A stretch of 64,000 bases of DNA, taken from NCBI GenBank assembly GCA_964574655.1, contig CAZNOH010000001.1, positions 471,020-535,019 of the forward strand, given 5' to 3'. The position numbers were made by a program, and so were the translations under genes. The notes under the pieces are model-generated. The model had not been told where the DNA came from and made no database searches. It saw only the letters and a program-made list of their open reading frames with translations. Numbering within the stretch: position 1 is the stretch's first letter; every line of letters begins with the position of its first letter. Shown here piece by piece: positions 1-64,000 of this stretch. Source of the stretch: an uncultured Candidatus Saccharibacteria bacterium. Lineage in GTDB: Bacteria > Patescibacteriota > JABMPQ01 > JAQVVF01.

Positions 1-925
1 TTAGTTTTAAGGCGGATTTTGAATCTGAAAGCAAATTATAGCTAGTCAGAATTGGTTTTTGGGAATCAGAGACTAATAATTCTTTATTTCCATCAGAGTC
101 GATATCGCCGAAGTTTGGAACAATACTGCTTGGATATTTTGTGGCTTTTAGTTCTTTTATGGAATTCTTTTTGAAGCCAAAACGAAAAATTTTGCATTGT
201 GTTCCTGATGATGCTTGACATGCAGCAATCTCATCATACCCATCATTGTTCATATCGCCTGCTGATATATTTACTCCGCCTCGAAAATTCTGGTCAAAAA
301 TTAAAAATTGGCCAATTTTTTCTTGCTTGCTATTATAGATTTCGATATATGGAGCTTGGCCTTCGTTTGTTGCGACAATAATTTCGTCCTGACCGTCTGA
401 ATCAATATCGCCCGTAGTAATATTAATTCCTTTGTTGAAGTTTGCAGGAAAGGCAAGAATATCAGGCGCTATTTTTTCTCCTTTTTTATTAAAAAATCTA
501 ATCACTGGTTTTGTATTTTTCCCTGATGCAGTAATGATTTCATCTTTGCCGTCGTTGTTAAGATCGCCTGTTGCAACATCAATGCTTGTTTTGACATTTT
601 TATTATAAGCAAAAAAAGAACTTATTTTTTTGCCATTTTTAGAATATATGCGGATTTCAGGTTGCCAATTGCTTTTTGGTCCAACAATAATTTCATCTTT
701 TCCATCGCCTGTAACATCGCCGACTGCTAAATTTATTCCGCCTGAAAAATTCTTGCCATAAGGCCAGATTTTTTTTGTTTCTTTTTTTGTATTATAATTA
801 TATATTTTAACTGGTTTAAGATCGTCTGTTTTTGGAGCTGTAACAACTAAAGAAGCGGCACATGTTGTTCCGGCCAAACCTAAAAGCGCTATATTAAATA
901 TTAAAAATTTAACAAATTTCTTCAT
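1..925 (-). CDS. FG-GAP/VCBS-type repeat secreted protein; ORF runs off the window start (3' end missing)
   Basis: ATG at 925 (minus strand) followed by a signal-peptide-like MKKFVKFLIFNIALLGLAGTTCAAS. Repeated GDxxGDGKDEIIV / GDLNNDGKDEII / GDIDSDGQDEIIV units typical of FG-GAP beta-propeller repeats. The frame stays open to position 1. Absent from the ORF track only because it lacks an in-window stop. Confidence 0.7.
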   Translation of the reverse strand, partial: MKKFVKFLIFNIALLGLAGTTCAASLVVTAPKTDDLKPVKIYNYNTKKETKKIWPYGKNFSGGINLAVGDVTGDGKDEIIVGPKSNWQPEIRIYSKNGKKISSFFAYNKNVKTSIDVATGDLNNDGKDEIITASGKNTKPVIRFFNKKGEKIAPDILAFPANFNKGINITTGDIDSDGQDEIIVATNEGQAPYIEIYNSKQEKIGQFLIFDQNFRGGVNISAGDMNNDGYDEIAACQASSGTQCKIFRFGFKKNSIKELKATKYPSSIVPNFGDIDSDGNKELLVSDSQKPILTSYNLLSDSKSALKL

Positions 926-1054
926 AATTTGTTTTGTTATTGATGAAGTAATATTAGCTTAAGTTTTTGTTTTTGACAAGGATGACCTGTCATCCTGAGT
1001 GGCAACGAAGGATCCAGCTGTTGTATGATTAATCATGGGATTCTTCACTGCGGT

Positions 1055-1807
1055 TCAGAATGACTCAGCAGAAAAGTTATGAGAAATTAGATTAGCAAAA
1101 TCAGTTGGTTTTGGATTGTTTAAAGATATCTTTTTATTCAATGACCAAAATCCATGCCTGGAATGATCACCAAATTTACCGATTTTTTGCATTCCATGGT
1201 CTGAGATTATTAAAATAGTTGCTTCTTGATGTTCAGTTTGAACTTTTCTAGCAATATCGTTTAATTCCTGATAAATTATTTTCATTTTTAGATCCAAACC
1301 AAAGCTTAGATGACCAATAATGTCAGCTAAATTGAAATAGCCGAAAACTAGATCTTTGTTAGTTTTTAATTCTTTAAGGAATTGCTCTTTGACAAATTTG
1401 TGATGATCAAATGCGCACTTATCAAATTCCTTAATGCCATTTTTTTTTTCAAAAAAACCTTTTAGTAATTTTCTTTCTAAATCATGCTGTTTTTTTATGT
1501 ATGAAAAGCCTGGTACGTCAATTGTGTAGTGATTTTTAAATCTTTTTAAAAAAGTATTTTTTGGTTTGATTGATGATTGCCACATTTCTGCGCCTTTAGC
1601 CAGAATGTCTTTTTCTAGATTTTTGCCAGCCATAAAAGATGACCAGATCACAATTGTTCTTGGTTCGCTGAATTCTGATAGATCTGTTTTGCCGTATGAT
1701 ATTTGTTTTAGATTTGTGAAATTATTTTTTTCTACAAAATCATATTCTAAACCATCGTAACCTAAAATGATTAACATAACTATTATTTTTAAATAACCAA
1801 GAAACAA
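1055..1807 (-). CDS. alkaline-phosphatase-superfamily metalloenzyme (phosphodiesterase/phosphomutase-like)
   Basis: 250-aa ORF. The C-terminal ILIISDHGM metal-ligand motif and N-terminal LGYDGLEYDF are characteristic of the alkaline phosphatase / type I phosphodiesterase core. Start may be the internal MLIILGYDG. Confidence 0.5.
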   Translation of the reverse strand: MFLGYLKIIVMLIILGYDGLEYDFVEKNNFTNLKQISYGKTDLSEFSEPRTIVIWSSFMAGKNLEKDILAKGAEMWQSSIKPKNTFLKRFKNHYTIDVPGFSYIKKQHDLERKLLKGFFEKKNGIKEFDKCAFDHHKFVKEQFLKELKTNKDLVFGYFNLADIIGHLSFGLDLKMKIIYQELNDIARKVQTEHQEATILIISDHGMQKIGKFGDHSRHGFWSLNKKISLNNPKPTDFANLISHNFSAESF

Positions 1808-1918
1808 GAAACAAACAAATTAGAATATTCAATAACCAATAATCAAACCTTTCGTCGACGAGTTTGGTTGTTGCTTCTTATATCTTGTTTGTATCTTGCT
1901 TTTTGTATCTTAGATGAA

Positions 1919-3157
1919 TTATTGAATGTCAGGAATAATACCACCAGCCACTGTATCATATTGATCAGCTAAAACAAATCTACCTGTTTCTTGAATTTTA
2001 GAAAAAACATCAATAGCAATCGGCTTTTCTAACTTAATTGTAACTTCTCCGACTTCAGTATTGTTGATTACTGGCGCATTTTCCTCCAATGTTTCTAAAG
2101 TTGATGAATTAACGCGTTTGTTTATGCAAGCAATTGTTCCCAATGCTTCTTGAGTGACTGATCTGAAAATTATTTTTTGGCCTTTCTTGTAGCCTTGTTT
2201 TGACATCCAAAAGACATTGGCTTTAAATTCTGAGGTTGTTTTTGCAGGATCTTCTTTTTTGCAAATTATCTCCCCTCTTTCAACAAAAGGATCATCTTTG
2301 ATTGTGATGCCAGTACTTTCTCCTGCAGAGGCTTCTTTCTTGTTTGGATTATTAAATTCCTCTACTGAAGTTATCACTGATTCATTGTTTGACGGCAACA
2401 TCAAAATTTTATCGCCAGTTTTCAAGGTTCCTGATTCTACTCTACCAGCTAAAACACGTTTGTCGCCAATTTTATAAACATCTTGCACTGGAAAACGAAG
2501 CGCTTGATTTGCTTTGTCGCTCAAAGGACTAAAAGTGTCCAAGGCTTGCAAGATGGTATGGCCGTTGTACCATTTCATATTCGTTGATGGTTTGGCTATG
2601 TTCTCGCCTTTGTTTGCAGATACTGGTATGATATACGTTGGTTTTAAATTTATTGAAGATAAGAATTTTTTTAATTCTTGAACGACTTCGTTAAATCTAT
2701 CAAGCTTGTAGTCTACTAAATCCATTTTGTTGACAGCAATAACGACTTGCTGAATGCCAAGCATGCTTAGAACATAAGCATGACGTTTTGTTTGCTCTTG
2801 AACGCCTTCGTTAGCATCAACAATTAAAATCGTTGCTTCAGCTTGTGAAGCGCCAGTAATCATGTTTTTTAAAAATTCTTTGTGACCTGGAGCGTCGATT
2901 ATTACATATTCTCTTTTTTCTGTTTTGAAAAAGATTTGGGTAGTGTCAATTGTGATTCCTTGCTCTCTTTCTTCTTGAAAATGGTCAGTAATAAAACCAA
3001 ATTCCATCTCTCGCCCAAGAGACTCACAGACTTGTTTTATTTCAGCAACTTTGTCTTCTGGTACACAGCCTGTATCATAAAGTAAGCGACCTATTAAAGT
3101 TGATTTGCCGTGATCGACGTGACCAGTTATTACTAATTTTAAGTATTGTTTTTCCAT
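1919..3157 (-). CDS. cysN: sulfate adenylyltransferase subunit 1 (GTPase CysN)
   Basis: [16 protein letters not shown]-loop, DAPGH, NKMD G-motifs, and an EF-Tu-like domain II/III tail. 412 aa, with no fused APS-kinase domain. Confidence 0.88.
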
Positions 3158-3197
3158 AGGTTTAATGTGGTTATTTGTTTAAAAACGTAAATTATAA

Positions 3198-3292
3198 TAC
3201 GAATCCGAGTACGAATAATGCGAATGTTGCGAATTACGAATACGACGATTTGCAATTCGTATCATTTGCATTATTCGTATTTCATTCGTATT
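3198..3292. repeat. array of about 5 direct TACGAAT/GCGAAT heptamers followed by about 3 inverted ATTCGTA copies (long imperfect dyad) in the cysD-cysN spacer
   Basis: Read directly: tacgaat..tacgaataatgcgaatgttgcgaattacgaatacgac..attcgtatc..attcgtattt..attcgtatt. The reverse complement of the region is nearly the region itself. Confidence 0.7.
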
Positions 3293-3297
3293 GTATT

Positions 3298-4101
3298 TTA
3301 CATATATCCCAACGCTCTTAGCTTATTCATAACATAAACACTTTCTTTATCTTGTGCTCTTCCTGATCGTTCTGAAATTTTGGTTGTTTCTAATTCTTGA
3401 ACAACTTCATGAACATTTGAAGCGCAAGAAGTTACCGGACTGCAACATGTTTCACAGCCAATTGATCTGAATCTTTTGCCATTTTTAGCAAAATATAAAT
3501 CAACGATTGGAATATTTTCTCTTTCGACGTAAGCCCAAATATCTTTTTCGGTCCAGTCAAGCAAGGGATGTACTCTGATGTGTTGTTCTGCAGCTTGTTT
3601 TTGTTTATATTGATCCCATAATTCAGCTGGCTGGTCTTTGTAATTCCACTGGAATTGTTGATTGCGTGGAGAAAAAACTCTTTCTTTTGCTCTAATTCCA
3701 TGCTCATCTCTTCTGATGCCTAAAAGCAAGGCTTTGAATTTGTATTTGGCGATTGCTTGTTTTAGAGCTTCAGTTTTTAATTGACCACAGCAATCTAGCT
3801 TGTCTTTTGTTTTTGGATTCATTCCGGCTTTTAAAGCAATTTCGTTTCTGGCAATAAGTAATTTTAGATTCCATTTTTTTGCATATTCATCGCGGAATTG
3901 ATAAATTTCTTTAAATTTAAAGCTTGTATCAATGTGCATTACAGGAAAAGGCAAATGACCATAGAATGCTTTTTGACAAAGCCATAATAATGTTGTTGAG
4001 TCTTTACCGATTGACCAAAGTTGAGCAATGTCATGGTATTGCTTGTAGGCCTCTCTGATGATAAAAATGCTTTTTGATTCAAGATAGTCTAAATGTGTCA
4101 T
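3298..4101 (-). CDS. cysD: sulfate adenylyltransferase subunit 2 (CysD, PAPS-reductase-like ATP pyrophosphatase fold)
   Basis: SIGKDSTTLLWL PP-loop motif, CysD-like length (267 aa), immediately upstream of cysN on the same strand. Confidence 0.88.
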   Translation of the reverse strand: MTHLDYLESKSIFIIREAYKQYHDIAQLWSIGKDSTTLLWLCQKAFYGHLPFPVMHIDTSFKFKEIYQFRDEYAKKWNLKLLIARNEIALKAGMNPKTKDKLDCCGQLKTEALKQAIAKYKFKALLLGIRRDEHGIRAKERVFSPRNQQFQWNYKDQPAELWDQYKQKQAAEQHIRVHPLLDWTEKDIWAYVERENIPIVDLYFAKNGKRFRSIGCETCCSPVTSCASNVHEVVQELETTKISERSGRAQDKESVYVMNKLRALGYM

Positions 4102-4224
4102 GAGTTTGTAAGGTTAAAAAGTTATAAAGTTTTTAAACTATTATATTAATAGTGATATATGGTGATAGCTAATTTAAGTATAATAGATAATTATAAAAAC
4201 TCAAATAATGTTGTTAATAACTTA

Positions 4225-4434
4225 TTATTTTATATAGCCCATTTCTCGTAATCTTTTCATTACTCTTTTTGTATCAGCTTCAAAATTACCTTCTCCACCT
4301 TTGACATATTCGCGAAGTAAATAAGCAGCAAAACTTGAAACAGATGGAAAACCTTTGTCATTGATATATTGCTCTGTTGCATCGTAGACTGTTTTTGGAA
4401 TAGAAATGGTTTTGAATTTTTTGTTTATTGCCAT
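4225..4434 (-). CDS. small ribbon-helix-helix-like protein; possible regulator upstream of cysDN
   Basis: 69 aa. N-terminal beta-strand-like TISIPKTVYDATEQYI followed by helical segments (RHH/CopG-like pattern). Sits at the head of the minus-strand cysD-cysN transcription unit. Confidence 0.35.
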   Translation of the reverse strand: MAINKKFKTISIPKTVYDATEQYINDKGFPSVSSFAAYLLREYVKGGEGNFEADTKRVMKRLREMGYIK

Positions 4435-4517
4435 ATGCTTGAAAGTGTTTTAAAATATATTTGATGATGTATTCGTATTGATATAAATGTTTTTTTGTTG
4501 TAAAATAAGATAAATAA

Positions 4518-4970
4518 TTGCTTATGAAAATAAAAACTTTGTTATATTCTATTTTAGTGTTTTTAGCGGTTTTGTCAATTGTTGCATTGATAATGTCTTT
4601 TTGGCTAGGAGTTGCAAGTTCTTTTCGGTTAGTATTCGGTATTCTCTATATTCTGTTTATTCCCGGACTTATTTGGAGTTATGTGTTTTTCTCAAGCGCT
4701 GATTCAACGCTGATTTCTAACGCTGATAATACGCTGATAAAAAATACTGATAATAAAAAAGTAGAAGGTATTGATTCGATTGAAAGAATAATATTGTCAG
4801 TTGCTTTGTCGTTAGCTTTAGTGCCATTGGTTATTTTCTTTATAAATAAGATTGGCGTAAAAATTAATTTGATAAGTGTTGTGCTTGAGGTACTCGGAAT
4901 TATTTTAATTGGCATGACGATTTTAGTTGTTAAATATTTTTTGGATAGGAAAGTAGTAAGTAGAAAGTAG
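4518..4970 (+). CDS. small polytopic membrane protein (hypothetical)
   Basis: 150 aa, 4 predicted hydrophobic helices, and an internal SADSTLISNADNTLIKNTDN mini-repeat encoded by tandem ACGCTGAT units. Confidence 0.5.
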   Translation: MLMKIKTLLYSILVFLAVLSIVALIMSFWLGVASSFRLVFGILYILFIPGLIWSYVFFSSADSTLISNADNTLIKNTDNKKVEGIDSIERIILSVALSLALVPLVIFFINKIGVKINLISVVLEVLGIILIGMTILVVKYFLDRKVVSRK

Positions 4971-5008
4971 AAAGTCTACTTACTGCTTGCTACGTTCTGC
5001 ATTCTACT

Positions 5009-6112
5009 ATGCCACATTATGATATTTTGGTTGTTGGCGCTGGTTTTGCGGGCGCTGTAATTGCTGAAAGATTGGCATCCCAATTAGACAAAAAGGTTTT
5101 AATCATTGATAAAAGAAATCATATTGGAGGCAATTGTTATGATTGCTATGATAAATCAGGTGTTTTGATTCATAAGTATGGGGCTCATTTATTTCATACT
5201 GACAAGAAAGAAGTTTTTGATTATCTATCAAAATTTGCAAAATGGCATAAATATGAGCATAGAGTTAAGGCTAATATCAAGGGTGAAATTTATGACATGC
5301 CTATTAACTTGAATACCATTAATAAGTTCTTTAAAAAAGATTTTACCCAAGTTCAATGCCAAAAATATTTAAATAAAATTAAAGTTAATATTAAAAATCC
5401 AAAGAATGCAGAAGAGCAAGTTGTTTCACAAGTAGGCTGGGATATTTATAATAAATTTTTTAAGAATTATACAATCAAGCAATGGGAACGACATCCAAGA
5501 AAGCTTGACGCTTTAATAACTGCAAGAGTGCCTATTAGATTAAATACTGATGATAGATATTTCGATGACCCATATCAATTCATGCCGAAACTAGGTTTTA
5601 CTGATCTTTTTGAAAAAATATTAAGTCATAAAAATATAGAAATTAAGTTAAAAACTGATTTTAAGGAAATAAAGGATGGCATTGATTGCAAATTTATAAT
5701 ATACACTGGATGCATTGATGATTTCTTTGATAAAAAGTTTGGCGGACTTCCCTATCGATCATTAAAGTTTAGATTTAAGAATTATAATCAACCCTTTTTT
5801 CAAGAGCATACTGTAATAAATTTTCCAAATGAACATAAATATACAAAAGCTGTTGAGATTAAACATGCAACTAAGCAAAGAATAAATAAGACAACTGTTG
5901 GTTATGAATACCCTGCATCAGCTGGTGAACAATATTATCCTGTTTTTGAGCCTAAGAATGAAAAATTATATAATAAATATTCAAGATTAGCTGCAAAATT
6001 AAAAAATGTTTATTTTATTGGAAGATTGGCTGAGTATAAATATTATGATATGGATGATGTCGTCTTTAGAGCCTTGACTCTTTATAAAGAGATTGAAGGT
6101 AAGAAAAAATAG
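5009..6112 (+). CDS. glf: UDP-galactopyranose mutase (copy 1)
   Basis: N-terminal FAD-binding VVGAGFAGAV. Signature NHIGGNCYD and KYGAHLFHT motifs, and YFIGRLAEYKYYDMD at the C-terminus. Confidence 0.9.
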   Translation: MPHYDILVVGAGFAGAVIAERLASQLDKKVLIIDKRNHIGGNCYDCYDKSGVLIHKYGAHLFHTDKKEVFDYLSKFAKWHKYEHRVKANIKGEIYDMPINLNTINKFFKKDFTQVQCQKYLNKIKVNIKNPKNAEEQVVSQVGWDIYNKFFKNYTIKQWERHPRKLDALITARVPIRLNTDDRYFDDPYQFMPKLGFTDLFEKILSHKNIEIKLKTDFKEIKDGIDCKFIIYTGCIDDFFDKKFGGLPYRSLKFRFKNYNQPFFQEHTVINFPNEHKYTKAVEIKHATKQRINKTTVGYEYPASAGEQYYPVFEPKNEKLYNKYSRLAAKLKNVYFIGRLAEYKYYDMDDVVFRALTLYKEIEGKKK

Positions 6113-6161
6113 AGTTATTGTTTTATTGTCAAATTGCTAAATTGTTAAGAATTAATAACGT

Positions 6162-6197
6162 TAAGCAATTTAACAATTTAACAATTTAACAATTTAA
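6162..6197. repeat. tandem octamer (CAATTTAA)x4 flanked by an inverted ttgctaaattgttaag / cttaacgttaagcaa pair immediately upstream of the gmd start
   Basis: Read directly: gcaatttaacaatttaacaatttaacaatttaagctATG. Confidence 0.7.
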
Positions 6198-7274
<1,077 letters not shown>

Positions 7275-7282
7275 TTTAGAAA

Positions 7283-7642
7283 TTGAAAATTTTAATATTA
7301 AATATTAAAATGAAAATTGTTTATTTTAAAGGTTATGAATCTAGCTGGTTTAAATATTCTTTTGATGAGCAAATGGGCAATATTGGTAGCGAGGTTTCTC
7401 GTATGAGCTCTGCTTTTAAAATAAAAGATAAGAAAAGAGCGTCGGATTGTTACAAATATGCTTCAGAGTTAATTTATTTAACCTCGATTGATCCGAGACG
7501 GAAAAATAAAACAAAAGAAATCAAGAGAGTTCGTGAAGATTTATTGGTTGCTTTTAATGATTATGATAAAAATAAGTGTTTGCTTGATAATCTAAACAAA
7601 TATCTTTATAACTTTGCTTATCGTTGTCGTGCTAATAGATAA
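7283..7642 (+). CDS. hypothetical protein wedged between gmd and the reductase gene
   Basis: 119-aa ORF with 8-9 nt gaps to both neighbours. No recognisable motif. The true start may be the internal MKIVYFKG. Confidence 0.4.
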   Translation: MKILILNIKMKIVYFKGYESSWFKYSFDEQMGNIGSEVSRMSSAFKIKDKKRASDCYKYASELIYLTSIDPRRKNKTKEIKRVREDLLVAFNDYDKNKCLLDNLNKYLYNFAYRCRANR

Positions 7643-7651
7643 ATTTATATA

Positions 7652-8569
7652 ATGAAAAAAGCTTTAATAACAGGCATATCAGGATTTGTCGGACCATACT
7701 TAGCAAAAGAATTAAAAAAACATAAATATGATGTTTTTGGACTTGATCGAACTGGCGGCTTAATTACTGATAAGATAAAGATTGAAAAATGCGACTTGTT
7801 AGACAAAGAAAATGTTTTTGAAGTTATAAATGAAATTAAACCTGATTTTGTTTTTCATCTTGCTGGTTTTAGTTCTGTTAAAGATAGCTGGGACAAGCCT
7901 GAATTGTGTAAAAAAATTAATGTTGAAGGGACGAGAAATTTGCTTGATGCAATCATGAAAGCTAAACTTAACCCAAAAATATTAATAATTACTTCTGCTG
8001 AAGTTTATGGCAAACCTAAAAAATTGCCTCTTAAAGAAACATTTACGCTATCTCCAGAAAGTCCTTATGCAAAATCAAGAGTTGAACAAGAAAAATTATT
8101 ATTAAATTATAAAAATTTAGATTGGATTGTTTCACGAAGTTTTAATCATACTGGACCAGGACAACAGCCTATTTTTGTTATTCCTGAATTTGCTAAACAA
8201 TTAGCAGAAATTAAGCTAAAAAAGTCTAAGCCTAAAATTTTTGTTGGAAATTTAAAAGCAAAACGTGATTTTAGCGATGTTAGAGATGTTGTAGCTGCCT
8301 ATCGAATTTTACTTGAAAAAGGGAAAAGTCATGAGATTTATAATGTTTGTTCTGGCAAATCTTATGTTGTTAAAAGTTTGCTTTCTAGAATGATTAAAAT
8401 GTCTGGAAAAAAAGTTAATGTTGTTGTTGATAAAGACAAGTTTAGACCAGTTGATATTATGGATTTAAAAGGAGATAATAAAAAGTTTAAAAAACTAGGT
8501 TTTAAATTTAAATATAGTATTAATAAAACTTTGAAAGATAGTTTGAATTGGTGGATTGACAAGCGTTGA
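7652..8569 (+). CDS. NAD-dependent epimerase/dehydratase family reductase, GDP-4-keto-6-deoxy-D-mannose reductase (Rmd)-like or GDP-fucose synthase-like
   Basis: ITGISGFVGPYL Rossmann motif, YAKSR (YxxxK), SFNHTGPGQ. Position directly after gmd. Confidence 0.6.
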   Translation: MKKALITGISGFVGPYLAKELKKHKYDVFGLDRTGGLITDKIKIEKCDLLDKENVFEVINEIKPDFVFHLAGFSSVKDSWDKPELCKKINVEGTRNLLDAIMKAKLNPKILIITSAEVYGKPKKLPLKETFTLSPESPYAKSRVEQEKLLLNYKNLDWIVSRSFNHTGPGQQPIFVIPEFAKQLAEIKLKKSKPKIFVGNLKAKRDFSDVRDVVAAYRILLEKGKSHEIYNVCSGKSYVVKSLLSRMIKMSGKKVNVVVDKDKFRPVDIMDLKGDNKKFKKLGFKFKYSINKTLKDSLNWWIDKR

Positions 8570-8623
8570 TTTGACGCTGATCACTAAAACTGATTTAATG
8601 CTAATTTTTGTTAACATAAAATT

Positions 8624-10069
8624 ATGTCGTTAGCAAGGACAATGTTTAAAAATACTTTTTGGCTAGGTGTTTCTTCGGCTATCCAAATGTTTTTCGGTTT
8701 TTTTGTAAGTATTTTTTTAGCTCGATATTTGGGAAATATTGATTATGGCAAGTATGTTTTTGTGTTTTCTTTTACTGGATTGTTTGGTATTTTGGTTGAA
8801 TTTGGATTTTCAAATTTTTTAATAAATGAAATCGCTCGTGATAAAAGTAAGCTAAAGGATTATTTAGAGAATGTTTTAGCGCTTAAAATAATTATAAGCA
8901 TTTTATTTTTATTCTTGGTTTTTTTATTGCTTTATTTTACTAATAAACCACTTGAAGTCAAAATTTTTATTTATATTTCATCAATCGCTATTATTTTTAA
9001 TTCCTTTACAACTGTTTTTTATTCTGTTTTTCGTGCATATGAACAAATGAAAAATGAAGCAATTATTATTGTTGCATTAGCAATTATAAACTTTGTGCTA
9101 GTTTTCTTTGCAATTTTTAAAGAATTTCCTTTGCTTGTTTTTTTTGAAATAAACTTACTTGTCTCAATACTTGGTTTTTTGCTTGCTTTACTTTTTGTGC
9201 GTCGAAAATTTGTTCTATTCAGTCTTCGTAGAAATATTGCTTTATGGAAAAGAATACTGAAAAACATTATTCCTTTTGTATTGAGTGGTATTTTTATGAG
9301 CATTTATTTTTATACTGATCAGGTAATGCTTTCTTTTTTGAAAGGTGATCAAGCTACTGGATGGTATGGTGCTGTTTATAAAATATTTTCTGTTTTTTTT
9401 GGTTTAAGTGCAGTTTATTTTGGTGTTTTTTATCCAGTTGTTTCAAGACTTTATACTGAAAGCAGAGAGAAACTAGAACTTTTACTGAAGACTACTTTGA
9501 AAATTTCTTTTATAATTTTTCTGCCAATATCATTAATTATTTTTTTGTTAGCTAAGCCAATTATGTTGCTTTTATATGGCAATGATTTTTTGGGTGGTGT
9601 GCTAGCGTTACAGATTATAATATGGATAATTCTGTTGTTTTTCATAAGTCCAGTATATAGCAATACATTATTAGCTTGTTCTCAAAGAAAAGTTTTTACA
9701 ATTGGTACGCTTCTAGGAACTATTACGAATGTTGTTTTGAATTTTTTATTAATTCCAGCTTATAGCTTGAATGGCGCTGCAGCTGCAACTCTGATTTCCC
9801 AGTTAGTTGTTTTTATTTACATGTTTTATATGCTCTCAAAAAAAATCATATACATCAATTTTTTATGCTATATAGCAAAACCTTTGATTGCATCTATTTT
9901 TATGGGTGTTTTTGTATATCTACTTTGTATGAAGAATGTTAATTTGTTTGTGATATTGTTTATAGGTATCATCGTATACTCGGCTATTTTTATATTATTA
10001 AAAGGAATAAAAAAAGAAGATTTATTGTTTATTTATAAGTTATTAAAAGAAAAAAATGTTAAATCATAA
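8624..10069 (+). CDS. Wzx-like oligosaccharide flippase (MOP/polysaccharide biosynthesis protein family)
   Basis: 481 aa, about 12-14 TM helices, typical Wzx N-terminal NTFWLGVSSAIQMFFGFFVSIFLARYLG. Confidence 0.8.
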   Translation: MSLARTMFKNTFWLGVSSAIQMFFGFFVSIFLARYLGNIDYGKYVFVFSFTGLFGILVEFGFSNFLINEIARDKSKLKDYLENVLALKIIISILFLFLVFLLLYFTNKPLEVKIFIYISSIAIIFNSFTTVFYSVFRAYEQMKNEAIIIVALAIINFVLVFFAIFKEFPLLVFFEINLLVSILGFLLALLFVRRKFVLFSLRRNIALWKRILKNIIPFVLSGIFMSIYFYTDQVMLSFLKGDQATGWYGAVYKIFSVFFGLSAVYFGVFYPVVSRLYTESREKLELLLKTTLKISFIIFLPISLIIFLLAKPIMLLLYGNDFLGGVLALQIIIWIILLFFISPVYSNTLLACSQRKVFTIGTLLGTITNVVLNFLLIPAYSLNGAAAATLISQLVVFIYMFYMLSKKIIYINFLCYIAKPLIASIFMGVFVYLLCMKNVNLFVILFIGIIVYSAIFILLKGIKKEDLLFIYKLLKEKNVKS

Positions 10070-10982
10070 TAATATTACTCTTGGGGACTATTTGTTAGCT
10101 CATTCATCGAGTCTTAAAACAAAATTTTGCACATATTTTTTTAATTTTCGTAGTATTTTTGATGGCCGAAAATCTTTGATTTCGAAAAGAATTAAGCTAA
10201 ATGAATTGCTGTATGAGATAGAAACTATAAAATATTACCAGAGGTTACATTCTGGAAATAATAACTATAAGAACTTATCGATAGATGTTGATTCTATCGA
10301 ATTTTGTTATAATAATGAGCGTTTAAAATTTTTTTACGATTGCAAGCGTCAATTGAATAATACTTTAAGTATGACTGGAGAAAATTTTCTTGATGAACAG
10401 TTTAAAAATTTTCACGTTAGAGGCAAAAATGTTATAGATATTGGAGCAAATATTGGTGATACGGCAATATATTTTGCTTTAAATGGCGCAAAACGAGTTT
10501 TTGCTTACGAACCTTACCCTTATTCATATTTAATTGCTAAAAAGAATATTGAGAAAAACAAGTTAATGGAAAAAATAACACTTAGAAATATAGGTTGTGG
10601 AAAATCTGGTCATGTAAATATTGATGAGGGGTTTAAAAATGTTGCTGGCTGTAATATCAAAAAATTTAATGCTGGAAAAAAAATTCCAATTCATAATCTT
10701 TCTGAAATTATAAAAGAGTGCCATTTGAATAATTGCGTAATGAAAATTGATTGCGAAGGACATGAATATGATTTAATTATTAATTCTGATTCAAAAGATC
10801 TAAGATTGTTTAGTAATATTGCTATGGAGTATCATTATGGTTATATAGATTTAGAAAATAAACTAAAAAGCGCTGGTTTTAATGTAAAGAAAACGGCTCC
10901 GAGATATTTCCTAAATAATGAAGTTGCTAATAAAAAAATGTATGTTGGAATGCTTTATGCAACTAGACTTAATGTTTTATGA
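10056..10982 (+). CDS. FkbM-family SAM-dependent methyltransferase
   Basis: VIDIGANIGDTAIYFALNGAKRVFAYEP motif typical of FkbM-type sugar O-methyltransferases. Overlaps the flippase by 14 nt. Confidence 0.78.
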   Translation: MLNHNNITLGDYLLAHSSSLKTKFCTYFFNFRSIFDGRKSLISKRIKLNELLYEIETIKYYQRLHSGNNNYKNLSIDVDSIEFCYNNERLKFFYDCKRQLNNTLSMTGENFLDEQFKNFHVRGKNVIDIGANIGDTAIYFALNGAKRVFAYEPYPYSYLIAKKNIEKNKLMEKITLRNIGCGKSGHVNIDEGFKNVAGCNIKKFNAGKKIPIHNLSEIIKECHLNNCVMKIDCEGHEYDLIINSDSKDLRLFSNIAMEYHYGYIDLENKLKSAGFNVKKTAPRYFLNNEVANKKMYVGMLYATRLNVL

Positions 10983-12049
10983 AGATAAATTTTATTATTC
11001 CTTTTACAGGTGTTACTGGTGGCATTAAAGTAATTTTTGAATATGCAAATCGTTTGGTTTCTTGTGGTCATAAAGTTAATGTTATATTTCCTATCATTCC
11101 ATATAGATTAACTCAGGGAAAAAAGAACTTACGTTATTGGTATTATTATTGTATGGCATTAACAATAAATTTATTGGGCAGAACTTATCCTAAATGGTTT
11201 AGTAAAAAAATTAACTTTAATTTAAAATCATCTCCTTGGATTTGCAATTATTTTATTGATGATGCTGATATCACAGTTGCAACAGCATGGCCAACTGCGC
11301 AAGATGTTGCAAAATTGAATAGTTCAAAAGGGAAGAAGTTTTACCTTATACAGCATTATGAAATTGATTCGGGCAATAAGGATGAAGTTGATAAGTCTTA
11401 TTTATTGCCACTTAATCAAATTACGACATGTAAAAGAAATGCAGAAATATTGTTTAAAATTTTCGGCAAGAAAATTGATAACATTATTCCATATGGCGTT
11501 GATTTAGCTGATTTTTATATTGATCACAAAAAAGATAATGAGAAAAAGAGATTACTGCTTTATTATGATACTTACGAAAGAAAAGGTGGCGTTGATGGCT
11601 TGGCTGCTTTAGAATTATTGAAAAAAGAATATGATAATTTCGATATCGTTATTTTTGGCAGAGAAAAACCTGATTGTTCTTTTGACTTTGATTTTGTTCA
11701 ACAACCAATAACCCAAGAAAAACTAAGACAACTTTATTGTTCTGTCGATATTTTTGTGTATCCAAGTCGTTATGAAGGCTTTGGATTGCCACCAATGGAA
11801 GCAATGGCATGTGGTTGCGCTGTAGTTGCTACTGATGTAGGGGCAGTTACTGAATATTCTATTGCTGGCAAAACTGCATTAATTGTTCCGCCTTGCAATC
11901 CGCAAGCTCTATCACAATCAATTTTGAGGTTATTAGCAGATGAATCTTTGTTGAATCAAATTTCCTATAAAGGAAACGAACATATTAATAATTTTAAGTG
12001 GCAGAATTCAGTTGACAAATTAGTAAATGTTTTTAAATCTACAATATAA
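10979..12049 (+). CDS. glycosyltransferase family 4 (GT-B)
   Basis: C-terminal EGFGLPPMEAMACGCAVVATDVGA motif. ATGA overlap with the upstream gene. Confidence 0.8.
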   Translation: MKINFIIPFTGVTGGIKVIFEYANRLVSCGHKVNVIFPIIPYRLTQGKKNLRYWYYYCMALTINLLGRTYPKWFSKKINFNLKSSPWICNYFIDDADITVATAWPTAQDVAKLNSSKGKKFYLIQHYEIDSGNKDEVDKSYLLPLNQITTCKRNAEILFKIFGKKIDNIIPYGVDLADFYIDHKKDNEKKRLLLYYDTYERKGGVDGLAALELLKKEYDNFDIVIFGREKPDCSFDFDFVQQPITQEKLRQLYCSVDIFVYPSRYEGFGLPPMEAMACGCAVVATDVGAVTEYSIAGKTALIVPPCNPQALSQSILRLLADESLLNQISYKGNEHINNFKWQNSVDKLVNVFKSTI

Positions 12050-12051
12050 GA

Positions 12052-13149
12052 ATGAAACATGATAATTTAAAAATTTATTTTTTTCCTGATGGTCAAGAAG
12101 CTTACGATCCTTCAAGCAGATATCGCTGTTTTAATATTTATCGAGAATTTGTTAAAAATAATGTTGATTGTGTTTTAGTCGAATCGCCTTTTGGTTTTAG
12201 TTTCGATTTTTATAGTTTTTTCAGAAAATTGTTTACAATTTTTAGAATTACTCTGAAACGACATTTTTGTTTGGTCAAGACAGTGTTAAATCTTGATAAG
12301 AAAAAGAATAATTATCTTTTTCTTCAGCGTGGTTTGAATGTTGGCACTGTTAGTTTAGTTTTATTTTCGAGATTTTTTTATAAATTTAAAGTTATCTTTG
12401 ATTTAGATGATGCAATTTTTTATCTCGATTTTTTAAAAGGCAGAGTAGACAAAATGTTAAAATTTTGTGACATTGTAGTTGTTGGTAGTCATTATTTGCA
12501 AGAATATGCAATAAAATTGAATAAAAATGTTTATCTAATTCCTACATCTTTAGATCTGGCTGGCAGATATTCTAAACAAAAACTTTTTGATGATTTTGAT
12601 GATAAACTTGTTAAAATTGGCTGGATTGGCAGTTATTATAATTTAAAATATCTTAATGTTTTAGTTGAATCATTAAATAATTTAGCTAAAAAGTATTCTT
12701 TAGAAATTATTATAATCGGTCCTAAGCAAAAACCAAAATTAGAATTTTCTAATTTAATTAAGATAAACTATATTATTTGGAATGATAAAACTGAAATTGA
12801 TGATTTATTGAAGATCGATATTGGCGTAATGCCATTATTTGATTCTAATGTTGAACGTGGCAAATGCGCATTTAAAGCAATACAATACATGGCTTTAGGA
12901 ATCCCAACCGTAGCAAGTTCTGTTGGAGAGAATAATTATCTAATTCAAGATGGACAAAATGGTTTTTTGGCATCAAATTCAAAGGAATGGGAAGAAAAAA
13001 TTGAAAAATTGATTTTAGATGCGAACTTAAGAAATAAGTTCTCTATTGAAGCAAAAAAAAGAATAATTGATAATTATTCTTTAGATAAAAATGCTTTGAA
13101 ATTATTGGAAATAATTGAAAATAATTTATCTTTTAAAAGGGTTTCTTAA
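12052..13149 (+). CDS. glycosyltransferase group 1 (GT4-like)
   Basis: AIQYMALGIPTVASSVGENNYLIQDGQNGFL C-terminal GT-B motif. Confidence 0.75.
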   Translation: MKHDNLKIYFFPDGQEAYDPSSRYRCFNIYREFVKNNVDCVLVESPFGFSFDFYSFFRKLFTIFRITLKRHFCLVKTVLNLDKKKNNYLFLQRGLNVGTVSLVLFSRFFYKFKVIFDLDDAIFYLDFLKGRVDKMLKFCDIVVVGSHYLQEYAIKLNKNVYLIPTSLDLAGRYSKQKLFDDFDDKLVKIGWIGSYYNLKYLNVLVESLNNLAKKYSLEIIIIGPKQKPKLEFSNLIKINYIIWNDKTEIDDLLKIDIGVMPLFDSNVERGKCAFKAIQYMALGIPTVASSVGENNYLIQDGQNGFLASNSKEWEEKIEKLILDANLRNKFSIEAKKRIIDNYSLDKNALKLLEIIENNLSFKRVS

Positions 13150-14127
13150 AGCTTTTGGACTTGTTCTCAATTGATATGGCAACAGTCTATGCGGACTGTT
13201 TTTTAATAGTTCTTGATCAGAAATTTTCCGATTTTTGAATAATGATTGCTGTTTTTTGTAGTTTTTAAAAGCCTTAATCATTCCATATAAACCAGCTGGT
13301 GCGGAAAAATCTAAGACTAGCAAATCTAGAGGAAGAATCAACAATTTGTAAAATAGATATTTTGTAATTGATTTTGGCAATGTTTTTTTATCTAGATTCT
13401 TTAATAAAGTTTTTAGATAGTCCTTTTCAAAGATATATCTACGTCTATATAGTTCTTTGAAAGATATTTTTTTAGAATCTTTGGCAATTTTATAATGGTA
13501 GACTATAGATTTTGGTACATAGAAATTTTTATAACCACAGAGTCTAATTCGCCAGGATAAATCAACATCATCACAAAAGAACTTGTATTTTTCATCAAAT
13601 TGTCCAGCTTCATAAAATGCTTTTTTTGAAACTAGCCAAGAAGTAATACCAAAATGTACTTCTCGTGATTCATTATTATCATCTAAACAATTTGCAAATT
13701 GCGGAGAAAAAAAACCGTTTCTGTCTATTATTCCGCCTCTCACAAATGAAGATTTGGTGCCTGTATCAATAATCTGACTAGTGCAAAGTCCTGCATTTTG
13801 CTGTGAAGTAATTGTCGAGACTAATTCTAGAAGCCAATTTTTATCAACTTTTGTATCGTTATCCAAAAAAAGAAAATATTCACCTTGAGCATATTTTGCA
13901 CCCTTGTTAAGAGCTTTTGAATAACCGAGATTGGAATCGCAAACAACAAGCTTAACTTTTGAAAAATTTTTTGTTATAAATTCTACACTGTCATCTGTAG
14001 AATTATTATCTATTAAAATTACCTCAAAGTTCTGATAAACATTTTTGTATATCGATGGCAAGCATTTTTCTAAAAATTTTTCGCCATTAAAATTCGGAAT
14101 TAAAATTGATACTTTAGGATATTGCAT
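13126..14127 (-). CDS. glycosyltransferase family 2
   Basis: VSILIPNFNGEKFLEKCLPSIYKNVYQNFEVILIDNNSTDDS. The DxD region follows. Confidence 0.8.
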   Translation of the reverse strand: MQYPKVSILIPNFNGEKFLEKCLPSIYKNVYQNFEVILIDNNSTDDSVEFITKNFSKVKLVVCDSNLGYSKALNKGAKYAQGEYFLFLDNDTKVDKNWLLELVSTITSQQNAGLCTSQIIDTGTKSSFVRGGIIDRNGFFSPQFANCLDDNNESREVHFGITSWLVSKKAFYEAGQFDEKYKFFCDDVDLSWRIRLCGYKNFYVPKSIVYHYKIAKDSKKISFKELYRRRYIFEKDYLKTLLKNLDKKTLPKSITKYLFYKLLILPLDLLVLDFSAPAGLYGMIKAFKNYKKQQSLFKNRKISDQELLKNSPHRLLPYQLRTSPKALRNPFKR

Positions 14128-15319
14128 TTTTGTAAATGTTTTCTAAGGCTAAAAGATGTTTTTCAATTGTATAATTATTGATCAAATCTTGATATGCATT
14201 ATTCGTCAGTTTTTGTCTTAATTCTTTATCTTTTATCAACAATTCAATCTTTTCTTTCAAATCATTACTATTGCCTACTTTGAAATATAAACCATTTTGA
14301 TTGTTTTTTATTAACTCCTTCATTCCTCCTATTTCGCTAACTATCAAGGCTGTTTTATTCTTAAATCCTTCATAAATTGTAACTGGTGAATTTTCATACC
14401 AAATTGATGGCACAATAGCTATATCTGCTTTTTGCCATAATTCTTGTTTTTCTTTTCCAGAAATGAAACCATAAAATTTAATTTTCTTATCGTAGCTGAA
14501 ATTGTGTTGCAATTTTTTAAATAGAGGACCATCTCCTGCAATATGCAAAATGACATTTTTATTTTTTAGCTTTGTAAATGCTTCAAGTAAAATATTAATG
14601 CCCTTATGTGTCACTAACTGTCCGAAATAGACAATATTAATATAATTATCCTGAATTTTTTCAGCTAAGTCTAGATTAATGCCAAGTGGCAAGCAAATAT
14701 TTTTTGATTTTTTGAAAAAACCAAGCTGGGTGTGTTTATCGAGAGTGAATTGTGAAGGCGCTAGCACAATTTTTGCAGATTGCGAAAATTTTCTTTTAGA
14801 TTTATAAAAAAAAATTTCGAGCGAATTAAATTTTGAAATTATTTTGTTGTTTCTAAAAAGCATTGCCCATGGACTTAAGAATTGATAGTCGTGTAAAGTA
14901 TGTACTTGTGGAATATTTTGACTTTTTATCGCTGAAAAAATTGATGTAGAAAATCCTGTAACATTATGAGTATGGACTAAATCTGGTTTTTCTTTTTTCA
15001 GAATTTCTTTTATCTGTAAATATGAATGAATATTCCACAAATCAAAAAAATGCCATAAAGGCTTTAAATAAATAGGCTTTTTGTCGGCATCTTTGGAATG
15101 ATAAATATTCAGTGGATAAAAACGGTATATTTTGAGTTTATTATTTATAATTTCTGATTTAGCTTTGAGATCGCTAATGTTTTTAAATGGTTTTGTGGTA
15201 ATCAGAATGACCTGATTGTCAGTTTGCTTTGTTATATATTCAACAATTTTTTCAACATAAATTTCAGCGCCACCTAGCACATATGGTTCATAAAGATTGG
15301 AAATGATAGCAATTTTCAT
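14114..15319 (-). CDS. glycosyltransferase family 4
   Basis: N-terminal MKIAIISNLYEPYVLGGAEIYV and C-terminal GT-B domain. Confidence 0.8.
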   Translation of the reverse strand: MKIAIISNLYEPYVLGGAEIYVEKIVEYITKQTDNQVILITTKPFKNISDLKAKSEIINNKLKIYRFYPLNIYHSKDADKKPIYLKPLWHFFDLWNIHSYLQIKEILKKEKPDLVHTHNVTGFSTSIFSAIKSQNIPQVHTLHDYQFLSPWAMLFRNNKIISKFNSLEIFFYKSKRKFSQSAKIVLAPSQFTLDKHTQLGFFKKSKNICLPLGINLDLAEKIQDNYINIVYFGQLVTHKGINILLEAFTKLKNKNVILHIAGDGPLFKKLQHNFSYDKKIKFYGFISGKEKQELWQKADIAIVPSIWYENSPVTIYEGFKNKTALIVSEIGGMKELIKNNQNGLYFKVGNSNDLKEKIELLIKDKELRQKLTNNAYQDLINNYTIEKHLLALENIYKNAIS

Positions 15320-15321
15320 TA

Positions 15322-16857
15322 TTAGAGCTTATATTGGTCAATTTGGTAGATCTTTATTATTATAGAGTCTTTTTTGTATGTGTCAACCTTTGTTAAGAAA
15401 TCCGCACTATCTAGGTAGTGGTCGAACTTAAAGTCGCACTGAATTGGTATCCAACCTAAAGGTTGGTTGCGATAATAAATGAAATCGATATTGTTTTCTT
15501 TATAAAATTTTTTAGAACTATCAGCATTTGGATGATATAGAACACTATCATTGCATTCGGTACCAATAAAATTATCTTGAGATTGATAGAATAAAAATAC
15601 GAATGGGCCTGGAATATCGCTAAGACCTTTTAAAGTTGGACTTAATAAAATGTTTTTTTGTCCGGGAAATTTATCGTTTAGGTTCATGATAGCTTTATAA
15701 TCCAAATATTTCATGTCAGGAACATAATCTAAATTATTAGCAATGGTTTTAGGAATATAAATAAAAACTGATATTAATATAAAAAGGCTTAGAATAATTT
15801 TTCTATACCTATTTTGGGTTAAAATAAAGGAGAAAAATGAACAATAAATAACTAAAACTAAAGTTAAATCGCGAGAAAATCTTTCAGTTTCAATTCCGTA
15901 CTTCGTTCTTGAGCCAAAGAGCAAGAATAAAAATGCAACTATTAATATAATTGCGGCTATTCTTTTTTCTGGATTTTTATAATATAAATATATTGCTGGA
16001 ATTGAAAATAAGAAAATCAGCCATAAAAATTTGTTTGTATGGCCTATAAATTGGTCAAAAGATTTTGGACCGATTATCGGCACGCCGATTATTGACTGAT
16101 TTTTGTCTAAAGAAATATTTTGATTGCTAATATTTTTGTAAAAAATAGGAGCAAAGTATGAAGTAATAATCTGATATGGATTAATCAAAGCTAATATTGT
16201 AAAAATTAGTATCAGAATTAATGCTTTTTTCTTGATTTCTTTACCTTTGATAAATATTAAAATTCCTATCAAAGAAATAATTATGATAACTGTCGGATAT
16301 AAAAATCCAACGGTATGTAGAATTCCATTGTTAAAATAAAAGATTATGCAAACTAAAAGACAAGAAATTTTATTTTCTTTGAGATATTTATACAGATACA
16401 AAAATATTAAAGGCATAAAGAAAAAAACTGCCAAAACATTCACGACTGTAGCATCTCGCAAATACCATGCAGGATGATAAGAAATTAAGGCCATTAGAAA
16501 TACGGCCAAAAGTGCTGATTTTTCATTAATAAATTTTCGAACTAAGAGGTATAGACTAAGTAAAACAAGACAAGAAATGAACGGGACAATAATGATGAAT
16601 AGTTGGACAATACTTATGCCAGTAACAAAGTGCAACGCGCTAAGAACAATATGAAATGACGTTGGATAATTAATCCCATTGTTATTTCCTTGATCGATAA
16701 TCTGTTGAGTCATCCAAAGATGGCTAGTTGCATCACCACCGCGAGGGTAAATTATTTCGTTGCTAATAATTAAGGGTAAATATTGGATTAGAGCAACGAA
16801 AAAGATGATACAAATTAGGACTATTAAATTTAAATTTTGTTTTATAAATGATTTCAT
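15322..16857 (-). CDS. polytopic membrane protein, putative GT-C-type glycosyltransferase or glycan polymerase
   Basis: 511 aa, more than 10 TM helices, and an acidic first-loop motif IYPRGGDATSHLWMTQQ like GT-C enzymes. ATGA-coupled to the flanking glycosyltransferases. Confidence 0.55.
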   Translation of the reverse strand: MKSFIKQNLNLIVLICIIFFVALIQYLPLIISNEIIYPRGGDATSHLWMTQQIIDQGNNNGINYPTSFHIVLSALHFVTGISIVQLFIIIVPFISCLVLLSLYLLVRKFINEKSALLAVFLMALISYHPAWYLRDATVVNVLAVFFFMPLIFLYLYKYLKENKISCLLVCIIFYFNNGILHTVGFLYPTVIIIISLIGILIFIKGKEIKKKALILILIFTILALINPYQIITSYFAPIFYKNISNQNISLDKNQSIIGVPIIGPKSFDQFIGHTNKFLWLIFLFSIPAIYLYYKNPEKRIAAIILIVAFLFLLFGSRTKYGIETERFSRDLTLVLVIYCSFFSFILTQNRYRKIILSLFILISVFIYIPKTIANNLDYVPDMKYLDYKAIMNLNDKFPGQKNILLSPTLKGLSDIPGPFVFLFYQSQDNFIGTECNDSVLYHPNADSSKKFYKENNIDFIYYRNQPLGWIPIQCDFKFDHYLDSADFLTKVDTYKKDSIIIKIYQIDQYKL

Positions 16858-17963
16858 AATTGACGATATAGAGCTACTACTTTTTGTGTAATCTTTTTTA
16901 TACTAAATTGTTGTGCTGTTTTTATTGTATTAGTTATTAATTCTTCTTTATATTTTTTATTGCTTAAAATCTTTATAATACTTTCAGCTAAGAGTTGTGA
17001 ATTTCTTGGCTCGATAACAATACCTGAATTATTATCTTTAATTTCTTTTGCCATACCAGCAATTTTAGTGGTAATTACTGGCGTGCCACATGCCAAGGCT
17101 TCAACCAAAACAATGCCGAAACCTTCTTGTTCTTTATCAATTGATGGCAAAATAAATATTTCTGATTTATTGTAATATTCCACAAGCTTGTTATCTGGAA
17201 TAAATCCAAGAAATTCAACATTCTTTTCAATGCTTAATTGTTTTACTTTGTTTTTATAATAATCCAAAAGCTTGCCTCTACCACCAATATTTAGTTTTAT
17301 ATCTGGAATTTTGTTTTTGACAATTTTTATTGCATCTAGTAAATAATCTAAACCTTTATATTTGTGATATTCATCAAGAATACTGAGAAAAAATAAAGAA
17401 TTCTTTTGTTTAGGAATATTTATTTTCTTAAATCTATTAGTATCTATGCCAACAGGAATGTAAACAACTTTAGAGGCATATCTTTTTAGATGTGGCGATG
17501 TTTTGAGGTAATCTGGACCAATAATGATGATTCTATCTGCTAGGCTTAAAGTAATTCTTAAAAAAGTTGCATTATATATTTTGGAAATAGTATTACCTAT
17601 CCCCTGCCCAATTATATCATTACAATAAGAAACAACTACTTTTTTTCTTCGTAATTTACCAATAACCGCTGACCAGTCGGCGCTCCACGGAGTTGGTAGA
17701 TAAGTATGGACTAAATCATATTTTTCTTTTAGTAATCTGAATGGCAATGATAAGGTAATATTTGTGTTAGCAATTTTTAAAAATGATCTTAGTCTTTTTA
17801 TTTTTATGCCTTTATATTCTTTAATGTCTGATTTCGGCTCATCAGCACAAATAACTTCAACTTTGTTGCCTTGTCTTGCTAATTCTTGAGAAAGATCAAG
17901 AGCGTATTTCTCAACTCCACCTGTTGCTGGATAAAATCTAATTGGAGTTTGAAGCATTTTCAT
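16854..17963 (-). CDS. glycosyltransferase family 4
   Basis: EGFGIVLVEALACGTPVITTKIAGM motif. Confidence 0.8.
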   Translation of the reverse strand: MKMLQTPIRFYPATGGVEKYALDLSQELARQGNKVEVICADEPKSDIKEYKGIKIKRLRSFLKIANTNITLSLPFRLLKEKYDLVHTYLPTPWSADWSAVIGKLRRKKVVVSYCNDIIGQGIGNTISKIYNATFLRITLSLADRIIIIGPDYLKTSPHLKRYASKVVYIPVGIDTNRFKKINIPKQKNSLFFLSILDEYHKYKGLDYLLDAIKIVKNKIPDIKLNIGGRGKLLDYYKNKVKQLSIEKNVEFLGFIPDNKLVEYYNKSEIFILPSIDKEQEGFGIVLVEALACGTPVITTKIAGMAKEIKDNNSGIVIEPRNSQLLAESIIKILSNKKYKEELITNTIKTAQQFSIKKITQKVVALYRQL

Positions 17964-18014
17964 AAATAATACTAGATTAATAAGTAGCGTAACTAAATTT
18001 ACGCTACCAATAAT

Positions 18015-18548
18015 TTAATATACTGTTATAAAGAAACCTTGACCTTGTAAGGTATGAATATATGCAGAGTTACCTGTTATTGATTTAATATATGTATTTC
18101 CGGAATACATAGTAATGCCATAAGGTGTTATTTGAATATACTTATTCGAAACATCAGATCCAAAATTTATTGTAAATTCTCCTGTTGAATAATTTATCGC
18201 GGTTATTTGTTGACTAGATAGCTTATTAAATGATTTGATTACTCTTCCATCGCTAGCTATTTCTGCGCTTGCTTTTATGAGTCCATCTGATTCATATACT
18301 TGTGTACCTTTTAAAATGCCATTAATTTTGAGATCATCATTAATCACAACTGGCTTATTTTTGACTGGATTTCTAATACTGCCCTTTAAGTTAAGTTTTC
18401 CATTATTGCTATCTGTTCCAACGGTTAGAACTTTTTGAATTAGACCATCACTAATAGTCCAAATTGATGCTGCACTTGCGAAAGCGGTTGATAATAGCAA
18501 CACGCCTCCTAAAACAAGCGACAGAATCAAAACTTTTTTGTTCTTCAT
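18015..18548 (-). CDS. secreted or signal-anchored surface protein, paralog of 56946..57704
   Basis: N-terminal MKNKKVLILSLVLGGVLLLSTAFASAAS signal, then SIWTISDGLIQKVLTVGTDSNNGKLNLKGSIRNPVKNKPV matching the N-terminus of the 56946 gene residue for residue. Shared C-terminal GFFITVY. Confidence 0.7.
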   Translation of the reverse strand: MKNKKVLILSLVLGGVLLLSTAFASAASIWTISDGLIQKVLTVGTDSNNGKLNLKGSIRNPVKNKPVVINDDLKINGILKGTQVYESDGLIKASAEIASDGRVIKSFNKLSSQQITAINYSTGEFTINFGSDVSNKYIQITPYGITMYSGNTYIKSITGNSAYIHTLQGQGFFITVY

Positions 18549-18559
18549 TTTGTTTTATA

Positions 18560-19687
18560 TTATTTATTATAAATATTTTGATAATATTTTTCTAAATCTA
18601 AAATTATATTTTGCCAATCATATTTTTTGGCTTCAGTTATGGCTTGCTTTTTAAATTTTGGATAACTATTTTTATCTCGCAAAAATTTAATTATTTTAGC
18701 TGCTAGATCAAATTCATCAAAATTAGCAATAAAACCATTGTAATTATCTTTGATTAAATCTTTGGCAGCATTTTCTTGATGATTTATTGCAATAACTGGC
18801 ACTCCGCATGCATTGGCTTCACAAAGAGTAATTCCAAAACCTTCGCGCGTGGAAGGAAGAACGAATAGCTTAGCTGATTTTAAATAGCTGAATAAGTCTT
18901 GTTTGTTCTCTAAGAAATTCTTAAAACTGATATTTTTATTAAGTTGATATCTGTTAACCAGTTCTTGCAGCTTGTCTTTTTCTGGACCCTCACCGATTAC
19001 TAGACAGCGAATATTGATAATTTCTTTTTGAACTAGTTTAATTGCCTTGATTAAAAGATCAATATTTTTTTCTTTAATAAATCTGCCTGCAAAAATAATA
19101 TCGTATTTTTCTATTTGACTATTTATTTTAGTAATATCGTCATATTCGATGCCTACTGGCAAAACCTTGATGTTTGGTTTATTTATTCTTTGCTTTGTCA
19201 ACTCTGAAATAGAAATTATGTTTGGCGATAATTTAAGTACTAATTTTTCTATTATACGGCCAATAAAGCCAAGAGATCCTAGATATTTGTTCCAAGATTC
19301 TCCCCAAAATTCAAACCAAGTAACAACTAATGGCACTTTTTTAAATTTTGAATATAGCCAAACAGGAAAAACTGAAAAATATGGGAATGCGGCGCAATCT
19401 ATTACATCAAATTTTTCTTTGAATAACGGTCTAATTAATTTAAATGCAAAATAAATTGGCTGGATAAAATTTCTTCTGCCTTCTTTTGAATAAAGTTTTA
19501 AAGCTTTGCAAACACCATGAAGATAAACACCATTTTGTTTAATAATATTATTCCCCTGCCAAAACTTCATGCCGAATAAGTGAACTTCGTGTTTATTCTT
19601 TAATCTTTGAGCAATTTCAAAATAACGTTTTTCTCCCCCGCCTTTTACATATGGATATATGCAGTCGTAAATTAAAGCTATTTTCAT
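18560..19687 (-). CDS. glycosyltransferase family 4
   Basis: EGFGITLCEANACGVPVIAINHQ motif. Confidence 0.8.
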   Translation of the reverse strand: MKIALIYDCIYPYVKGGGEKRYFEIAQRLKNKHEVHLFGMKFWQGNNIIKQNGVYLHGVCKALKLYSKEGRRNFIQPIYFAFKLIRPLFKEKFDVIDCAAFPYFSVFPVWLYSKFKKVPLVVTWFEFWGESWNKYLGSLGFIGRIIEKLVLKLSPNIISISELTKQRINKPNIKVLPVGIEYDDITKINSQIEKYDIIFAGRFIKEKNIDLLIKAIKLVQKEIINIRCLVIGEGPEKDKLQELVNRYQLNKNISFKNFLENKQDLFSYLKSAKLFVLPSTREGFGITLCEANACGVPVIAINHQENAAKDLIKDNYNGFIANFDEFDLAAKIIKFLRDKNSYPKFKKQAITEAKKYDWQNIILDLEKYYQNIYNK

Positions 19688-19768
19688 ATCGTAAATTTAC
19701 ATGAATTAACCACAAATTTCGCTAGCCTTTGTGCTATTTGTAATAAATTTGTGTAAATTCGAGACAGA

Positions 19769-20941
19769 TTAGTCTTCATTTTTCGTATGAATATTTAGAA
19801 TACTTAAGAAGAAAGCGGAGAAAATAGTTTGGATGCCGATGACGATTAATGTTAACGAGGCTAGTGTTTTCCTGATCTCAAATAAATTGCCATATTGCGC
19901 TTCTTTCCATTTCCAAAAAACAAATCCTGCCAATATTGTACCAGCTATAATAAAAAGTAATCCAAAATATAATGTTTTTTCTAAAGAAAAATATTTGTTA
20001 AAATAGCGAACAGTTTTACCCTCTTTTTCTAATCCCTTATTATATGCATAAAGTTTACCGAATATACCGAAAGAAAAAACTTGATAGCCTAGTATTGCTA
20101 AAAATGAGCCCAAAAACATTGGATGCAGATCTAAAGTTGCCGTTCCTATCTGGATTGGGCCAAACATCATTCTGATTGAAAATAATAAGCCACTAACAAA
20201 TAGGACTAAACCTGGAATAAGAAATAAATAGTTTGGGCTATATAATAGCATAAAGCGTAGATGACGCCATCCATCAGAGAAAGTATTGAGTTTTGATTCC
20301 CCTTTTCTCACGCCATAGTAAATAGGAATTTCAGAAATTTTTAGATTTTCTTTTCCAGCTTTGATAATCATTTCAGAAGCATATTCCATGCCAGTAGTTT
20401 GCAGATTAAGCTTGTTGTAGGCGTCACGTGAAAATGCTCTCATACCACAATGGGCGTCTCTGACGCCAACTTTGAACATTGTTCTCAAAATTCCGGAAAG
20501 TATTGGATTGCCAACATAGCGATGCAAAAATGGCATGGCTTCTTTTTGCATTGGATAAGCAAAGCGATTGCCAATCACAAAATCTTGCCCTTCCTGAATT
20601 GGCCTGACAAAAGAATCAATTTTAGTAAAATCATATGTATCGTCAGAATCGCCGATAATGATGATCTTGCCTTTTGCTTCAGCAATTCCTTTGTGGTAGG
20701 CATTGCCATATCCTTTGCTTGGTTGAAAAACAACTTTGGCGCCTAATTTTTTAGCAATATTTATTGAATTGTCAGTTGAACCATTGTCAGCAACGATGAT
20801 TTCGGCATTAAGATTTAATTTTTTTATGGCTTGTTTGGCTTTTGCAATACAAGAACCGATTGTCTTTTCTTCATTCAAACAAGGCATAACAATAGATAAT
20901 TGAGGATATTTTTTTTGTTGAACAGGGGGGTATACAGCCAT
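19769..20941 (-). CDS. GT2 polyprenol-phosphate glycosyltransferase (DPM1/GtrB/ArnC-like) with C-terminal TM helices
   Basis: LSIVMPCLNEEKTIGSCI ... ADNGSTDNS ... IIIGDSDDT GT2 core followed by about 4 C-terminal hydrophobic helices. Confidence 0.75.
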   Translation of the reverse strand: MAVYPPVQQKKYPQLSIVMPCLNEEKTIGSCIAKAKQAIKKLNLNAEIIVADNGSTDNSINIAKKLGAKVVFQPSKGYGNAYHKGIAEAKGKIIIIGDSDDTYDFTKIDSFVRPIQEGQDFVIGNRFAYPMQKEAMPFLHRYVGNPILSGILRTMFKVGVRDAHCGMRAFSRDAYNKLNLQTTGMEYASEMIIKAGKENLKISEIPIYYGVRKGESKLNTFSDGWRHLRFMLLYSPNYLFLIPGLVLFVSGLLFSIRMMFGPIQIGTATLDLHPMFLGSFLAILGYQVFSFGIFGKLYAYNKGLEKEGKTVRYFNKYFSLEKTLYFGLLFIIAGTILAGFVFWKWKEAQYGNLFEIRKTLASLTLIVIGIQTIFSAFFLSILNIHTKNED

Positions 20942-20954
20942 TGTGGATAGTTAT

Positions 20955-23900
20955 TTATTTAACATTTAATTTAAAGTTATCAAAGGATAAATCGATATTA
21001 TCATCATTACCATCTTCAAGAGATATCTCGATGCTTTGTATATAAACATTATTGGAATCTCTTTGTTGAAAGATTAGATTATTATTTTGCCAAAATTCTA
21101 CTTTGTCTTTGTCTTTATTTATTTTTAGTTCATTCCATTGATTTAGATTAAATTTAGATGGATATCTGCTTTGATTATTTTGAGAATCTCTAAATACGAT
21201 CATTGATTTCGGATTAGTAATAGTAATTTTGTTTACAATATTATTATTGCTGTCGATCAGGCTTATGTTTAACTTTGGTCCATTTTGCCATTTAGATGTT
21301 TTGGTCATTATCGTAAAATCTACTTCATTGAAACAACCGTAAATGTCCTTGGAAATTTTTCCTTGTTGTGATAAAAATTTTAAGGATTGTTTTCCGTAAA
21401 AAGAATCTTCTTGATTGAATAATAATTCCCATGGACGATTAATTAATTTGTCTCTAGAATAATTTTCATCCTCAAAGCTATCAAAGAATTCTTTACTAAA
21501 ATTATATTTTTCAAAAATTTGTCTAAAATTGTCTGAACAATAATCTCGATTTTCAAAATCAGTTTTATTAATTGGCAAATCATTACGTTCAACTTTAAAA
21601 TTTGAGAGTCGGATACCATTATTATTATTGATAATAATTTCATTATTATTATCATCGTAAATTTTAAGGAGTATCTCGTTTTCTTGTGGTTTTAAATTGG
21701 GTAAATCAATAGTAATATTTTGTTCTTGGCCAACTTTCATAATTGGAATGTCAATCTCTTTAAGCTCTGCTTCATCTAACCAATCTTCATTTAAAAACAA
21801 TTTAATTGTCCTTGATCTATTGTCAAAATTCTCGACTTTAAAAGATAAAATAGCATTGACATTGCTTTCTTCTTGATTGTTAATTGTTATTCTTGCATTA
21901 TTATAAGCAACATTAAAGAAACGATCAGTTTGTTTTTCCCATTCATTTATCCCCCAATTTCCTGTGAAGCCTAATAGTAGCTGTTTACTAACTTCTTTAG
22001 GCTTAATTTGTAGAACAACAATTTGATTATCATTAAAAGGAACATTTTCTACGTCAAAATTATTAATAATGAATTTAGTTAGATTAGAAAAATCCTTTAC
22101 ATTTAGCCAATCTTTGTTAATTGCTAAGTACCTTATATTATATCTATTTAATGTATCTTGTCCAGATGAATAATAATAATCTTTATCAAATATATTAAGC
22201 GTTTGCCTTAAATCAAGATTATTAAAAAATAATTTATCCAAAACTGGAATGTTAGTTATTTGAGCATTTTCTTCATCTATCAAGTCTTTTATAAAAATAA
22301 ATTGGGAATTATCTTTTAGACTGTCAATTTCAGCTGGCAACATCAGAATTTTAGAATCTGAGTCTAAACTGTTGTAAAAATTAGGAAGAAAATTATCATC
22401 GTAGATTTTTTTATATTTTATGGCATAAAATAAAACTGATTCTGTTTTATTGCCCTCAGCAATATTAATATTCTGTCCTTCAAAATCTTTGACCTTAAAT
22501 GAGATGGTTGATTGACCAGGTCGAATATTTTTTAAATCGATAAGATATGCTTTAGGCTGATTGACAATAGTTAAATCAGTGATTTTTGTATTATTTAAGT
22601 AAATCTCAAGTTTTCTTGGTTCGTTATTTGCTTTTGCATTAAGATAAAGCTCAATATTTTTATTATCATTAGATGGATTATCTAAAACTAAAGTTGAATT
22701 ATTAAGCATCCAATGCTCTTGCAAAATCTGTTTCCTTTTTTCATTGATTAAGATACTTTGATCAAAATCATCCTGTCCCCAATTCTGTCCTTGATAAATC
22801 GTAACTTGATCGTTTTTTTGTCCGGTAATTTCATATACCAGTTCATCCCCTATTGTTTGCCAATTGCCTTGAGTATTTTCTTTGAGAAACTTGATCGTTT
22901 TCTGAAAACTAAATAAATTTTTAAAATTTTTCTCTTCCCAATTATTTTCACTGACTTGAAATTTTTGCGGTATTGTTTTTTGAATAAATTGGCTGTCAAA
23001 AACAATATATTTTATTTTTTCATTAGCTAAATAATCAGTAAAAGTTTTTGTGTAATCTGGTTGAATAAAATTGGCATAATTTATTTCTCTGCCTTGTGGC
23101 AAATTATCAATAAACGCAGAAACCGGAGTTTTTTTGTTAGATTGATTTAAATTATCAAAGAATAATTTTTGATTAGAAATAATTTTTGATTTATTTTCAT
23201 AATTTTGGTAAAGAAAATTTCCTGGTTCCTGCAATGGGACATTCAGGTAGGCTATGTTTTCATCTGATTTAAGATTGGCGTAAAATGAAGACGTTGTTGG
23301 TCCTGGTTGCCAGATTAACCATGAGCTGAACAGAATTAAAAGAAAGAATGCGCCCAAAATTAAAGTTTTTATTTTTGGGGAATAATTAATTTTTTCTAGA
23401 AAGAATTTGAAGCCAAAGGAAATGAAAATTATGAAGAATAATAAACTGAAGATTAAGAAACTTTTTGGGTCGATTGTCTGATTGAAATATGGAAAGAAAC
23501 GATATAGAAAAAGATAAGGTAAGCTAATTTTTGGCGAAATTATGTTTTGTTGGAAGATTAAATATGGACCAAAAGAAAAGATGATAAATATTATTGATAA
23601 AATAAACGAAAAAATGATATATTTGTTTTTTTGATATGACCTAAATGCAAAGACAATAAAAATTAATAACAGAAATATAAAAATAACGCTTAGGCAAATT
23701 ACTGGCGAAAACTTGAACAAAGCTGATTGGGTAAAGTCTAGAAGCTTAGAAAGGTCTAGAGAATTGCTGATAAATAGTTGACCGTCTAAGTCAAAAGACT
23801 GAATTTGCCTTAACGGCCAATAACATTTTAGGCTAAAAACGATGATTAACAGCAAAATAAAGCTTATTAATTTGGTCAATTCTTTAGATTGATGGATGAA

Positions 23901-24500
23901 ATCTTTAAATTTTGGATAAAGAACAAAAATTATTACTATAAATGATAATAATAAAGCCGCAATGCTAAAGAATAAATTGTAACTGCAGATAAATAAGTAG
24001 AATAAACATGCCAGCAGGCCGAATTTAATACTTGATTTTTCTAAAGACTTTAGCAAGAAATAAATAAAAAATAAAACTAAAATTAACGGATAACAAACAA
24101 TTGACGCCAAGCCGAATAAAATTCCGCCGAAAATTGCGCTAAGCTTACTTTCTTGATGCATCAGATAGTCAATCAGCAAATAACCGCCAAAAGCGCCAAA
24201 TGGAAAAAAGAGAATTAAAAATAAATTGAAGCCCAATGGTTCGGAAAAGATTAGATGAAATAAATAACCAATTGCTGAGGGACTTAAAATATCGTAAACA
24301 GCAGTAATTATAGTTTGGCTGTTTAAATTTTGAAATACTTTAATGACTTCAAAGTATTTGGCGTTGAAAGAAAAAACATCTAGATTTAGCGCTAAATTTT
24401 GGTTAATTAAAAATATGGCCGGCAAAATGATAATTATGCCTAAGCTAAAATATAGAATAAAAATTGATAATTTTAGATGTTTTTTAACAAAATTAATCAT
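20955..24500 (-). CDS. giant integral membrane protein (about 1180 aa): N-terminal polytopic GT-C-like domain plus an about 800-aa extracytoplasmic N/Q/K/D-rich domain
   Basis: The ORF-track start at 24560 adds an unlikely MAFWANLYFICANIKIKKKP. The internal MINFVKKHLKLS at 24500 is the more plausible start. About 12 TM segments in the first 420 aa, then a long soluble region. Confidence 0.6.
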   Translation of the reverse strand: MINFVKKHLKLSIFILYFSLGIIIILPAIFLINQNLALNLDVFSFNAKYFEVIKVFQNLNSQTIITAVYDILSPSAIGYLFHLIFSEPLGFNLFLILFFPFGAFGGYLLIDYLMHQESKLSAIFGGILFGLASIVCYPLILVLFFIYFLLKSLEKSSIKFGLLACLFYLFICSYNLFFSIAALLLSFIVIIFVLYPKFKDFIHQSKELTKLISFILLLIIVFSLKCYWPLRQIQSFDLDGQLFISNSLDLSKLLDFTQSALFKFSPVICLSVIFIFLLLIFIVFAFRSYQKNKYIIFSFILSIIFIIFSFGPYLIFQQNIISPKISLPYLFLYRFFPYFNQTIDPKSFLIFSLLFFIIFISFGFKFFLEKINYSPKIKTLILGAFFLLILFSSWLIWQPGPTTSSFYANLKSDENIAYLNVPLQEPGNFLYQNYENKSKIISNQKLFFDNLNQSNKKTPVSAFIDNLPQGREINYANFIQPDYTKTFTDYLANEKIKYIVFDSQFIQKTIPQKFQVSENNWEEKNFKNLFSFQKTIKFLKENTQGNWQTIGDELVYEITGQKNDQVTIYQGQNWGQDDFDQSILINEKRKQILQEHWMLNNSTLVLDNPSNDNKNIELYLNAKANNEPRKLEIYLNNTKITDLTIVNQPKAYLIDLKNIRPGQSTISFKVKDFEGQNINIAEGNKTESVLFYAIKYKKIYDDNFLPNFYNSLDSDSKILMLPAEIDSLKDNSQFIFIKDLIDEENAQITNIPVLDKLFFNNLDLRQTLNIFDKDYYYSSGQDTLNRYNIRYLAINKDWLNVKDFSNLTKFIINNFDVENVPFNDNQIVVLQIKPKEVSKQLLLGFTGNWGINEWEKQTDRFFNVAYNNARITINNQEESNVNAILSFKVENFDNRSRTIKLFLNEDWLDEAELKEIDIPIMKVGQEQNITIDLPNLKPQENEILLKIYDDNNNEIIINNNNGIRLSNFKVERNDLPINKTDFENRDYCSDNFRQIFEKYNFSKEFFDSFEDENYSRDKLINRPWELLFNQEDSFYGKQSLKFLSQQGKISKDIYGCFNEVDFTIMTKTSKWQNGPKLNISLIDSNNNIVNKITITNPKSMIVFRDSQNNQSRYPSKFNLNQWNELKINKDKDKVEFWQNNNLIFQQRDSNNVYIQSIEISLEDGNDDNIDLSFDNFKLNVK

Positions 24501-25104
24501 AGGTTTCTTTTTTATTTTTATGTTGGCGCAGATAAAGTATAAATTGGCCCAAAACGCCAATAACTAGAAAAAGATAAGCTAAATTTGCTGATCGTTCAGC
24601 AATCGGTTCGTATTTAAAGAATAAGAAAAATGGACAAAGAATCAAAAAAAACAGAGCAAGAATTATAAAAGCGCGTGGTTCTTTAAATTTGAGAAGTATA
24701 TTTTTAATTGCCAAACCAATTGGGCCATGATTTAAAGCAAATGTCATTATGCTTAAAAATAAAACTGCGTAAGTCAAGCGATATGGAAAAAGTTGAAATT
24801 CTTGGATGTCTGGTTGAGCAATAACTGTTTCCATCAAACCGATAAGATCAATGCTTAGAAAAAAAACGACTAGGCTAAGAATAATTTGCTCATTTTTCAA
24901 ACCGTTATAACTAGTTACGCGATTAAGAATATAAAGAAACAGAATAGATGATAACAAAAATAAATAGTTAATATTTTGCCAAATCAAGAAATGTGGAGAT
25001 ATTACTTGAGCAATAAAAGTAATCATAAAAATGACTAAAAAAATCCAGGAAAATGAGTGTATTGTTTTGTATTTGATGTTTAATGACGTGCTACTAAATT
25101 TCAT
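24493..25104 (-). CDS. polytopic membrane protein (hypothetical)
   Basis: 203 aa, 5-6 hydrophobic helices, between two GT-C-like genes. Confidence 0.45.
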   Translation of the reverse strand: MKFSSTSLNIKYKTIHSFSWIFLVIFMITFIAQVISPHFLIWQNINYLFLLSSILFLYILNRVTSYNGLKNEQIILSLVVFFLSIDLIGLMETVIAQPDIQEFQLFPYRLTYAVLFLSIMTFALNHGPIGLAIKNILLKFKEPRAFIILALFFLILCPFFLFFKYEPIAERSANLAYLFLVIGVLGQFILYLRQHKNKKETYD

Positions 25105-25165
25105 TTGACAAAAGGATAAGTTAATTTTATTGTAGCAAAAAATAGATTATTTAAAAGACTAATTT

Positions 25166-26902
25166 TTACTTTATTTTATAAATATAAGTTTGACCAAAAC
25201 GCTGAATTAATTCCAAGTTTGGATTAATGTTCTTTGGATTAATACTTCTGCTCAATATTTTTTCTGGCGGAATCTCTGTTCCCCTCCAAAATGGTTTATT
25301 ATACTGGTCTTTATGCACAAAGACGTAATTGGCGCCAAGTTTTTTCAAAGTAGTTACGCTATTTGGATTTGTAATATCGTAAATTTGTAATCGAATCTGT
25401 TCCTTGCCTGTTGTATCTGGTTCTGGCTGGCCGTTAATCATTGGCTGATGATGATATCTTTGCCAAAATAAATATGTTGGAGTTGGGCTATAATTTGTAT
25501 TAACGTAAGGATATTCAGCGATAACAGTATTTCTGGGTTGATTTTTAAGCCAGATATATTCTGCAGGAGGCTGACTAACATCAGTTGTTTTGAATGATGG
25601 CAATAAATCAAGAATAATTATAATAAAAATTATAGTAAAAGCATGAATTATTAGGCGCTTAATTGGAATATATTTTAATAATTTGGATGTTTTAAAATAT
25701 TCAAATAAATATTTTAGACCAACACCAGCCAAAACTGCTATTGAGAGACTGACTAAAACAAATAGTCTAGAATAAACTCTGAATTGAGGTAGAATCTTAT
25801 AGATCCAGTGCGATGGAGATATGGGTGGAGAAAATGAGAAAATAGTTGCTGTGATAGCGGTAACAATGAATAAGATCATTATAAAATCTAACTGTTGATT
25901 TTCAGTTTTTTCTTTACGCCATTTATAAATTGCATAAATTGCTAATAAGATTGCTGGAATACTCAAATATGCTAGATATTCGAAATCTGGAATCCCTTGG
26001 CCATGATAAAATATTTTGTTATAAAAATCACCAAATAAATAATTATCTTGCGAAGGGACAAGAAGATATTTTATACTTTGTTGGCCCCATCGAGCTAAAT
26101 CTTCAACTGGACGTGAAAAACTTAACATTCCGCTATTGGCTTCTTTTTTTTGACTTAAAATTATAGGGGTTAGATAACTGCCGATTAGGATAAAAACTGT
26201 TAAGCAAAAAACTGCAGCAAGTTTTAGTTTTTGTTTTGTAATATGGCTTTTGATGACAAATAATCTAACTGATAAAAAGATTATTAAAAAGATACTTAAG
26301 AATAAACCGTAATAATAATCAGTAAAGAAATTTAAGGCAAAAAATATTCCCGAAAAGACAGCATAGCGATATTTTTTTGTCTCGACTAACTTCAATATGG
26401 ACAATGCAAAAAAAGGAAACCATTCAATATTTGCTAAGGTTGTATGACCAGTTACTCGAATAAAATGATATGGTGAAAACGAAAAAATTAATGCCGAAAT
26501 AACACTCGCCCATCGATTTTTTGTTATGTAAAGAACCAGCAAATACATACCGATTGCTGACAAAGGAAAGCTAATCCAATTTATTATGTTGTAAACTGCT
26601 ATTTCATTTACAAAAATATTCAAGAACGATATGATGTGGTTCCAAATGTAGTAAACATTATTTTGCGCATTGCGTCCGTCTGGAAAATTAATTAAAGAAA
26701 AATTGTTTTGATCGAGATTATTTGTAGTACTATACTCTTGCCACCAAATAGAATAGATTCCTCCAAAATCATCCCCTCCTCCAGCTCCTGAAATTGTCGA
26801 GCTTGGGTGCAAAATTGCGGGATAGAACAAAACACTGATTGCAATAAAAAACAAAAAAATCCAGATTTCAGGTGTTTTCAAAATTTTAAATATTCTTGTC
26901 AT
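25166..26902 (-). CDS. polytopic membrane protein, putative GT-C-type (YfhO/ArnT-like) glycosyltransferase
   Basis: 578 aa, more than 10 TM segments, and a conserved acidic loop ISGAGGGDDFGGIYSIWWQE after TM1. Confidence 0.55.
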   Translation of the reverse strand: MTRIFKILKTPEIWIFLFFIAISVLFYPAILHPSSTISGAGGGDDFGGIYSIWWQEYSTTNNLDQNNFSLINFPDGRNAQNNVYYIWNHIISFLNIFVNEIAVYNIINWISFPLSAIGMYLLVLYITKNRWASVISALIFSFSPYHFIRVTGHTTLANIEWFPFFALSILKLVETKKYRYAVFSGIFFALNFFTDYYYGLFLSIFLIIFLSVRLFVIKSHITKQKLKLAAVFCLTVFILIGSYLTPIILSQKKEANSGMLSFSRPVEDLARWGQQSIKYLLVPSQDNYLFGDFYNKIFYHGQGIPDFEYLAYLSIPAILLAIYAIYKWRKEKTENQQLDFIMILFIVTAITATIFSFSPPISPSHWIYKILPQFRVYSRLFVLVSLSIAVLAGVGLKYLFEYFKTSKLLKYIPIKRLIIHAFTIIFIIIILDLLPSFKTTDVSQPPAEYIWLKNQPRNTVIAEYPYVNTNYSPTPTYLFWQRYHHQPMINGQPEPDTTGKEQIRLQIYDITNPNSVTTLKKLGANYVFVHKDQYNKPFWRGTEIPPEKILSRSINPKNINPNLELIQRFGQTYIYKIK

Positions 26903-29261
26903 TGATTTTTTTTGGTTTTCTAAATAAGAATATCGTTAAGACTATTAATGTATACAGTATAATAGCAATTGTTGATATTATCATTCCTATATAAAAAATT
27001 CTCTGCGGAACAAACTCGATCATTATCTCGTAATTTTCTTTTCCTTTGCTATCATTTGGTTCTATTAACCATGAATTTGCAAAATTGTTGACAACATAAT
27101 GTTTGTCATCAGCTATTGGTTTGTTTCGCCATGTGCTAAAAATAGATTGTTTTTTTTGAGAATCAACAAGATATATCTTCCAATTTTTATTGTAGCTATC
27201 TAAAAAATTTAGCAGATAGGAATTTTTTGCACCAGTAACTTGAACTTTATATTTTGTTGGAGATATTTGATTAAAAACTATTTGTGGAGCACTTAATGAA
27301 GGGTTATTTTCAAATTTTAGATCATTACCATCTTTTGATAAAATGATTGATGGCTTCTCTTGCTTTGGCTTTTTTAGATTATTTTTTAAATAGTATAAAT
27401 ATTCATTCAATCCGCCCTCGACATAAATAGGGTTTGTTGAAGCGTAAATTTGAGGCAGTAAATAATCATCGTTTATTTTATAAAAATCAATTTCTTCAAA
27501 TGATTTATCAAATGATATCTCGTTTTGATTTGATAATACTTTTTTAATATCTTTTGAATCTAACTGATATGGAGTATTGAAATAATAATTTAAATCATTA
27601 TGAACAAGAATGTATTTTACGTTGGTTAATCCTAAAGCCTTAATCCCTACATCAGCTGTGCTATCCATCTGAAACAAATTAAATAGCTTTTGGATATAGA
27701 TACCATCCTTACCAACTAAAACCGATGGCGTCAAAATTGGTCTTTGAAAAATTTGTACTGCTGGATCCTCACTGCCCCCATACCCAAATCGCCAGTCATA
27801 TGAAGCACCTTCTTGATGCGGAAGTGAAATGATTTTAAATTCTTCTGGCTGATCTTTTAACCAAGTTTGTGCTTCATAATAATTATCAGGTATTTTTACA
27901 TGAGCAGAAGGGGTTTTGCTGTAGTTGTCAGGAATAAGATCGCCAGTCCAGTATGGCCACATGTAAACACCGAACATCAAAATTAATACAGATGGTACAA
28001 AAATTTGTGCAATTTTTGGGCTTCTCTTTTTAATAAAATCATATCCATATCCAATGCTCGATCCGATAATCATTGAATAACCAATAGCTACGATTGTGCC
28101 AAATTTTTCATATTGATTTCTAAAAGCCGAAAAAAAAGAAACACTGCTAAATATCCATTCACTTAAGCCTTTCAATGGCTCATGAGCTCCTTTCATTAAA
28201 AATAAACCAATCAAAAATAGAATTGCAAAAAAATACATAATCTTTTTTTTCTTTCTCAGAAAAAAGATTGATGCCAGCAAAGGAGCTATAAAACCTAATA
28301 ATATAAAAATTGAAGATCCATAAATATTCGCCCATGCAAAATATGGCTCGCCTGCTGTATTATTAGAATAAAATGACCATGGACCGAATAAGCGATATAA
28401 ATTCAGTATGCTTGTGTTTAAACTACTCCCTTGAAAAACCGATAATGTTCCTCCCGTAGCTGATGCACTTTCCATTTCCGAGCTTAGATTAAGAATTATT
28501 GGTAATATCCACCAGGTATTAAATACAATGAAAAGTACTAGAATGATAACTGAAGAAAAAAAAGCTGATTTTATTTTTTTCTTTTCATTTTTATTTATAG
28601 CTATGTAATAAATAAAATATAAAAATAGAATTAGAAATAAAACTAGCGCATATGCCGGATTTGCAACGGCAATGGGAAATATAACAGTCGCAATTATCAA
28701 AAATAATGTTAAGTATTTAAGCTGGAATCTATCTAGCATCTTTATATAGGTACAAAGCATTAATGGTGCTATTGTATAAAAAAATGCTAGTCCAATAAAT
28801 ACTCTCCAGAATGAAAAAAGCGCAAAGAAATTAAACATGTAAAAGAAGGTTGTAGATAAACTAATAATATTCTTTCTTTTGTCTTCTGCGAAAGTACTTG
28901 AGGCTAGATAATACATTGAGAGACCAGAACCAGCAAAAATTCCATAAAAAATAATTTTTTCTGCAATAATCTCAGATGAGAATATTGCTTGAAATACTGC
29001 AAGAAAGAGTGTCAAAAAAGATGCTGCGAGAATTCTCATATTTACTATTCCTGTAGCATAAAGATGATCCCATGATGACAAAGATCTAATGGCGTTTTCT
29101 GTTGTCATTTGAGGAAGAAAAAAATCACCATTGCTTATGAATAAATCTTTTTCAAACCATGTCAAAGACAATAAACCAATCGTTAAAATAAATAGAATAT
29201 TAACGATTTTAGAATGTTTCTGATAGAAATTGCTAATTGTTTTTTTTATTTTTGCGAACAT
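26886..29261 (-). CDS. large polytopic membrane protein with extracytoplasmic C-terminal domain and terminal TM anchor, putative GT-C glycosyltransferase
   Basis: 791 aa. N-terminal about 450 aa multi-TM, then a soluble region and a final hydrophobic helix (MIISTIAIILYTLIVLTIFLF). Confidence 0.55.
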   Translation of the reverse strand: MFAKIKKTISNFYQKHSKIVNILFILTIGLLSLTWFEKDLFISNGDFFLPQMTTENAIRSLSSWDHLYATGIVNMRILAASFLTLFLAVFQAIFSSEIIAEKIIFYGIFAGSGLSMYYLASSTFAEDKRKNIISLSTTFFYMFNFFALFSFWRVFIGLAFFYTIAPLMLCTYIKMLDRFQLKYLTLFLIIATVIFPIAVANPAYALVLFLILFLYFIYYIAINKNEKKKIKSAFFSSVIILVLFIVFNTWWILPIILNLSSEMESASATGGTLSVFQGSSLNTSILNLYRLFGPWSFYSNNTAGEPYFAWANIYGSSIFILLGFIAPLLASIFFLRKKKKIMYFFAILFLIGLFLMKGAHEPLKGLSEWIFSSVSFFSAFRNQYEKFGTIVAIGYSMIIGSSIGYGYDFIKKRSPKIAQIFVPSVLILMFGVYMWPYWTGDLIPDNYSKTPSAHVKIPDNYYEAQTWLKDQPEEFKIISLPHQEGASYDWRFGYGGSEDPAVQIFQRPILTPSVLVGKDGIYIQKLFNLFQMDSTADVGIKALGLTNVKYILVHNDLNYYFNTPYQLDSKDIKKVLSNQNEISFDKSFEEIDFYKINDDYLLPQIYASTNPIYVEGGLNEYLYYLKNNLKKPKQEKPSIILSKDGNDLKFENNPSLSAPQIVFNQISPTKYKVQVTGAKNSYLLNFLDSYNKNWKIYLVDSQKKQSIFSTWRNKPIADDKHYVVNNFANSWLIEPNDSKGKENYEIMIEFVPQRIFYIGMIISTIAIILYTLIVLTIFLFRKPKKINDKNI

Positions 29262-29262
29262 A

Positions 29263-30174
29263 TTAACATTTATGCTGTATAACTAAAGATAGGCCTGCAT
29301 AAGTACCCTTAATATAGCTATATATGCCATCAAGTCTTTTATTGCGCAGAGATAATTGACTGTAATAGATAAAATAAACTGGCAAAAATAATAGAAATAT
29401 TCCAAAATATTTAGAATGTCTTTTCATAAAAATAATTCTATTGCGGGCAATATGGAATGTTTGTCCAACTAGCTTATCAGCCTTGCTGAGTTCTTTATGA
29501 TAAACAATTGATTTCGGAGCATACATAACTTTATAGCCATTTTTTTTGGCGCGAAAACAAAAATCAGTATCTTCATAATTATGAAAATAAATACTATCAA
29601 AGCTCTTTAAAATATTTAGTAAAGTCCTTTTAACTAGAATAATTGCTGTTGGCGCGACTTGGATTTCTCTATTTTTTTCATATTGTCCAACATCTTCTCC
29701 GTTATCAAAATGGATCTGACCAGTAACTAAATTAATTGATGTTCCAGCTGACCAAATCACTTTTGGATCGCTAAAGACAAGAACTTTGCTTGTGACAATA
29801 CCGATTTCTTGATCTAATTCACTCACTTTGACTAATTCTGATAGAGCGTTTTTTTTCAAAAAAATATCGTGGTCGGAAAATAAAACATAGCTGCTATTTG
29901 GGTCGCAATATTTTATACCATAATTCCTGCCACCGGCTCCTCCCAAATTTTCTTTAGGTTTGACAAGCTTTATTTTATTATTATGCTGATATAGTTTATT
30001 TAATTTTTGCCAAAATTCTGGAAGAGGAGAATTATCAACAATAATTATTTCAAAATTTGGATAATCTTGATTTATAACAGAATCAACGACATTATAAATG
30101 TCTTGGTTATTGTAATTTGGAATGATTATTGATACTTTTGACGTTCCAGCTCTATCTATCATATTTTTAAACAA
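29263..30174 (-). CDS. glycosyltransferase family 2
   Basis: VSIIIPNYNNQDIYNVVDSVINQDYPNFEIIIVDNSP motif. Confidence 0.8.
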   Translation of the reverse strand: MFKNMIDRAGTSKVSIIIPNYNNQDIYNVVDSVINQDYPNFEIIIVDNSPLPEFWQKLNKLYQHNNKIKLVKPKENLGGAGGRNYGIKYCDPNSSYVLFSDHDIFLKKNALSELVKVSELDQEIGIVTSKVLVFSDPKVIWSAGTSINLVTGQIHFDNGEDVGQYEKNREIQVAPTAIILVKRTLLNILKSFDSIYFHNYEDTDFCFRAKKNGYKVMYAPKSIVYHKELSKADKLVGQTFHIARNRIIFMKRHSKYFGIFLLFLPVYFIYYSQLSLRNKRLDGIYSYIKGTYAGLSLVIQHKC

Positions 30175-30321
30175 AATTGACTATAATTCCTAAATATAGT
30201 TTGTGTATATATTTTACAATAAAAATAATAAGAATACTAGAACCAAATTCGAGCTAATTTGATTGAATTATAATAATAAATATTCTATGCTGTATTAATG
30301 ATAAATTAGCTTATTATTTGA

Positions 30322-31410
30322 ATGAAATATGACTATTTAATAGTTGGCTGTGGTTTTGCAGGAGCCACATTAGCAAGAAAATTAGCTGAAGAAAAAAATA
30401 AGAAAGTCTTAATTATTGATCGTAGAAACCATATAGGTGGCAATAGTTTTGATTATGTTGATAAAACTGGCGTCTTGATCCATAAATATGGACCGCATTA
30501 TATCCACACTGATTATAGAGATGTCTGGAATTTTTTAAGCCGTTTTACGGCCTGGAGAAAATACAGATATGTTTCCAAATCGATGATAGATAACGAATTA
30601 TATGATTTCCCTATTAATTTAAATACAATAAATAAGCTTTATGACAAAAATTTATCGCCTTCAGAAGCAAATAAATTTTTAGAAAAACAAAGGATTATAA
30701 TTAAAAAGCCAAAAAATTCAGAAGAACAAGTAATTTCTCAAGCGGGTTGGAAAATTTATAATAGTTTATTCAAAAATTATATTAAGAAACAATGGGGTGT
30801 TGATGCGAAGGAACTAGAACCATTGGTGGCAGCTAGGATTCCTATTCGTTGCACTCGAAAAATTTACTATTTTGATAATCTTTTTGAAGGAATTCCAAAA
30901 GATGGCTATGCACAATTATTTAAAAATTTATTAAATCATAAAAATATTGATATTAAGTTAAAAACTGATTTTTTTACAAACAAAAAATCTTTCGAGTATG
31001 AAAGATTGGTATATACAGGCTGTATTGATGAATTCTTTAATTATAAATATGGCAGATTACCATATCGCTCTCTTTATTTTAGACAAGAGCATTACAATAA
31101 AGAATTTTATCAACCATATCCTCAGATTAATTATCCTAATGAAAAAAAGTTTACAAGAATAATTGAGATCAAGCATATAACAGGGCAAAAAATAAAACGC
31201 ACAACAATTGTAAAAGAATTTCCTAAAAGCTATGGAGATCCATATTATCCAATTCCTGCCAAAAAAAATGAGCTGCTATATTCAAAATATAAAGCCGAAG
31301 CAAAGAAGCTGAAAAATACTTACTTTGTTGGAAGACTGGCTCAATATAAATATTTTAATATGGATCTAGTCGTCAGAGAAAGCTTAGATCTTTATAAAAA
31401 ATTGATTTAA
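30322..31410 (+). CDS. glf: UDP-galactopyranose mutase (copy 2, divergent paralog)
   Basis: IVGCGFAGATLA, NHIGGNSFDY, KYGPHYIHTD, YFVGRLAQYKYFNMD. The same signatures as copy 1 but clearly diverged. Confidence 0.88.
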   Translation: MKYDYLIVGCGFAGATLARKLAEEKNKKVLIIDRRNHIGGNSFDYVDKTGVLIHKYGPHYIHTDYRDVWNFLSRFTAWRKYRYVSKSMIDNELYDFPINLNTINKLYDKNLSPSEANKFLEKQRIIIKKPKNSEEQVISQAGWKIYNSLFKNYIKKQWGVDAKELEPLVAARIPIRCTRKIYYFDNLFEGIPKDGYAQLFKNLLNHKNIDIKLKTDFFTNKKSFEYERLVYTGCIDEFFNYKYGRLPYRSLYFRQEHYNKEFYQPYPQINYPNEKKFTRIIEIKHITGQKIKRTTIVKEFPKSYGDPYYPIPAKKNELLYSKYKAEAKKLKNTYFVGRLAQYKYFNMDLVVRESLDLYKKLI

Positions 31411-31411
31411 C

Positions 31412-31443
31412 AAAAAAACTGCAATATTTTTGCAGTTTTTTTG
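31412..31443. terminator. bidirectional Rho-independent terminator between convergent glf and the reductase gene
   Basis: aaaaactgca-atattt-tgcagttttt hairpin flanked by A-run and T-run. Confidence 0.7.
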
Positions 31444-31450
31444 TTAGGAA

Positions 31451-32353
31451 TTATATTTTATCTTTCCATTCTTTATTAATGTATTCTTTTAAGCAGACCT
31501 TCCAATCTCTCATCTTGTTCAATCCTCTTATCGTTAGTTTTCGATCTATTAATCTTTCGGAATCTGGCCTAGGCGCAAAATATTCTTTATTCTTTTCATT
31601 GAATTCTTTTGTCGTGACTTTTTTAATTACAATTTTTTTCTCTAAACCAAGATCTTTTACTAATTCTTTAGCGACATCATATCTGCTAGCGTTGCCTCCG
31701 CAAACCATATTGTAAATACCATAAAAATTGGTTTTAATCATAACTAGAGCATTATTAGCAAAATCATAAGTGTATGTTGGCGTGCCGTAGAGATCATCAA
31801 TAACATGCAATGTTTTTTTGCCGTCAATAATTTGATTGATAATTTTAGCGATAAATTTCTTGTCTTTTTTTCCTCCCCCCATCATCCAGCCTGCTCGGAA
31901 AACGAAATATTTCGATAAGTTTTTTTCAACGAAGAGTTCACCCATATATTTTGATCTTCCATAATGGCTTAGTGGATTTGGGACATCATAATCATCATAA
32001 ATATCTTTTGCACCGTCAAATATTCCTGCTGTTGATATATATATAAGTGGGACATCCAATTCTTTAGCAAGAATAGCCATGTTCTCTGTTCCTAGCGTAT
32101 TTGTTATGTATGATTCATTAATTTTATTTTCGCAATATTCTAGATCAGTTAAAGCTGCTAAATGAAAAATATAATCTGGTTTAAACTGCTTTACAACTTT
32201 TTTTGCTTCTTTATAGTCTCTTGCGTCTAGATGTGATAACCATTTCTCATTTAAATCTATATCTGTCGCTTTGACCTTAAATTCTTTTTTAAAGACTTCA
32301 TAGAATGCTTTTCCCAACATCCCTCCACATCCCGTAATCAAAATTCGTTTCAT
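31451..32353 (-). CDS. RmlD-like NAD(P)-dependent sugar 4-reductase (dTDP-4-dehydrorhamnose reductase family)
   Basis: ILITGCGGMLG Rossmann motif, YGRSKYMGE catalytic YxxxK. About 300 aa, as for RmlD. Confidence 0.55.
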   Translation of the reverse strand: MKRILITGCGGMLGKAFYEVFKKEFKVKATDIDLNEKWLSHLDARDYKEAKKVVKQFKPDYIFHLAALTDLEYCENKINESYITNTLGTENMAILAKELDVPLIYISTAGIFDGAKDIYDDYDVPNPLSHYGRSKYMGELFVEKNLSKYFVFRAGWMMGGGKKDKKFIAKIINQIIDGKKTLHVIDDLYGTPTYTYDFANNALVMIKTNFYGIYNMVCGGNASRYDVAKELVKDLGLEKKIVIKKVTTKEFNEKNKEYFAPRPDSERLIDRKLTIRGLNKMRDWKVCLKEYINKEWKDKI

Positions 32354-32451
32354 AGATTTGTAGATATTAATTTATTATTTTTTTGTTGAAATATTAGTTT
32401 ATCAAAAATATGTTTTATATTCAATAGCATAATTGCAAGCATGAATTAATT

Positions 32452-33681
32452 TCATTCTTGAAATCTTTCTTCGACAGATTTGAATATTAGATCAGATCTT
32501 TTATTCCAAGACCATTCTTGTGCTAATTTAATTGCTTCTTGACTGAAGTGCGCGTACATTTTTTTGTTTTCTAGCAATTGGAGAATGTTTTTTGCAAATT
32601 CGAATTGATTATAACATTTGGTTTTTATAACACCCTTTGGGTAATAAGTTTTCAAAGCCAAAAGGTCAAAACTGATGCCTGGCAATCCCCATGCTAGTGC
32701 TTCGCACATAGCCATTCCTCCGCTATCATATACTGCGGGATGAACAACTATTTTGCTTTGCTGAAAAATTTCGTATTTTTCATTTCCGTCTTTGAATCCA
32801 TAAAATGTAATATTATTGAGAAGCTTAAGATTTTTTGCCTTAGCTTTTGCCGACTCTAGCAATGGTCCGTTTCCTATCATTGCCAGTTTTGCTGTTGGCA
32901 TTGTTTGACAAACTACTTGCCAGATATTAATTAATTCCAATACTCCTTTTTGTGGATGGAATCTTCCGATAAAACAAGCATCGTGTAATCTTTTTTCGAT
33001 TGGTATAATCATTTTTGAACGAAAGTGCTCGTTAGCTGTCTTGGTATCAACTCCTCCTTTTACTACCACAATGTCATTTTTTGTCCTTTTCTTGGTTATA
33101 AACTTGCTGACATCTGGCTCGCTTGTAACAAAAACAAAATCAGCATATTTTTTAATTAACCAATAAATAGGTGTCTGCGTTAAATAAAATAGAATTCCAA
33201 TAATTGAACTTAAGCCTTTATATGGAGAATCTTTCTGCCATGGTTTTGGAGCGGAAAGAAAAAAACCTGCAATCCATTTAGAATTTTTATTTTTGAGCTT
33301 CATTAAGAACGCAGGGACAGAATCCGGCCAATAATCGGATGACGAATAAAATATTTCGTTATCTTTGCCGTGATATTTTATTGCCGAAATTATGCCTTTA
33401 ATCAGACCCCACAAGTATAAGAAAAATATTGTAAAACTACTAAATTTTTCTTTCTTAGCAAATGGAATATCCCATGTAGAAAAGCTAGCGCCCACTAGGC
33501 CATTTTTTGTACATAAAATTTGCCCAACATCTGTGGTTTGAATTCTTATATCGGCCATATAGCAACTTAACCATTGCTTTGCAAGTTCTATAAAGATTCT
33601 ATTACCCCCACTCATGCCTGGTTCGACAATAGAATTCGCGATTATATTAAATTTCAGTTTAGACATAACATTGAACAGCAA
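32452..33681 (-). CDS. glycosyltransferase group 1 (GT-B)
   Basis: C-terminal GGMAMCEALAWGLPGISFD motif. Confidence 0.7.
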   Translation of the reverse strand: MLFNVMSKLKFNIIANSIVEPGMSGGNRIFIELAKQWLSCYMADIRIQTTDVGQILCTKNGLVGASFSTWDIPFAKKEKFSSFTIFFLYLWGLIKGIISAIKYHGKDNEIFYSSSDYWPDSVPAFLMKLKNKNSKWIAGFFLSAPKPWQKDSPYKGLSSIIGILFYLTQTPIYWLIKKYADFVFVTSEPDVSKFITKKRTKNDIVVVKGGVDTKTANEHFRSKMIIPIEKRLHDACFIGRFHPQKGVLELINIWQVVCQTMPTAKLAMIGNGPLLESAKAKAKNLKLLNNITFYGFKDGNEKYEIFQQSKIVVHPAVYDSGGMAMCEALAWGLPGISFDLLALKTYYPKGVIKTKCYNQFEFAKNILQLLENKKMYAHFSQEAIKLAQEWSWNKRSDLIFKSVEERFQE

Positions 33682-33696
33682 ATGGACTTAACAAAT

Positions 33697-34854
33697 TTAT
33701 TTTAGATAACTTTGTTTTATCACGTTAATATTATTTTCACTAAAACGATTAATTGAATATTTTTTACAATTATTTGATAGCTCTGCCAGCTTCGCTTGAT
33801 TTTTGTAATAATATTCAATTTTTTTGGCGAATTCTTCGGCTGATGGAGGAGAAATTAATTCTCCTACTGATGGGTTAATAATTTCTGGCAGGCATCCTAT
33901 CGAGCTCGCTAGAACTGGCGTACCGCAGAGCATTGCCTCTAAATTAACTCTGGCAAAACCTTCATTATATTGAGAAGGAACAGCAAGAATATCAGCTGCA
34001 TTGTAATATAAGTTCAACGTTAAATAATCAACTGGTCCAACATAAATAATATTATCATTTATGTTTTTAGAATTAATTGTTTCTAGAAAATCTGCACGCG
34101 TACCGGTTGTGATAAATGCAAAATATACGTTTTTGTTTATTTTCTTTGCAGCCTCTATTAATATGTGAGCTCCTTTTTTTTTTAGCAATCGTCCAACAAA
34201 TAATATAACAAATTTATTTTTCCAGCCGACTTTATTTTTACACATGTATTTGTCCATCGGTTTAAATTTGTTGCTATCAGCCCAATAAGTGAAAAGTTCT
34301 ATTTTTTTAGGATCTACCCCATATGGTTGCAATTCCTTACGAGCTCCTTCTGATACTACTAATATTTTGTCGTATGATTTTAAAATCCAACTGAATATTT
34401 TTCCAAGTAACGGTTTTTTATCTAAACTATATACTGTGTGCACACTCATTACATATCTTTTTTTAAAAAATAATTTTAAAACTTTTCCAATCAGTCCAGC
34501 AATATATCCTTGCGAATGTATAATATCAACTTGCTTATTGTTTTTTAATAAATAAAAAAAAGTGTAGAAGAAAAGTCCTGGAAAAAGATAAAGCCATTCT
34601 AAGATCGGATAACGTTCTAATTTTGGAAACCAATTATATCCAAACCAATCTAATCTACGAATTTCAAGGTTGTCTTTTTTCTCAAAACTTACCCCCCTTT
34701 TTTTTGTTGTTAATGGCTGATAAGTAATAACTTTTACGTTGTATCCATCATGACATAATTTATTACATAAATCGTCAAAATGTGTTTCTACTCCACCAAT
34801 ATTAGGCGAAAAAAATGGTGTTAGAATTAAAATATTTTGTTTTTTTATGCTCAT
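33697..34854 (-). CDS. glycosyltransferase family 4
   Basis: EGFARVNLEAMLCGTPVLASSIG motif. Confidence 0.8.
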   Translation of the reverse strand: MSIKKQNILILTPFFSPNIGGVETHFDDLCNKLCHDGYNVKVITYQPLTTKKRGVSFEKKDNLEIRRLDWFGYNWFPKLERYPILEWLYLFPGLFFYTFFYLLKNNKQVDIIHSQGYIAGLIGKVLKLFFKKRYVMSVHTVYSLDKKPLLGKIFSWILKSYDKILVVSEGARKELQPYGVDPKKIELFTYWADSNKFKPMDKYMCKNKVGWKNKFVILFVGRLLKKKGAHILIEAAKKINKNVYFAFITTGTRADFLETINSKNINDNIIYVGPVDYLTLNLYYNAADILAVPSQYNEGFARVNLEAMLCGTPVLASSIGCLPEIINPSVGELISPPSAEEFAKKIEYYYKNQAKLAELSNNCKKYSINRFSENNINVIKQSYLK

Positions 34855-35663
34855 TTGGTTATAAATTTAATACCGACAAGAAATCTTAATGAGTACATTC
34901 CAGCTGTTAGGATTGGAGATTTAGCTATTCTTTTCCATTTTCCTTTTTCAATGAATACTCCAAAAAAACGGTAATAAAATCCAAGCTGTTTTTTTATATC
35001 AGGATCTTGTTTTGGCCATTTGTTAACATATTTATCAAAACTAACAATGTAGTATCCTTTTTTTTGAATGTACTTTTTTAAATTAAAATTTATTTCATTG
35101 TGATATAGCGGATTTGTTGAAATATCTACGTTGCCTAAATTTCTAATTTTTTTATCAAAATCCCAGTCCTCGGGCCCAGATATTGATTCATCAAACCCTC
35201 CACTTTTTAAAAAGTATTTTTTATTAACAAACCTGACTGCATCAATTACTGTACCATCATAAAAACTTCTTTCAAAGCGCCGAACCTTATTCCAAAATTT
35301 ATCGCCCATAATTACTTCTGGAATATACAATGCAATAACATTTGAATATTTTACTTTTTGAACACAATCTTCCAATAGTCCTGGCGATAAAATCATATCC
35401 GCATCTAGATATAGAATCCACTCACCTCTTGAATTTAAAACACCAAAATTTCTTTGTGCTGATCTTTCTGAACCTTTTATAAAAATCAGCTTAGTATATC
35501 TATGTGCTATCTTTGTTGTTCGGTCGCTCGAATTATTATCAACAACAATAATTTCTATTTTGTCTTTTGGATAGGTTTGTTTTCTAATTGATTCGAGACA
35601 ATTTTTAATGTTGCTTTCTTCGTTTTTAGTTGTAATAATAATTGAAACTAGTTTTTGATTCAT
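34851..35663 (-). CDS. glycosyltransferase family 2
   Basis: VSIIITTKNEESNIKNCLESIRKQTYPKDKIEIIVVDNNSSD motif. Confidence 0.8.
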   Translation of the reverse strand: MNQKLVSIIITTKNEESNIKNCLESIRKQTYPKDKIEIIVVDNNSSDRTTKIAHRYTKLIFIKGSERSAQRNFGVLNSRGEWILYLDADMILSPGLLEDCVQKVKYSNVIALYIPEVIMGDKFWNKVRRFERSFYDGTVIDAVRFVNKKYFLKSGGFDESISGPEDWDFDKKIRNLGNVDISTNPLYHNEINFNLKKYIQKKGYYIVSFDKYVNKWPKQDPDIKKQLGFYYRFFGVFIEKGKWKRIAKSPILTAGMYSLRFLVGIKFITK

Positions 35664-37870
35664 AAATTATTGCCAAATAAAATTTTTCTGAATGATATTT
35701 TTTCAATATTAATATTTTCCGGATAAAGCCACCATGCAAATCCCATATTTTTTTCTAATTCCACTGTTACTTTCTTTATTTTTCTGGGTTCTGGAAACAA
35801 AGCCTTTATTTCTTGAGTTTTGTTGATATTCACTAAATCGTATTTTAAATAAATTGGATTTTTTTTGTTATCGGTTTCAATATGAATGTTCCAACGATAT
35901 TTTACGAAATATTTCTTAAAGATGCTATCATCTAATTTTAGCTTCAAAATAACATCAGAAACATTTGAGATTGGTTTTTCGAGAGTCATGGTCCAACTCG
36001 CACGCGAACCTTTTATAGAGTAGCTATTCCCATCATTTTTTTCTAATAACTTTAGGGCAATATTATTTTGATTAAAATCAGTTATCTCGGAAATTATTTC
36101 TCTATTCTGGATATTTGCTGGTTGAGCTTTAGGCGCCATAATGATCGCCCTATCGTTGTAATAAACGGGTGTATAATTCTCTAAAATAAATTTTTCTATT
36201 TTATTTCCGTCGCCGGTAAAAATAGGACTATTCTTCTCATTACTGGAAAAATAACCAGCATCAAGTTTGTCCGTCGTAGTGGATGCAATGCAACAAAACA
36301 TTTTATCTTTTATGCTAATGTTGATAACGATAAATTTAGGTGGATTATTCTTAATCTGAACAAGCGCTTGATTGATAAATTTTTCACCGTAATTATCTAT
36401 ATAAAAGTAGATTGGATTATCAAAAATAATTGGTGATTTTCGGCGTGCTACTTGATTAATTATTCCCCATGGATATTCGTATACAAAATCTTTAGCATCT
36501 GAGTTTTTAATAATATAATCAATAGTTTCTTCGAACTTATCTTTGACATTTTTATCAAGATAATACGCGAGTGATGGAGAATATGATTTGGTTGTTTTTG
36601 AGAACTGCGGTAAAATTCTGTAGGGATTATAATCAAAAATTTTGGCAATATATCCTGTATTTTCAGAAATGATAAACCACAAAACAATTATAAAAATACC
36701 GAGATAGCCAAAAAACTTAAACGATTTATTTTTGCTTCTTTGCAATAAGAAATAGAAGTCATATATTGTAATTGTCAGCAATAAAAAGAATGGCACTAAA
36801 CCGTACGTAAATATTGATATTTCTGGATTTTGAAGAGTGCGAAAATAGACTAAAAGGCCAAAGATTATTAAAAATATTTTTATTAAGTTTTTTTGGCTAA
36901 TTTTTCGGGATTTAATTGAAATAGTAATTGATGTAGCAAAATAAATAATAAAAAATATAAATATAATATATAAATTCAATCTGGAAATAAATTCTAATGG
37001 AATATTGAATATCTCTAAGTTGTAATTATCATGAAAACGTAATTCCGAGAAACGAGCGAAGCTTGCGCCAGATCCTGGCCCAGCATAATAAAAGAGACTG
37101 GCTGTATTCAAAAAGTATTTCCAAAATTCCATGAAGGTGCCTTGCAAAAAAAGAAGCAATGAATATGGGATAAAGATAACCATTTCACCTAATAAAAACT
37201 TGGTAACATAAATGGTGCCTAGTTTTTTATTATCCGACCAGATATTAAAAAACAAAATTATTAATATGGCGGCATTTAAGGCAATTGCGTATTCCATTGA
37301 AGTCAGCATGGCAATTCCGCCTATTATTCCGCTGACAAAAAGCCAAAGCGATTTTTTCTGATAAAAATAAAATATGAAAAAAGCGAGACTTAATTCTGCA
37401 GAAAGGTGCCTTATCGATGTCAGCTGATCGTTAACTCCGAATAAAAGCAAGAAAAATAAAAATAGCAGAACTAGGCTATCTTTTCTTAATATTAATTTTC
37501 CAATAAAATAGCTGACTATTATGCCAATTACTGGAAGAAAAATGTAGTTACTTATTATGATGGCTAGAAAATTATGTCCAAAGATCAAATAACCGATTGA
37601 CTGCAAAAAAAGAAAAAATATTCCATAGTTAAAAAAATAGTCTTTATACATTACATCAAAAGAAAGAAAATGTTCGACTGAATTCCAAAATTGGTTAAGG
37701 TCAACAGAGTTTATGACAGTAGATGCATTATTCAGAATTCTAAAAAAATCTGTGAGTATGATAAACGCATAAGCAATAAAAATTAATGCATATAAAAATA
37801 TATAAATTGTTTTTTTATATTTATTGAAAAAAATGTGATGCGGTGTTTTTAATGTCTCTTTAATATCCAT
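35660..37870 (-). CDS. large polytopic membrane protein with about 330-aa C-terminal soluble domain, putative GT-C-type glycosyltransferase
   Basis: 736 aa. N-terminal about 400 aa multi-TM, and a C-terminal hydrophilic domain. Confidence 0.55.
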   Translation of the reverse strand: MDIKETLKTPHHIFFNKYKKTIYIFLYALIFIAYAFIILTDFFRILNNASTVINSVDLNQFWNSVEHFLSFDVMYKDYFFNYGIFFLFLQSIGYLIFGHNFLAIIISNYIFLPVIGIIVSYFIGKLILRKDSLVLLFLFFLLLFGVNDQLTSIRHLSAELSLAFFIFYFYQKKSLWLFVSGIIGGIAMLTSMEYAIALNAAILIILFFNIWSDNKKLGTIYVTKFLLGEMVIFIPYSLLLFLQGTFMEFWKYFLNTASLFYYAGPGSGASFARFSELRFHDNYNLEIFNIPLEFISRLNLYIIFIFFIIYFATSITISIKSRKISQKNLIKIFLIIFGLLVYFRTLQNPEISIFTYGLVPFFLLLTITIYDFYFLLQRSKNKSFKFFGYLGIFIIVLWFIISENTGYIAKIFDYNPYRILPQFSKTTKSYSPSLAYYLDKNVKDKFEETIDYIIKNSDAKDFVYEYPWGIINQVARRKSPIIFDNPIYFYIDNYGEKFINQALVQIKNNPPKFIVINISIKDKMFCCIASTTTDKLDAGYFSSNEKNSPIFTGDGNKIEKFILENYTPVYYNDRAIIMAPKAQPANIQNREIISEITDFNQNNIALKLLEKNDGNSYSIKGSRASWTMTLEKPISNVSDVILKLKLDDSIFKKYFVKYRWNIHIETDNKKNPIYLKYDLVNINKTQEIKALFPEPRKIKKVTVELEKNMGFAWWLYPENINIEKISFRKILFGNNL

Positions 37871-37897
37871 ATTTTTAATGTGACTAATTCTACTTAA

Positions 37898-39070
37898 CTA
37901 TTCCAGCATGCTTTCATTCAAATATTGTGGCCATAGGAAATTATTTTTTAAATATTTTCCTATTTGCATGTCATAATTATTAAAAGGAAAGCCTTGAATT
38001 TTTTTTACTAAATCATTAATGTTTTCTTCTTCAAAAAAAGTGGCATATTCTTTCAGAACCTCCCTATTTACTAGCGTATTTGCTGCCAATATTCTTTTGC
38101 CAGCGAGTAAATAATCAATAAATTTATACCTATCAAAATATGTGTAAGTCATACAGCGAACTGATGGCACTACAAAAATATCGCATCCACCCAGCATTAG
38201 TTTATGAAGATCATCAAAGTATTTAAAATTACCGTAACTCTTGCAATGCTGTTCCAAATTATATTTTTCGATAATTATTTTTTCTTCTTTGGTTAAAGGA
38301 GAGCCAATAATTATAAAGAAATATTTTTTGCCCATGGCAATTAATTTTGCCAGTGCCAGAAAAATTTGGTAGCGTCCTTGAATATCAACCTTTTTATTAT
38401 GTATTTTTCTAATCCATGTCCCGCCTGTTGCGCAAATTATTTTAGTATCTCCGTTGATGTTTAGTTTTTTTCTTAATACAGATTTAGAAAATAAATTTTT
38501 ATCTTTAGAAAAAATTTCTATTTCTTTTTCTTCAACGCAATTTTTAATTACAATAGCGTCTTCTCTAATATTTTTTTTGATATATTCACACCAGGTTTTG
38601 TTGATAACAATTATTTTCGTTGCTGATTTAAGCACAAACTTTTCCCAATAATACCCTAAAGAAGGCTGGTCATCAAAATATAATAAATCAGCATGGTCAA
38701 TTATTATTTTTTTTCTAAAAAATAATAAAGCTGCAGTAATGGGAAGCAACAATAAATGCGCATTTGTGATTACTATATACTTTGGTTTTTTTTGTAGAAT
38801 AAGAATAAATATCCGAAGAAAATAGAGTTGCAGCAAAAGGACACTTACTAGCAAATTCAGAAATCTATTTCTAAAAAAGTTAAAAGCTTTAAATTCGCAA
38901 TCATATGCGGTTTTTTTAAAATTATCATTTTTATTATCGGAACGAAAAAGCGTACGCATATTAGAGCAGTCACAATAATGCAGATTAGAATTTTTATTAA
39001 GGAAATTAATAAACGCTTTTGTTCGACGATTATTAAAATAGGATATATAGAAGATACTGCTTTTTATCAT
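37898..39070 (-). CDS. membrane-associated GT-B-like glycosyltransferase (hypothetical)
   Basis: N-terminal TM segments followed by a Rossmann-like IICATGGTW...IIIGSPLT...FVVPSVR pattern resembling GT1/GT4 folds. Confidence 0.45.
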   Translation of the reverse strand: MIKSSIFYISYFNNRRTKAFINFLNKNSNLHYCDCSNMRTLFRSDNKNDNFKKTAYDCEFKAFNFFRNRFLNLLVSVLLLQLYFLRIFILILQKKPKYIVITNAHLLLLPITAALLFFRKKIIIDHADLLYFDDQPSLGYYWEKFVLKSATKIIVINKTWCEYIKKNIREDAIVIKNCVEEKEIEIFSKDKNLFSKSVLRKKLNINGDTKIICATGGTWIRKIHNKKVDIQGRYQIFLALAKLIAMGKKYFFIIIGSPLTKEEKIIIEKYNLEQHCKSYGNFKYFDDLHKLMLGGCDIFVVPSVRCMTYTYFDRYKFIDYLLAGKRILAANTLVNREVLKEYATFFEEENINDLVKKIQGFPFNNYDMQIGKYLKNNFLWPQYLNESMLE

Positions 39071-39072
39071 TA

Positions 39073-40005
39073 TTAAAAATTAATTTTCTGCTTAACGATA
39101 TAAAGTGGCCTACCGTTAATTTCACTAATGAGCTTTGAAAAATAAAGTGAAAAGATTCCCCAGATAATAAAATTGATGTTGATCATTATAAAGATTGCAG
39201 CAATTACATAAACCCATTTATTGACAAATATTCCTTCTAAAATAAATTTGTAGATTAAGTAGACTATTATAACAATTGATGATGCTAATCCTAGAATACC
39301 GATATAAAACGGAAGTTTTAATGGCAAATCAGAGAAAGATATAATTGCATCTTCTGCTAGTTTTAATGATGATCGGAATGAATATGTTGGTTTGCCCGCA
39401 AAACGATTATCTCTGTCATATTCCAAACCAATTTGCTTGAAACCGACCCAAGCGCGAATACCGCGAATGTATTTGCTTCTTTCTTTAAATGAGATAATTT
39501 CTTTCTTAATCTTCTTGTCAATTAGAGAAAAATCACCTGAATCTTTTGGAATTGGAACCTGTGAAATCTTGTTTAAAATTCGGTAGAATATTTTTGCTAA
39601 AATTTTTTTTAGCATTTTATCTTTTCTGGTTCTTCTGATCGCGTAGACGACATCATAACCCTGTTCCCATTTTTTTATCATTTCTGGAATGAATTCAGGA
39701 GGATCTTGAAGATCGCTATCCATAACAATAATCGCATCGCCATTAGCATGCTCTATTCCGGCGCTAATAGCTATTTGCTGTCCAAAATTTCTTGAAAAAT
39801 CAATCAGCTTGAATCTGCTGTCAGCTCTCGCTTTTCTAACTAAGATTTCATAAGAATTATCGATACTGCCATCATTGACAAAGATAAATTCAATTTTGTA
39901 CGCCAAAAGATTATTGGCTAATTTATCGAGCCTGTTTAAGAGCTCCTCTAGAATGCTGGCTTCATTAAATACTGGCAACACAATTGAGATATTTTTGTCT
40001 GACAT
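39073..40005 (-). CDS. GT2 polyprenol-phosphate glycosyltransferase (GtrB/ArnC-like)
   Basis: ISIVLPVFNEASILEEL ... VNDGSIDNS ... IIVMDSDLQDPPEFIPEMIKKWEQGYDVVYAIR plus two C-terminal TM helices. The classic GtrB/ArnC architecture. Confidence 0.8.
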   Translation of the reverse strand: MSDKNISIVLPVFNEASILEELLNRLDKLANNLLAYKIEFIFVNDGSIDNSYEILVRKARADSRFKLIDFSRNFGQQIAISAGIEHANGDAIIVMDSDLQDPPEFIPEMIKKWEQGYDVVYAIRRTRKDKMLKKILAKIFYRILNKISQVPIPKDSGDFSLIDKKIKKEIISFKERSKYIRGIRAWVGFKQIGLEYDRDNRFAGKPTYSFRSSLKLAEDAIISFSDLPLKLPFYIGILGLASSIVIIVYLIYKFILEGIFVNKWVYVIAAIFIMININFIIWGIFSLYFSKLISEINGRPLYIVKQKINF

Positions 40006-40017
40006 TATATAAAAATA

Positions 40018-40926
40018 TTATTTTTTTTGAGCTGCAATTATGAGCTCGTCTTTTTCTTTAACAAAATATTGGGCTAGATAGTAGAAAGGAGATAGCAACA
40101 GTTGTTCCATAAAAATCCCTGACCTGAAGAACTGTCTAATAATCTTGATCTTTTTTGATTCTTGATTGTTCCTATAGAAAATCTTTATTTTTTCTTGTTG
40201 ATTTTTTCCTAATTTTGAATACAAGAAATAGCCTAGCGAAAAGATTGGGTAATGAATCGAACTCAATGCTTTTGTTGAAGATTTCATTATCGTAAAATTA
40301 TTTTGTTCCAACCAAATTTTTGCAGACTGACTTGTAAAAAAACTGATATGCTGTGGAAAACAGATTACTGGACTATTTTTCTTTAGCTGTTTAATAAAAA
40401 AAGCGTTCCCATTAGGCGTGAACAGAATTAGAGCACCGTTTTTTTTAAGCTTTTGCTTGATATTCGAAATAAAAGTGCTAAATTCTTTTGGTTCGATATG
40501 CTCTAGAACGTGAAAAGAACAAATCACATCAAACTGCTCGTTCGCTAGACTACTAAGATCGTTAACTGGAATAACATTATTTACTCTTTTTGAAAAATCT
40601 AAAGCAAACTTCGATTTTTCATAACTATAGACAGTGCATTCTTTTTTTTCTTGCAGGAGATTGCCAAAAAAACTTAAACCGCCACCAATTTCGAGAATTT
40701 TAGATCTTGCCTTAATAAATTTTTCTGATTTGCGGTAATAATCTCTGGCTGCTATTCTGCTTTTTAGAATTAGATTCTGATCTGTATAACCATCAACGTA
40801 GTCTATTTTTTGGTCTTCTGGAATTCTTTTCAGAAAAAAACATTTAGGACATTGGTAATACTCATATGCTTCGTCATACTTAAAAAATGGGCTCAACTCA
40901 TTTCTACAAATATCACAATTTGGCAT
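40018..40926 (-). CDS. class I SAM-dependent methyltransferase with N-terminal CxxC...CxxC zinc ribbon (tandem paralog A)
   Basis: CDICRNEL...CPKCFF zinc ribbon. ILEIGGGLSFFG motif I and DVICSFHVLEHI motif. Confidence 0.75.
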   Translation of the reverse strand: MPNCDICRNELSPFFKYDEAYEYYQCPKCFFLKRIPEDQKIDYVDGYTDQNLILKSRIAARDYYRKSEKFIKARSKILEIGGGLSFFGNLLQEKKECTVYSYEKSKFALDFSKRVNNVIPVNDLSSLANEQFDVICSFHVLEHIEPKEFSTFISNIKQKLKKNGALILFTPNGNAFFIKQLKKNSPVICFPQHISFFTSQSAKIWLEQNNFTIMKSSTKALSSIHYPIFSLGYFLYSKLGKNQQEKIKIFYRNNQESKKIKIIRQFFRSGIFMEQLLLSPFYYLAQYFVKEKDELIIAAQKK

Positions 40927-40929
40927 ATC

Positions 40930-41871
40930 TTATATTATCCCTTTGATATTATTTTTTGCAACAACTAGCAATTCATCTTTTTGGCTAGTAAATAGATCAA
41001 CCAAGTAATGTAGCGGAAGCAAGCATATTCTTTCTGCAAACGTAATTTTTTTAATTATATTTATACAAGTGTTTTCTTTTTTGCTGATTGGTTTTTTTCT
41101 TGCCATTTCAATTAAATTATTTTTTTTACTCCTTAATAGATAAGTCGCTAAAAAACTTGGAGAGATCAAAGGATAATGTATATAAGACAATATTCTTGTT
41201 TCCGAATCAATTATTTCAAAAGTATGGTTTTCTAGCAAGATTTTTGCTGATCTCTGCGAAAAAAATGATATATGATCAGGAAAACAAATGCATGGATATA
41301 ATTTTTTAAACAGGTTCATCTTCGATGAATGGCCATTAGGAGTTAATATGATTATCAAGCCATCTTTTTTTAACTTTTGTTTTATAGTTGCAATGAATTT
41401 ATTAAATTCATTTGGTTCGATATGTTCTATGACATGGAATGCACAGATGACGTCAAACATTCCATTATATTTTTTCTGATCAATATCAGTTATTGGAACG
41501 ACATTGTTTATTTTTTTTGAATAATCTAAAGCATACTTTGATAATTCGTAATTATAAACATCACATTTTTTTTCGTCGCTTAAGATCTTTCCAAAAAAAC
41601 CTAAACTTCCGCCTATTTCAAGCACTTTTTGTTCAGACGAGAAATAATTTTTGAGCTTACGATAATAATTTTTTGCTAATATTTTGCTTCTATTAATCGC
41701 ATTGCTATTCATATATTCATTTACATAATCTATTTTAGCGTCCTCTGGACTTCTTTTTACGAAGTTGCAATTTGGGCATTTGTGATATGAATAGTCCTTA
41801 TCGTAAATAAAAAAAAGCTTCATGTTTCCATTGCAGATATTACATTTGTGGATAGTTTGGAACATAAACAA
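40930..41871 (-). CDS. class I SAM-dependent methyltransferase with N-terminal zinc ribbon (tandem paralog B)
   Basis: CNICNGNM...CPNCNF, VLEIGGSLGFFG, DVICAFHVIEHI. About 45% identical to the adjacent gene by eye. Confidence 0.75.
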   Translation of the reverse strand: MFMFQTIHKCNICNGNMKLFFIYDKDYSYHKCPNCNFVKRSPEDAKIDYVNEYMNSNAINRSKILAKNYYRKLKNYFSSEQKVLEIGGSLGFFGKILSDEKKCDVYNYELSKYALDYSKKINNVVPITDIDQKKYNGMFDVICAFHVIEHIEPNEFNKFIATIKQKLKKDGLIIILTPNGHSSKMNLFKKLYPCICFPDHISFFSQRSAKILLENHTFEIIDSETRILSYIHYPLISPSFLATYLLRSKKNNLIEMARKKPISKKENTCINIIKKITFAERICLLPLHYLVDLFTSQKDELLVVAKNNIKGII

Positions 41872-41876
41872 TATTT

Positions 41877-43337
41877 TTATTTCTTAAAATCTGTTAGATG
41901 CCCGATCACTTTTATTCCAGCCTTCCATAAAAATTTTAAGTCGTCAAGATTTCTAGTTTGACTAATTTTTTTAAAGATAAATTTTGGAGACATAAAAGCT
42001 TTGTACAATCCTGATGTTAGTTCTTTGACATCAGAAGTTGTTAAAACACTTTTCATAACTTGTTCTCGCTGATCGAAGCGATCATAATCAGTAAAATTTA
42101 GTAAATTATTTTCTAGACAATATTTATATAATGGCGTACCTGGATAAGGTATTAGTACTGTTGCCTGAAGAGTGTCAACGTAACCTTTTTTAAATAAATC
42201 TTTTGCAAGACAAACAGTTCTTTGTGCATCTTCTTTTGTCTCCCAAGGATAGCCAATCATGGCAGTAATATGTGGCTCCAAGCCTGCTTGCTTGCAAATT
42301 CTTAAACCATATTCAATTTCTTCTACTTTTAGATTTTTATTAATTCTATCTAATGTTTTTTGATTTGCCGATTCTAGGCCAAACAAAACAAAACGAAAAC
42401 CTGCTTGCTTCATCAACTGCCAAATCTTTGGATCTTTAATGCCACTAATCCTCATATTGCAGCTCATGGTAACTTTTTTGTTGTAACCTTTTTCGATCAT
42501 GCCATTGCAAAATTCTTCTAGCCAATTTCCGATTGGTAATGATCCTGAATCTTCCATAATTTCTTTAACACCTAATTTTATAAGTTCACCAACCTCATCA
42601 AGAGCTAATTTTGCTGAGCGCGTGCGGAAATGCTGGCCTGGAAAAAGTGTTGTCCAAGAACAAAACGTACATCTCCCCCACCAACAATCACGGCCTGACA
42701 TCATGTACGTGCCTGGAGTATGCTTAAAATTACCATTTTTAAAGGCATATAATTGCCATTCAACAAGCTTACGATCAATCATTGGTAAGCTGTTTAAATT
42801 ATGCCTAGATAAATCAACTGGACCAGAATTTTTAATTATTCCATTTTCTCTATACCAAATTCCGCCTTCTAAATTTTCTCCCTTGCTTAGATGATTAGCT
42901 AGGTTTAATAATAGAAAATCAAAATCTCCACCAGTTAGAACATAATCAACTTTTGAATTCTTAAAAGACTCTTCTGGCATTGCAGTAACATGATCACCCA
43001 TCAGAACAATTTTTAAATTTTTATCTTTAATTTGTTCTTTCAGCTCATTTATTATTTTCCAGTGCTTTTTTATAACAGGTGTTTTTGATTCTATAACTAG
43101 AATATCAGGTTTTGTATTAATTATATCGCTAAGCCATTTTTGATAAGTCTGTTCTTTGGCAATTCCATCATGCCAAAAAACCTGATGGCCATTTTTCGAT
43201 AATAAAGTCGCAGCATAAGCGGGAATAACTGGAAAAATATAGGTTGGAGAATTAAACCATTGAAATTGACGGTTCTGAGATAACAACGGCGTGCCTTTTT
43301 CTGATTGAATGGGCGGATATGAGATTGAAATCTTCAT
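41877..43337 (-). CDS. B12-binding-domain radical SAM enzyme (class B radical SAM methyltransferase-like)
   Basis: N-terminal Rossmann-like B12-binding region, then the cluster CWWGRCTFCS (CxxxCxxC-type motif) and GDF-type glycine-rich region. 486 aa. Confidence 0.7.
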   Translation of the reverse strand: MKISISYPPIQSEKGTPLLSQNRQFQWFNSPTYIFPVIPAYAATLLSKNGHQVFWHDGIAKEQTYQKWLSDIINTKPDILVIESKTPVIKKHWKIINELKEQIKDKNLKIVLMGDHVTAMPEESFKNSKVDYVLTGGDFDFLLLNLANHLSKGENLEGGIWYRENGIIKNSGPVDLSRHNLNSLPMIDRKLVEWQLYAFKNGNFKHTPGTYMMSGRDCWWGRCTFCSWTTLFPGQHFRTRSAKLALDEVGELIKLGVKEIMEDSGSLPIGNWLEEFCNGMIEKGYNKKVTMSCNMRISGIKDPKIWQLMKQAGFRFVLFGLESANQKTLDRINKNLKVEEIEYGLRICKQAGLEPHITAMIGYPWETKEDAQRTVCLAKDLFKKGYVDTLQATVLIPYPGTPLYKYCLENNLLNFTDYDRFDQREQVMKSVLTTSDVKELTSGLYKAFMSPKFIFKKISQTRNLDDLKFLWKAGIKVIGHLTDFKK

Positions 43338-43361
43338 GAAATTAAAATTTATTTTATATTC

Positions 43362-44108
43362 CTATTTTTTTTGAGCGATAATAACAACGAATGATCCGGA
43401 AGATAGAGATTTAGAAAATCTTTTTTGAAATTTATATACTATATTTTTGAGGCTGTAGATTGAAGAAATCTTATTTTTTGAAACAATGGGAAGAAAATCT
43501 GAATTAATTGAAATAATATTGTATGAATTTAATACTTTTTTATAATCACAAATTTCGTGGCTAGTCTCATTTGGTGTTACTAAATTACGCTTAATTAAAA
43601 AATCATTACCAACTATTTTTTCAAGCATTTTTCTGTTCATTTGAGAAAATTTGTTGATAATATTTGAACCGTTTGGTTCCATAATGATAATAGTCCCCTT
43701 TTCTTTAAGCCAAAAATCTAAATTACTTGTAACTTTTTCAAGGTCAGGAAAATGATGGAGAACAAAAGGACAAAGTATAAAATCAAATTGTTCTTTGTTG
43801 AATTGATCTTTATTATCCAAATCTCCTGATATTGCATGATAATTTTTTGTTTTATCATTCGCTAATTTAACCATGTTGGGCGCAATTTCTAATCCAGTTA
43901 CTTGGAGTTCTGGAAATTTATTTAAAAGATATTTTCCAAACACTCCAGTGCCACATCCTGCCTCAAGCATTTTTCCTCTTAAGTTTACTCTGTTTTTCGA
44001 TACAAAATTATACAAATATTCATAATATTTTTTGTCGGTTAACTCATAGGAATTTTTGTTAACAACATTAAAGAATTCAATTTCGTAATCTTTATTTTGG
44101 TGTTGCAT
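43362..44108 (-). CDS. class I SAM-dependent methyltransferase
   Basis: MLEAGCGTGVFGKYL motif I, ILCPFVLHHF, IIIMEPNG. Confidence 0.75.
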   Translation of the reverse strand: MQHQNKDYEIEFFNVVNKNSYELTDKKYYEYLYNFVSKNRVNLRGKMLEAGCGTGVFGKYLLNKFPELQVTGLEIAPNMVKLANDKTKNYHAISGDLDNKDQFNKEQFDFILCPFVLHHFPDLEKVTSNLDFWLKEKGTIIIMEPNGSNIINKFSQMNRKMLEKIVGNDFLIKRNLVTPNETSHEICDYKKVLNSYNIISINSDFLPIVSKNKISSIYSLKNIVYKFQKRFSKSLSSGSFVVIIAQKK

Positions 44109-44146
44109 GTATGATGAAATATTTTATTAAAATCGTCAAAAAAACG

Positions 44147-45124
44147 TTACCGATACTTACTTTTTAATTCTTTTGTAAAAATAAATCCTTGCAGAAATCT
44201 GATTCCGTACCAGATATGTGTAAGGAAAATGTAATAAAAAGTATTAAATATTATTAAGATATTTTTTTCGTATTTATAAATATCCAAAAATGTTTTTATG
44301 TAGGAAAGAATATAGATTCCCCAGCCCAGCAAATATAAATTAAAAATAATTTTTGAAAAAATACTAGCGATTGCACCTATAATTATAAAAGCTACAAATA
44401 AACTTGGAACAAAGTATTTTAATTTTAAAGAAGTCTCTGGATATTTCTTGGCGAAAAAACCACGGTGAATTCCATAATTTCCGACTTGCTTTAAGTGAGC
44501 TTGCAATCCTTGACGGCGATGATGGTAAACAATCAATTCTGGATCGTAAATTATTTTACCTTGATTCTCTTTTAACAAATCAATGCATAACTTTGTATCT
44601 TCTCCTGGCCAATATTCTGAATTAAAGCCTTTTGCTAGCTGAAAATTGTTTTTTCTAATTGACAAATTGACGCTCGGCCAATCATTAATAAATCTTTTTT
44701 TGCCAACTGGCACATAACGCTCTGGAAATCCGCCAGAGAAACTGCTTAAAAAAACTGATCCGGAAACTTTTTGCCAAAAATTATCATCATCAGGAGTTAC
44801 AGCTGGACCGCCGACTGCAATTATATTTTTATCTTTAAAATCTCGGTCAAGAATTTCTAATAAATCACTCTTTGGATAAGCATCATCGTCTACAAATATT
44901 AGTATCTCGCCTTGCGCATCTTTGATTGCCAAATTTCTTTTCATTGCCGGTCCGCCAGGACCACTGGCGATTTGCTTTGTCTTTGGCCAGCTCTCTGAAT
45001 TTTTCTCGTTCGGATAAATAACTATCTCAAAATCATCTCTTTCAATTTCCAGAATTTTAGAAACAGTTTCTCTAATATAATCGTTAATTTCTTTAACTGG
45101 GATAATAAAACTATATTTGATCAT
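44147..45124 (-). CDS. glycosyltransferase family 2 with C-terminal TM helices
   Basis: FIIPVKEINDYIRETV ... IFVDDDAYP. Three hydrophobic helices at the C-terminus. Confidence 0.7.
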   Translation of the reverse strand: MIKYSFIIPVKEINDYIRETVSKILEIERDDFEIVIYPNEKNSESWPKTKQIASGPGGPAMKRNLAIKDAQGEILIFVDDDAYPKSDLLEILDRDFKDKNIIAVGGPAVTPDDDNFWQKVSGSVFLSSFSGGFPERYVPVGKKRFINDWPSVNLSIRKNNFQLAKGFNSEYWPGEDTKLCIDLLKENQGKIIYDPELIVYHHRRQGLQAHLKQVGNYGIHRGFFAKKYPETSLKLKYFVPSLFVAFIIIGAIASIFSKIIFNLYLLGWGIYILSYIKTFLDIYKYEKNILIIFNTFYYIFLTHIWYGIRFLQGFIFTKELKSKYR

Positions 45125-45134
45125 AGCTCGAATG

Positions 45135-46064
45135 TTAGAGCTTTTTTTGATTGATAATATAAAGCGGTCGATTTATAACTTGAAAATTGATATTGGCAAT
45201 ATACAAAGCAATAAGTCCTAAACAACTCAAGACAATGCCAATCAAAAATAAATTTATGATTGCTAAGATAGCTGGACCTGAGAAATTCTGCATTTTTAAC
45301 ACATAATTGGAAATAAACATGTAGACTCCCATGAGCCCTGAACCGATTGTGATAAATATCCCAAGATAACCCGCAATTTTTAATGGAAATAGACTCAAAG
45401 ATACAAATGATGAGAAGGCTAGTCGAACTAGCTTTACAAAGCTATATCCAGGTCGACCTTCTCTTCTATCTTCTGCGTCAAAATAGACATATTTTTTTTC
45501 AAATCCCAGCCAATCGATTAATCCGCGCGTAATTCTGTTTTTTTCTCTAAGCTTATTGAATTCATCAATGACCTGTCGATCTAAAAGTCGATAATCTGTT
45601 GATCCTTGAACCATTGTTGTTTCTGAAATATTATTTAATATTTTGTAGAATAGCCAAGAACCAATTTTTTTAGAAATTTTGTCACTTTTGCTTTTGTTTC
45701 TGACACCGATAACGACCTTGCTGCCTTTTTGCCAATATTTAATGAATTTTGGAATTAAGTATAAGGGATGTTGCAAATCTGCATCTATTGTGATTGCTGC
45801 ATCGCCATGGCAAAAATTAAGACCAGCTGTTGTTGCAATTTCTTTTCCAAAGTTTTTTGTAAAATCTAGATATTTGATTTTACTATTTTGGTTTGATAGA
45901 TTTTTCAGAACGTTTCGGCTATTATCTTTGCTCCCATCATTGACAAAGATTATTTCGTAAGTTAGATTTGGGATTTTATTCAAAACTGAATTAACCTCTC
46001 GATAAAAATATTCTAAATTTTTTGATTCATTATACGCCGGAACTATTATTGATACCATTGACAT
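45135..46064 (-). CDS. GT2 polyprenol-phosphate glycosyltransferase (GtrB/ArnC-like)
   Basis: VSIIVPAYNESKNLEYF ... VNDGSKDNS ... ITIDADLQHP, plus two C-terminal TM helices. The ORF-track start at 46112 (MSAEAERSEAKADPKA) would overlap the upstream flippase. The internal MSMVSIIVP start is preferred. Confidence 0.75.
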   Translation of the reverse strand: MSMVSIIVPAYNESKNLEYFYREVNSVLNKIPNLTYEIIFVNDGSKDNSRNVLKNLSNQNSKIKYLDFTKNFGKEIATTAGLNFCHGDAAITIDADLQHPLYLIPKFIKYWQKGSKVVIGVRNKSKSDKISKKIGSWLFYKILNNISETTMVQGSTDYRLLDRQVIDEFNKLREKNRITRGLIDWLGFEKKYVYFDAEDRREGRPGYSFVKLVRLAFSSFVSLSLFPLKIAGYLGIFITIGSGLMGVYMFISNYVLKMQNFSGPAILAIINLFLIGIVLSCLGLIALYIANINFQVINRPLYIINQKKL

Positions 46065-46086
46065 AGCTTTTGGATCCGCCTTCGCC

Positions 46087-47370
46087 TCACTTCGTTCGGC
46101 TTCGGCGGACAAAGGGAAAATATACTAAAACCAAACAGAAAGCTGCCGAACAGCTTATCAGGATTAAACATATCATAATAACTTGGAAAAGTGAAGCGTG
46201 AAAAAAGCAAATTAAAATAATTTGTAATAATGATGCACTTATCAAGAATGGCAAAAAAATGAATTTCTTAATTGAAATTAAATAAGTAATAATAAGATTT
46301 AGGATTGAATACGCAGTCATAACTATGCTCATAACTCCTAGCAAATTACTGCCTTGTAAGTATTTTTCTCCAAAAAGCATCTTGATAATCTGATCTGGAA
46401 AGAAAAAATATAAGATATTTAAAATTATGCTTGTTACGATAACTAGCAAAAGCGCGACGAAAAATAGATGTTGATGTTTTTCTTGTCGCTCAAATTTTTC
46501 TGTCGCCATTGGCAAAAGGACTGAAGCAATGATGCCTGTTCCAAAAAAGATGATTCGGGTAAGCATTGCTAATGAGCTGTAAAGACCAGCCTGCAAATCA
46601 GTAAAATAGTGTTTGACTAAAATTAAGTCAATATTATATAAAAGTGTTAAGCAAAGAGAAGTAACAAAAAAATAGCTGATGCTTTGTATTTGTTTAGAAC
46701 TAATTTTTATTGGCTGAAGATCTTTCTGATTTATTTTACGAGAATTGAGATCTTTTATTAAAAAGTAAACAATAATTGCGCAGATAACTGAAGGAAAAAC
46801 AAACCCAGCTACAGCTCCGGAAACTGAAAATCCAAGCAAAACTAATCCAACACCTAATATGATTTTGAGTATAGTACCAATGACGTTAACAATGGAAAGT
46901 GCTTTGAATCTTTGCAAACCTTGTAAAATTGATATATAAAAACTGCCTACATAGGCAAGCACAAGGCATGAGGCCATGATTATTATTGGAATCTGCGAAA
47001 CTTTTAAATATCCAGCTATTGGACCAGAGAAGATTGTCAATGCTAAAAATATAATAATTCCAAAAAAGAAAAATTTCTTTTCAAAATAGGATTTAAACTG
47101 TGCGAGTTTTTTAAAGAGCTTCTTGGATTTTAATTCTGCAACTTTTCTAGTCCCTGCAATAATAATTGCACCGCCAATCATAGTAACAATTAAAAAAATA
47201 CTTTCTAGAGAAACTAATTGGCCATATTCGTCAACCGTAAGCACACGGCCTATTATTAAATTGAATAAGTAGTTTAAAACACTTGCTATTATTGTGCCAG
47301 CAAAAAGAACAGCTGTATTTTTAAAAAATAGACTGCTTAATAATTTTTGTTTGATTTTATATAACAACAT
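46087..47370 (-). CDS. Wzx-like flippase (MOP superfamily), second copy
   Basis: 427 aa, about 12 TM helices, NTAVLFAGTIIASVLNYLFNLIIGRVL N-terminus typical of Wzx/polysaccharide biosynthesis proteins. Confidence 0.75.
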   Translation of the reverse strand: MLLYKIKQKLLSSLFFKNTAVLFAGTIIASVLNYLFNLIIGRVLTVDEYGQLVSLESIFLIVTMIGGAIIIAGTRKVAELKSKKLFKKLAQFKSYFEKKFFFFGIIIFLALTIFSGPIAGYLKVSQIPIIIMASCLVLAYVGSFYISILQGLQRFKALSIVNVIGTILKIILGVGLVLLGFSVSGAVAGFVFPSVICAIIVYFLIKDLNSRKINQKDLQPIKISSKQIQSISYFFVTSLCLTLLYNIDLILVKHYFTDLQAGLYSSLAMLTRIIFFGTGIIASVLLPMATEKFERQEKHQHLFFVALLLVIVTSIILNILYFFFPDQIIKMLFGEKYLQGSNLLGVMSIVMTAYSILNLIITYLISIKKFIFLPFLISASLLQIILICFFHASLFQVIMICLILISCSAAFCLVLVYFPFVRRSRTK

Positions 47371-47380
47371 GATGCAAATA

Positions 47381-47560
47381 TGCTAATTTATGCCAATCTA
47401 CTAATTGCTAATGAGAATAGTCACAATCTGAAAATTATTAATATAATTGATAATATTATTTTTATAGTATACAATATAAAATAAGTTATTGCGAATTAGC
47501 TAAGTATATTATTTCGATTGGCAATTAGCATTATTGGCATAAGATTTGTAGATTAGCATC
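47381..47560. promoter_or_regulatory. divergent promoter region with at least 5 copies of an AATTAGC(A/T)/GCTAATT motif in both orientations
   Basis: tgctaattta, ctaattgctaatg, gcgaattagctaag, gcaattagcatta, gattagcatc. Lies between the minus-strand flippase start and the plus-strand UDP-xylose synthase start. Confidence 0.45.
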
Positions 47561-47574
47561 ATAATAAAATATTT

Positions 47575-48513
47575 ATGAAACGCATTTTAATAACAGGAGG
47601 AGCAGGATTTATTGGTTCGCATTTATGCGAATATTTATTGAAAAAAAATCACGAAGTAATTTGTGTTGATAATTTTTTTACTGGCCAAAAAAACAATGTC
47701 AAACATTTATTAAAAAATCCTTATTTTGAAATTATCAGACATGATGTAACTTGGCCTTTGTATGTTGAGGTTGATCAGATTTATCATCTTGCTTCACCTG
47801 CTGCACCAATTCATTATCAAAAAGATCCGATTCAAACGACAAAAACTAATGTATTAGGCGCAATTCAAATGCTTGGCTTGGCTAAAAGATTGAAAATTAA
47901 AATCTTGCTGTCTTCAACTTCAGAAGTTTATGGCGATCCAAAAGTTCACCCGCAGAAAGAAAGCTATTGGGGTAATGTCAATTGTTTAGGTCCTAGAGCG
48001 TGCTACGATGAAGCAAAAAGATGCGCAGAGACATTATTTATGGATTATTGGCGGCAAAATAAGGTAAAGATAAAAATTGTGAGGATTTTTAATACTTACG
48101 GTCCCAGGTTAGCTATGAATGATGGCCGAGTGGTTTCTAATTTTCTTATCCAGGCTTTGCAAAATGAACCAATTACTATTTATGGCAAAGGCACGCAGAC
48201 TCGATCTTTTTGTTATGTTGATGATTTAGTCAGAGGACTTTATAAAATGATGGAAACTGATGACAAAATTACTGGGCCAATAAACTTAGGAAATCCTGGA
48301 GAATTTACAATGTTGGAACTTGCAAAGCTTGTAATTAAAATGACGAAATCTAAAAGCAAAATTATTTATGAGCCATTGCCAATTAATGATCCAAAACAAA
48401 GAAAGCCGGATATTGCATTGGCTAAAAAAGTTTTGAATTGGTCTCCAACAATCAATCTTGTTTCTGGACTCAAGAAAACAATCCCATATTTTAAAACTAA
48501 GATAAAGAATTGA
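47575..48513 (+). CDS. UDP-glucuronate decarboxylase (UDP-xylose synthase)
   Basis: [19 protein letters not shown]...[21 protein letters not shown] (YxxxK). The UXS/ArnA-decarboxylase pattern. 312 aa. Confidence 0.85.
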
Positions 48514-48562
48514 TTTATTGTTCTTTTAAAAACTAAATCACAACCAGACAAGGAGGACAGAG

Positions 48563-50761
48563 ATGCAATCACAAATTGCTTTTTTGTTGCTTATTTTGTT
48601 GTTAGGATGTTCGAATAGCGATACCTCTTCATTTTCTGAAAAAGCAAAAGAATTATGCAGAGAAGAACATTGTGTAGCTGAAATTGCTGAATTTGAAAAT
48701 GATTTTTTACTTTCCCCTGCTAACATTGATTTGAAAGCTGAAGATTCTGATGGCAATATTGCTTCAACAAATACTTTGCTGGTTAAATTCAAGAGCAATA
48801 CTAGTGTCTCTGAAATTAAGAAAGCTCTTGATGAAATTGATGGCAAGGTCTCAGCATTTATTCCGGAAGTAAATATCTTTGAATTGAGATTTGACTGTGA
48901 TTCTATTGATCAGATTGAAAGAAATATTCAAACATTGCTTTCAAGCGGAATTGTTGAATTGGCGGAAATGAATTATGTAGCTCAACTGGAAGATTTGGAT
49001 ATTGGAAGCAATAATGATGATGGTTTGTGGGGATTTAAAAAAATCAGACTTGCAGAAGCTTACAATTTTATTGAACAAAATAGTATTGTTTTGCAACCGA
49101 TTAAGATCGCTGTTATTGATAGTGGTGTTAGATTAACGCATAGCGACTTAAAAGGGGTCTCTGTTGAAGAGTACGATTTGTTTGATAATGACAATGATGT
49201 TACTACTTTGGATGGACACGGTACAGCAGTTGCAGGCATAATTTTTGCTCAAAATCATAATGGCGATTTGAATGGCATTGCTTTTAACGCGACTTTGATG
49301 GCATACAAAATCACAAATAATTCTGGTAGCAATGAATATTTTGATCGAGATTCAATTGTTGCAATAATACACGCAGTACAACACAATGCTTCTGTCATTA
49401 ATATTAGTTCAAGAACTTCATCAGATAGTGAAACAGTTGAAGCACTCTATAGTGCAATTAGATTTGCATATGAAAATGGAGTGACTATTGTTGCTTCTGC
49501 GGGAAATGGTGAAGACGAATTGCTGTGTCGTGTTAATCAAAATCTTGATATCTGCTTTATTGGCGATGATGCAACCAACCATTATCCTTCAGCATTCTCT
49601 GAAGTTATCTCGGTTGGTGCTACCTATATTGATGAATTTGGACTTGAAAATAGAGCTCCTTGGTCTAATTACTCCCAAGATGATGATATAAATATTTTAG
49701 CTCTCTCTGCTCCGGCAAATAATATTACTGTCTTAACCTTAACAGATTTTGATCATAATAAAGGCACTTCTTTTGCTTCACCAATGGTTGCTGGTCTTGC
49801 TGGTTTATTAATATCTATTAGGCCAGAATTACGTCCTGATGAAGTTAGAAAAATTATGTATGAATCTGCTGTTGAAATTCTAGTTACCTATCCAGATGGC
49901 GTTTTTCATAACTGGAGAAGAATTAATGTATTGGAAGCTGTGAAGAAAGCAACTCATGAAATGGATCTGCCAAATCATGGAATTGGAAAAGATTGCTTTG
50001 AACTTAGTGATTGTAATTTTGGTTTGTATTGTGTCTCTGGAATTTGTACGGAATTTTGTTTTGAAGAGAAAAGTCGCGGCTTGGATTCAGGATTCAGTTG
50101 CGATAATTGCAATATGTTCAATGAATGTCCAAACGGAACTGCCTGTATTAAAATAAGAGATCCTCATGGTCCTTCGATCGGCAGAATACCGCTGAAATTG
50201 TGTTTTATATCATGCAAGAACGACAATGATTGCTACGATGGGCATATTTGTTGGCTAAATATCAATAGTTCAGGTGGTTTTTGTGTGCCAAAGCATTATG
50301 AAGATCTTTATAATGATGGAAGTACAGAAGGTGGAATTTGTGGCGATATCTTTGATGGTTATCTCCCAATAGGCTGTAAAGAAGGTGTTTGTAGTTTGCA
50401 TCTTGATATGATAAAGATCGGCTATTGCCGACGAGATTGTACTCCAAATGTTTCTGGTCATTCTTCATGTTATGAAAATGAATTCTGTGAATCAAATAAA
50501 TATTTTGATTATAATGGGATAAGAAAATGCGGTTTTTGCCAAGCAAGAAATTCTTTTCTACAAGTCAACGAAAATTGCATTTCTTCTACTGATTGTCCTC
50601 TCGGTACTACGTGCGTAACTTTATCTGATAGAAATGATTTTCGCTGTAAGATTCCTTGCGATTTTAATAACCCAAGCTGTCCTGAAGGATATTGGTGCAG
50701 CGAATATCTTTCAGACAGTAATGTCTGCCATGAATTAGGACTGGGTGCTTGTTCATTGTAA
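48563..50761 (+). CDS. subtilisin-like serine protease (peptidase S8) lipoprotein with about 270-aa Cys-rich C-terminal domain
   Basis: Signal/lipobox LLLGCSN. Catalytic triad contexts IAVIDSGV (Asp), DGHGTAVAG (His), GTSFASPMVAGLAG (Ser). About 30 Cys in the last 270 aa. SD CAAGGAGGACAGAGATG. Confidence 0.85.
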   Translation: MQSQIAFLLLILLLGCSNSDTSSFSEKAKELCREEHCVAEIAEFENDFLLSPANIDLKAEDSDGNIASTNTLLVKFKSNTSVSEIKKALDEIDGKVSAFIPEVNIFELRFDCDSIDQIERNIQTLLSSGIVELAEMNYVAQLEDLDIGSNNDDGLWGFKKIRLAEAYNFIEQNSIVLQPIKIAVIDSGVRLTHSDLKGVSVEEYDLFDNDNDVTTLDGHGTAVAGIIFAQNHNGDLNGIAFNATLMAYKITNNSGSNEYFDRDSIVAIIHAVQHNASVINISSRTSSDSETVEALYSAIRFAYENGVTIVASAGNGEDELLCRVNQNLDICFIGDDATNHYPSAFSEVISVGATYIDEFGLENRAPWSNYSQDDDINILALSAPANNITVLTLTDFDHNKGTSFASPMVAGLAGLLISIRPELRPDEVRKIMYESAVEILVTYPDGVFHNWRRINVLEAVKKATHEMDLPNHGIGKDCFELSDCNFGLYCVSGICTEFCFEEKSRGLDSGFSCDNCNMFNECPNGTACIKIRDPHGPSIGRIPLKLCFISCKNDNDCYDGHICWLNINSSGGFCVPKHYEDLYNDGSTEGGICGDIFDGYLPIGCKEGVCSLHLDMIKIGYCRRDCTPNVSGHSSCYENEFCESNKYFDYNGIRKCGFCQARNSFLQVNENCISSTDCPLGTTCVTLSDRNDFRCKIPCDFNNPSCPEGYWCSEYLSDSNVCHELGLGACSL

Positions 50762-50787
50762 CCGAGAATTTTCTCGGTTTTTTATTT
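50762..50787 (+). terminator. Rho-independent terminator
   Basis: ccgagaa-tttt-ctcgg followed by tttttt, directly after the protease stop. Confidence 0.7.
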
Positions 50788-50814
50788 GACAAAAGATATA
50801 TTTTGAAGTATACT
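50786..50814 (+). promoter_or_regulatory. sigma70-type promoter (-35 TTGACA, 17-nt spacer, -10 TATACT)
   Basis: ttgacaaaagatatattttgaagtatact read directly. Followed by the conserved leader TTGTTCTTTTAAAA and SD GAGGAGGAAGAGATG. Confidence 0.6.
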
Positions 50815-50898
50815 ATATTATTGTTCTTTTAAAATTTTTACTTGTCAACCAGCATCAAAGGTTGGCATCAGAAGTGAAAAACAGGAGAGGAGGAAGAG

Positions 50899-51735
50899 AT
50901 GAAACGGACAAAATTGCTTGCTTTGTCAGCTTTGATTTTTTTGGGACTTGCATCTTGTTCAAAACAAGAAATTGCTGTGGAACAAGTTCGCAAAGATGTT
51001 GAAATTTATTATCAACAACTTTTTGCAAAGTCATTCAGATATGTCTGCACACCGAATGTTTTTTCTGTTGATATTTTAGAAAGATGGACAAAAGATGACA
51101 AAACTGAATTGAAAGTCCGTACTGGTTTGAAATTGCAATGTAGATTAACATTGAATTCTGAAGTTAATGGCGATTTTATGACTTCGCGAATTGAAAGTTC
51201 TTCAAATTTGAAAGTTGGATCCAATTTCTTCCAAGATTGTTTCAAAATGCAATATGAGAAATTCAGCGAAGGATTCAAACTGCAAGGAGAGTTTAATCAG
51301 GATGAAAATTGTCCGTCGTCTGAAGTTTTTGATGCCTATAAAAGGTTGGCTCTAGAAAATCTGCTGAAAGAAACTGCTTTGGCGGCGTGCACTTGCAAAC
51401 AGCCAAATTCTAATTGTACGCATGAAGAAAATATTTGTCGAATTTATGAAGAAAGAGATATCAATGGCGATGGAATTGCGGAAATGGTTTTATCTGATGC
51501 GATAAATCCGAGAAATGGAATTGATTTCGGTTCCACTTGGGCAATTATTAATGGAAGTCCTAAAATGATTTTGCCGGCTACTATTTCTTTGAAAGATTTG
51601 CCAGTATCAGATGGCTTTCCAAGTATTAAAACTTCTGACGAAATAGGTTGCTGCTTAGAAATCATTACCACATATCAATTTGATGTTAGACGAGGAGAAT
51701 ATGTCAAGGTTGGCACTTTTGAACGGAAGATATAA
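50899..51735 (+). CDS. lipoprotein (hypothetical), tandem paralog 1
   Basis: Lipobox LGLASC. Shares LLKETALAACTCK, ERDINGDG and other blocks with the next gene. Confidence 0.7.
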   Translation: MKRTKLLALSALIFLGLASCSKQEIAVEQVRKDVEIYYQQLFAKSFRYVCTPNVFSVDILERWTKDDKTELKVRTGLKLQCRLTLNSEVNGDFMTSRIESSSNLKVGSNFFQDCFKMQYEKFSEGFKLQGEFNQDENCPSSEVFDAYKRLALENLLKETALAACTCKQPNSNCTHEENICRIYEERDINGDGIAEMVLSDAINPRNGIDFGSTWAIINGSPKMILPATISLKDLPVSDGFPSIKTSDEIGCCLEIITTYQFDVRRGEYVKVGTFERKI

Positions 51736-51739
51736 AAAT

Positions 51740-51768
51740 TTACCGAAAGTTATCTTTCGGTTTTTTTA
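51740..51768 (+). terminator. Rho-independent terminator (copy 1 of a duplicated element)
   Basis: accgaaag-ttat-ctttcggt followed by ttttttt. An identical hairpin recurs at 52961. Confidence 0.75.
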
Positions 51769-51769
51769 T

Positions 51770-51798
51770 TTGACAAAAAATATAATTTAGAGTATACT
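51770..51798 (+). promoter_or_regulatory. sigma70-type promoter (-35 TTGACA, 17-nt spacer, -10 TATACT)
   Basis: ttgacaaaaaatataatttagagtatact. The conserved TTGTTCTTTTACA leader is 7 nt downstream. SD GAGGAGGAAGGAAGATG. Confidence 0.6.
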
Positions 51799-51863
51799 AT
51801 AATATTGTTCTTTTACATTTTTACTCCCAAATATATAGGCCAGACAACAGAGGAGGAAGGAAG

Positions 51864-52697
51864 ATGACAACGAGACTGATGTTTTTGTGTGTACTTTTCG
51901 CTACTCTCTTTCTTGCGTCATGCAAAAAAGAAGTCAAGGAAGGACAAGTTCGACAAGATGTTGATCAGTTTTATATTTCTATGACCAGACAACATTCTAG
52001 TGGAAATTTGAATTGCAGTTTTTCCATTTCTGATGTCAGCGAGATTGAAAAACTTAGCCGTGATGAAAAAGTTGAGTTAAAAGTAAGACTTGTTGTAACA
52101 AAAAATTGCGTTCGCAAAGAAAACCTTAGTATTTCCCAAACCATTGCCGGCACATTTGATGATAATATGGCCAATCGCGAACCAGGAATTTTTGTATATC
52201 AGGAATGTTTGTCATTGTCTTATGAAATTTTTGATAACGGCTTTAAACTGCGAAATACTTCTATCGATGATAGCTGTCCAGAATCAGCAGACTTCAAAGC
52301 TAGTCAAAAAACTAGGCTTGATACTTTACTGAAAGAAACTGCTTTGGCGGCGTGCACATGCAAGCATGAAAAATGCGAGCCTGGGATGATGGAAGATGCC
52401 TGTGGCATAAAAGCTGAAAGAGATTTAAATGGCGATGGCTTAGTTGAAATTTTGGTGGGCGATACCTGTGGCGGAAATGCTTATATTTGTGGCTTCAGAT
52501 TATGGTCATTGCTCAATGGATTGCCAACTATTATTTTTGAGGATACGAATCTTACAGACCTGCAGGAAATTAAAGCAAATTCAAATGGTAAATTTCCTGT
52601 AATTGAATCAACAGATATTTCATATGATGAAAAATTTTTCTATTTGTATGGTTTCTCTGAAAAGTCAAAATTATACCAACTCATAAAAAAAGGATAG
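51864..52697 (+). CDS. lipoprotein (hypothetical), tandem paralog 2
   Basis: Lipobox LFLASC. LLKETALAACTCK identical to paralog 1. ERDLNGDGLVEILVGD. Confidence 0.7.
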   Translation: MTTRLMFLCVLFATLFLASCKKEVKEGQVRQDVDQFYISMTRQHSSGNLNCSFSISDVSEIEKLSRDEKVELKVRLVVTKNCVRKENLSISQTIAGTFDDNMANREPGIFVYQECLSLSYEIFDNGFKLRNTSIDDSCPESADFKASQKTRLDTLLKETALAACTCKHEKCEPGMMEDACGIKAERDLNGDGLVEILVGDTCGGNAYICGFRLWSLLNGLPTIIFEDTNLTDLQEIKANSNGKFPVIESTDISYDEKFFYLYGFSEKSKLYQLIKKG

Positions 52698-52702
52698 AAA
52701 AA

Positions 52703-52954
52703 ATAAGGACAATTCAATTCAATGGCTTACCTGTCGGGGTAGACATTTATGTTGATGGCAAATTTGCTGGCGTGGCAAAACCTTGTTCTTCTGAGCCTAA
52801 CAATGGCTGTCTGAATGCAGATGTTAAGCAGACTAAAGCAAGAATTGTGATTAAAAAAGCTGGATATAAAACTTCAATTACGGATTGGGATTGGAATATG
52901 CTAGGCAGAATTAATGAAGGAGGTTGGTTTAGCTATTTATTAGAAAAAGAGTAA
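52703..52954 (+). pseudogene. PEGA-like domain coding fragment with no in-frame ATG (the ORF track calls a GTG at 52772). Possible remnant or frameshifted C-terminal extension of the upstream lipoprotein
   Basis: Open frame from 52661. IRTIQFNGLPVGVDIYVDGKFAGVAKP...ARIVIKKAGYKTSITDWDW is a recognisable PEGA/carboxypeptidase-regulatory-like beta-sandwich motif. The only start candidates are GTG 52772 (mid-domain) or non-canonical codons. Confidence 0.3.
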
Positions 52955-52958
52955 AAAT

Positions 52959-52986
52959 TTACCGAAAGTTATCTTTCGGTTTTTAT
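52959..52986 (+). terminator. Rho-independent terminator (copy 2 of the duplicated element)
   Basis: aaatttaccgaaagttatctttcggttttt, identical to 51735-51765. Confidence 0.75.
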
Positions 52987-53038
52987 TTTGCAAAAAATAT
53001 GCTATACTTTAATTTCTAATAAGTAATTTTTAAAAAGC

Positions 53039-53704
53039 ATGAAGAAAATTTTATGCGTTGTAATGGCAATGTGTTTCCTTGTTTCATTGTCATTTGCATT
53101 AAACGCATCAGCAAAAAATGTTAAAAAGAACAAGCCATTAAATGTGACAGTTGATTCATCTGTGCAGGTTCCGGAAAATTTGAAAGTGCTGGATAGAAGA
53201 TCGACAACTAGCCATGTCATTTGGGACGAGGTAGAAGAAGCAGATAAATATGAATTGAGAATTGCTGATAATAATGAGATTGTTTTGGGTTATCTTAGGT
53301 CAAATATTAATTATAAAACTGTTTCTAGTAAATGGTTGGTTTCTAACAAAACTTATAAAATTGCTGTCAGGACAATAAATGGAGCTTTGGCTAGCGAATG
53401 GAGCTCGTATGTTTCTTTCAGGACTAAACCAGCAAAAGTGAAAAATGTTTTAGTCACGAGCATAACTGAAAATTCAGCTGTTGTTTCTTGGAATGCTTGC
53501 AGAGGTTCAAATTTAAAATATCTTGTAAAATTAACTGATGGAAGCAACGAATTAATATCAACTAATTATGTAGCTGGCAGAACTCTAACATTGTCAGGAT
53601 TATCATCAAATACTGCCTACAAAGTTAAAGTACAAGCTCAAAACATCACTAAAAATTCTGATAAAGGCGCTTTGTCTGAAGAAGTTTTATTTGAAACGCT
53701 TTAA
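53039..53704 (+). CDS. secreted protein with two fibronectin type III-like domains
   Basis: Signal peptide MKKILCVVMAMCFLVSLSFALNASA. Two about 90-aa units with the FN3 pattern (PxNLKVLDRRSTTSHVIWDEV...YELRI...Y.I.VRT.N and PAKVKNVLVTSITENSAVVSWNA...YLVKL...AYKVKVQAQN). Confidence 0.7.
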   Translation: MKKILCVVMAMCFLVSLSFALNASAKNVKKNKPLNVTVDSSVQVPENLKVLDRRSTTSHVIWDEVEEADKYELRIADNNEIVLGYLRSNINYKTVSSKWLVSNKTYKIAVRTINGALASEWSSYVSFRTKPAKVKNVLVTSITENSAVVSWNACRGSNLKYLVKLTDGSNELISTNYVAGRTLTLSGLSSNTAYKVKVQAQNITKNSDKGALSEEVLFETL

Positions 53705-53721
53705 ATTAATAATAATTTAAA

Positions 53722-53753
53722 TAAAAAAGCCGAAGAATTTTCTTCGGTTTTTG
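53722..53753. terminator. bidirectional Rho-independent terminator between convergent genes
   Basis: aaaaaagccgaaga-attt-tcttcggttttt. Confidence 0.7.
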
Positions 53754-53772
53754 ATTGAGCAAAAATAGAACA

Positions 53773-54768
53773 TTATTTTTTTTCTAATGCAATTGAAACC
53801 TTTACTGCTGTGCTAAGTGTTTGATCTTCCGGATAAATTGCGATAACCTTAGTTGGGTCAAACAGATAAGCAAGATTGGAGCACTTGGTACATTTTTCTT
53901 GACCGGTTGTCCAATAAAATCCGATATTAATTTTTCTTGCATTCGGTTGCTGGCTCAAAGATGTCAAATAGCTTGCTGTTGCAAGCGCTGTTTTGAATTC
54001 AATAATTCTAATAAGAAATGAACCGTATTCATATTCATAGGCCTTCTTGAATCCCTTGATCTGCTTAGAATAATCGCTACTAGTTCTGGCTTCTTTTAGA
54101 ACGTTGCCTAAAATATTTCCAGGAATTAACAGCTTTTCAGATGACTTAATCTTGGAAATTGATGGCCTTTTTTCTACATCATCTTCTTCAACTTGAATTA
54201 GCGAATCGTCCTCAGATTGACTTGACCTCGGCTTTGATTTTGCTGTTGGCTTTTCATCTGATTCTGAATCGTCAGGATTAATACATTGATTTCGACGATT
54301 AACGAAACAAATAGCTGTGCCGGTTGCCTTGGTGTGCATTCGTTGTGCATTAACATCAACTTTTCCGCCTCGTGCATAGTATTCTACTGATGTTGAGTAA
54401 CGGACATTGATTATTGCACCTAGAATTGAACCATATTGATCATAAGCACGATCGAGCATAAGCCTTGTTGCTTGCTGGTAGTCTGGTTTCAAATCATCAG
54501 GTGGCGCTTCAAGAATATAGCTTTTTTTGTGTACTTTTGTGTCGCCATACTTTTTAAAATTTCTTTCATAGCTTTTTAATTCTGGTGTTGATCTTTTGGA
54601 AAAGTAGGAAGGAACACCTGTTGCTTCTACTTTTCCTAAAACCTTATATTGCCGGCCAGGATTGCCAGATGTATAGGCTTTGATTCTTTCAGGTGACCAA
54701 ATCAGCATTCGACCGCATGACGACAAAAAAATTGACAACAGAATAATAACGATGGCTTGTTGCCTCAT
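53773..54768 (-). CDS. lipoprotein (hypothetical) with acidic/Ser-rich central linker
   Basis: Lipobox IFLSSCG. SD CAAGGAGGCAGGGAAATG on the minus strand. Confidence 0.65.
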   Translation of the reverse strand: MRQQAIVIILLSIFLSSCGRMLIWSPERIKAYTSGNPGRQYKVLGKVEATGVPSYFSKRSTPELKSYERNFKKYGDTKVHKKSYILEAPPDDLKPDYQQATRLMLDRAYDQYGSILGAIINVRYSTSVEYYARGGKVDVNAQRMHTKATGTAICFVNRRNQCINPDDSESDEKPTAKSKPRSSQSEDDSLIQVEEDDVEKRPSISKIKSSEKLLIPGNILGNVLKEARTSSDYSKQIKGFKKAYEYEYGSFLIRIIEFKTALATASYLTSLSQQPNARKINIGFYWTTGQEKCTKCSNLAYLFDPTKVIAIYPEDQTLSTAVKVSIALEKK

Positions 54769-54853
54769 TTCCCTGCCTCCTTGTTCCCTTTCTTTGTGTA
54801 AGGTGCGAGTAATAATATAATACTTTAAAAATTGATGATTGTCAAGTTAAATT

Positions 54854-54882
54854 TGACAAAAATTATTTATTATCTTATATTA
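54854..54882 (+). promoter_or_regulatory. candidate sigma70-type promoter in divergent intergenic region (-35 TTGACA, -10 TATATT)
   Basis: atttgacaaaaattatttattatcttatatta. The TGTTCTTTTAAAA leader motif is at 54906. SD GAGGAGGAAGGAATG. Confidence 0.45.
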
Positions 54883-54949
54883 TATAGTTGCATTATGTTT
54901 GTAATGTTCTTTTAAAATTTAATTTCCCGCGAGAAAAGAGGAGGAAGGA

Positions 54950-56335
54950 ATGAAAGACAATGCCAGAAAGTTTTCTTTGGCAATTTTTGTGGCGATTTTG
55001 GTTTGTTTTTTGATGCCTTTTTTGGATTTGTCGTGCGGAGAACAAAAAATTGTCAACTTAACTGGATTGGAACTTATTACTGGAAAAACAATTGCAGATT
55101 CAAGTATTTACGGCGTGGAAAATAATCATACTCATCCGCATCTGTTGGTTATTTTAGCTTCTTTATGCTCAATTGCAGGTTTTGTTTTTGTTTATGTGAA
55201 GGGCAAATCAAGGCTTATTTCTTCGGCATTAAGCTTGCTGGGATTTGTTTTTTTACTGAAGTTTAAAATTCTGATGGATGGCAATATTGCTGAAAAAGGC
55301 GATGGCATGATTTTTGCTGACTGGCGATATGGTTTTTGGTTGGCATGCGTTCTATTTATCTTGGCATCTGTTATTTGCTTGGTTGCTTATTATCGGGAAA
55401 AAAGTAAGACAGTTGTTTCTGGCACGATGATTAGTTGTTTTGCTGTTTTTTTTGTTGCTTTGATAGGATATAACTGCAATTCGAATAAAACACCATCTTT
55501 TAGAGAATTAGCGAAATCTGACGCTTCTTGGGATTTACATCCTATTTGGCATCCACAGAAAAACATTGTTATTTTTGAACGCTGGGATGAGAATATTGGC
55601 TGGAATACTTACCAATTGAACATGAATGATTTTGCTATTGCCAGATTTAAGCCTGCAAGCAACTTTGATGATTATAATAGCATTGATTGGTTTTCTGATG
55701 GCAATAGTTTTGTCTTTTGGACTGGCGGAAATGTGAATGCGCCTCCTAAAATTTGGCGTTATGATTCGAATAATCAGGTTTCTGAATTAGCTGACAATGC
55801 TGCTCATCCGTGCTGGATTAATAATTATAAAAGCATTATTTATATGGACACGCAACGCGGTGATTCGATTTGGCTGATGGATGGCAATGGCAATAATAAA
55901 CGCCTTCTAATTAAACCAGGTTCCGCTCCTGATTGCATGGCAGACGGCGAATGGTTTGTTTATAATTCAAGACCGTCAAGAGATGATTTTAGAGGAAATA
56001 TTTATGCTTTTAACATTGCCAGCCAACAGATGATTTCTATCACAAATAGTGATAATGCCAAAAGTGCCAGTTTTTCTTTTGATGGTAAAAAAGTAGTCTA
56101 TGTTAGAATTGTTCTTCCAGAAAAATATGATAGAGATAAAGAAGTAATAATTGAGAGCAGTAAATACCAAATAGTTGTTGTTGATTTTCCAAGCCTAGAA
56201 AATGAAAGAGTCATTTTTGAGAGTTTGGGTATTGTTGAGTGCACTCCAACGATATCTCCTAATAGTAAGCACTTGGCATGGTGCCATAGCGAAGGGGGGC
56301 GTAAATTTAGTCACATACGATTTCTTGAACTTTGA
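54950..56335 (+). CDS. membrane-anchored TolB-like beta-propeller protein
   Basis: Four N-terminal TM helices (about 180 aa), then a WD40/PD40-like repeat pattern (SIDWFSDGNSFVFW, SIIYMDTQRGDSIWLMDGNG, NIYAFNIASQQ, FSFDGKKVVYV). Confidence 0.6.
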   Translation: MKDNARKFSLAIFVAILVCFLMPFLDLSCGEQKIVNLTGLELITGKTIADSSIYGVENNHTHPHLLVILASLCSIAGFVFVYVKGKSRLISSALSLLGFVFLLKFKILMDGNIAEKGDGMIFADWRYGFWLACVLFILASVICLVAYYREKSKTVVSGTMISCFAVFFVALIGYNCNSNKTPSFRELAKSDASWDLHPIWHPQKNIVIFERWDENIGWNTYQLNMNDFAIARFKPASNFDDYNSIDWFSDGNSFVFWTGGNVNAPPKIWRYDSNNQVSELADNAAHPCWINNYKSIIYMDTQRGDSIWLMDGNGNNKRLLIKPGSAPDCMADGEWFVYNSRPSRDDFRGNIYAFNIASQQMISITNSDNAKSASFSFDGKKVVYVRIVLPEKYDRDKEVIIESSKYQIVVVDFPSLENERVIFESLGIVECTPTISPNSKHLAWCHSEGGRKFSHIRFLEL

Positions 56336-56363
56336 ACAGCTTATTTATAAGCTGTTTTTTTAT
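56336..56363 (+). terminator. Rho-independent terminator
   Basis: acagcttat-ttat-aagctgt followed by tttttt. Confidence 0.7.
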
Positions 56364-56374
56364 TAACAATTTAT

Positions 56375-56403
56375 TTGTTGCTTTATTAAAAATGTGCTAT
56401 AAT
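56375..56403 (+). promoter_or_regulatory. promoter: -35 TTGTTG, 17-nt spacer, extended -10 TGcTATAAT
   Basis: ttgttgctttattaaaaatgtgctataat read directly. Confidence 0.5.
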
Positions 56404-56428
56404 TTTATTGTTAAATTTGATTTGAGAT

Positions 56429-56920
56429 ATGAAAACAAAAAAAGAAATTACAATTAATGATTTGGCCAAGTTACTTGAAAAGCTTGGCGAAAAAGTTGAA
56501 AAGTTATCTGTGAAAATGGATACAGGTTTTAAGAAAAATGACGTGCGATTTTTTAGTTTAGAGAGAAAGATGGAGACTGGTTTTAAAAACCAAGAAAAAA
56601 AGTTAGAAGAAAAATTCGACAAAAAAATTTCAGAGCTTGCGTTGATGGTTGCAAAAGGTTTTAAAGAAACTGCATCTAAAGAAGAAGCTGCTACAAAAAT
56701 AGATATAGAAAATTTAAATTTAAAGATTGATAATGTTGAAGAATCTTTGATAAATAAAATTGATTCTGCAAAAGGTGATGTAATTCTGATTATTAGAAAA
56801 TTAGATGAAAAGATAATTGTTTTAGTTGATTTTCTTAAGGGTCATCAAATTTTAAACGATGTTGAATACGAAAAGCTATGCAAAATAAAGGCTTTTCAAA
56901 CTATTGAGCTTAAGTCTTAA
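56429..56920 (+). CDS. K/E-rich coiled-coil protein (hypothetical)
   Basis: 163 aa, heptad-like LEKLGEKVEKLSVKMD..., with no TM or signal peptide. Confidence 0.5.
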   Translation: MKTKKEITINDLAKLLEKLGEKVEKLSVKMDTGFKKNDVRFFSLERKMETGFKNQEKKLEEKFDKKISELALMVAKGFKETASKEEAATKIDIENLNLKIDNVEESLINKIDSAKGDVILIIRKLDEKIIVLVDFLKGHQILNDVEYEKLCKIKAFQTIELKS

Positions 56921-56945
56921 TTTTAAAAATAAATAACACAACAAA

Positions 56946-57704
56946 ATGAGACAAAAAAGATTTTTGGTGTTGTCGCTTGTTTTAGGAAGCGCGTTGTTGA
57001 TAACAACAGCTTTTGCAAGTGCAACATCCGTATGGACAACTGATTCTATGCTAGTAAAGAAAGTAGCAACAGTTGGAACAAATAGCAATAAAGGACAATT
57101 GCTAGTAAAAGGTTTTATCAGAAATCCTGTCAAAGGCAAAAAAGTTTATGTAAAAGATCATTTGAAAGTTCAAGGCAATGTTCAAGTTGGCGGAATTTTG
57201 CAAGGAAACAATATTGTAAGTGCTGACAATCTTGGAACTGGTGTTGTAACTGAAACAAAATTGGGAACTGGCGCGGTAACTGCTGATAAATTAGGAACAG
57301 GCGCTGTAACAACTGATAAATTAGGAACAGGCGCGGTATCTTCTGCAAAAATTGCTGATGACGCTGTAAATGCTGATAAATTAGATTTTTCGATTGATGG
57401 CGTGGTAAAGGCGGCGGCGTATGGAACACAAGCAACTTGCAATAGTACTGCTTTGGCAAGATCTTTTAATAAGTTGGCTTCTAGTAGCGCAACTTGTTCA
57501 CGTACAAGTACTGGTATTTATACTGTAAATTTTAACACGACTATAAGTAGTAGATTTTTTCAGGTTACGCCGTTACACACTTCAGATATTTATCCGGTCA
57601 TTAACTCTTTACCTTCTAGCACAATAGAAATTTATTTTTATGATGCTGCTGGGGCTACTGCCGACTTAACTGATCCAACTGGATTTTATATAACTGTTTA
57701 TTAA
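56946..57704 (+). CDS. secreted surface protein, paralog of 18015..18548, with an inserted KLGTGAVTxD repeat array
   Basis: MRQKRFLVLSLVLGSALLITTAFASATSVWTTDSMLVKKVATVGTNSNKGQLLVKGFIRNPVKGKKV aligns to the 18015 gene. Four tandem (K/N)LGTG(A/V)VT(A/T/E)(D/T) units. Shared C-terminal GFYITVY. Confidence 0.7.
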   Translation: MRQKRFLVLSLVLGSALLITTAFASATSVWTTDSMLVKKVATVGTNSNKGQLLVKGFIRNPVKGKKVYVKDHLKVQGNVQVGGILQGNNIVSADNLGTGVVTETKLGTGAVTADKLGTGAVTTDKLGTGAVSSAKIADDAVNADKLDFSIDGVVKAAAYGTQATCNSTALARSFNKLASSSATCSRTSTGIYTVNFNTTISSRFFQVTPLHTSDIYPVINSLPSSTIEIYFYDAAGATADLTDPTGFYITVY

Positions 57705-57728
57705 AAAGTTAAGTGTTTATTATAGTTC

Positions 57729-57763
57729 TAACTTCCTTGCTAAAATGCAGGGAAGTTTTTTTA
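57729..57763 (+). terminator. Rho-independent terminator
   Basis: aacttccttgc-taaaat-gcagggaagtt followed by ttttttt. Confidence 0.65.
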
Positions 57764-57796
57764 TTGATGGACTTTTTGTAATTTGATTTCTTGTAT

Positions 57797-57821
57797 AAAA
57801 AAACCACAGATAAATCTGTGG
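57797..57821 (-). terminator. Rho-independent terminator for the minus-strand MopE/LamG gene
   Basis: Minus-strand reading ccacagat-tt-atctgtgg followed by ttttttt, ending 16 nt from the stop codon. Confidence 0.7.
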
Positions 57822-57836
57822 TAATAGAAAGTACAA

Positions 57837-60686
57837 CTAGCGTCTCATGATTTCAAAGTAGTGCTGGATTTCAGCGTCGGAAAGTGCCTTGTTGAAGAAG
57901 GAAAATTCGTCGATGGTCATATCGCTTTTTTGACCACCAACGTTCTGTGCACCTAAAAGCATTGCATTTCCAATAATATTTACATACGGGCCATTCCAAA
58001 TGGGCACGCCATCATTATAGACTGTGAAATTTCCGTTTTGATATTTTGCGGCAAACGCGTACAGTTGATTAGCGTTAACGTTTACCATTTGTGCAAATCG
58101 TTCCTGTGACAAATAAAATGTCCACTTAAATCCGTCATCTGTCGAAAGTATCCCGAGTCCAGGCATTCTGTTACGTGAGAAAATCATGTCTCCTGTTTCA
58201 TACGTTCGTACTTTAACAGACACGAAGTATGTGAACTCATTCGCAATGCTGTCCATACTCACACTATCAGCCACCTCGGCGTAGTCGTCAACTCCGTCGA
58301 ACGATGCAGCCTGGCCACAAACTGCATCCGCAGTGAAAGTGGCGCCGTGGTTGACAGCATTGTTGGCATTTGGCGAACCATCATTGAAGTGGTTGTCAAA
58401 CGACAGGTACATGACCAACGACCGGCAGTCTTCATCAACAGCGCCATCGCAGTCATTGTCAACCTGATCGCAGATTTCCACTCCGCAGTTGGTAACCGTA
58501 CATTCACAGCCATCAGTAGGATTAGCATTCACATCGAAGCGGAAGCGGTTGCACTGCAACACGCACTGTCCTGCTACACAACGCGAGCTAGAAGTCCCCT
58601 GATTTCCGCAAACGCGATTGCATTGGCCACAGTTCAATGGATCAACCAAGAGGTCGAAGCCATTGTCTGCAGTACCATCACAATCGTTGTCCAGGCCATC
58701 ACAGATTTCAGCAACTGATGTGATCTGATTCTGGCATTCTCCCCACTCACGGCTCTCCCAGCAGATCTGCGTTCCGATCTGGCATTCGCCGACATCGGTA
58801 CCGCAGTTGCGAGAAACACCTGGTGAGCAACAGCCAATCAGATTTTCGTCAGTTTCAGAATTGCAATTGTTATCCAGACCATCGCAGATTTCATCAGACG
58901 GTCCAGTTGCACCTTCGCACCAGCCCCAAGAGCGGTTGGCCTGGCAAGTGGAAGTTCCCTTCTCACATTCGCCAGTGTCAATTCCGCAATAGGAAAGATC
59001 ACGAGGTTCGCAACAACCTTCCAAATCTTCATCAGTCGAATCGTCGCAATCGTTGTCCAAGCCATCGCAGATTTCATCTGTCGACGGATTGGCAATTGCG
59101 TTGCAACTACTGGTCTGGTCATTAACACATGCAATCACGCCTTCGGCATAACATTCGCCAACGCCGTTAGAGCAAAAATTGCGAGTGTTAAAACCTTCAT
59201 CAGTGTTGTGATCGCAATTGTTATCAAGGCTATCGCAGATTTCGTTGCTCGACTGAACCTCGCCTTCACAGGCAAGCCAGACGCCAGCGAAACAAGACTG
59301 CACGCCCTTCTGACACTCACCGACATCATTGCCACATTCCTGCGTCAATGCTTCGTCGGTTGCGCCATCGCAATCATTGTCCTTGTTGTCGCAAAGCTCG
59401 TCGTGAGACAGGCCAGCAACAGCATTGCAGAACGTTGACTGCTGATCAATGCCACATACCAACTGACCAAGCGACAAGCACGCGCCTACGCCGATCTGGC
59501 ACTCTGCGCCAAGATTGACATAAGCTTCATCAGTGTTGCCGTCGCAGTTGTTATCTTTGGCATCGCATAGTTCAGCCGTGGGCTTCACTTCGTCAGTGCA
59601 TTCACTCCACACACCATCTTGCGAGCAAGTCTTGCGACCCTTTTGGCATTCGCCAACATTGGAGCCACATACGACCTGATCATTTGCATTGCAACATCCA
59701 ACCAAATCCTCATCAGTTGCGCCATCGCAGTCATTGTCCTGCTGGTCGCAAGCTTCTTCGGTTGGCTGAATGGTCTGTGCATTGCAAGTTGCTGAAAGCT
59801 TGTCATCACTGCAAACATAAACACCGCGCGAAATACAGAGACCTTGACCGATCTGGCAGGCACTTTCAAGGTTTACGAAATCCTCGTCAGTGTTACCGTC
59901 ACAGTCATTGTCCAACAAGTCGCAAAGATCTGCAGATGGGTCAACAGCATTTTCACACTGGCCCCAACTACCGTCTTCTTGACAAGTCATTTGACCCTTC
60001 TGGCATTCCCCGACATCATTGCCACATTCCTGAACATCGTTTTGATCGCAACAGCCAACCAATTCTTCATCGATTGTGCCATCGCAATCGTTATCCAGTT
60101 CATCACACTCTTCAGGAATTGCCTGACCAGCGACTGCATTGCAAGTCGTAGTGTTGCCGTCAGCGCTACAAACGTAGACGCCTTCTGCAAAACATTCGCC
60201 CTTGCCAACATTGCAGACCTGATTTAGGTTGTCGAAACCTTCATCAGTCTGATTGTCGCAGTCGTTGTCCTTGCCATCGCAGATTTCAGTGGACGGAATA
60301 CAAGGAATGTCAGCACCTGTATCAGGAGTCGTGTCTGGCTCACTGTCAGGCGAAACATCTTTGCCACCACCTGAGTCTACATCTGGAGTTCCAACTTCAG
60401 CATCAGCTTCGGGGCCAACTTCAGCGTCTGCTTCAGCATCAGGCCCTGCATCAAAGCAATTGGTGCATACGGCCTTGCAAACTGTGTCCTTGTCGGCGTG
60501 AAGCATTTCATCGTTGAGTTCGTTGCTTTCAACACAGATCTTTTTCTCATTCAAGCAAACACAAGTGAACTTTTCAGTACAAAGCGCATTTTCATCACAG
60601 AGATTCTTTTTGTCCATGTCGTCAAAACTCTGCAAACATCCAGAAATTGCCAACGCAAAAAACATAGCCAGCGTTCTCGTTGTCAT
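57837..60686 (-). CDS. lipoprotein with about 12 MopE-like 'CDGxDNDCDGxTDE' Cys-rich repeats and a C-terminal LamG/concanavalin-A-like domain
   Basis: Lipobox ALAISGC. Alternating repeat types (…DNDCDGxTDEgF.NL…C..G.G.C…G..VC and …DNDCDGxxDE.L.GCC…CG..VGECQKG..TC). C-terminal FDGVDDYAEV…KWTFY…NGNFTVYNDG matches the Laminin_G_3 pattern. GC about 50-53% against about 28% for the glycan locus. SD GAGGAGGAAGGAAAATG. Confidence 0.85.
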   Translation of the reverse strand: MTTRTLAMFFALAISGCLQSFDDMDKKNLCDENALCTEKFTCVCLNEKKICVESNELNDEMLHADKDTVCKAVCTNCFDAGPDAEADAEVGPEADAEVGTPDVDSGGGKDVSPDSEPDTTPDTGADIPCIPSTEICDGKDNDCDNQTDEGFDNLNQVCNVGKGECFAEGVYVCSADGNTTTCNAVAGQAIPEECDELDNDCDGTIDEELVGCCDQNDVQECGNDVGECQKGQMTCQEDGSWGQCENAVDPSADLCDLLDNDCDGNTDEDFVNLESACQIGQGLCISRGVYVCSDDKLSATCNAQTIQPTEEACDQQDNDCDGATDEDLVGCCNANDQVVCGSNVGECQKGRKTCSQDGVWSECTDEVKPTAELCDAKDNNCDGNTDEAYVNLGAECQIGVGACLSLGQLVCGIDQQSTFCNAVAGLSHDELCDNKDNDCDGATDEALTQECGNDVGECQKGVQSCFAGVWLACEGEVQSSNEICDSLDNNCDHNTDEGFNTRNFCSNGVGECYAEGVIACVNDQTSSCNAIANPSTDEICDGLDNDCDDSTDEDLEGCCEPRDLSYCGIDTGECEKGTSTCQANRSWGWCEGATGPSDEICDGLDNNCNSETDENLIGCCSPGVSRNCGTDVGECQIGTQICWESREWGECQNQITSVAEICDGLDNDCDGTADNGFDLLVDPLNCGQCNRVCGNQGTSSSRCVAGQCVLQCNRFRFDVNANPTDGCECTVTNCGVEICDQVDNDCDGAVDEDCRSLVMYLSFDNHFNDGSPNANNAVNHGATFTADAVCGQAASFDGVDDYAEVADSVSMDSIANEFTYFVSVKVRTYETGDMIFSRNRMPGLGILSTDDGFKWTFYLSQERFAQMVNVNANQLYAFAAKYQNGNFTVYNDGVPIWNGPYVNIIGNAMLLGAQNVGGQKSDMTIDEFSFFNKALSDAEIQHYFEIMRR

Positions 60687-60795
60687 TTTCCTTCCTCCTC
60701 TTGATGTAAGGTTCGGTCTGTTCAGCCGAATCCTTGGGTTTTCAGTTCAAATTATAGTAGCATATACATAAAATTTTGGCAAGAGAAAATTGTTT

Positions 60796-60824
60796 ATTAT
60801 GGCTTTTTTGACTATTTTTGTCAA
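60796..60824 (-). promoter_or_regulatory. candidate promoter (minus strand -35 TTGACA, 17-nt spacer, -10 CATAAT)
   Basis: Minus-strand reading ttgacaaaaatagtcaaaaaagccataat. Confidence 0.45.
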
Positions 60825-60833
60825 TTTTTTGCA

Positions 60834-60856
60834 TAAAAAAAAGACTCTAAGAGTCT
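60834..60856 (-). terminator. Rho-independent terminator for the minus-strand C-type lectin gene
   Basis: Minus-strand agactc-tta-gagtct followed by tttttttt. Confidence 0.65.
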
Positions 60857-60862
60857 AAATGA

Positions 60863-62146
60863 TTAAAAAAGTTCGTTCCATTCACAGAAAAAAGGACGAG
60901 TCAAGCCGCAGAAAGCATCATTCCAACCGCCATTTGGTGGCAAGTCAATGCGAATTTCTACGCAATCTTCACCGCTTGCGCCAATAGCTTGAGAGTTATT
61001 TGGTTCTCCAGAAGCCCATTCAAGGACATCTGAAATTTCGCCAGATTCCCAGACCCAGGTATTTTCTTGCGCAATATCGTTTAAACCGATCCAGGCGGAA
61101 AAATAGCCTAATTGCAAGGTGTAAAAATATCCGTCTTCAAGCAAATCATTTATTGTAGCAAGATGACTGTTAAATCTTCGGCAATATTGAACTGCTTCAA
61201 TCCAAACAAGCTCTTGGTTGCAATAAGCATAAGTATGATTTTGATATTCCATAATTTGGCAATTCATATCTAAGCATTGGCCTTCTAGACAGATGCCTTG
61301 AGGCTGGCAGGGATTATTTTCATCTGTCTCCCCATCGCAATCATTATCTAGTCCATCGCAAATTTCATCAGTTTTCAGCCATAATTTTTCTTCTGCATCA
61401 CAATTTGAAAGCAAATCACCATCGCAAGCAATCTGGCCTAGAGCTCTACAAACTCCATTTCCAATTTCACAATATTCGCCAATTAGAAAACCGTCATCAA
61501 TTTCTTCATCGCAGTCATTATCTAAGCCATCACAAATATCATGTTCTGGATTCTTGCTATTACATTCTGACCATGTGCCAAAGGCTAAACATGTTTGTCT
61601 GCCAAGTCTGCATTCACCAATATTGCTGTTTCCGCAAATTCTCGTCTCGGTTACTATGCAACAATCTTCAAGATTTTCATCAGTCTCGCCATCACAATCG
61701 TTGTCTAGGCTATCACAGACTTCATCTGTTTTTAGCCAAGACCTTTCTTCAGCATTACAAAACGAATATTCATGAGTCTCACAGAAAAAATGGCCAGTTC
61801 CCGTACAAACTCCTTTTCCATTTTCACAATGTTCGCCTACTTTGAAATTTTCATCAATCTCGCCATCACAATCGTTGTCTTGATTATCACAAATTTCTTT
61901 GACACATTCTATGTTGTTTTCTGTATCTGGTTCATCAGTTTTTTCATCGTTATCGTCCTGATTTCTTGAATCTTCTCGGATTAATACCTCTGGTTGAATT
62001 AATTTTTCACAAATTCCAGAAATACAATAATAGCCATCAACGCAGTCAAAAATTTCAGAGCATTGATTTTTTGCTTCTAATCCTGTTGAATCAAAACTGC
62101 ATCCGCATGCCAAAATCGCTAGACAAAGACATGTTGCTCGTTGCAT
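60863..62146 (-). CDS. lipoprotein with 4 MopE-like Cys-rich repeats and a C-terminal canonical C-type lectin carbohydrate-recognition domain
   Basis: Signal peptide MQRATCLCLAILACGCS. Repeats CDNQDNDCDGEIDE, CDSLDNDCDGETDE, CDGLDNDCDEEIDD, CDGLDNDCDGETDE. CTLD hallmarks YCRRFNSHLATI, WIGLND, WVWESGE, WASGEPNN, EDCVEI, GGWNDAFC, FFCE. Confidence 0.85.
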   Translation of the reverse strand: MQRATCLCLAILACGCSFDSTGLEAKNQCSEIFDCVDGYYCISGICEKLIQPEVLIREDSRNQDDNDEKTDEPDTENNIECVKEICDNQDNDCDGEIDENFKVGEHCENGKGVCTGTGHFFCETHEYSFCNAEERSWLKTDEVCDSLDNDCDGETDENLEDCCIVTETRICGNSNIGECRLGRQTCLAFGTWSECNSKNPEHDICDGLDNDCDEEIDDGFLIGEYCEIGNGVCRALGQIACDGDLLSNCDAEEKLWLKTDEICDGLDNDCDGETDENNPCQPQGICLEGQCLDMNCQIMEYQNHTYAYCNQELVWIEAVQYCRRFNSHLATINDLLEDGYFYTLQLGYFSAWIGLNDIAQENTWVWESGEISDVLEWASGEPNNSQAIGASGEDCVEIRIDLPPNGGWNDAFCGLTRPFFCEWNELF

Positions 62147-62193
62147 TTGTGTCTCCTTGTTTTGAGTGTGCAGGCATTCATTTACCGCTTTAT

Positions 62194-62222
62194 ATTATAT
62201 AACAAATTGCTAGAAATTGCAA
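62194..62222 (-). promoter_or_regulatory. candidate promoter (minus strand -35 TTGCAA, 17-nt spacer, -10 TATAAT)
   Basis: Minus-strand reading ttgcaatttctagcaatttgttatataat. SD AAGGAGACACAAATG follows. Confidence 0.45.
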
Positions 62223-62227
62223 GAGAA

Positions 62228-62253
62228 TAAAAAAAACGCCATAAATAGCGTTT
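62228..62253 (-). terminator. weak Rho-independent terminator overlapping the stop of the 62252 gene
   Basis: Minus-strand aaacgc-tatttatg-gcgttt followed by tttttt. The stem is only 6 bp. Confidence 0.4.
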
Positions 62254-63346
62254 AGAAATAAAGGTTCAATGATACGCCGCTTGGATTCGGAATAATAATC
62301 GCCTGTGGCGATTTGGGATTCTTGTGAATGATTTCGAAATGATCAAGCAAGAAAAGCGTTGCGCCAGTTGCCAAAGCGCCTCCGCCATAAATAAACATGG
62401 TGTTGGCCATGGCAGCTGAAGATTGTGATTCATCTCTGAAAGAAACAGCCTGACGCTGAATATTGGTTCCCTCATAATTGGCTCTGGAAGTATTGGCAGA
62501 AACGCCGAAATACCCACCAGTTCCAACCATTCCAGCTCCAAGACTCATCAATGCAATACCGCTCCATGCATGCCAGTCAAGGCCTTTTTTGATCTTGGGC
62601 TCTGCTGTCTTAACAACTTCAGCAACAGGCTTCAGCTCTTCTGGCCTTACCTCTTCCCCCACTTCTTCCTCGACTGGTGCAGGAGGCGGTGGGATAACTT
62701 CCAATTCTTGTGGCTGAAGACCGAGAAAGGCTTCATCAGCACGCAGACTGGGCATTCGTTCTGCCCAAATCATCGGCGTTTTCCGCAAAATTGCGACTGT
62801 TGCATCTGCAATTTCGGGCACTGTCTTGTCATAAACCTCTTCTGACGCACAAGACTTGCATACCCAAGTCATTTCAATCCTATTGTTGATGGCATCAAAA
62901 AGCGTCAGATCTATGGAAAGCCTTGCCTTGGGCTTGGTCGTTTTCGCACCCTTGACCTTCTTCTTGCCCTTAGCCTTCTGTACTGCTAGCTTACCTTTTT
63001 CCTTGACGATCGTGCCATATAGCATTCTTCCCATTTGCTTGGTAACACAAACGTTTCGGACACATCCTTCAGTGGCAAAACACTGACGGATTTCCTCATT
63101 GTTCTTGATACCAAAGATTTCTTGTCCAGCAAAATTCAATCCAAGGTTTGCCCCTGCAAATTTTGCGATCAAAAGTTCGATAACGGAATCTGAGAGATTC
63201 GGCTCCTGACTTTTGTTGCCCGGAATGACAACAATCGCAAAATCAGGATGTTCAATCTTTTTTTCTCCATCGATAGGTTCTTGAGCGTACGCAATTCTAG
63301 AAAACAAAGTAATCAAAATCAACATTGTAATGTGCGCGGTTCTCAT
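62252..63346 (-). CDS. secreted protein with Lys-rich and Pro/Glu-rich linkers and a Gly-rich hydrophobic C-terminal region ending LNLYF (hypothetical)
   Basis: SD GGAGGGAAGG sits directly before the second Met (MRTAHITMLILITLFSRIAYAQ), so the start is placed at 63346 rather than 63358. GC about 47%. Confidence 0.6.
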   Translation of the reverse strand: MRTAHITMLILITLFSRIAYAQEPIDGEKKIEHPDFAIVVIPGNKSQEPNLSDSVIELLIAKFAGANLGLNFAGQEIFGIKNNEEIRQCFATEGCVRNVCVTKQMGRMLYGTIVKEKGKLAVQKAKGKKKVKGAKTTKPKARLSIDLTLFDAINNRIEMTWVCKSCASEEVYDKTVPEIADATVAILRKTPMIWAERMPSLRADEAFLGLQPQELEVIPPPPAPVEEEVGEEVRPEELKPVAEVVKTAEPKIKKGLDWHAWSGIALMSLGAGMVGTGGYFGVSANTSRANYEGTNIQRQAVSFRDESQSSAAMANTMFIYGGGALATGATLFLLDHFEIIHKNPKSPQAIIIPNPSGVSLNLYF

Positions 63347-63502
63347 CCTTCCCTCCATTGTCCGCCAAAGCTAAGCTACGGCGGGCTGTCTTCTGTGTCG
63401 GAGCACTGTTTTGGCTTCATATTAGTGTAACAAAAGATTATCCACTTGTCAAGTTTCACTATTTGATATTTTTCCTGTATAATATAATATGTATTTTAAT
63501 AT

Positions 63503-64000
63503 ATGAAAATAAATTTAAATTCTTACGCAAAAATCGCGCAGATTGTTTCAGCTGGAATTATAATTATTCTATTGTTTTATGCTGTTTTTTCCTATTTTGG
63601 ACCATTGGGCTCAACAAAGCTTTCAATAGTTTTTAATAAGAATAAACTGCCTATTTATATTACGGATATGACTGGTCTCGAAACTCCTGAAAAAAATTTA
63701 AAGACCGGCCAAACATACAGAAGAGTTTCTGGTTTTGTAGCTCAACTGAAAATCAAGGTTTTTAAAACCTTTAAAAGCTTAAATGTTAAATTAAAATACG
63801 AAAATCAAAATACTAATTTTGTCTTAGCAGCTATTGCTCTAAAAAGTCCTTTTAAATATAGAGATGCTTATAAAAATGCAACTAAAGTTTTGGAGAATAA
63901 ACTTTTTGATAATTTAGATTGGTACAAAATAGCTGATAAAAATCAAAGCAAAATTCTATTTCAAAAAGGTGATGATATCTGTGAAAAAAAAGTTAAGGAA
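63503..64000 (+). CDS. membrane protein, N-terminal part (ORF open to the window end)
   Basis: ATG 63503. MKINLNSYAKIAQIVSAGIIIILLFYAVFSYF TM helix. 166 codons without a stop, running off the window. The track ORF at 63358..63636 is a different, shorter frame. Confidence 0.55.
   Translation, partial: MKINLNSYAKIAQIVSAGIIIILLFYAVFSYFGPLGSTKLSIVFNKNKLPIYITDMTGLETPEKNLKTGQTYRRVSGFVAQLKIKVFKTFKSLNVKLKYENQNTNFVLAAIALKSPFKYRDAYKNATKVLENKLFDNLDWYKIADKNQSKILFQKGDDICEKKVKE

What the first reader, a model, noticed from the sequence alone, without database searches (positions are those of the whole stretch)
60863..62146. Canonical animal-type C-type lectin domain (EPN and WND motifs) fused to MopE-like Cys repeats in a bacterial lipoprotein
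The C-terminal about 130 aa shows every hallmark of a long-form Ca-dependent carbohydrate-recognition domain in the canonical order: YCRRFNSHLATI, WIGLND, WVWESGE, W.SGEPNN, EDCVEI, GGWNDAFC, FFCE. EPN is the mannose/glucose/GlcNAc-type specificity triplet. WND is the second Ca/sugar ligand set. To my knowledge, canonical C-type lectin domains with intact Ca/sugar-ligand triplets are uncommon in bacteria; most bacterial CLec-fold proteins lack them. Here it is appended to four 'CDxLDNDCDGETDE' modules behind a signal peptide. That architecture looks like an extracellular, multivalent glycan-binding adhesin. It could bind host or prey glycans, or the cell's own elaborate surface glycan encoded next door.
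Basis: partly seen in the sequence, partly recalled or inferred. Interest (0 to 1): 0.85.

Follow-up and report, generated by a model that had tools for sequence, protein, structure and literature searches.

The report
C-type lectin lipoprotein of a Patescibacterium
A tiny-genome (Patescibacteria/CPR) bacterium encodes a membrane-anchored surface protein whose tip is a true calcium-type sugar-binding (C-type lectin) domain. This kind of domain turns out to be fairly common in uncultured bacteria, so the gene is a good adhesin candidate rather than a new kind of thing.

Summary
The ORF is real (60863-62146, minus strand, 427 aa) and every quoted motif is present.

**Observation confirmed**
- Pfam Lectin_C scores 55.9 bits (cut-off 22.6). 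The best solved relatives are animal carbohydrate-recognition domains (CRDs), E down to 4e-25.
- An AlphaFold model (pLDDT 79) superposes on sugar-binding CRDs at TM about 0.8.
- EPN, the EDC glutamate and WND align in register with Endo180 CRD2.
- Four MopE-type Cys/Asp modules and a conserved lipobox precede the domain.

**Interpretation only partly right**
- EPN/WND C-type lectin domains (CTLDs) are not rare in bacteria. Two narrow peptide patterns found 31 GTDB species and 233 metagenome loci, several with the same lipobox-MopE-CTLD layout.
- One CRD per chain is not multivalent.
- Nothing suggests recent animal origin. GC3 is at genome background, the gene has its own sigma-70-like promoter, Shine-Dalgarno (SD) site and terminator, and no relative outside the orthologues exceeds about 40% identity.

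**New context**
- The window belongs to a Patescibacteria genome.
- The gene lies in a lipoprotein island. It keeps the same order with a MopE-LamG lipoprotein and an unknown membrane protein in the window and one related contig; two short contigs from a third genome each keep one side of that order.

**Best reading:** a membrane-anchored, Ca-dependent Man/GlcNAc/Fuc-type lectin on a disulfide-rich stalk, probably binding another cell's glycans. It is a new member of a known kind, and its function is untested.

The parts
60863..62146 (-). Whole gene: 427-aa lipoprotein with a MopE-type stalk and a C-terminal C-type lectin domain (stop codon included)
   Evidence: ORF. Pfam Lectin_C and Cu-binding_MopE. 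The identical protein is in the NCBI-derived collection as P0001 on a 654,272-bp contig.
62099..62146 (-). Signal peptide and lipobox (residues 1-16, ...LACGC; Cys16 is the predicted acylated residue)
   Evidence: By sequence inspection. The Cys aligns with FSGC and NASC in orthologues P0002 and P0003. AlphaFold predicts a helix at residues 2-13.
61919..61996 (-). Acidic low-complexity linker (residues 51-76), predicted disordered
   Evidence: pLDDT is below 50 for residues 51-76 in the full-length model.
61262..61906 (-). Disulfide-rich stalk (residues 81-295). It holds four MopE-type CDxxDNDCDGxxDE motifs (61850-61891, 61676-61717, 61493-61534, 61319-61360), each followed by a small Cys-knot-like module, and it contains an internal duplication
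   Evidence: Regex hits. Pfam PF11617. Internal repeat 61316-61540 versus 61673-61897 at 71% nucleotide identity and the protein self-alignment. Ten-residue block mean pLDDT is 65-94 across the stalk. No PDB sequence relative at E <= 1.
60866..61261 (-). Long-form C-type lectin domain (residues 296-427) with six Cys (296, 309, 322, 395, 413, 421)
   Evidence: Pfam Lectin_C 55.9 bits. PDB sequence hits. AlphaFold pLDDT 79 and pTM 0.79. Foldseek TM 0.76-0.81 to solved CRDs.
60998..61006 (-). EPN triplet (residues 381-383), the Ca site 2 / Man-type specificity motif
   Evidence: Aligns with EPN of Endo180 CTLD2. Invariant in the three orthologues.
60917..60925 (-). WND triplet (residues 408-410), the second half of Ca site 2
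   Evidence: Aligns with WND of Endo180 CTLD2. Invariant in the three orthologues.
62153..62222 (-). The gene's own sigma-70-like promoter (TTGCAA-17-TATAAT, 62222-62194) and Shine-Dalgarno site AAGGAG (62158-62153)
60842..60856 (-). Intrinsic-terminator-like hairpin followed by a T-run, just after the stop codon
57837..60686 (-). Conserved downstream partner: a 949-aa lipoprotein with 11 MopE-type motifs and a C-terminal Laminin_G_3 (ConA-like) domain. It has its own promoter (60824-60796) and SD site
   Evidence: Pfam. Motif count. Same gene order in L032 and L033. 65% and 50% identity to those orthologues. Promoter.
62252..63358 (-). Conserved upstream neighbour: a 368-aa secreted or membrane protein of unknown family, with an N-terminal signal sequence, a Pro/Glu/Lys-rich linker and a C-terminal hydrophobic hairpin. 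A terminator follows at 62253-62234
   Evidence: No Pfam, NCBIfam or meaningful PDB hit. Orthologues occupy the same position in L032 (29% identity) and L034 (59%).

Best explanation
The gene encodes a cell-surface lectin of a Patescibacteria (CPR) bacterium.

- After Sec export and lipidation at Cys16, the protein is tethered to the cytoplasmic membrane. This is inferred from the lipobox.
- A disordered acidic linker and a rigid stalk follow. The stalk carries about 18 possible disulfides and is probably Ca-stabilised. It is built from four MopE-type modules and holds one long-form C-type CRD away from the membrane.
- The CRD keeps every ligand of Ca sites 1 and 2: D/E in WIGLND-x3-E, EPNN, ED, WND. 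It should therefore bind sugars with equatorial 3- and 4-OH groups (Man, GlcNAc, Glc, Fuc type) in a Ca-dependent way. This follows from the established EPN rule and is not shown here.
- The gene is transcribed on its own but keeps a fixed position next to a MopE-LamG lipoprotein and an unknown membrane protein, inside an island of lipoproteins.
- Patescibacteria are thought to live attached to other cells. The most likely job is therefore recognition of, or adhesion to, glycans on another cell (a host). Binding to the cell's own Fuc/Man/Galf-containing glycan is the main alternative.
For: **Domain identity**
- Pfam Lectin_C 55.9 bits (cut-off 22.6).
- PDB sequence hits: DEC-205, Endo180, mannose receptor, CD23, SRCL, collectins.
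- AlphaFold pLDDT 79 and pTM 0.79.
- Foldseek TM 0.76-0.81, rmsd 2-3 A, to sugar-binding CRDs. These include Endo180 CRD2 with bound methyl fucoside (9qy1) and CL-K1.

**Ligand set**
- EPN, EDC and WND align without register shift to Endo180 CTLD2.
- D62, E66, E86-P87-N88-N89, E98 and W113-N114-D115 (CTLD numbering) are invariant in all three orthologues.
- Against the closer orthologue P0002 the CTLD is the best-conserved part of the protein: 79% identity, against 63% for the stalk and 49% for the N-terminus.

**Surface anchoring**
- The lipobox is conserved.
- There are 36 Cys after the lipobox Cys, an even number.
- The stalk is confidently modelled but the overall pTM is 0.41, which fits beads on a string.

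**Native bacterial gene**
- GC3 is 0.27, against a background of 0.16-0.30.
- It has its own promoter, SD site and terminator.
- Conserved neighbourhood in L032, and in L033/L034 (two short contigs carrying the same orthologue). In L032 three more neighbours are shared.

**Taxon**
- CysN is 87% identical to a cluster of proteins named 'Patescibacteria group bacterium', with two NCBI accessions on different contigs.
- Six of the seven shared genes are 83-94% identical at protein level to that 645-kb contig and keep the same order; the DUF1616 gene is 64%.
- That contig encodes bL19, GyrA and RluA.

**Concept**
- Essential envelope proteins with glycan-binding domains in a cultivated Patescibacterium were proposed to target host glycans (PMC10633639).
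Against: - No binding data exist.
- The EPN rule is a tendency, not a law.
- The loop between EPNN and EDC has 8 residues, against 5 in the aligned Endo180 CTLD2, and it is the least confident part of the model: pLDDT is below 50 at model residues 95-99. Specificity, or even sugar access, could therefore differ.
- Model coordinates could not be inspected, so convergence of the side chains on a Ca site was not checked.
- The Patescibacteria assignment rests on submitters' labels of close relatives, not on marker genes of this contig.
- The closest sequenced relative (the 645-kb contig) yielded no CTLD orthologue in the protein search, so the gene is not universal in the lineage.
- The three genes are separate transcription units, so a functional link between them is only inferred from conserved order.
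Confidence: 0.6

Rival explanations
1. Self-glycan binding. The lectin binds the cell's own surface polysaccharide or glycoprotein, made by the 5-47 kb glycan locus, to organise or retain the glycocalyx or to mediate cell-cell cohesion among kin.
For: - The window encodes GDP-mannose 4,6-dehydratase plus a second epimerase/reductase of the same fold (consistent with GDP-fucose synthesis), two UDP-galactopyranose mutases, RmlD, CysDN, about 15 glycosyltransferases and flippases.
- EPN CRDs typically accept Man and Fuc.
- The orthologue in L032 also lies within 10 kb of sugar-nucleotide genes.
Against: - The glycan genes are at least 12 kb away and separated by about nine other genes.
- The lectin gene is its own transcription unit.
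- Proximity may only reflect conserved gene order among close relatives.
- The glycan structure is unknown.
Confidence: 0.2
2. The CTLD is a non-lectin binding module that binds protein, mineral or ice, as many CTLDs do. The EPN/WND residues would serve only structural Ca binding.
For: - Many CTLDs bind non-sugar ligands.
- Foldseek also hits herring type II antifreeze protein and lithostathine.
- The EPNN-EDC loop is atypically long and poorly modelled.
Against: - All five site-2 ligands and the site-1 ligands are present and invariant across orthologues that are only 46% identical overall in the domain.
- The best structural matches are sugar-binding CRDs.
Confidence: 0.12
3. It is a diversity-generating-retroelement (DGR) target. 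CLec-fold variable proteins are common in CPR and DPANN genomes, and the C-terminal domain would be hypermutated to change ligand specificity.
For: - DGR targets with CLec folds are reported as frequent in Patescibacteria (literature seen).
- Among MopE-stalk homologues some carry FGE-sulfatase/CLec-type heads (P0043, P0051, P0059, P0076).
Against: - No second copy (template repeat) of the CTLD DNA occurs anywhere in the 64-kb window.
- No reverse-transcriptase family appears among the Pfam hits of the ORFs scanned, which cover nearly all window ORFs of 150 aa or more.
- The domain is a canonical Lectin_C, not the Mtd/FGE type.
- Against the closer orthologue it is the most conserved part of the protein, not the most variable.
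Confidence: 0.02
4. It is a recent acquisition from an animal, or eukaryotic contamination of the assembly.
For: - The best PDB and Pfam relatives are animal proteins.
- The 150 best proteins in the representative library are almost all long multi-CTLD proteins.
Against: - GC3 matches the host genome.
- The gene has a bacterial promoter, SD site and terminator.
- It is fused to bacterial MopE modules and a lipobox.
- It is syntenic in the window and the related contigs.
- No relative outside the orthologues exceeds about 40% identity.
- The best non-orthologous domains are prokaryotic or metagenomic.
Confidence: 0.03

Closest known systems
Animal Ca-dependent carbohydrate-recognition domains of the EPN class (for example Endo180/uPARAP CTLD2, CD23, dectin-2, SRCL, collectin CL-K1, DC-SIGN family)
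   Same: - Same Pfam family (Lectin_C).
- Same predicted fold, TM about 0.8.
- Long-form six-Cys pattern and WIGL core.
- EPN, the Glu of EDC and WND occupy the same alignment positions.
   Different: - Only 22-32% identity in structural alignment.
- The second Cys of the N-terminal hairpin is shifted relative to most other CTLDs aligned here.
- The EPNN-EDC loop has 8 residues, against 5 in Endo180 CTLD2.
- There is no coiled-coil neck or transmembrane anchor. Instead the domain is lipid-anchored through a bacterial lipobox and carried on MopE-type modules.
- It is encoded in a Patescibacteria genome.
Other bacterial lipobox + MopE-repeat + C-terminal CTLD proteins from MAGs (L001/L040 'Alphaproteobacteria bacterium' MAG, 5 motif matches; L047, 13; P0050 and P0057)
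   Same: - Same three-part architecture, and EPN/WND intact in L001, L040, L047 and P0057.
- L001 and L040 are the best-scoring non-orthologous CTLDs, at 77-79 bits.
   Different: - About 39% identity in the CTLD.
- High-GC organisms.
- The stalks use a different MopE sub-type (DGDG-rich), and no LamG partner was examined.
- P0050 has QPN and lacks WND.
MopE of Methylococcus capsulatus / Pfam PF11617 'putative metal-binding motif' proteins of Myxococcota
   Same: - The CDxxDNDCDGxxDE motif matches PF11617 above threshold.
- Thousands of homologues carry the same modules: 3458 proteins at E <= 1e-3 among the candidates scored.
   Different: - No detectable sequence similarity to any solved structure, MopE itself included, at E <= 1.
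- Copper binding is not implied.
- The Asp/Asn/Glu-rich motif looks more like a Ca site. That is an inference from my own knowledge of LDL-receptor class A and thrombospondin type 3 repeats, and it was not tested.
CLec-fold variable proteins of diversity-generating retroelements (Mtd, TvpA, archaeal and CPR targets)
   Same: C-terminal C-type-lectin-like fold on a surface protein in an ultra-small-genome lineage.
   Different: - A different subfamily: canonical Lectin_C with Ca ligands.
- No template repeat or reverse transcriptase in the window.
- The domain is conserved rather than variable.

Membership tests
C-type lectin domain (Pfam PF00059 Lectin_C; Ca-dependent CRD) | Profile match above the curated gathering score over essentially the whole domain | tested here: met
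   55.9 bits against a cut-off of 22.6. Residues 314-422 match profile positions 4-106 of 107.
C-type lectin domain (Pfam PF00059 Lectin_C; Ca-dependent CRD) | CTLD fold (two helices, two antiparallel sheets, long loop region) | tested here: met
   On a predicted structure only. AlphaFold pLDDT 79 and pTM 0.79 with the expected secondary-structure order. Foldseek probability 1.00 and TM 0.76-0.81 to more than 500 CTLD chains.
C-type lectin domain (Pfam PF00059 Lectin_C; Ca-dependent CRD) | Four core Cys (C1-C4) plus the extra N-terminal pair of long-form domains; WIGL motif | tested here: met
   Cys 322, 395, 413 and 421 plus 296 and 309; WIGLND at 352. Model residues 7-12 and 15-24 (protein residues 296-301 and 304-313) form an N-terminal hairpin. 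Disulfide pairing itself was not testable.
C-type lectin domain (Pfam PF00059 Lectin_C; Ca-dependent CRD) | Ca site 2 / sugar ligands: EPN (or QPD), the Glu before the core Cys, and WND, in register with solved CRDs | tested here: met
   phmmer alignment to Endo180 CTLD2 pairs EPN-EPN, EDC-EDC and WND-WND. The residues are invariant in the three orthologues.
C-type lectin domain (Pfam PF00059 Lectin_C; Ca-dependent CRD) | Side chains converge on a Ca ion; Ca-dependent sugar binding | not testable with these tools
Confirmation needs a glycan array with Ca and with EDTA, and a structure.
Bacterial lipoprotein (Lgt/LspA substrates) | N-terminal signal peptide ending in a lipobox [LVI][ASTVI][GAS]C | tested here: inconclusive
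   ...AILACGC|SFDS. The -3 to -1 residues A-C-G are an imperfect lipobox, but the Cys is conserved in position with FSGC and NASC of the orthologues and ISGC of the LamG partner. No predictor was available and lipidation is untested.
PF11617 Cu-binding_MopE / putative metal-binding motif repeats | Profile match above threshold; repeated CDxxDNDCDGxxDE motif | tested here: met
   51.5 bits against a cut-off of 27; four regex copies. Metal binding was not tested, and no sequence similarity to solved structures was found.
DGR variable (target) protein | Variable repeat at the 3' end of the gene paired with a nearby template repeat and a reverse transcriptase | tested here: not met
   blastn of the CTLD DNA against the window finds only itself. 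No reverse-transcriptase family appears in the Pfam scans of window ORFs. Only the 64-kb window could be examined.

The most novel reading that the evidence does not exclude
The CTLD lipoprotein, its MopE-LamG partner and the unknown upstream membrane protein form a conserved host-recognition module of one Patescibacteria lineage. In this reading a Ca-dependent EPN-type lectin reads a specific glycan on the envelope of the host bacterium and so sets host range. It would be a lectin-based counterpart of the type IV pilus attachment known in Saccharibacteria.
Probability: 0.2. Interest if true: 0.7.

Novelty: new member of a known kind. Interest (0 to 1): 0.35.

Why it matters
How ultra-small Patescibacteria recognise and hold on to their host cells is largely unknown, and few candidate receptors with a predictable ligand class exist. 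This gene offers a small, expressible domain (about 135 aa) with a textbook Ca/sugar site, so its ligand can be read on a glycan array. Conserved partner genes could be tested alongside it.

More broadly, the survey here shows that intact EPN/WND C-type lectin domains are widespread as tip domains of bacterial surface proteins. I found no experimental paper on them in the held library. The class as a whole is under-studied, even though this member is not unique.

Tried and rejected
- **Archaeal origin.** CysN's more distant hits are mostly DPANN archaea, and a DUF1616 ORF is present. I rejected this because the close relative's contig has bL19, GyrA and RluA and the genes here have sigma-70-like promoters, SD sites and intrinsic terminators.
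- **DGR target.** Rejected (and the Pfam scans).
- **Recent transfer from animals, or contamination.** Rejected on GC3, regulatory signals, synteny and per-domain scores.
- **Identifying the contig directly.** Exact look-ups of two window proteins found nothing. The GTDB representative scan did not contain this genome.
- **Word-indexed search with the CTLD alone.** It returned only 9 candidates.
- **Full HMMER search of representatives.** It returned 18,002 proteins, but the top list is dominated by long multi-CTLD proteins and carries no taxonomy, so it could not separate bacterial from eukaryotic relatives.
- **Neighbour-joining tree of 83 domains.** It resolves only the three-orthologue clade.
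- **The stalk.** No PDB sequence match, and the full-length fold search hit only CTLDs.
- **The upstream 368-aa protein.** No Pfam, NCBIfam or PDB relative even at E <= 1.
- **The afdb50 fold library.** It was unavailable.
- **Literature searches.** Searches for characterised bacterial Lectin_C proteins and for PF11617 gave nothing specific.
Full report
**1. The observation**

The window has one ORF at exactly 60863..62146 on the minus strand: 427 aa with an ATG start. All the quoted strings are present in the stated order. There are four copies of the CDxxDNDCDGxxDE motif, at residues 86, 144, 205 and 263.

Pfam scores the C-terminus as Lectin_C at 55.9 bits (curated cut-off 22.6, E = 8.4e-15), covering nearly the whole profile. 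It scores the middle as Cu-binding_MopE at 51.5 bits (cut-off 27). NCBIfam has no model for the protein.

**2. Is it a canonical Ca/sugar-type domain?**

- phmmer against all PDB sequences gives 139 hits at E <= 1e-3. The 60 best that were listed are all named as animal-type CTLD proteins: DEC-205, Endo180, mannose receptor, PLA2R, CD23, SRCL, aggrecan, MGL, ASGR, mincle, collectins, DC-SIGN family, langerin and selectins.
- In the printed alignment to Endo180 CTLD2, EPN pairs with EPN, EDC with EDC and WND with WND. The only gaps in that stretch are a 3-residue gap in the loop between EPNN and EDC and short gaps just after the EDCV strand. Endo180 CTLD2 has been crystallised with methyl fucoside (9qy1). 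So the refutation criterion 'alignment fails when gaps are optimised' is not met.
- AlphaFold2 on the domain with a 10-sequence alignment gives pLDDT 79 and pTM 0.79, with the expected hairpin-helix-helix-sheet order. The weakest part is model residues 95-99, inside that long loop.
- Foldseek against the PDB returns over 500 CTLD chains at E <= 1e-3. The top ones are sugar-binding CRDs at TM 0.76-0.81 and rmsd about 2-3 A. None of the 50 best matches listed is an intimin, invasin, Mtd or FGE-type CLec fold.
- From established knowledge of CRDs (rat MBP-A numbering E185, N187, E193, N205, D206 for site 2; D161, E165, N188, D194 for site 1), the equivalents here are E381, N383, E393, N409 and D410, and D357, E361, N384 and D394. 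All are present, and all are invariant in the three orthologues. This mapping is from memory plus the Endo180 alignment. The geometry could not be checked because model coordinates are not exposed.

**3. The rest of the protein**

- The N-terminus MQRATCLCLAILACGC|SFDS is a signal peptide whose last Cys lines up with the lipobox Cys of the orthologues (FSGC|VFDS, NASC|SFDS) and of the LamG neighbour (ISGC).
- The full-length model (pLDDT 77, pTM 0.41) has a signal helix and a small Cys-rich knot (residues 29-48). A disordered acidic linker (51-76) follows, then a mostly confident stalk (81-295) and the CTLD. This fits beads on a string.
- After the lipobox Cys there are 36 Cys, an even number.
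- The stalk contains an internal duplication: 61316-61540 versus 61673-61897 at 71% nucleotide identity. The window protein has four MopE modules where the orthologues have three.
- The stalk has no sequence relative among solved structures at E <= 1. The full-length fold search found only CTLDs.

**4. Surroundings**

Each of the three minus-strand genes at 57.8-63.4 kb is its own transcription unit:
- a terminator hairpin and T-run at 62253-62234
- TTGCAA-17-TATAAT at 62222-62194
- AAGGAG 7 nt before the ATG at 62146
- a terminator at 60856-60842
- TTGACA-17-CATAAT at 60824-60796
- GAGGAGGAAGG before the LamG gene

The downstream gene (57837-60686) is a 949-aa lipoprotein with 11 MopE motifs and a C-terminal Laminin_G_3 domain. 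The upstream gene (62252-63358) has no detectable family.

From 48.5 to 57.7 kb there is a run of lipoproteins and secreted proteins. They include a Cys-rich S8 subtilase, an FN3 protein and a membrane protein with only weak, sub-threshold PD40 (beta-propeller repeat) similarity. From about 1 to 47 kb lies a very large glycan-synthesis locus:
- CysD/CysN
- two UDP-galactopyranose mutases
- GDP-mannose dehydratase and a second epimerase/reductase of the same fold
- RmlD
- flippases
- about 15 glycosyltransferases
- a GT-C enzyme
- a radical-SAM enzyme and methyltransferases

**5. Relatives and synteny**

The identical protein is in the NCBI-derived collection on a 654,272-bp contig. Only two orthologues turned up among 5.8 billion clustered proteins:
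- P0002, from SRA runs SRR24425299 and SRR24425292: 47% identity overall and 79% in the CTLD.
- P0003, from a MAG named CSMAG_2461, a prefix used in a published cold-seep genome catalogue: 36% overall and 46-47% in the CTLD.

A scan of JGI metagenome contigs found nothing closer than 40%.

In L032 the order [unknown about 370-aa protein] - [MopE-CTLD] - [MopE-LamG] is kept. L033 keeps CTLD - LamG, and L034, which carries the same orthologue, keeps the upstream protein - CTLD. In L032 three further neighbours of the window are also shared. The LamG protein is 65% and 50% identical to its orthologues.

**6. Which organism?**

- The window's CysN is 87% identical to a cluster of proteins named 'Patescibacteria group bacterium', with two NCBI accessions (MFA6296302.1 and MDD3887333.1) on different contigs.
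- The first 9 kb of the window is collinear with the 645-kb contig carrying one of them. Six of the seven shared genes are 83-94% identical at protein level; the DUF1616 gene is 64%.
- That contig encodes bacterial ribosomal protein bL19, GyrA and an RluA-type synthase.
- Together with the bacterial expression signals above, this makes a Patescibacteria (CPR) bacterium the best assignment. It is an inference from close relatives, not from markers on this contig.
- The more distant CysN hits are mostly DPANN archaea, and a DUF1616 (archaeal family) ORF lies next to it. This suggests exchange of glycan and sulfation genes between the two ultra-small groups.

**7. How unusual is it?**

- Using only two narrow peptide patterns, the GTDB species-representative scan found 31 loci. 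They come from Myxococcota, Saprospiraceae, Chitinophagales, Verrucomicrobiota, Poribacteria, Actinomycetota, Cyanobacteria and others. In 21 of them the ORF contains both an EPN and a WND string.
- The metagenome scan confirmed 233 loci.
- L001/L040 (5 MopE motif matches) and L047 (13) are lipobox + MopE + C-terminal EPN/WND CTLD proteins from high-GC bacteria. Other bacteria mount the same head on myxococcal Cys repeats, RTX-like repeats or a pilin-like N-terminus.
- The stalk family is huge (3458 hits at E <= 1e-3 among the candidates scored) and carries other heads: LamG, VWA and FGE-sulfatase.
- Both the domain and the architecture are therefore recurrent in uncultured bacteria. The collection's precomputed Pfam annotation already labels this protein PF00059 + PF11617.
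- In the held literature I found no experimental study of a bacterial Lectin_C CRD.

**8. Origin**

- GC3 of the gene (0.27) equals the genome background of 0.16-0.30.
- After the orthologues, the best per-domain phmmer scores are prokaryotic or metagenomic: L001 79 bits, L040 77 bits, and gut-metagenome contigs 72 bits. The best domain of any multi-CTLD protein scores 68 bits.
- A neighbour-joining tree resolves only the three-orthologue clade.
- There is no sign of recent transfer from animals. The deep origin is unresolved.

**9. Mechanism**

Shown:
- domain identity
- an intact ligand set
- the secretion and lipobox signal
- the modular stalk
- independent transcription
- conserved neighbourhood

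Inferred:
- lipid anchoring
- disulfide- and Ca-stabilised projection of a single CRD
- Ca-dependent binding of Man/GlcNAc/Glc/Fuc-type sugars, from the EPN rule
- a role in binding glycans of another cell

The last inference fits the epibiotic lifestyle of cultivated Patescibacteria. It also fits the proposal that their glycan-binding envelope proteins target host glycans (PMC10633639).

'Multivalent' is not supported for a single chain. Avidity could come only from surface density or from the LamG partner.

The main rival is binding of the cell's own Fuc/Man/Galf-type glycan. Non-sugar binding, DGR targeting and eukaryotic origin are unlikely or rejected.

**10. Verdict**

This is a new member of a known kind: a bacterial surface protein tipped by a canonical C-type CRD. 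It gains some interest because it sits in a Patescibacteria genome, in a conserved block with a LamG partner, which makes it a testable candidate for host-glycan recognition.

Noticed in passing
window 57837-60686 and 62252-63358, against 60863-62146; also L032, L033, L034: The LamG gene (GC3 0.48) and the upstream 368-aa gene (GC3 0.43) lie far above the genome background (0.16-0.30). The CTLD gene between them is at background (0.27). The same pattern holds in the orthologous loci of two other genomes. It is unexplained; expression-linked codon bias or different acquisition ages are possibilities.
   Followed up: partly
window 1919-3157, 3298-4101, 4518-4970: CysN's hits beyond its own lineage are mostly DPANN archaea at 54-62% identity. 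The adjacent small ORF matches DUF1616, described as an archaeal family. The same arrangement occurs in the related Patescibacteria contig. This suggests exchange of glycan and sulfation genes between CPR bacteria and DPANN archaea.
   Followed up: partly
window about 5000-47400: A very large surface-glycan locus. It holds two UDP-galactopyranose mutase paralogues (5009-6112, 30322-31410), GDP-mannose dehydratase plus a second epimerase/reductase of the same fold, RmlD, two or three flippases, about 15 glycosyltransferases, a GT-C enzyme (26886-29261), a radical-SAM enzyme and four methyltransferases. Several large ORFs have no family, for example 20955-24560 (1201 aa). This is a striking investment if the genome is as small as its Patescibacteria assignment suggests.
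   Followed up: partly
window 48563-57704: A run of predicted lipoproteins and secreted proteins with lipobox-like N-termini. It includes an S8 subtilase with 38 Cys, two paralogous about 278-aa lipoproteins, an FN3 protein and a multi-pass membrane protein with only weak PD40 repeat similarity. Three of them have counterparts next to the orthologue in L032.
   Followed up: partly
window 62252-63358; L032 8707-9843; L034 3-635: The unknown upstream protein has a conserved C-terminal pair of Gly/Ala-rich hydrophobic segments. Its last residues are ...LNLYF...LNLSF or ...FALSF, which resembles an outer-membrane beta-signal. That would be odd for a supposedly monoderm Patescibacterium.
   Followed up: no
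window 61316-61540 versus 61673-61897: An internal duplication (71% nucleotide identity) adds a fourth MopE module to the stalk. The orthologues have three modules and the LamG partner eleven, so stalk length varies in this family.
   Followed up: yes
homologues P0043, P0051, P0059, P0076, P0109, P0060, P0067: The same MopE-type stalk carries other C-terminal heads in other organisms: FGE-sulfatase/CLec type (possible DGR targets), VWA and LamG. This suggests a modular 'stalk plus exchangeable binding head' design.
   Followed up: no
L045 (metagenome contig Ga0105047_10070756): A protein with a type IV pilin-like N-terminus and a C-terminal EPN/WND C-type lectin domain. It may be a lectin-tipped pilin.
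   Followed up: no
window 1-64000: No tRNA gene and no Rfam family at gathering threshold anywhere in the 64 kb.
   Followed up: yes
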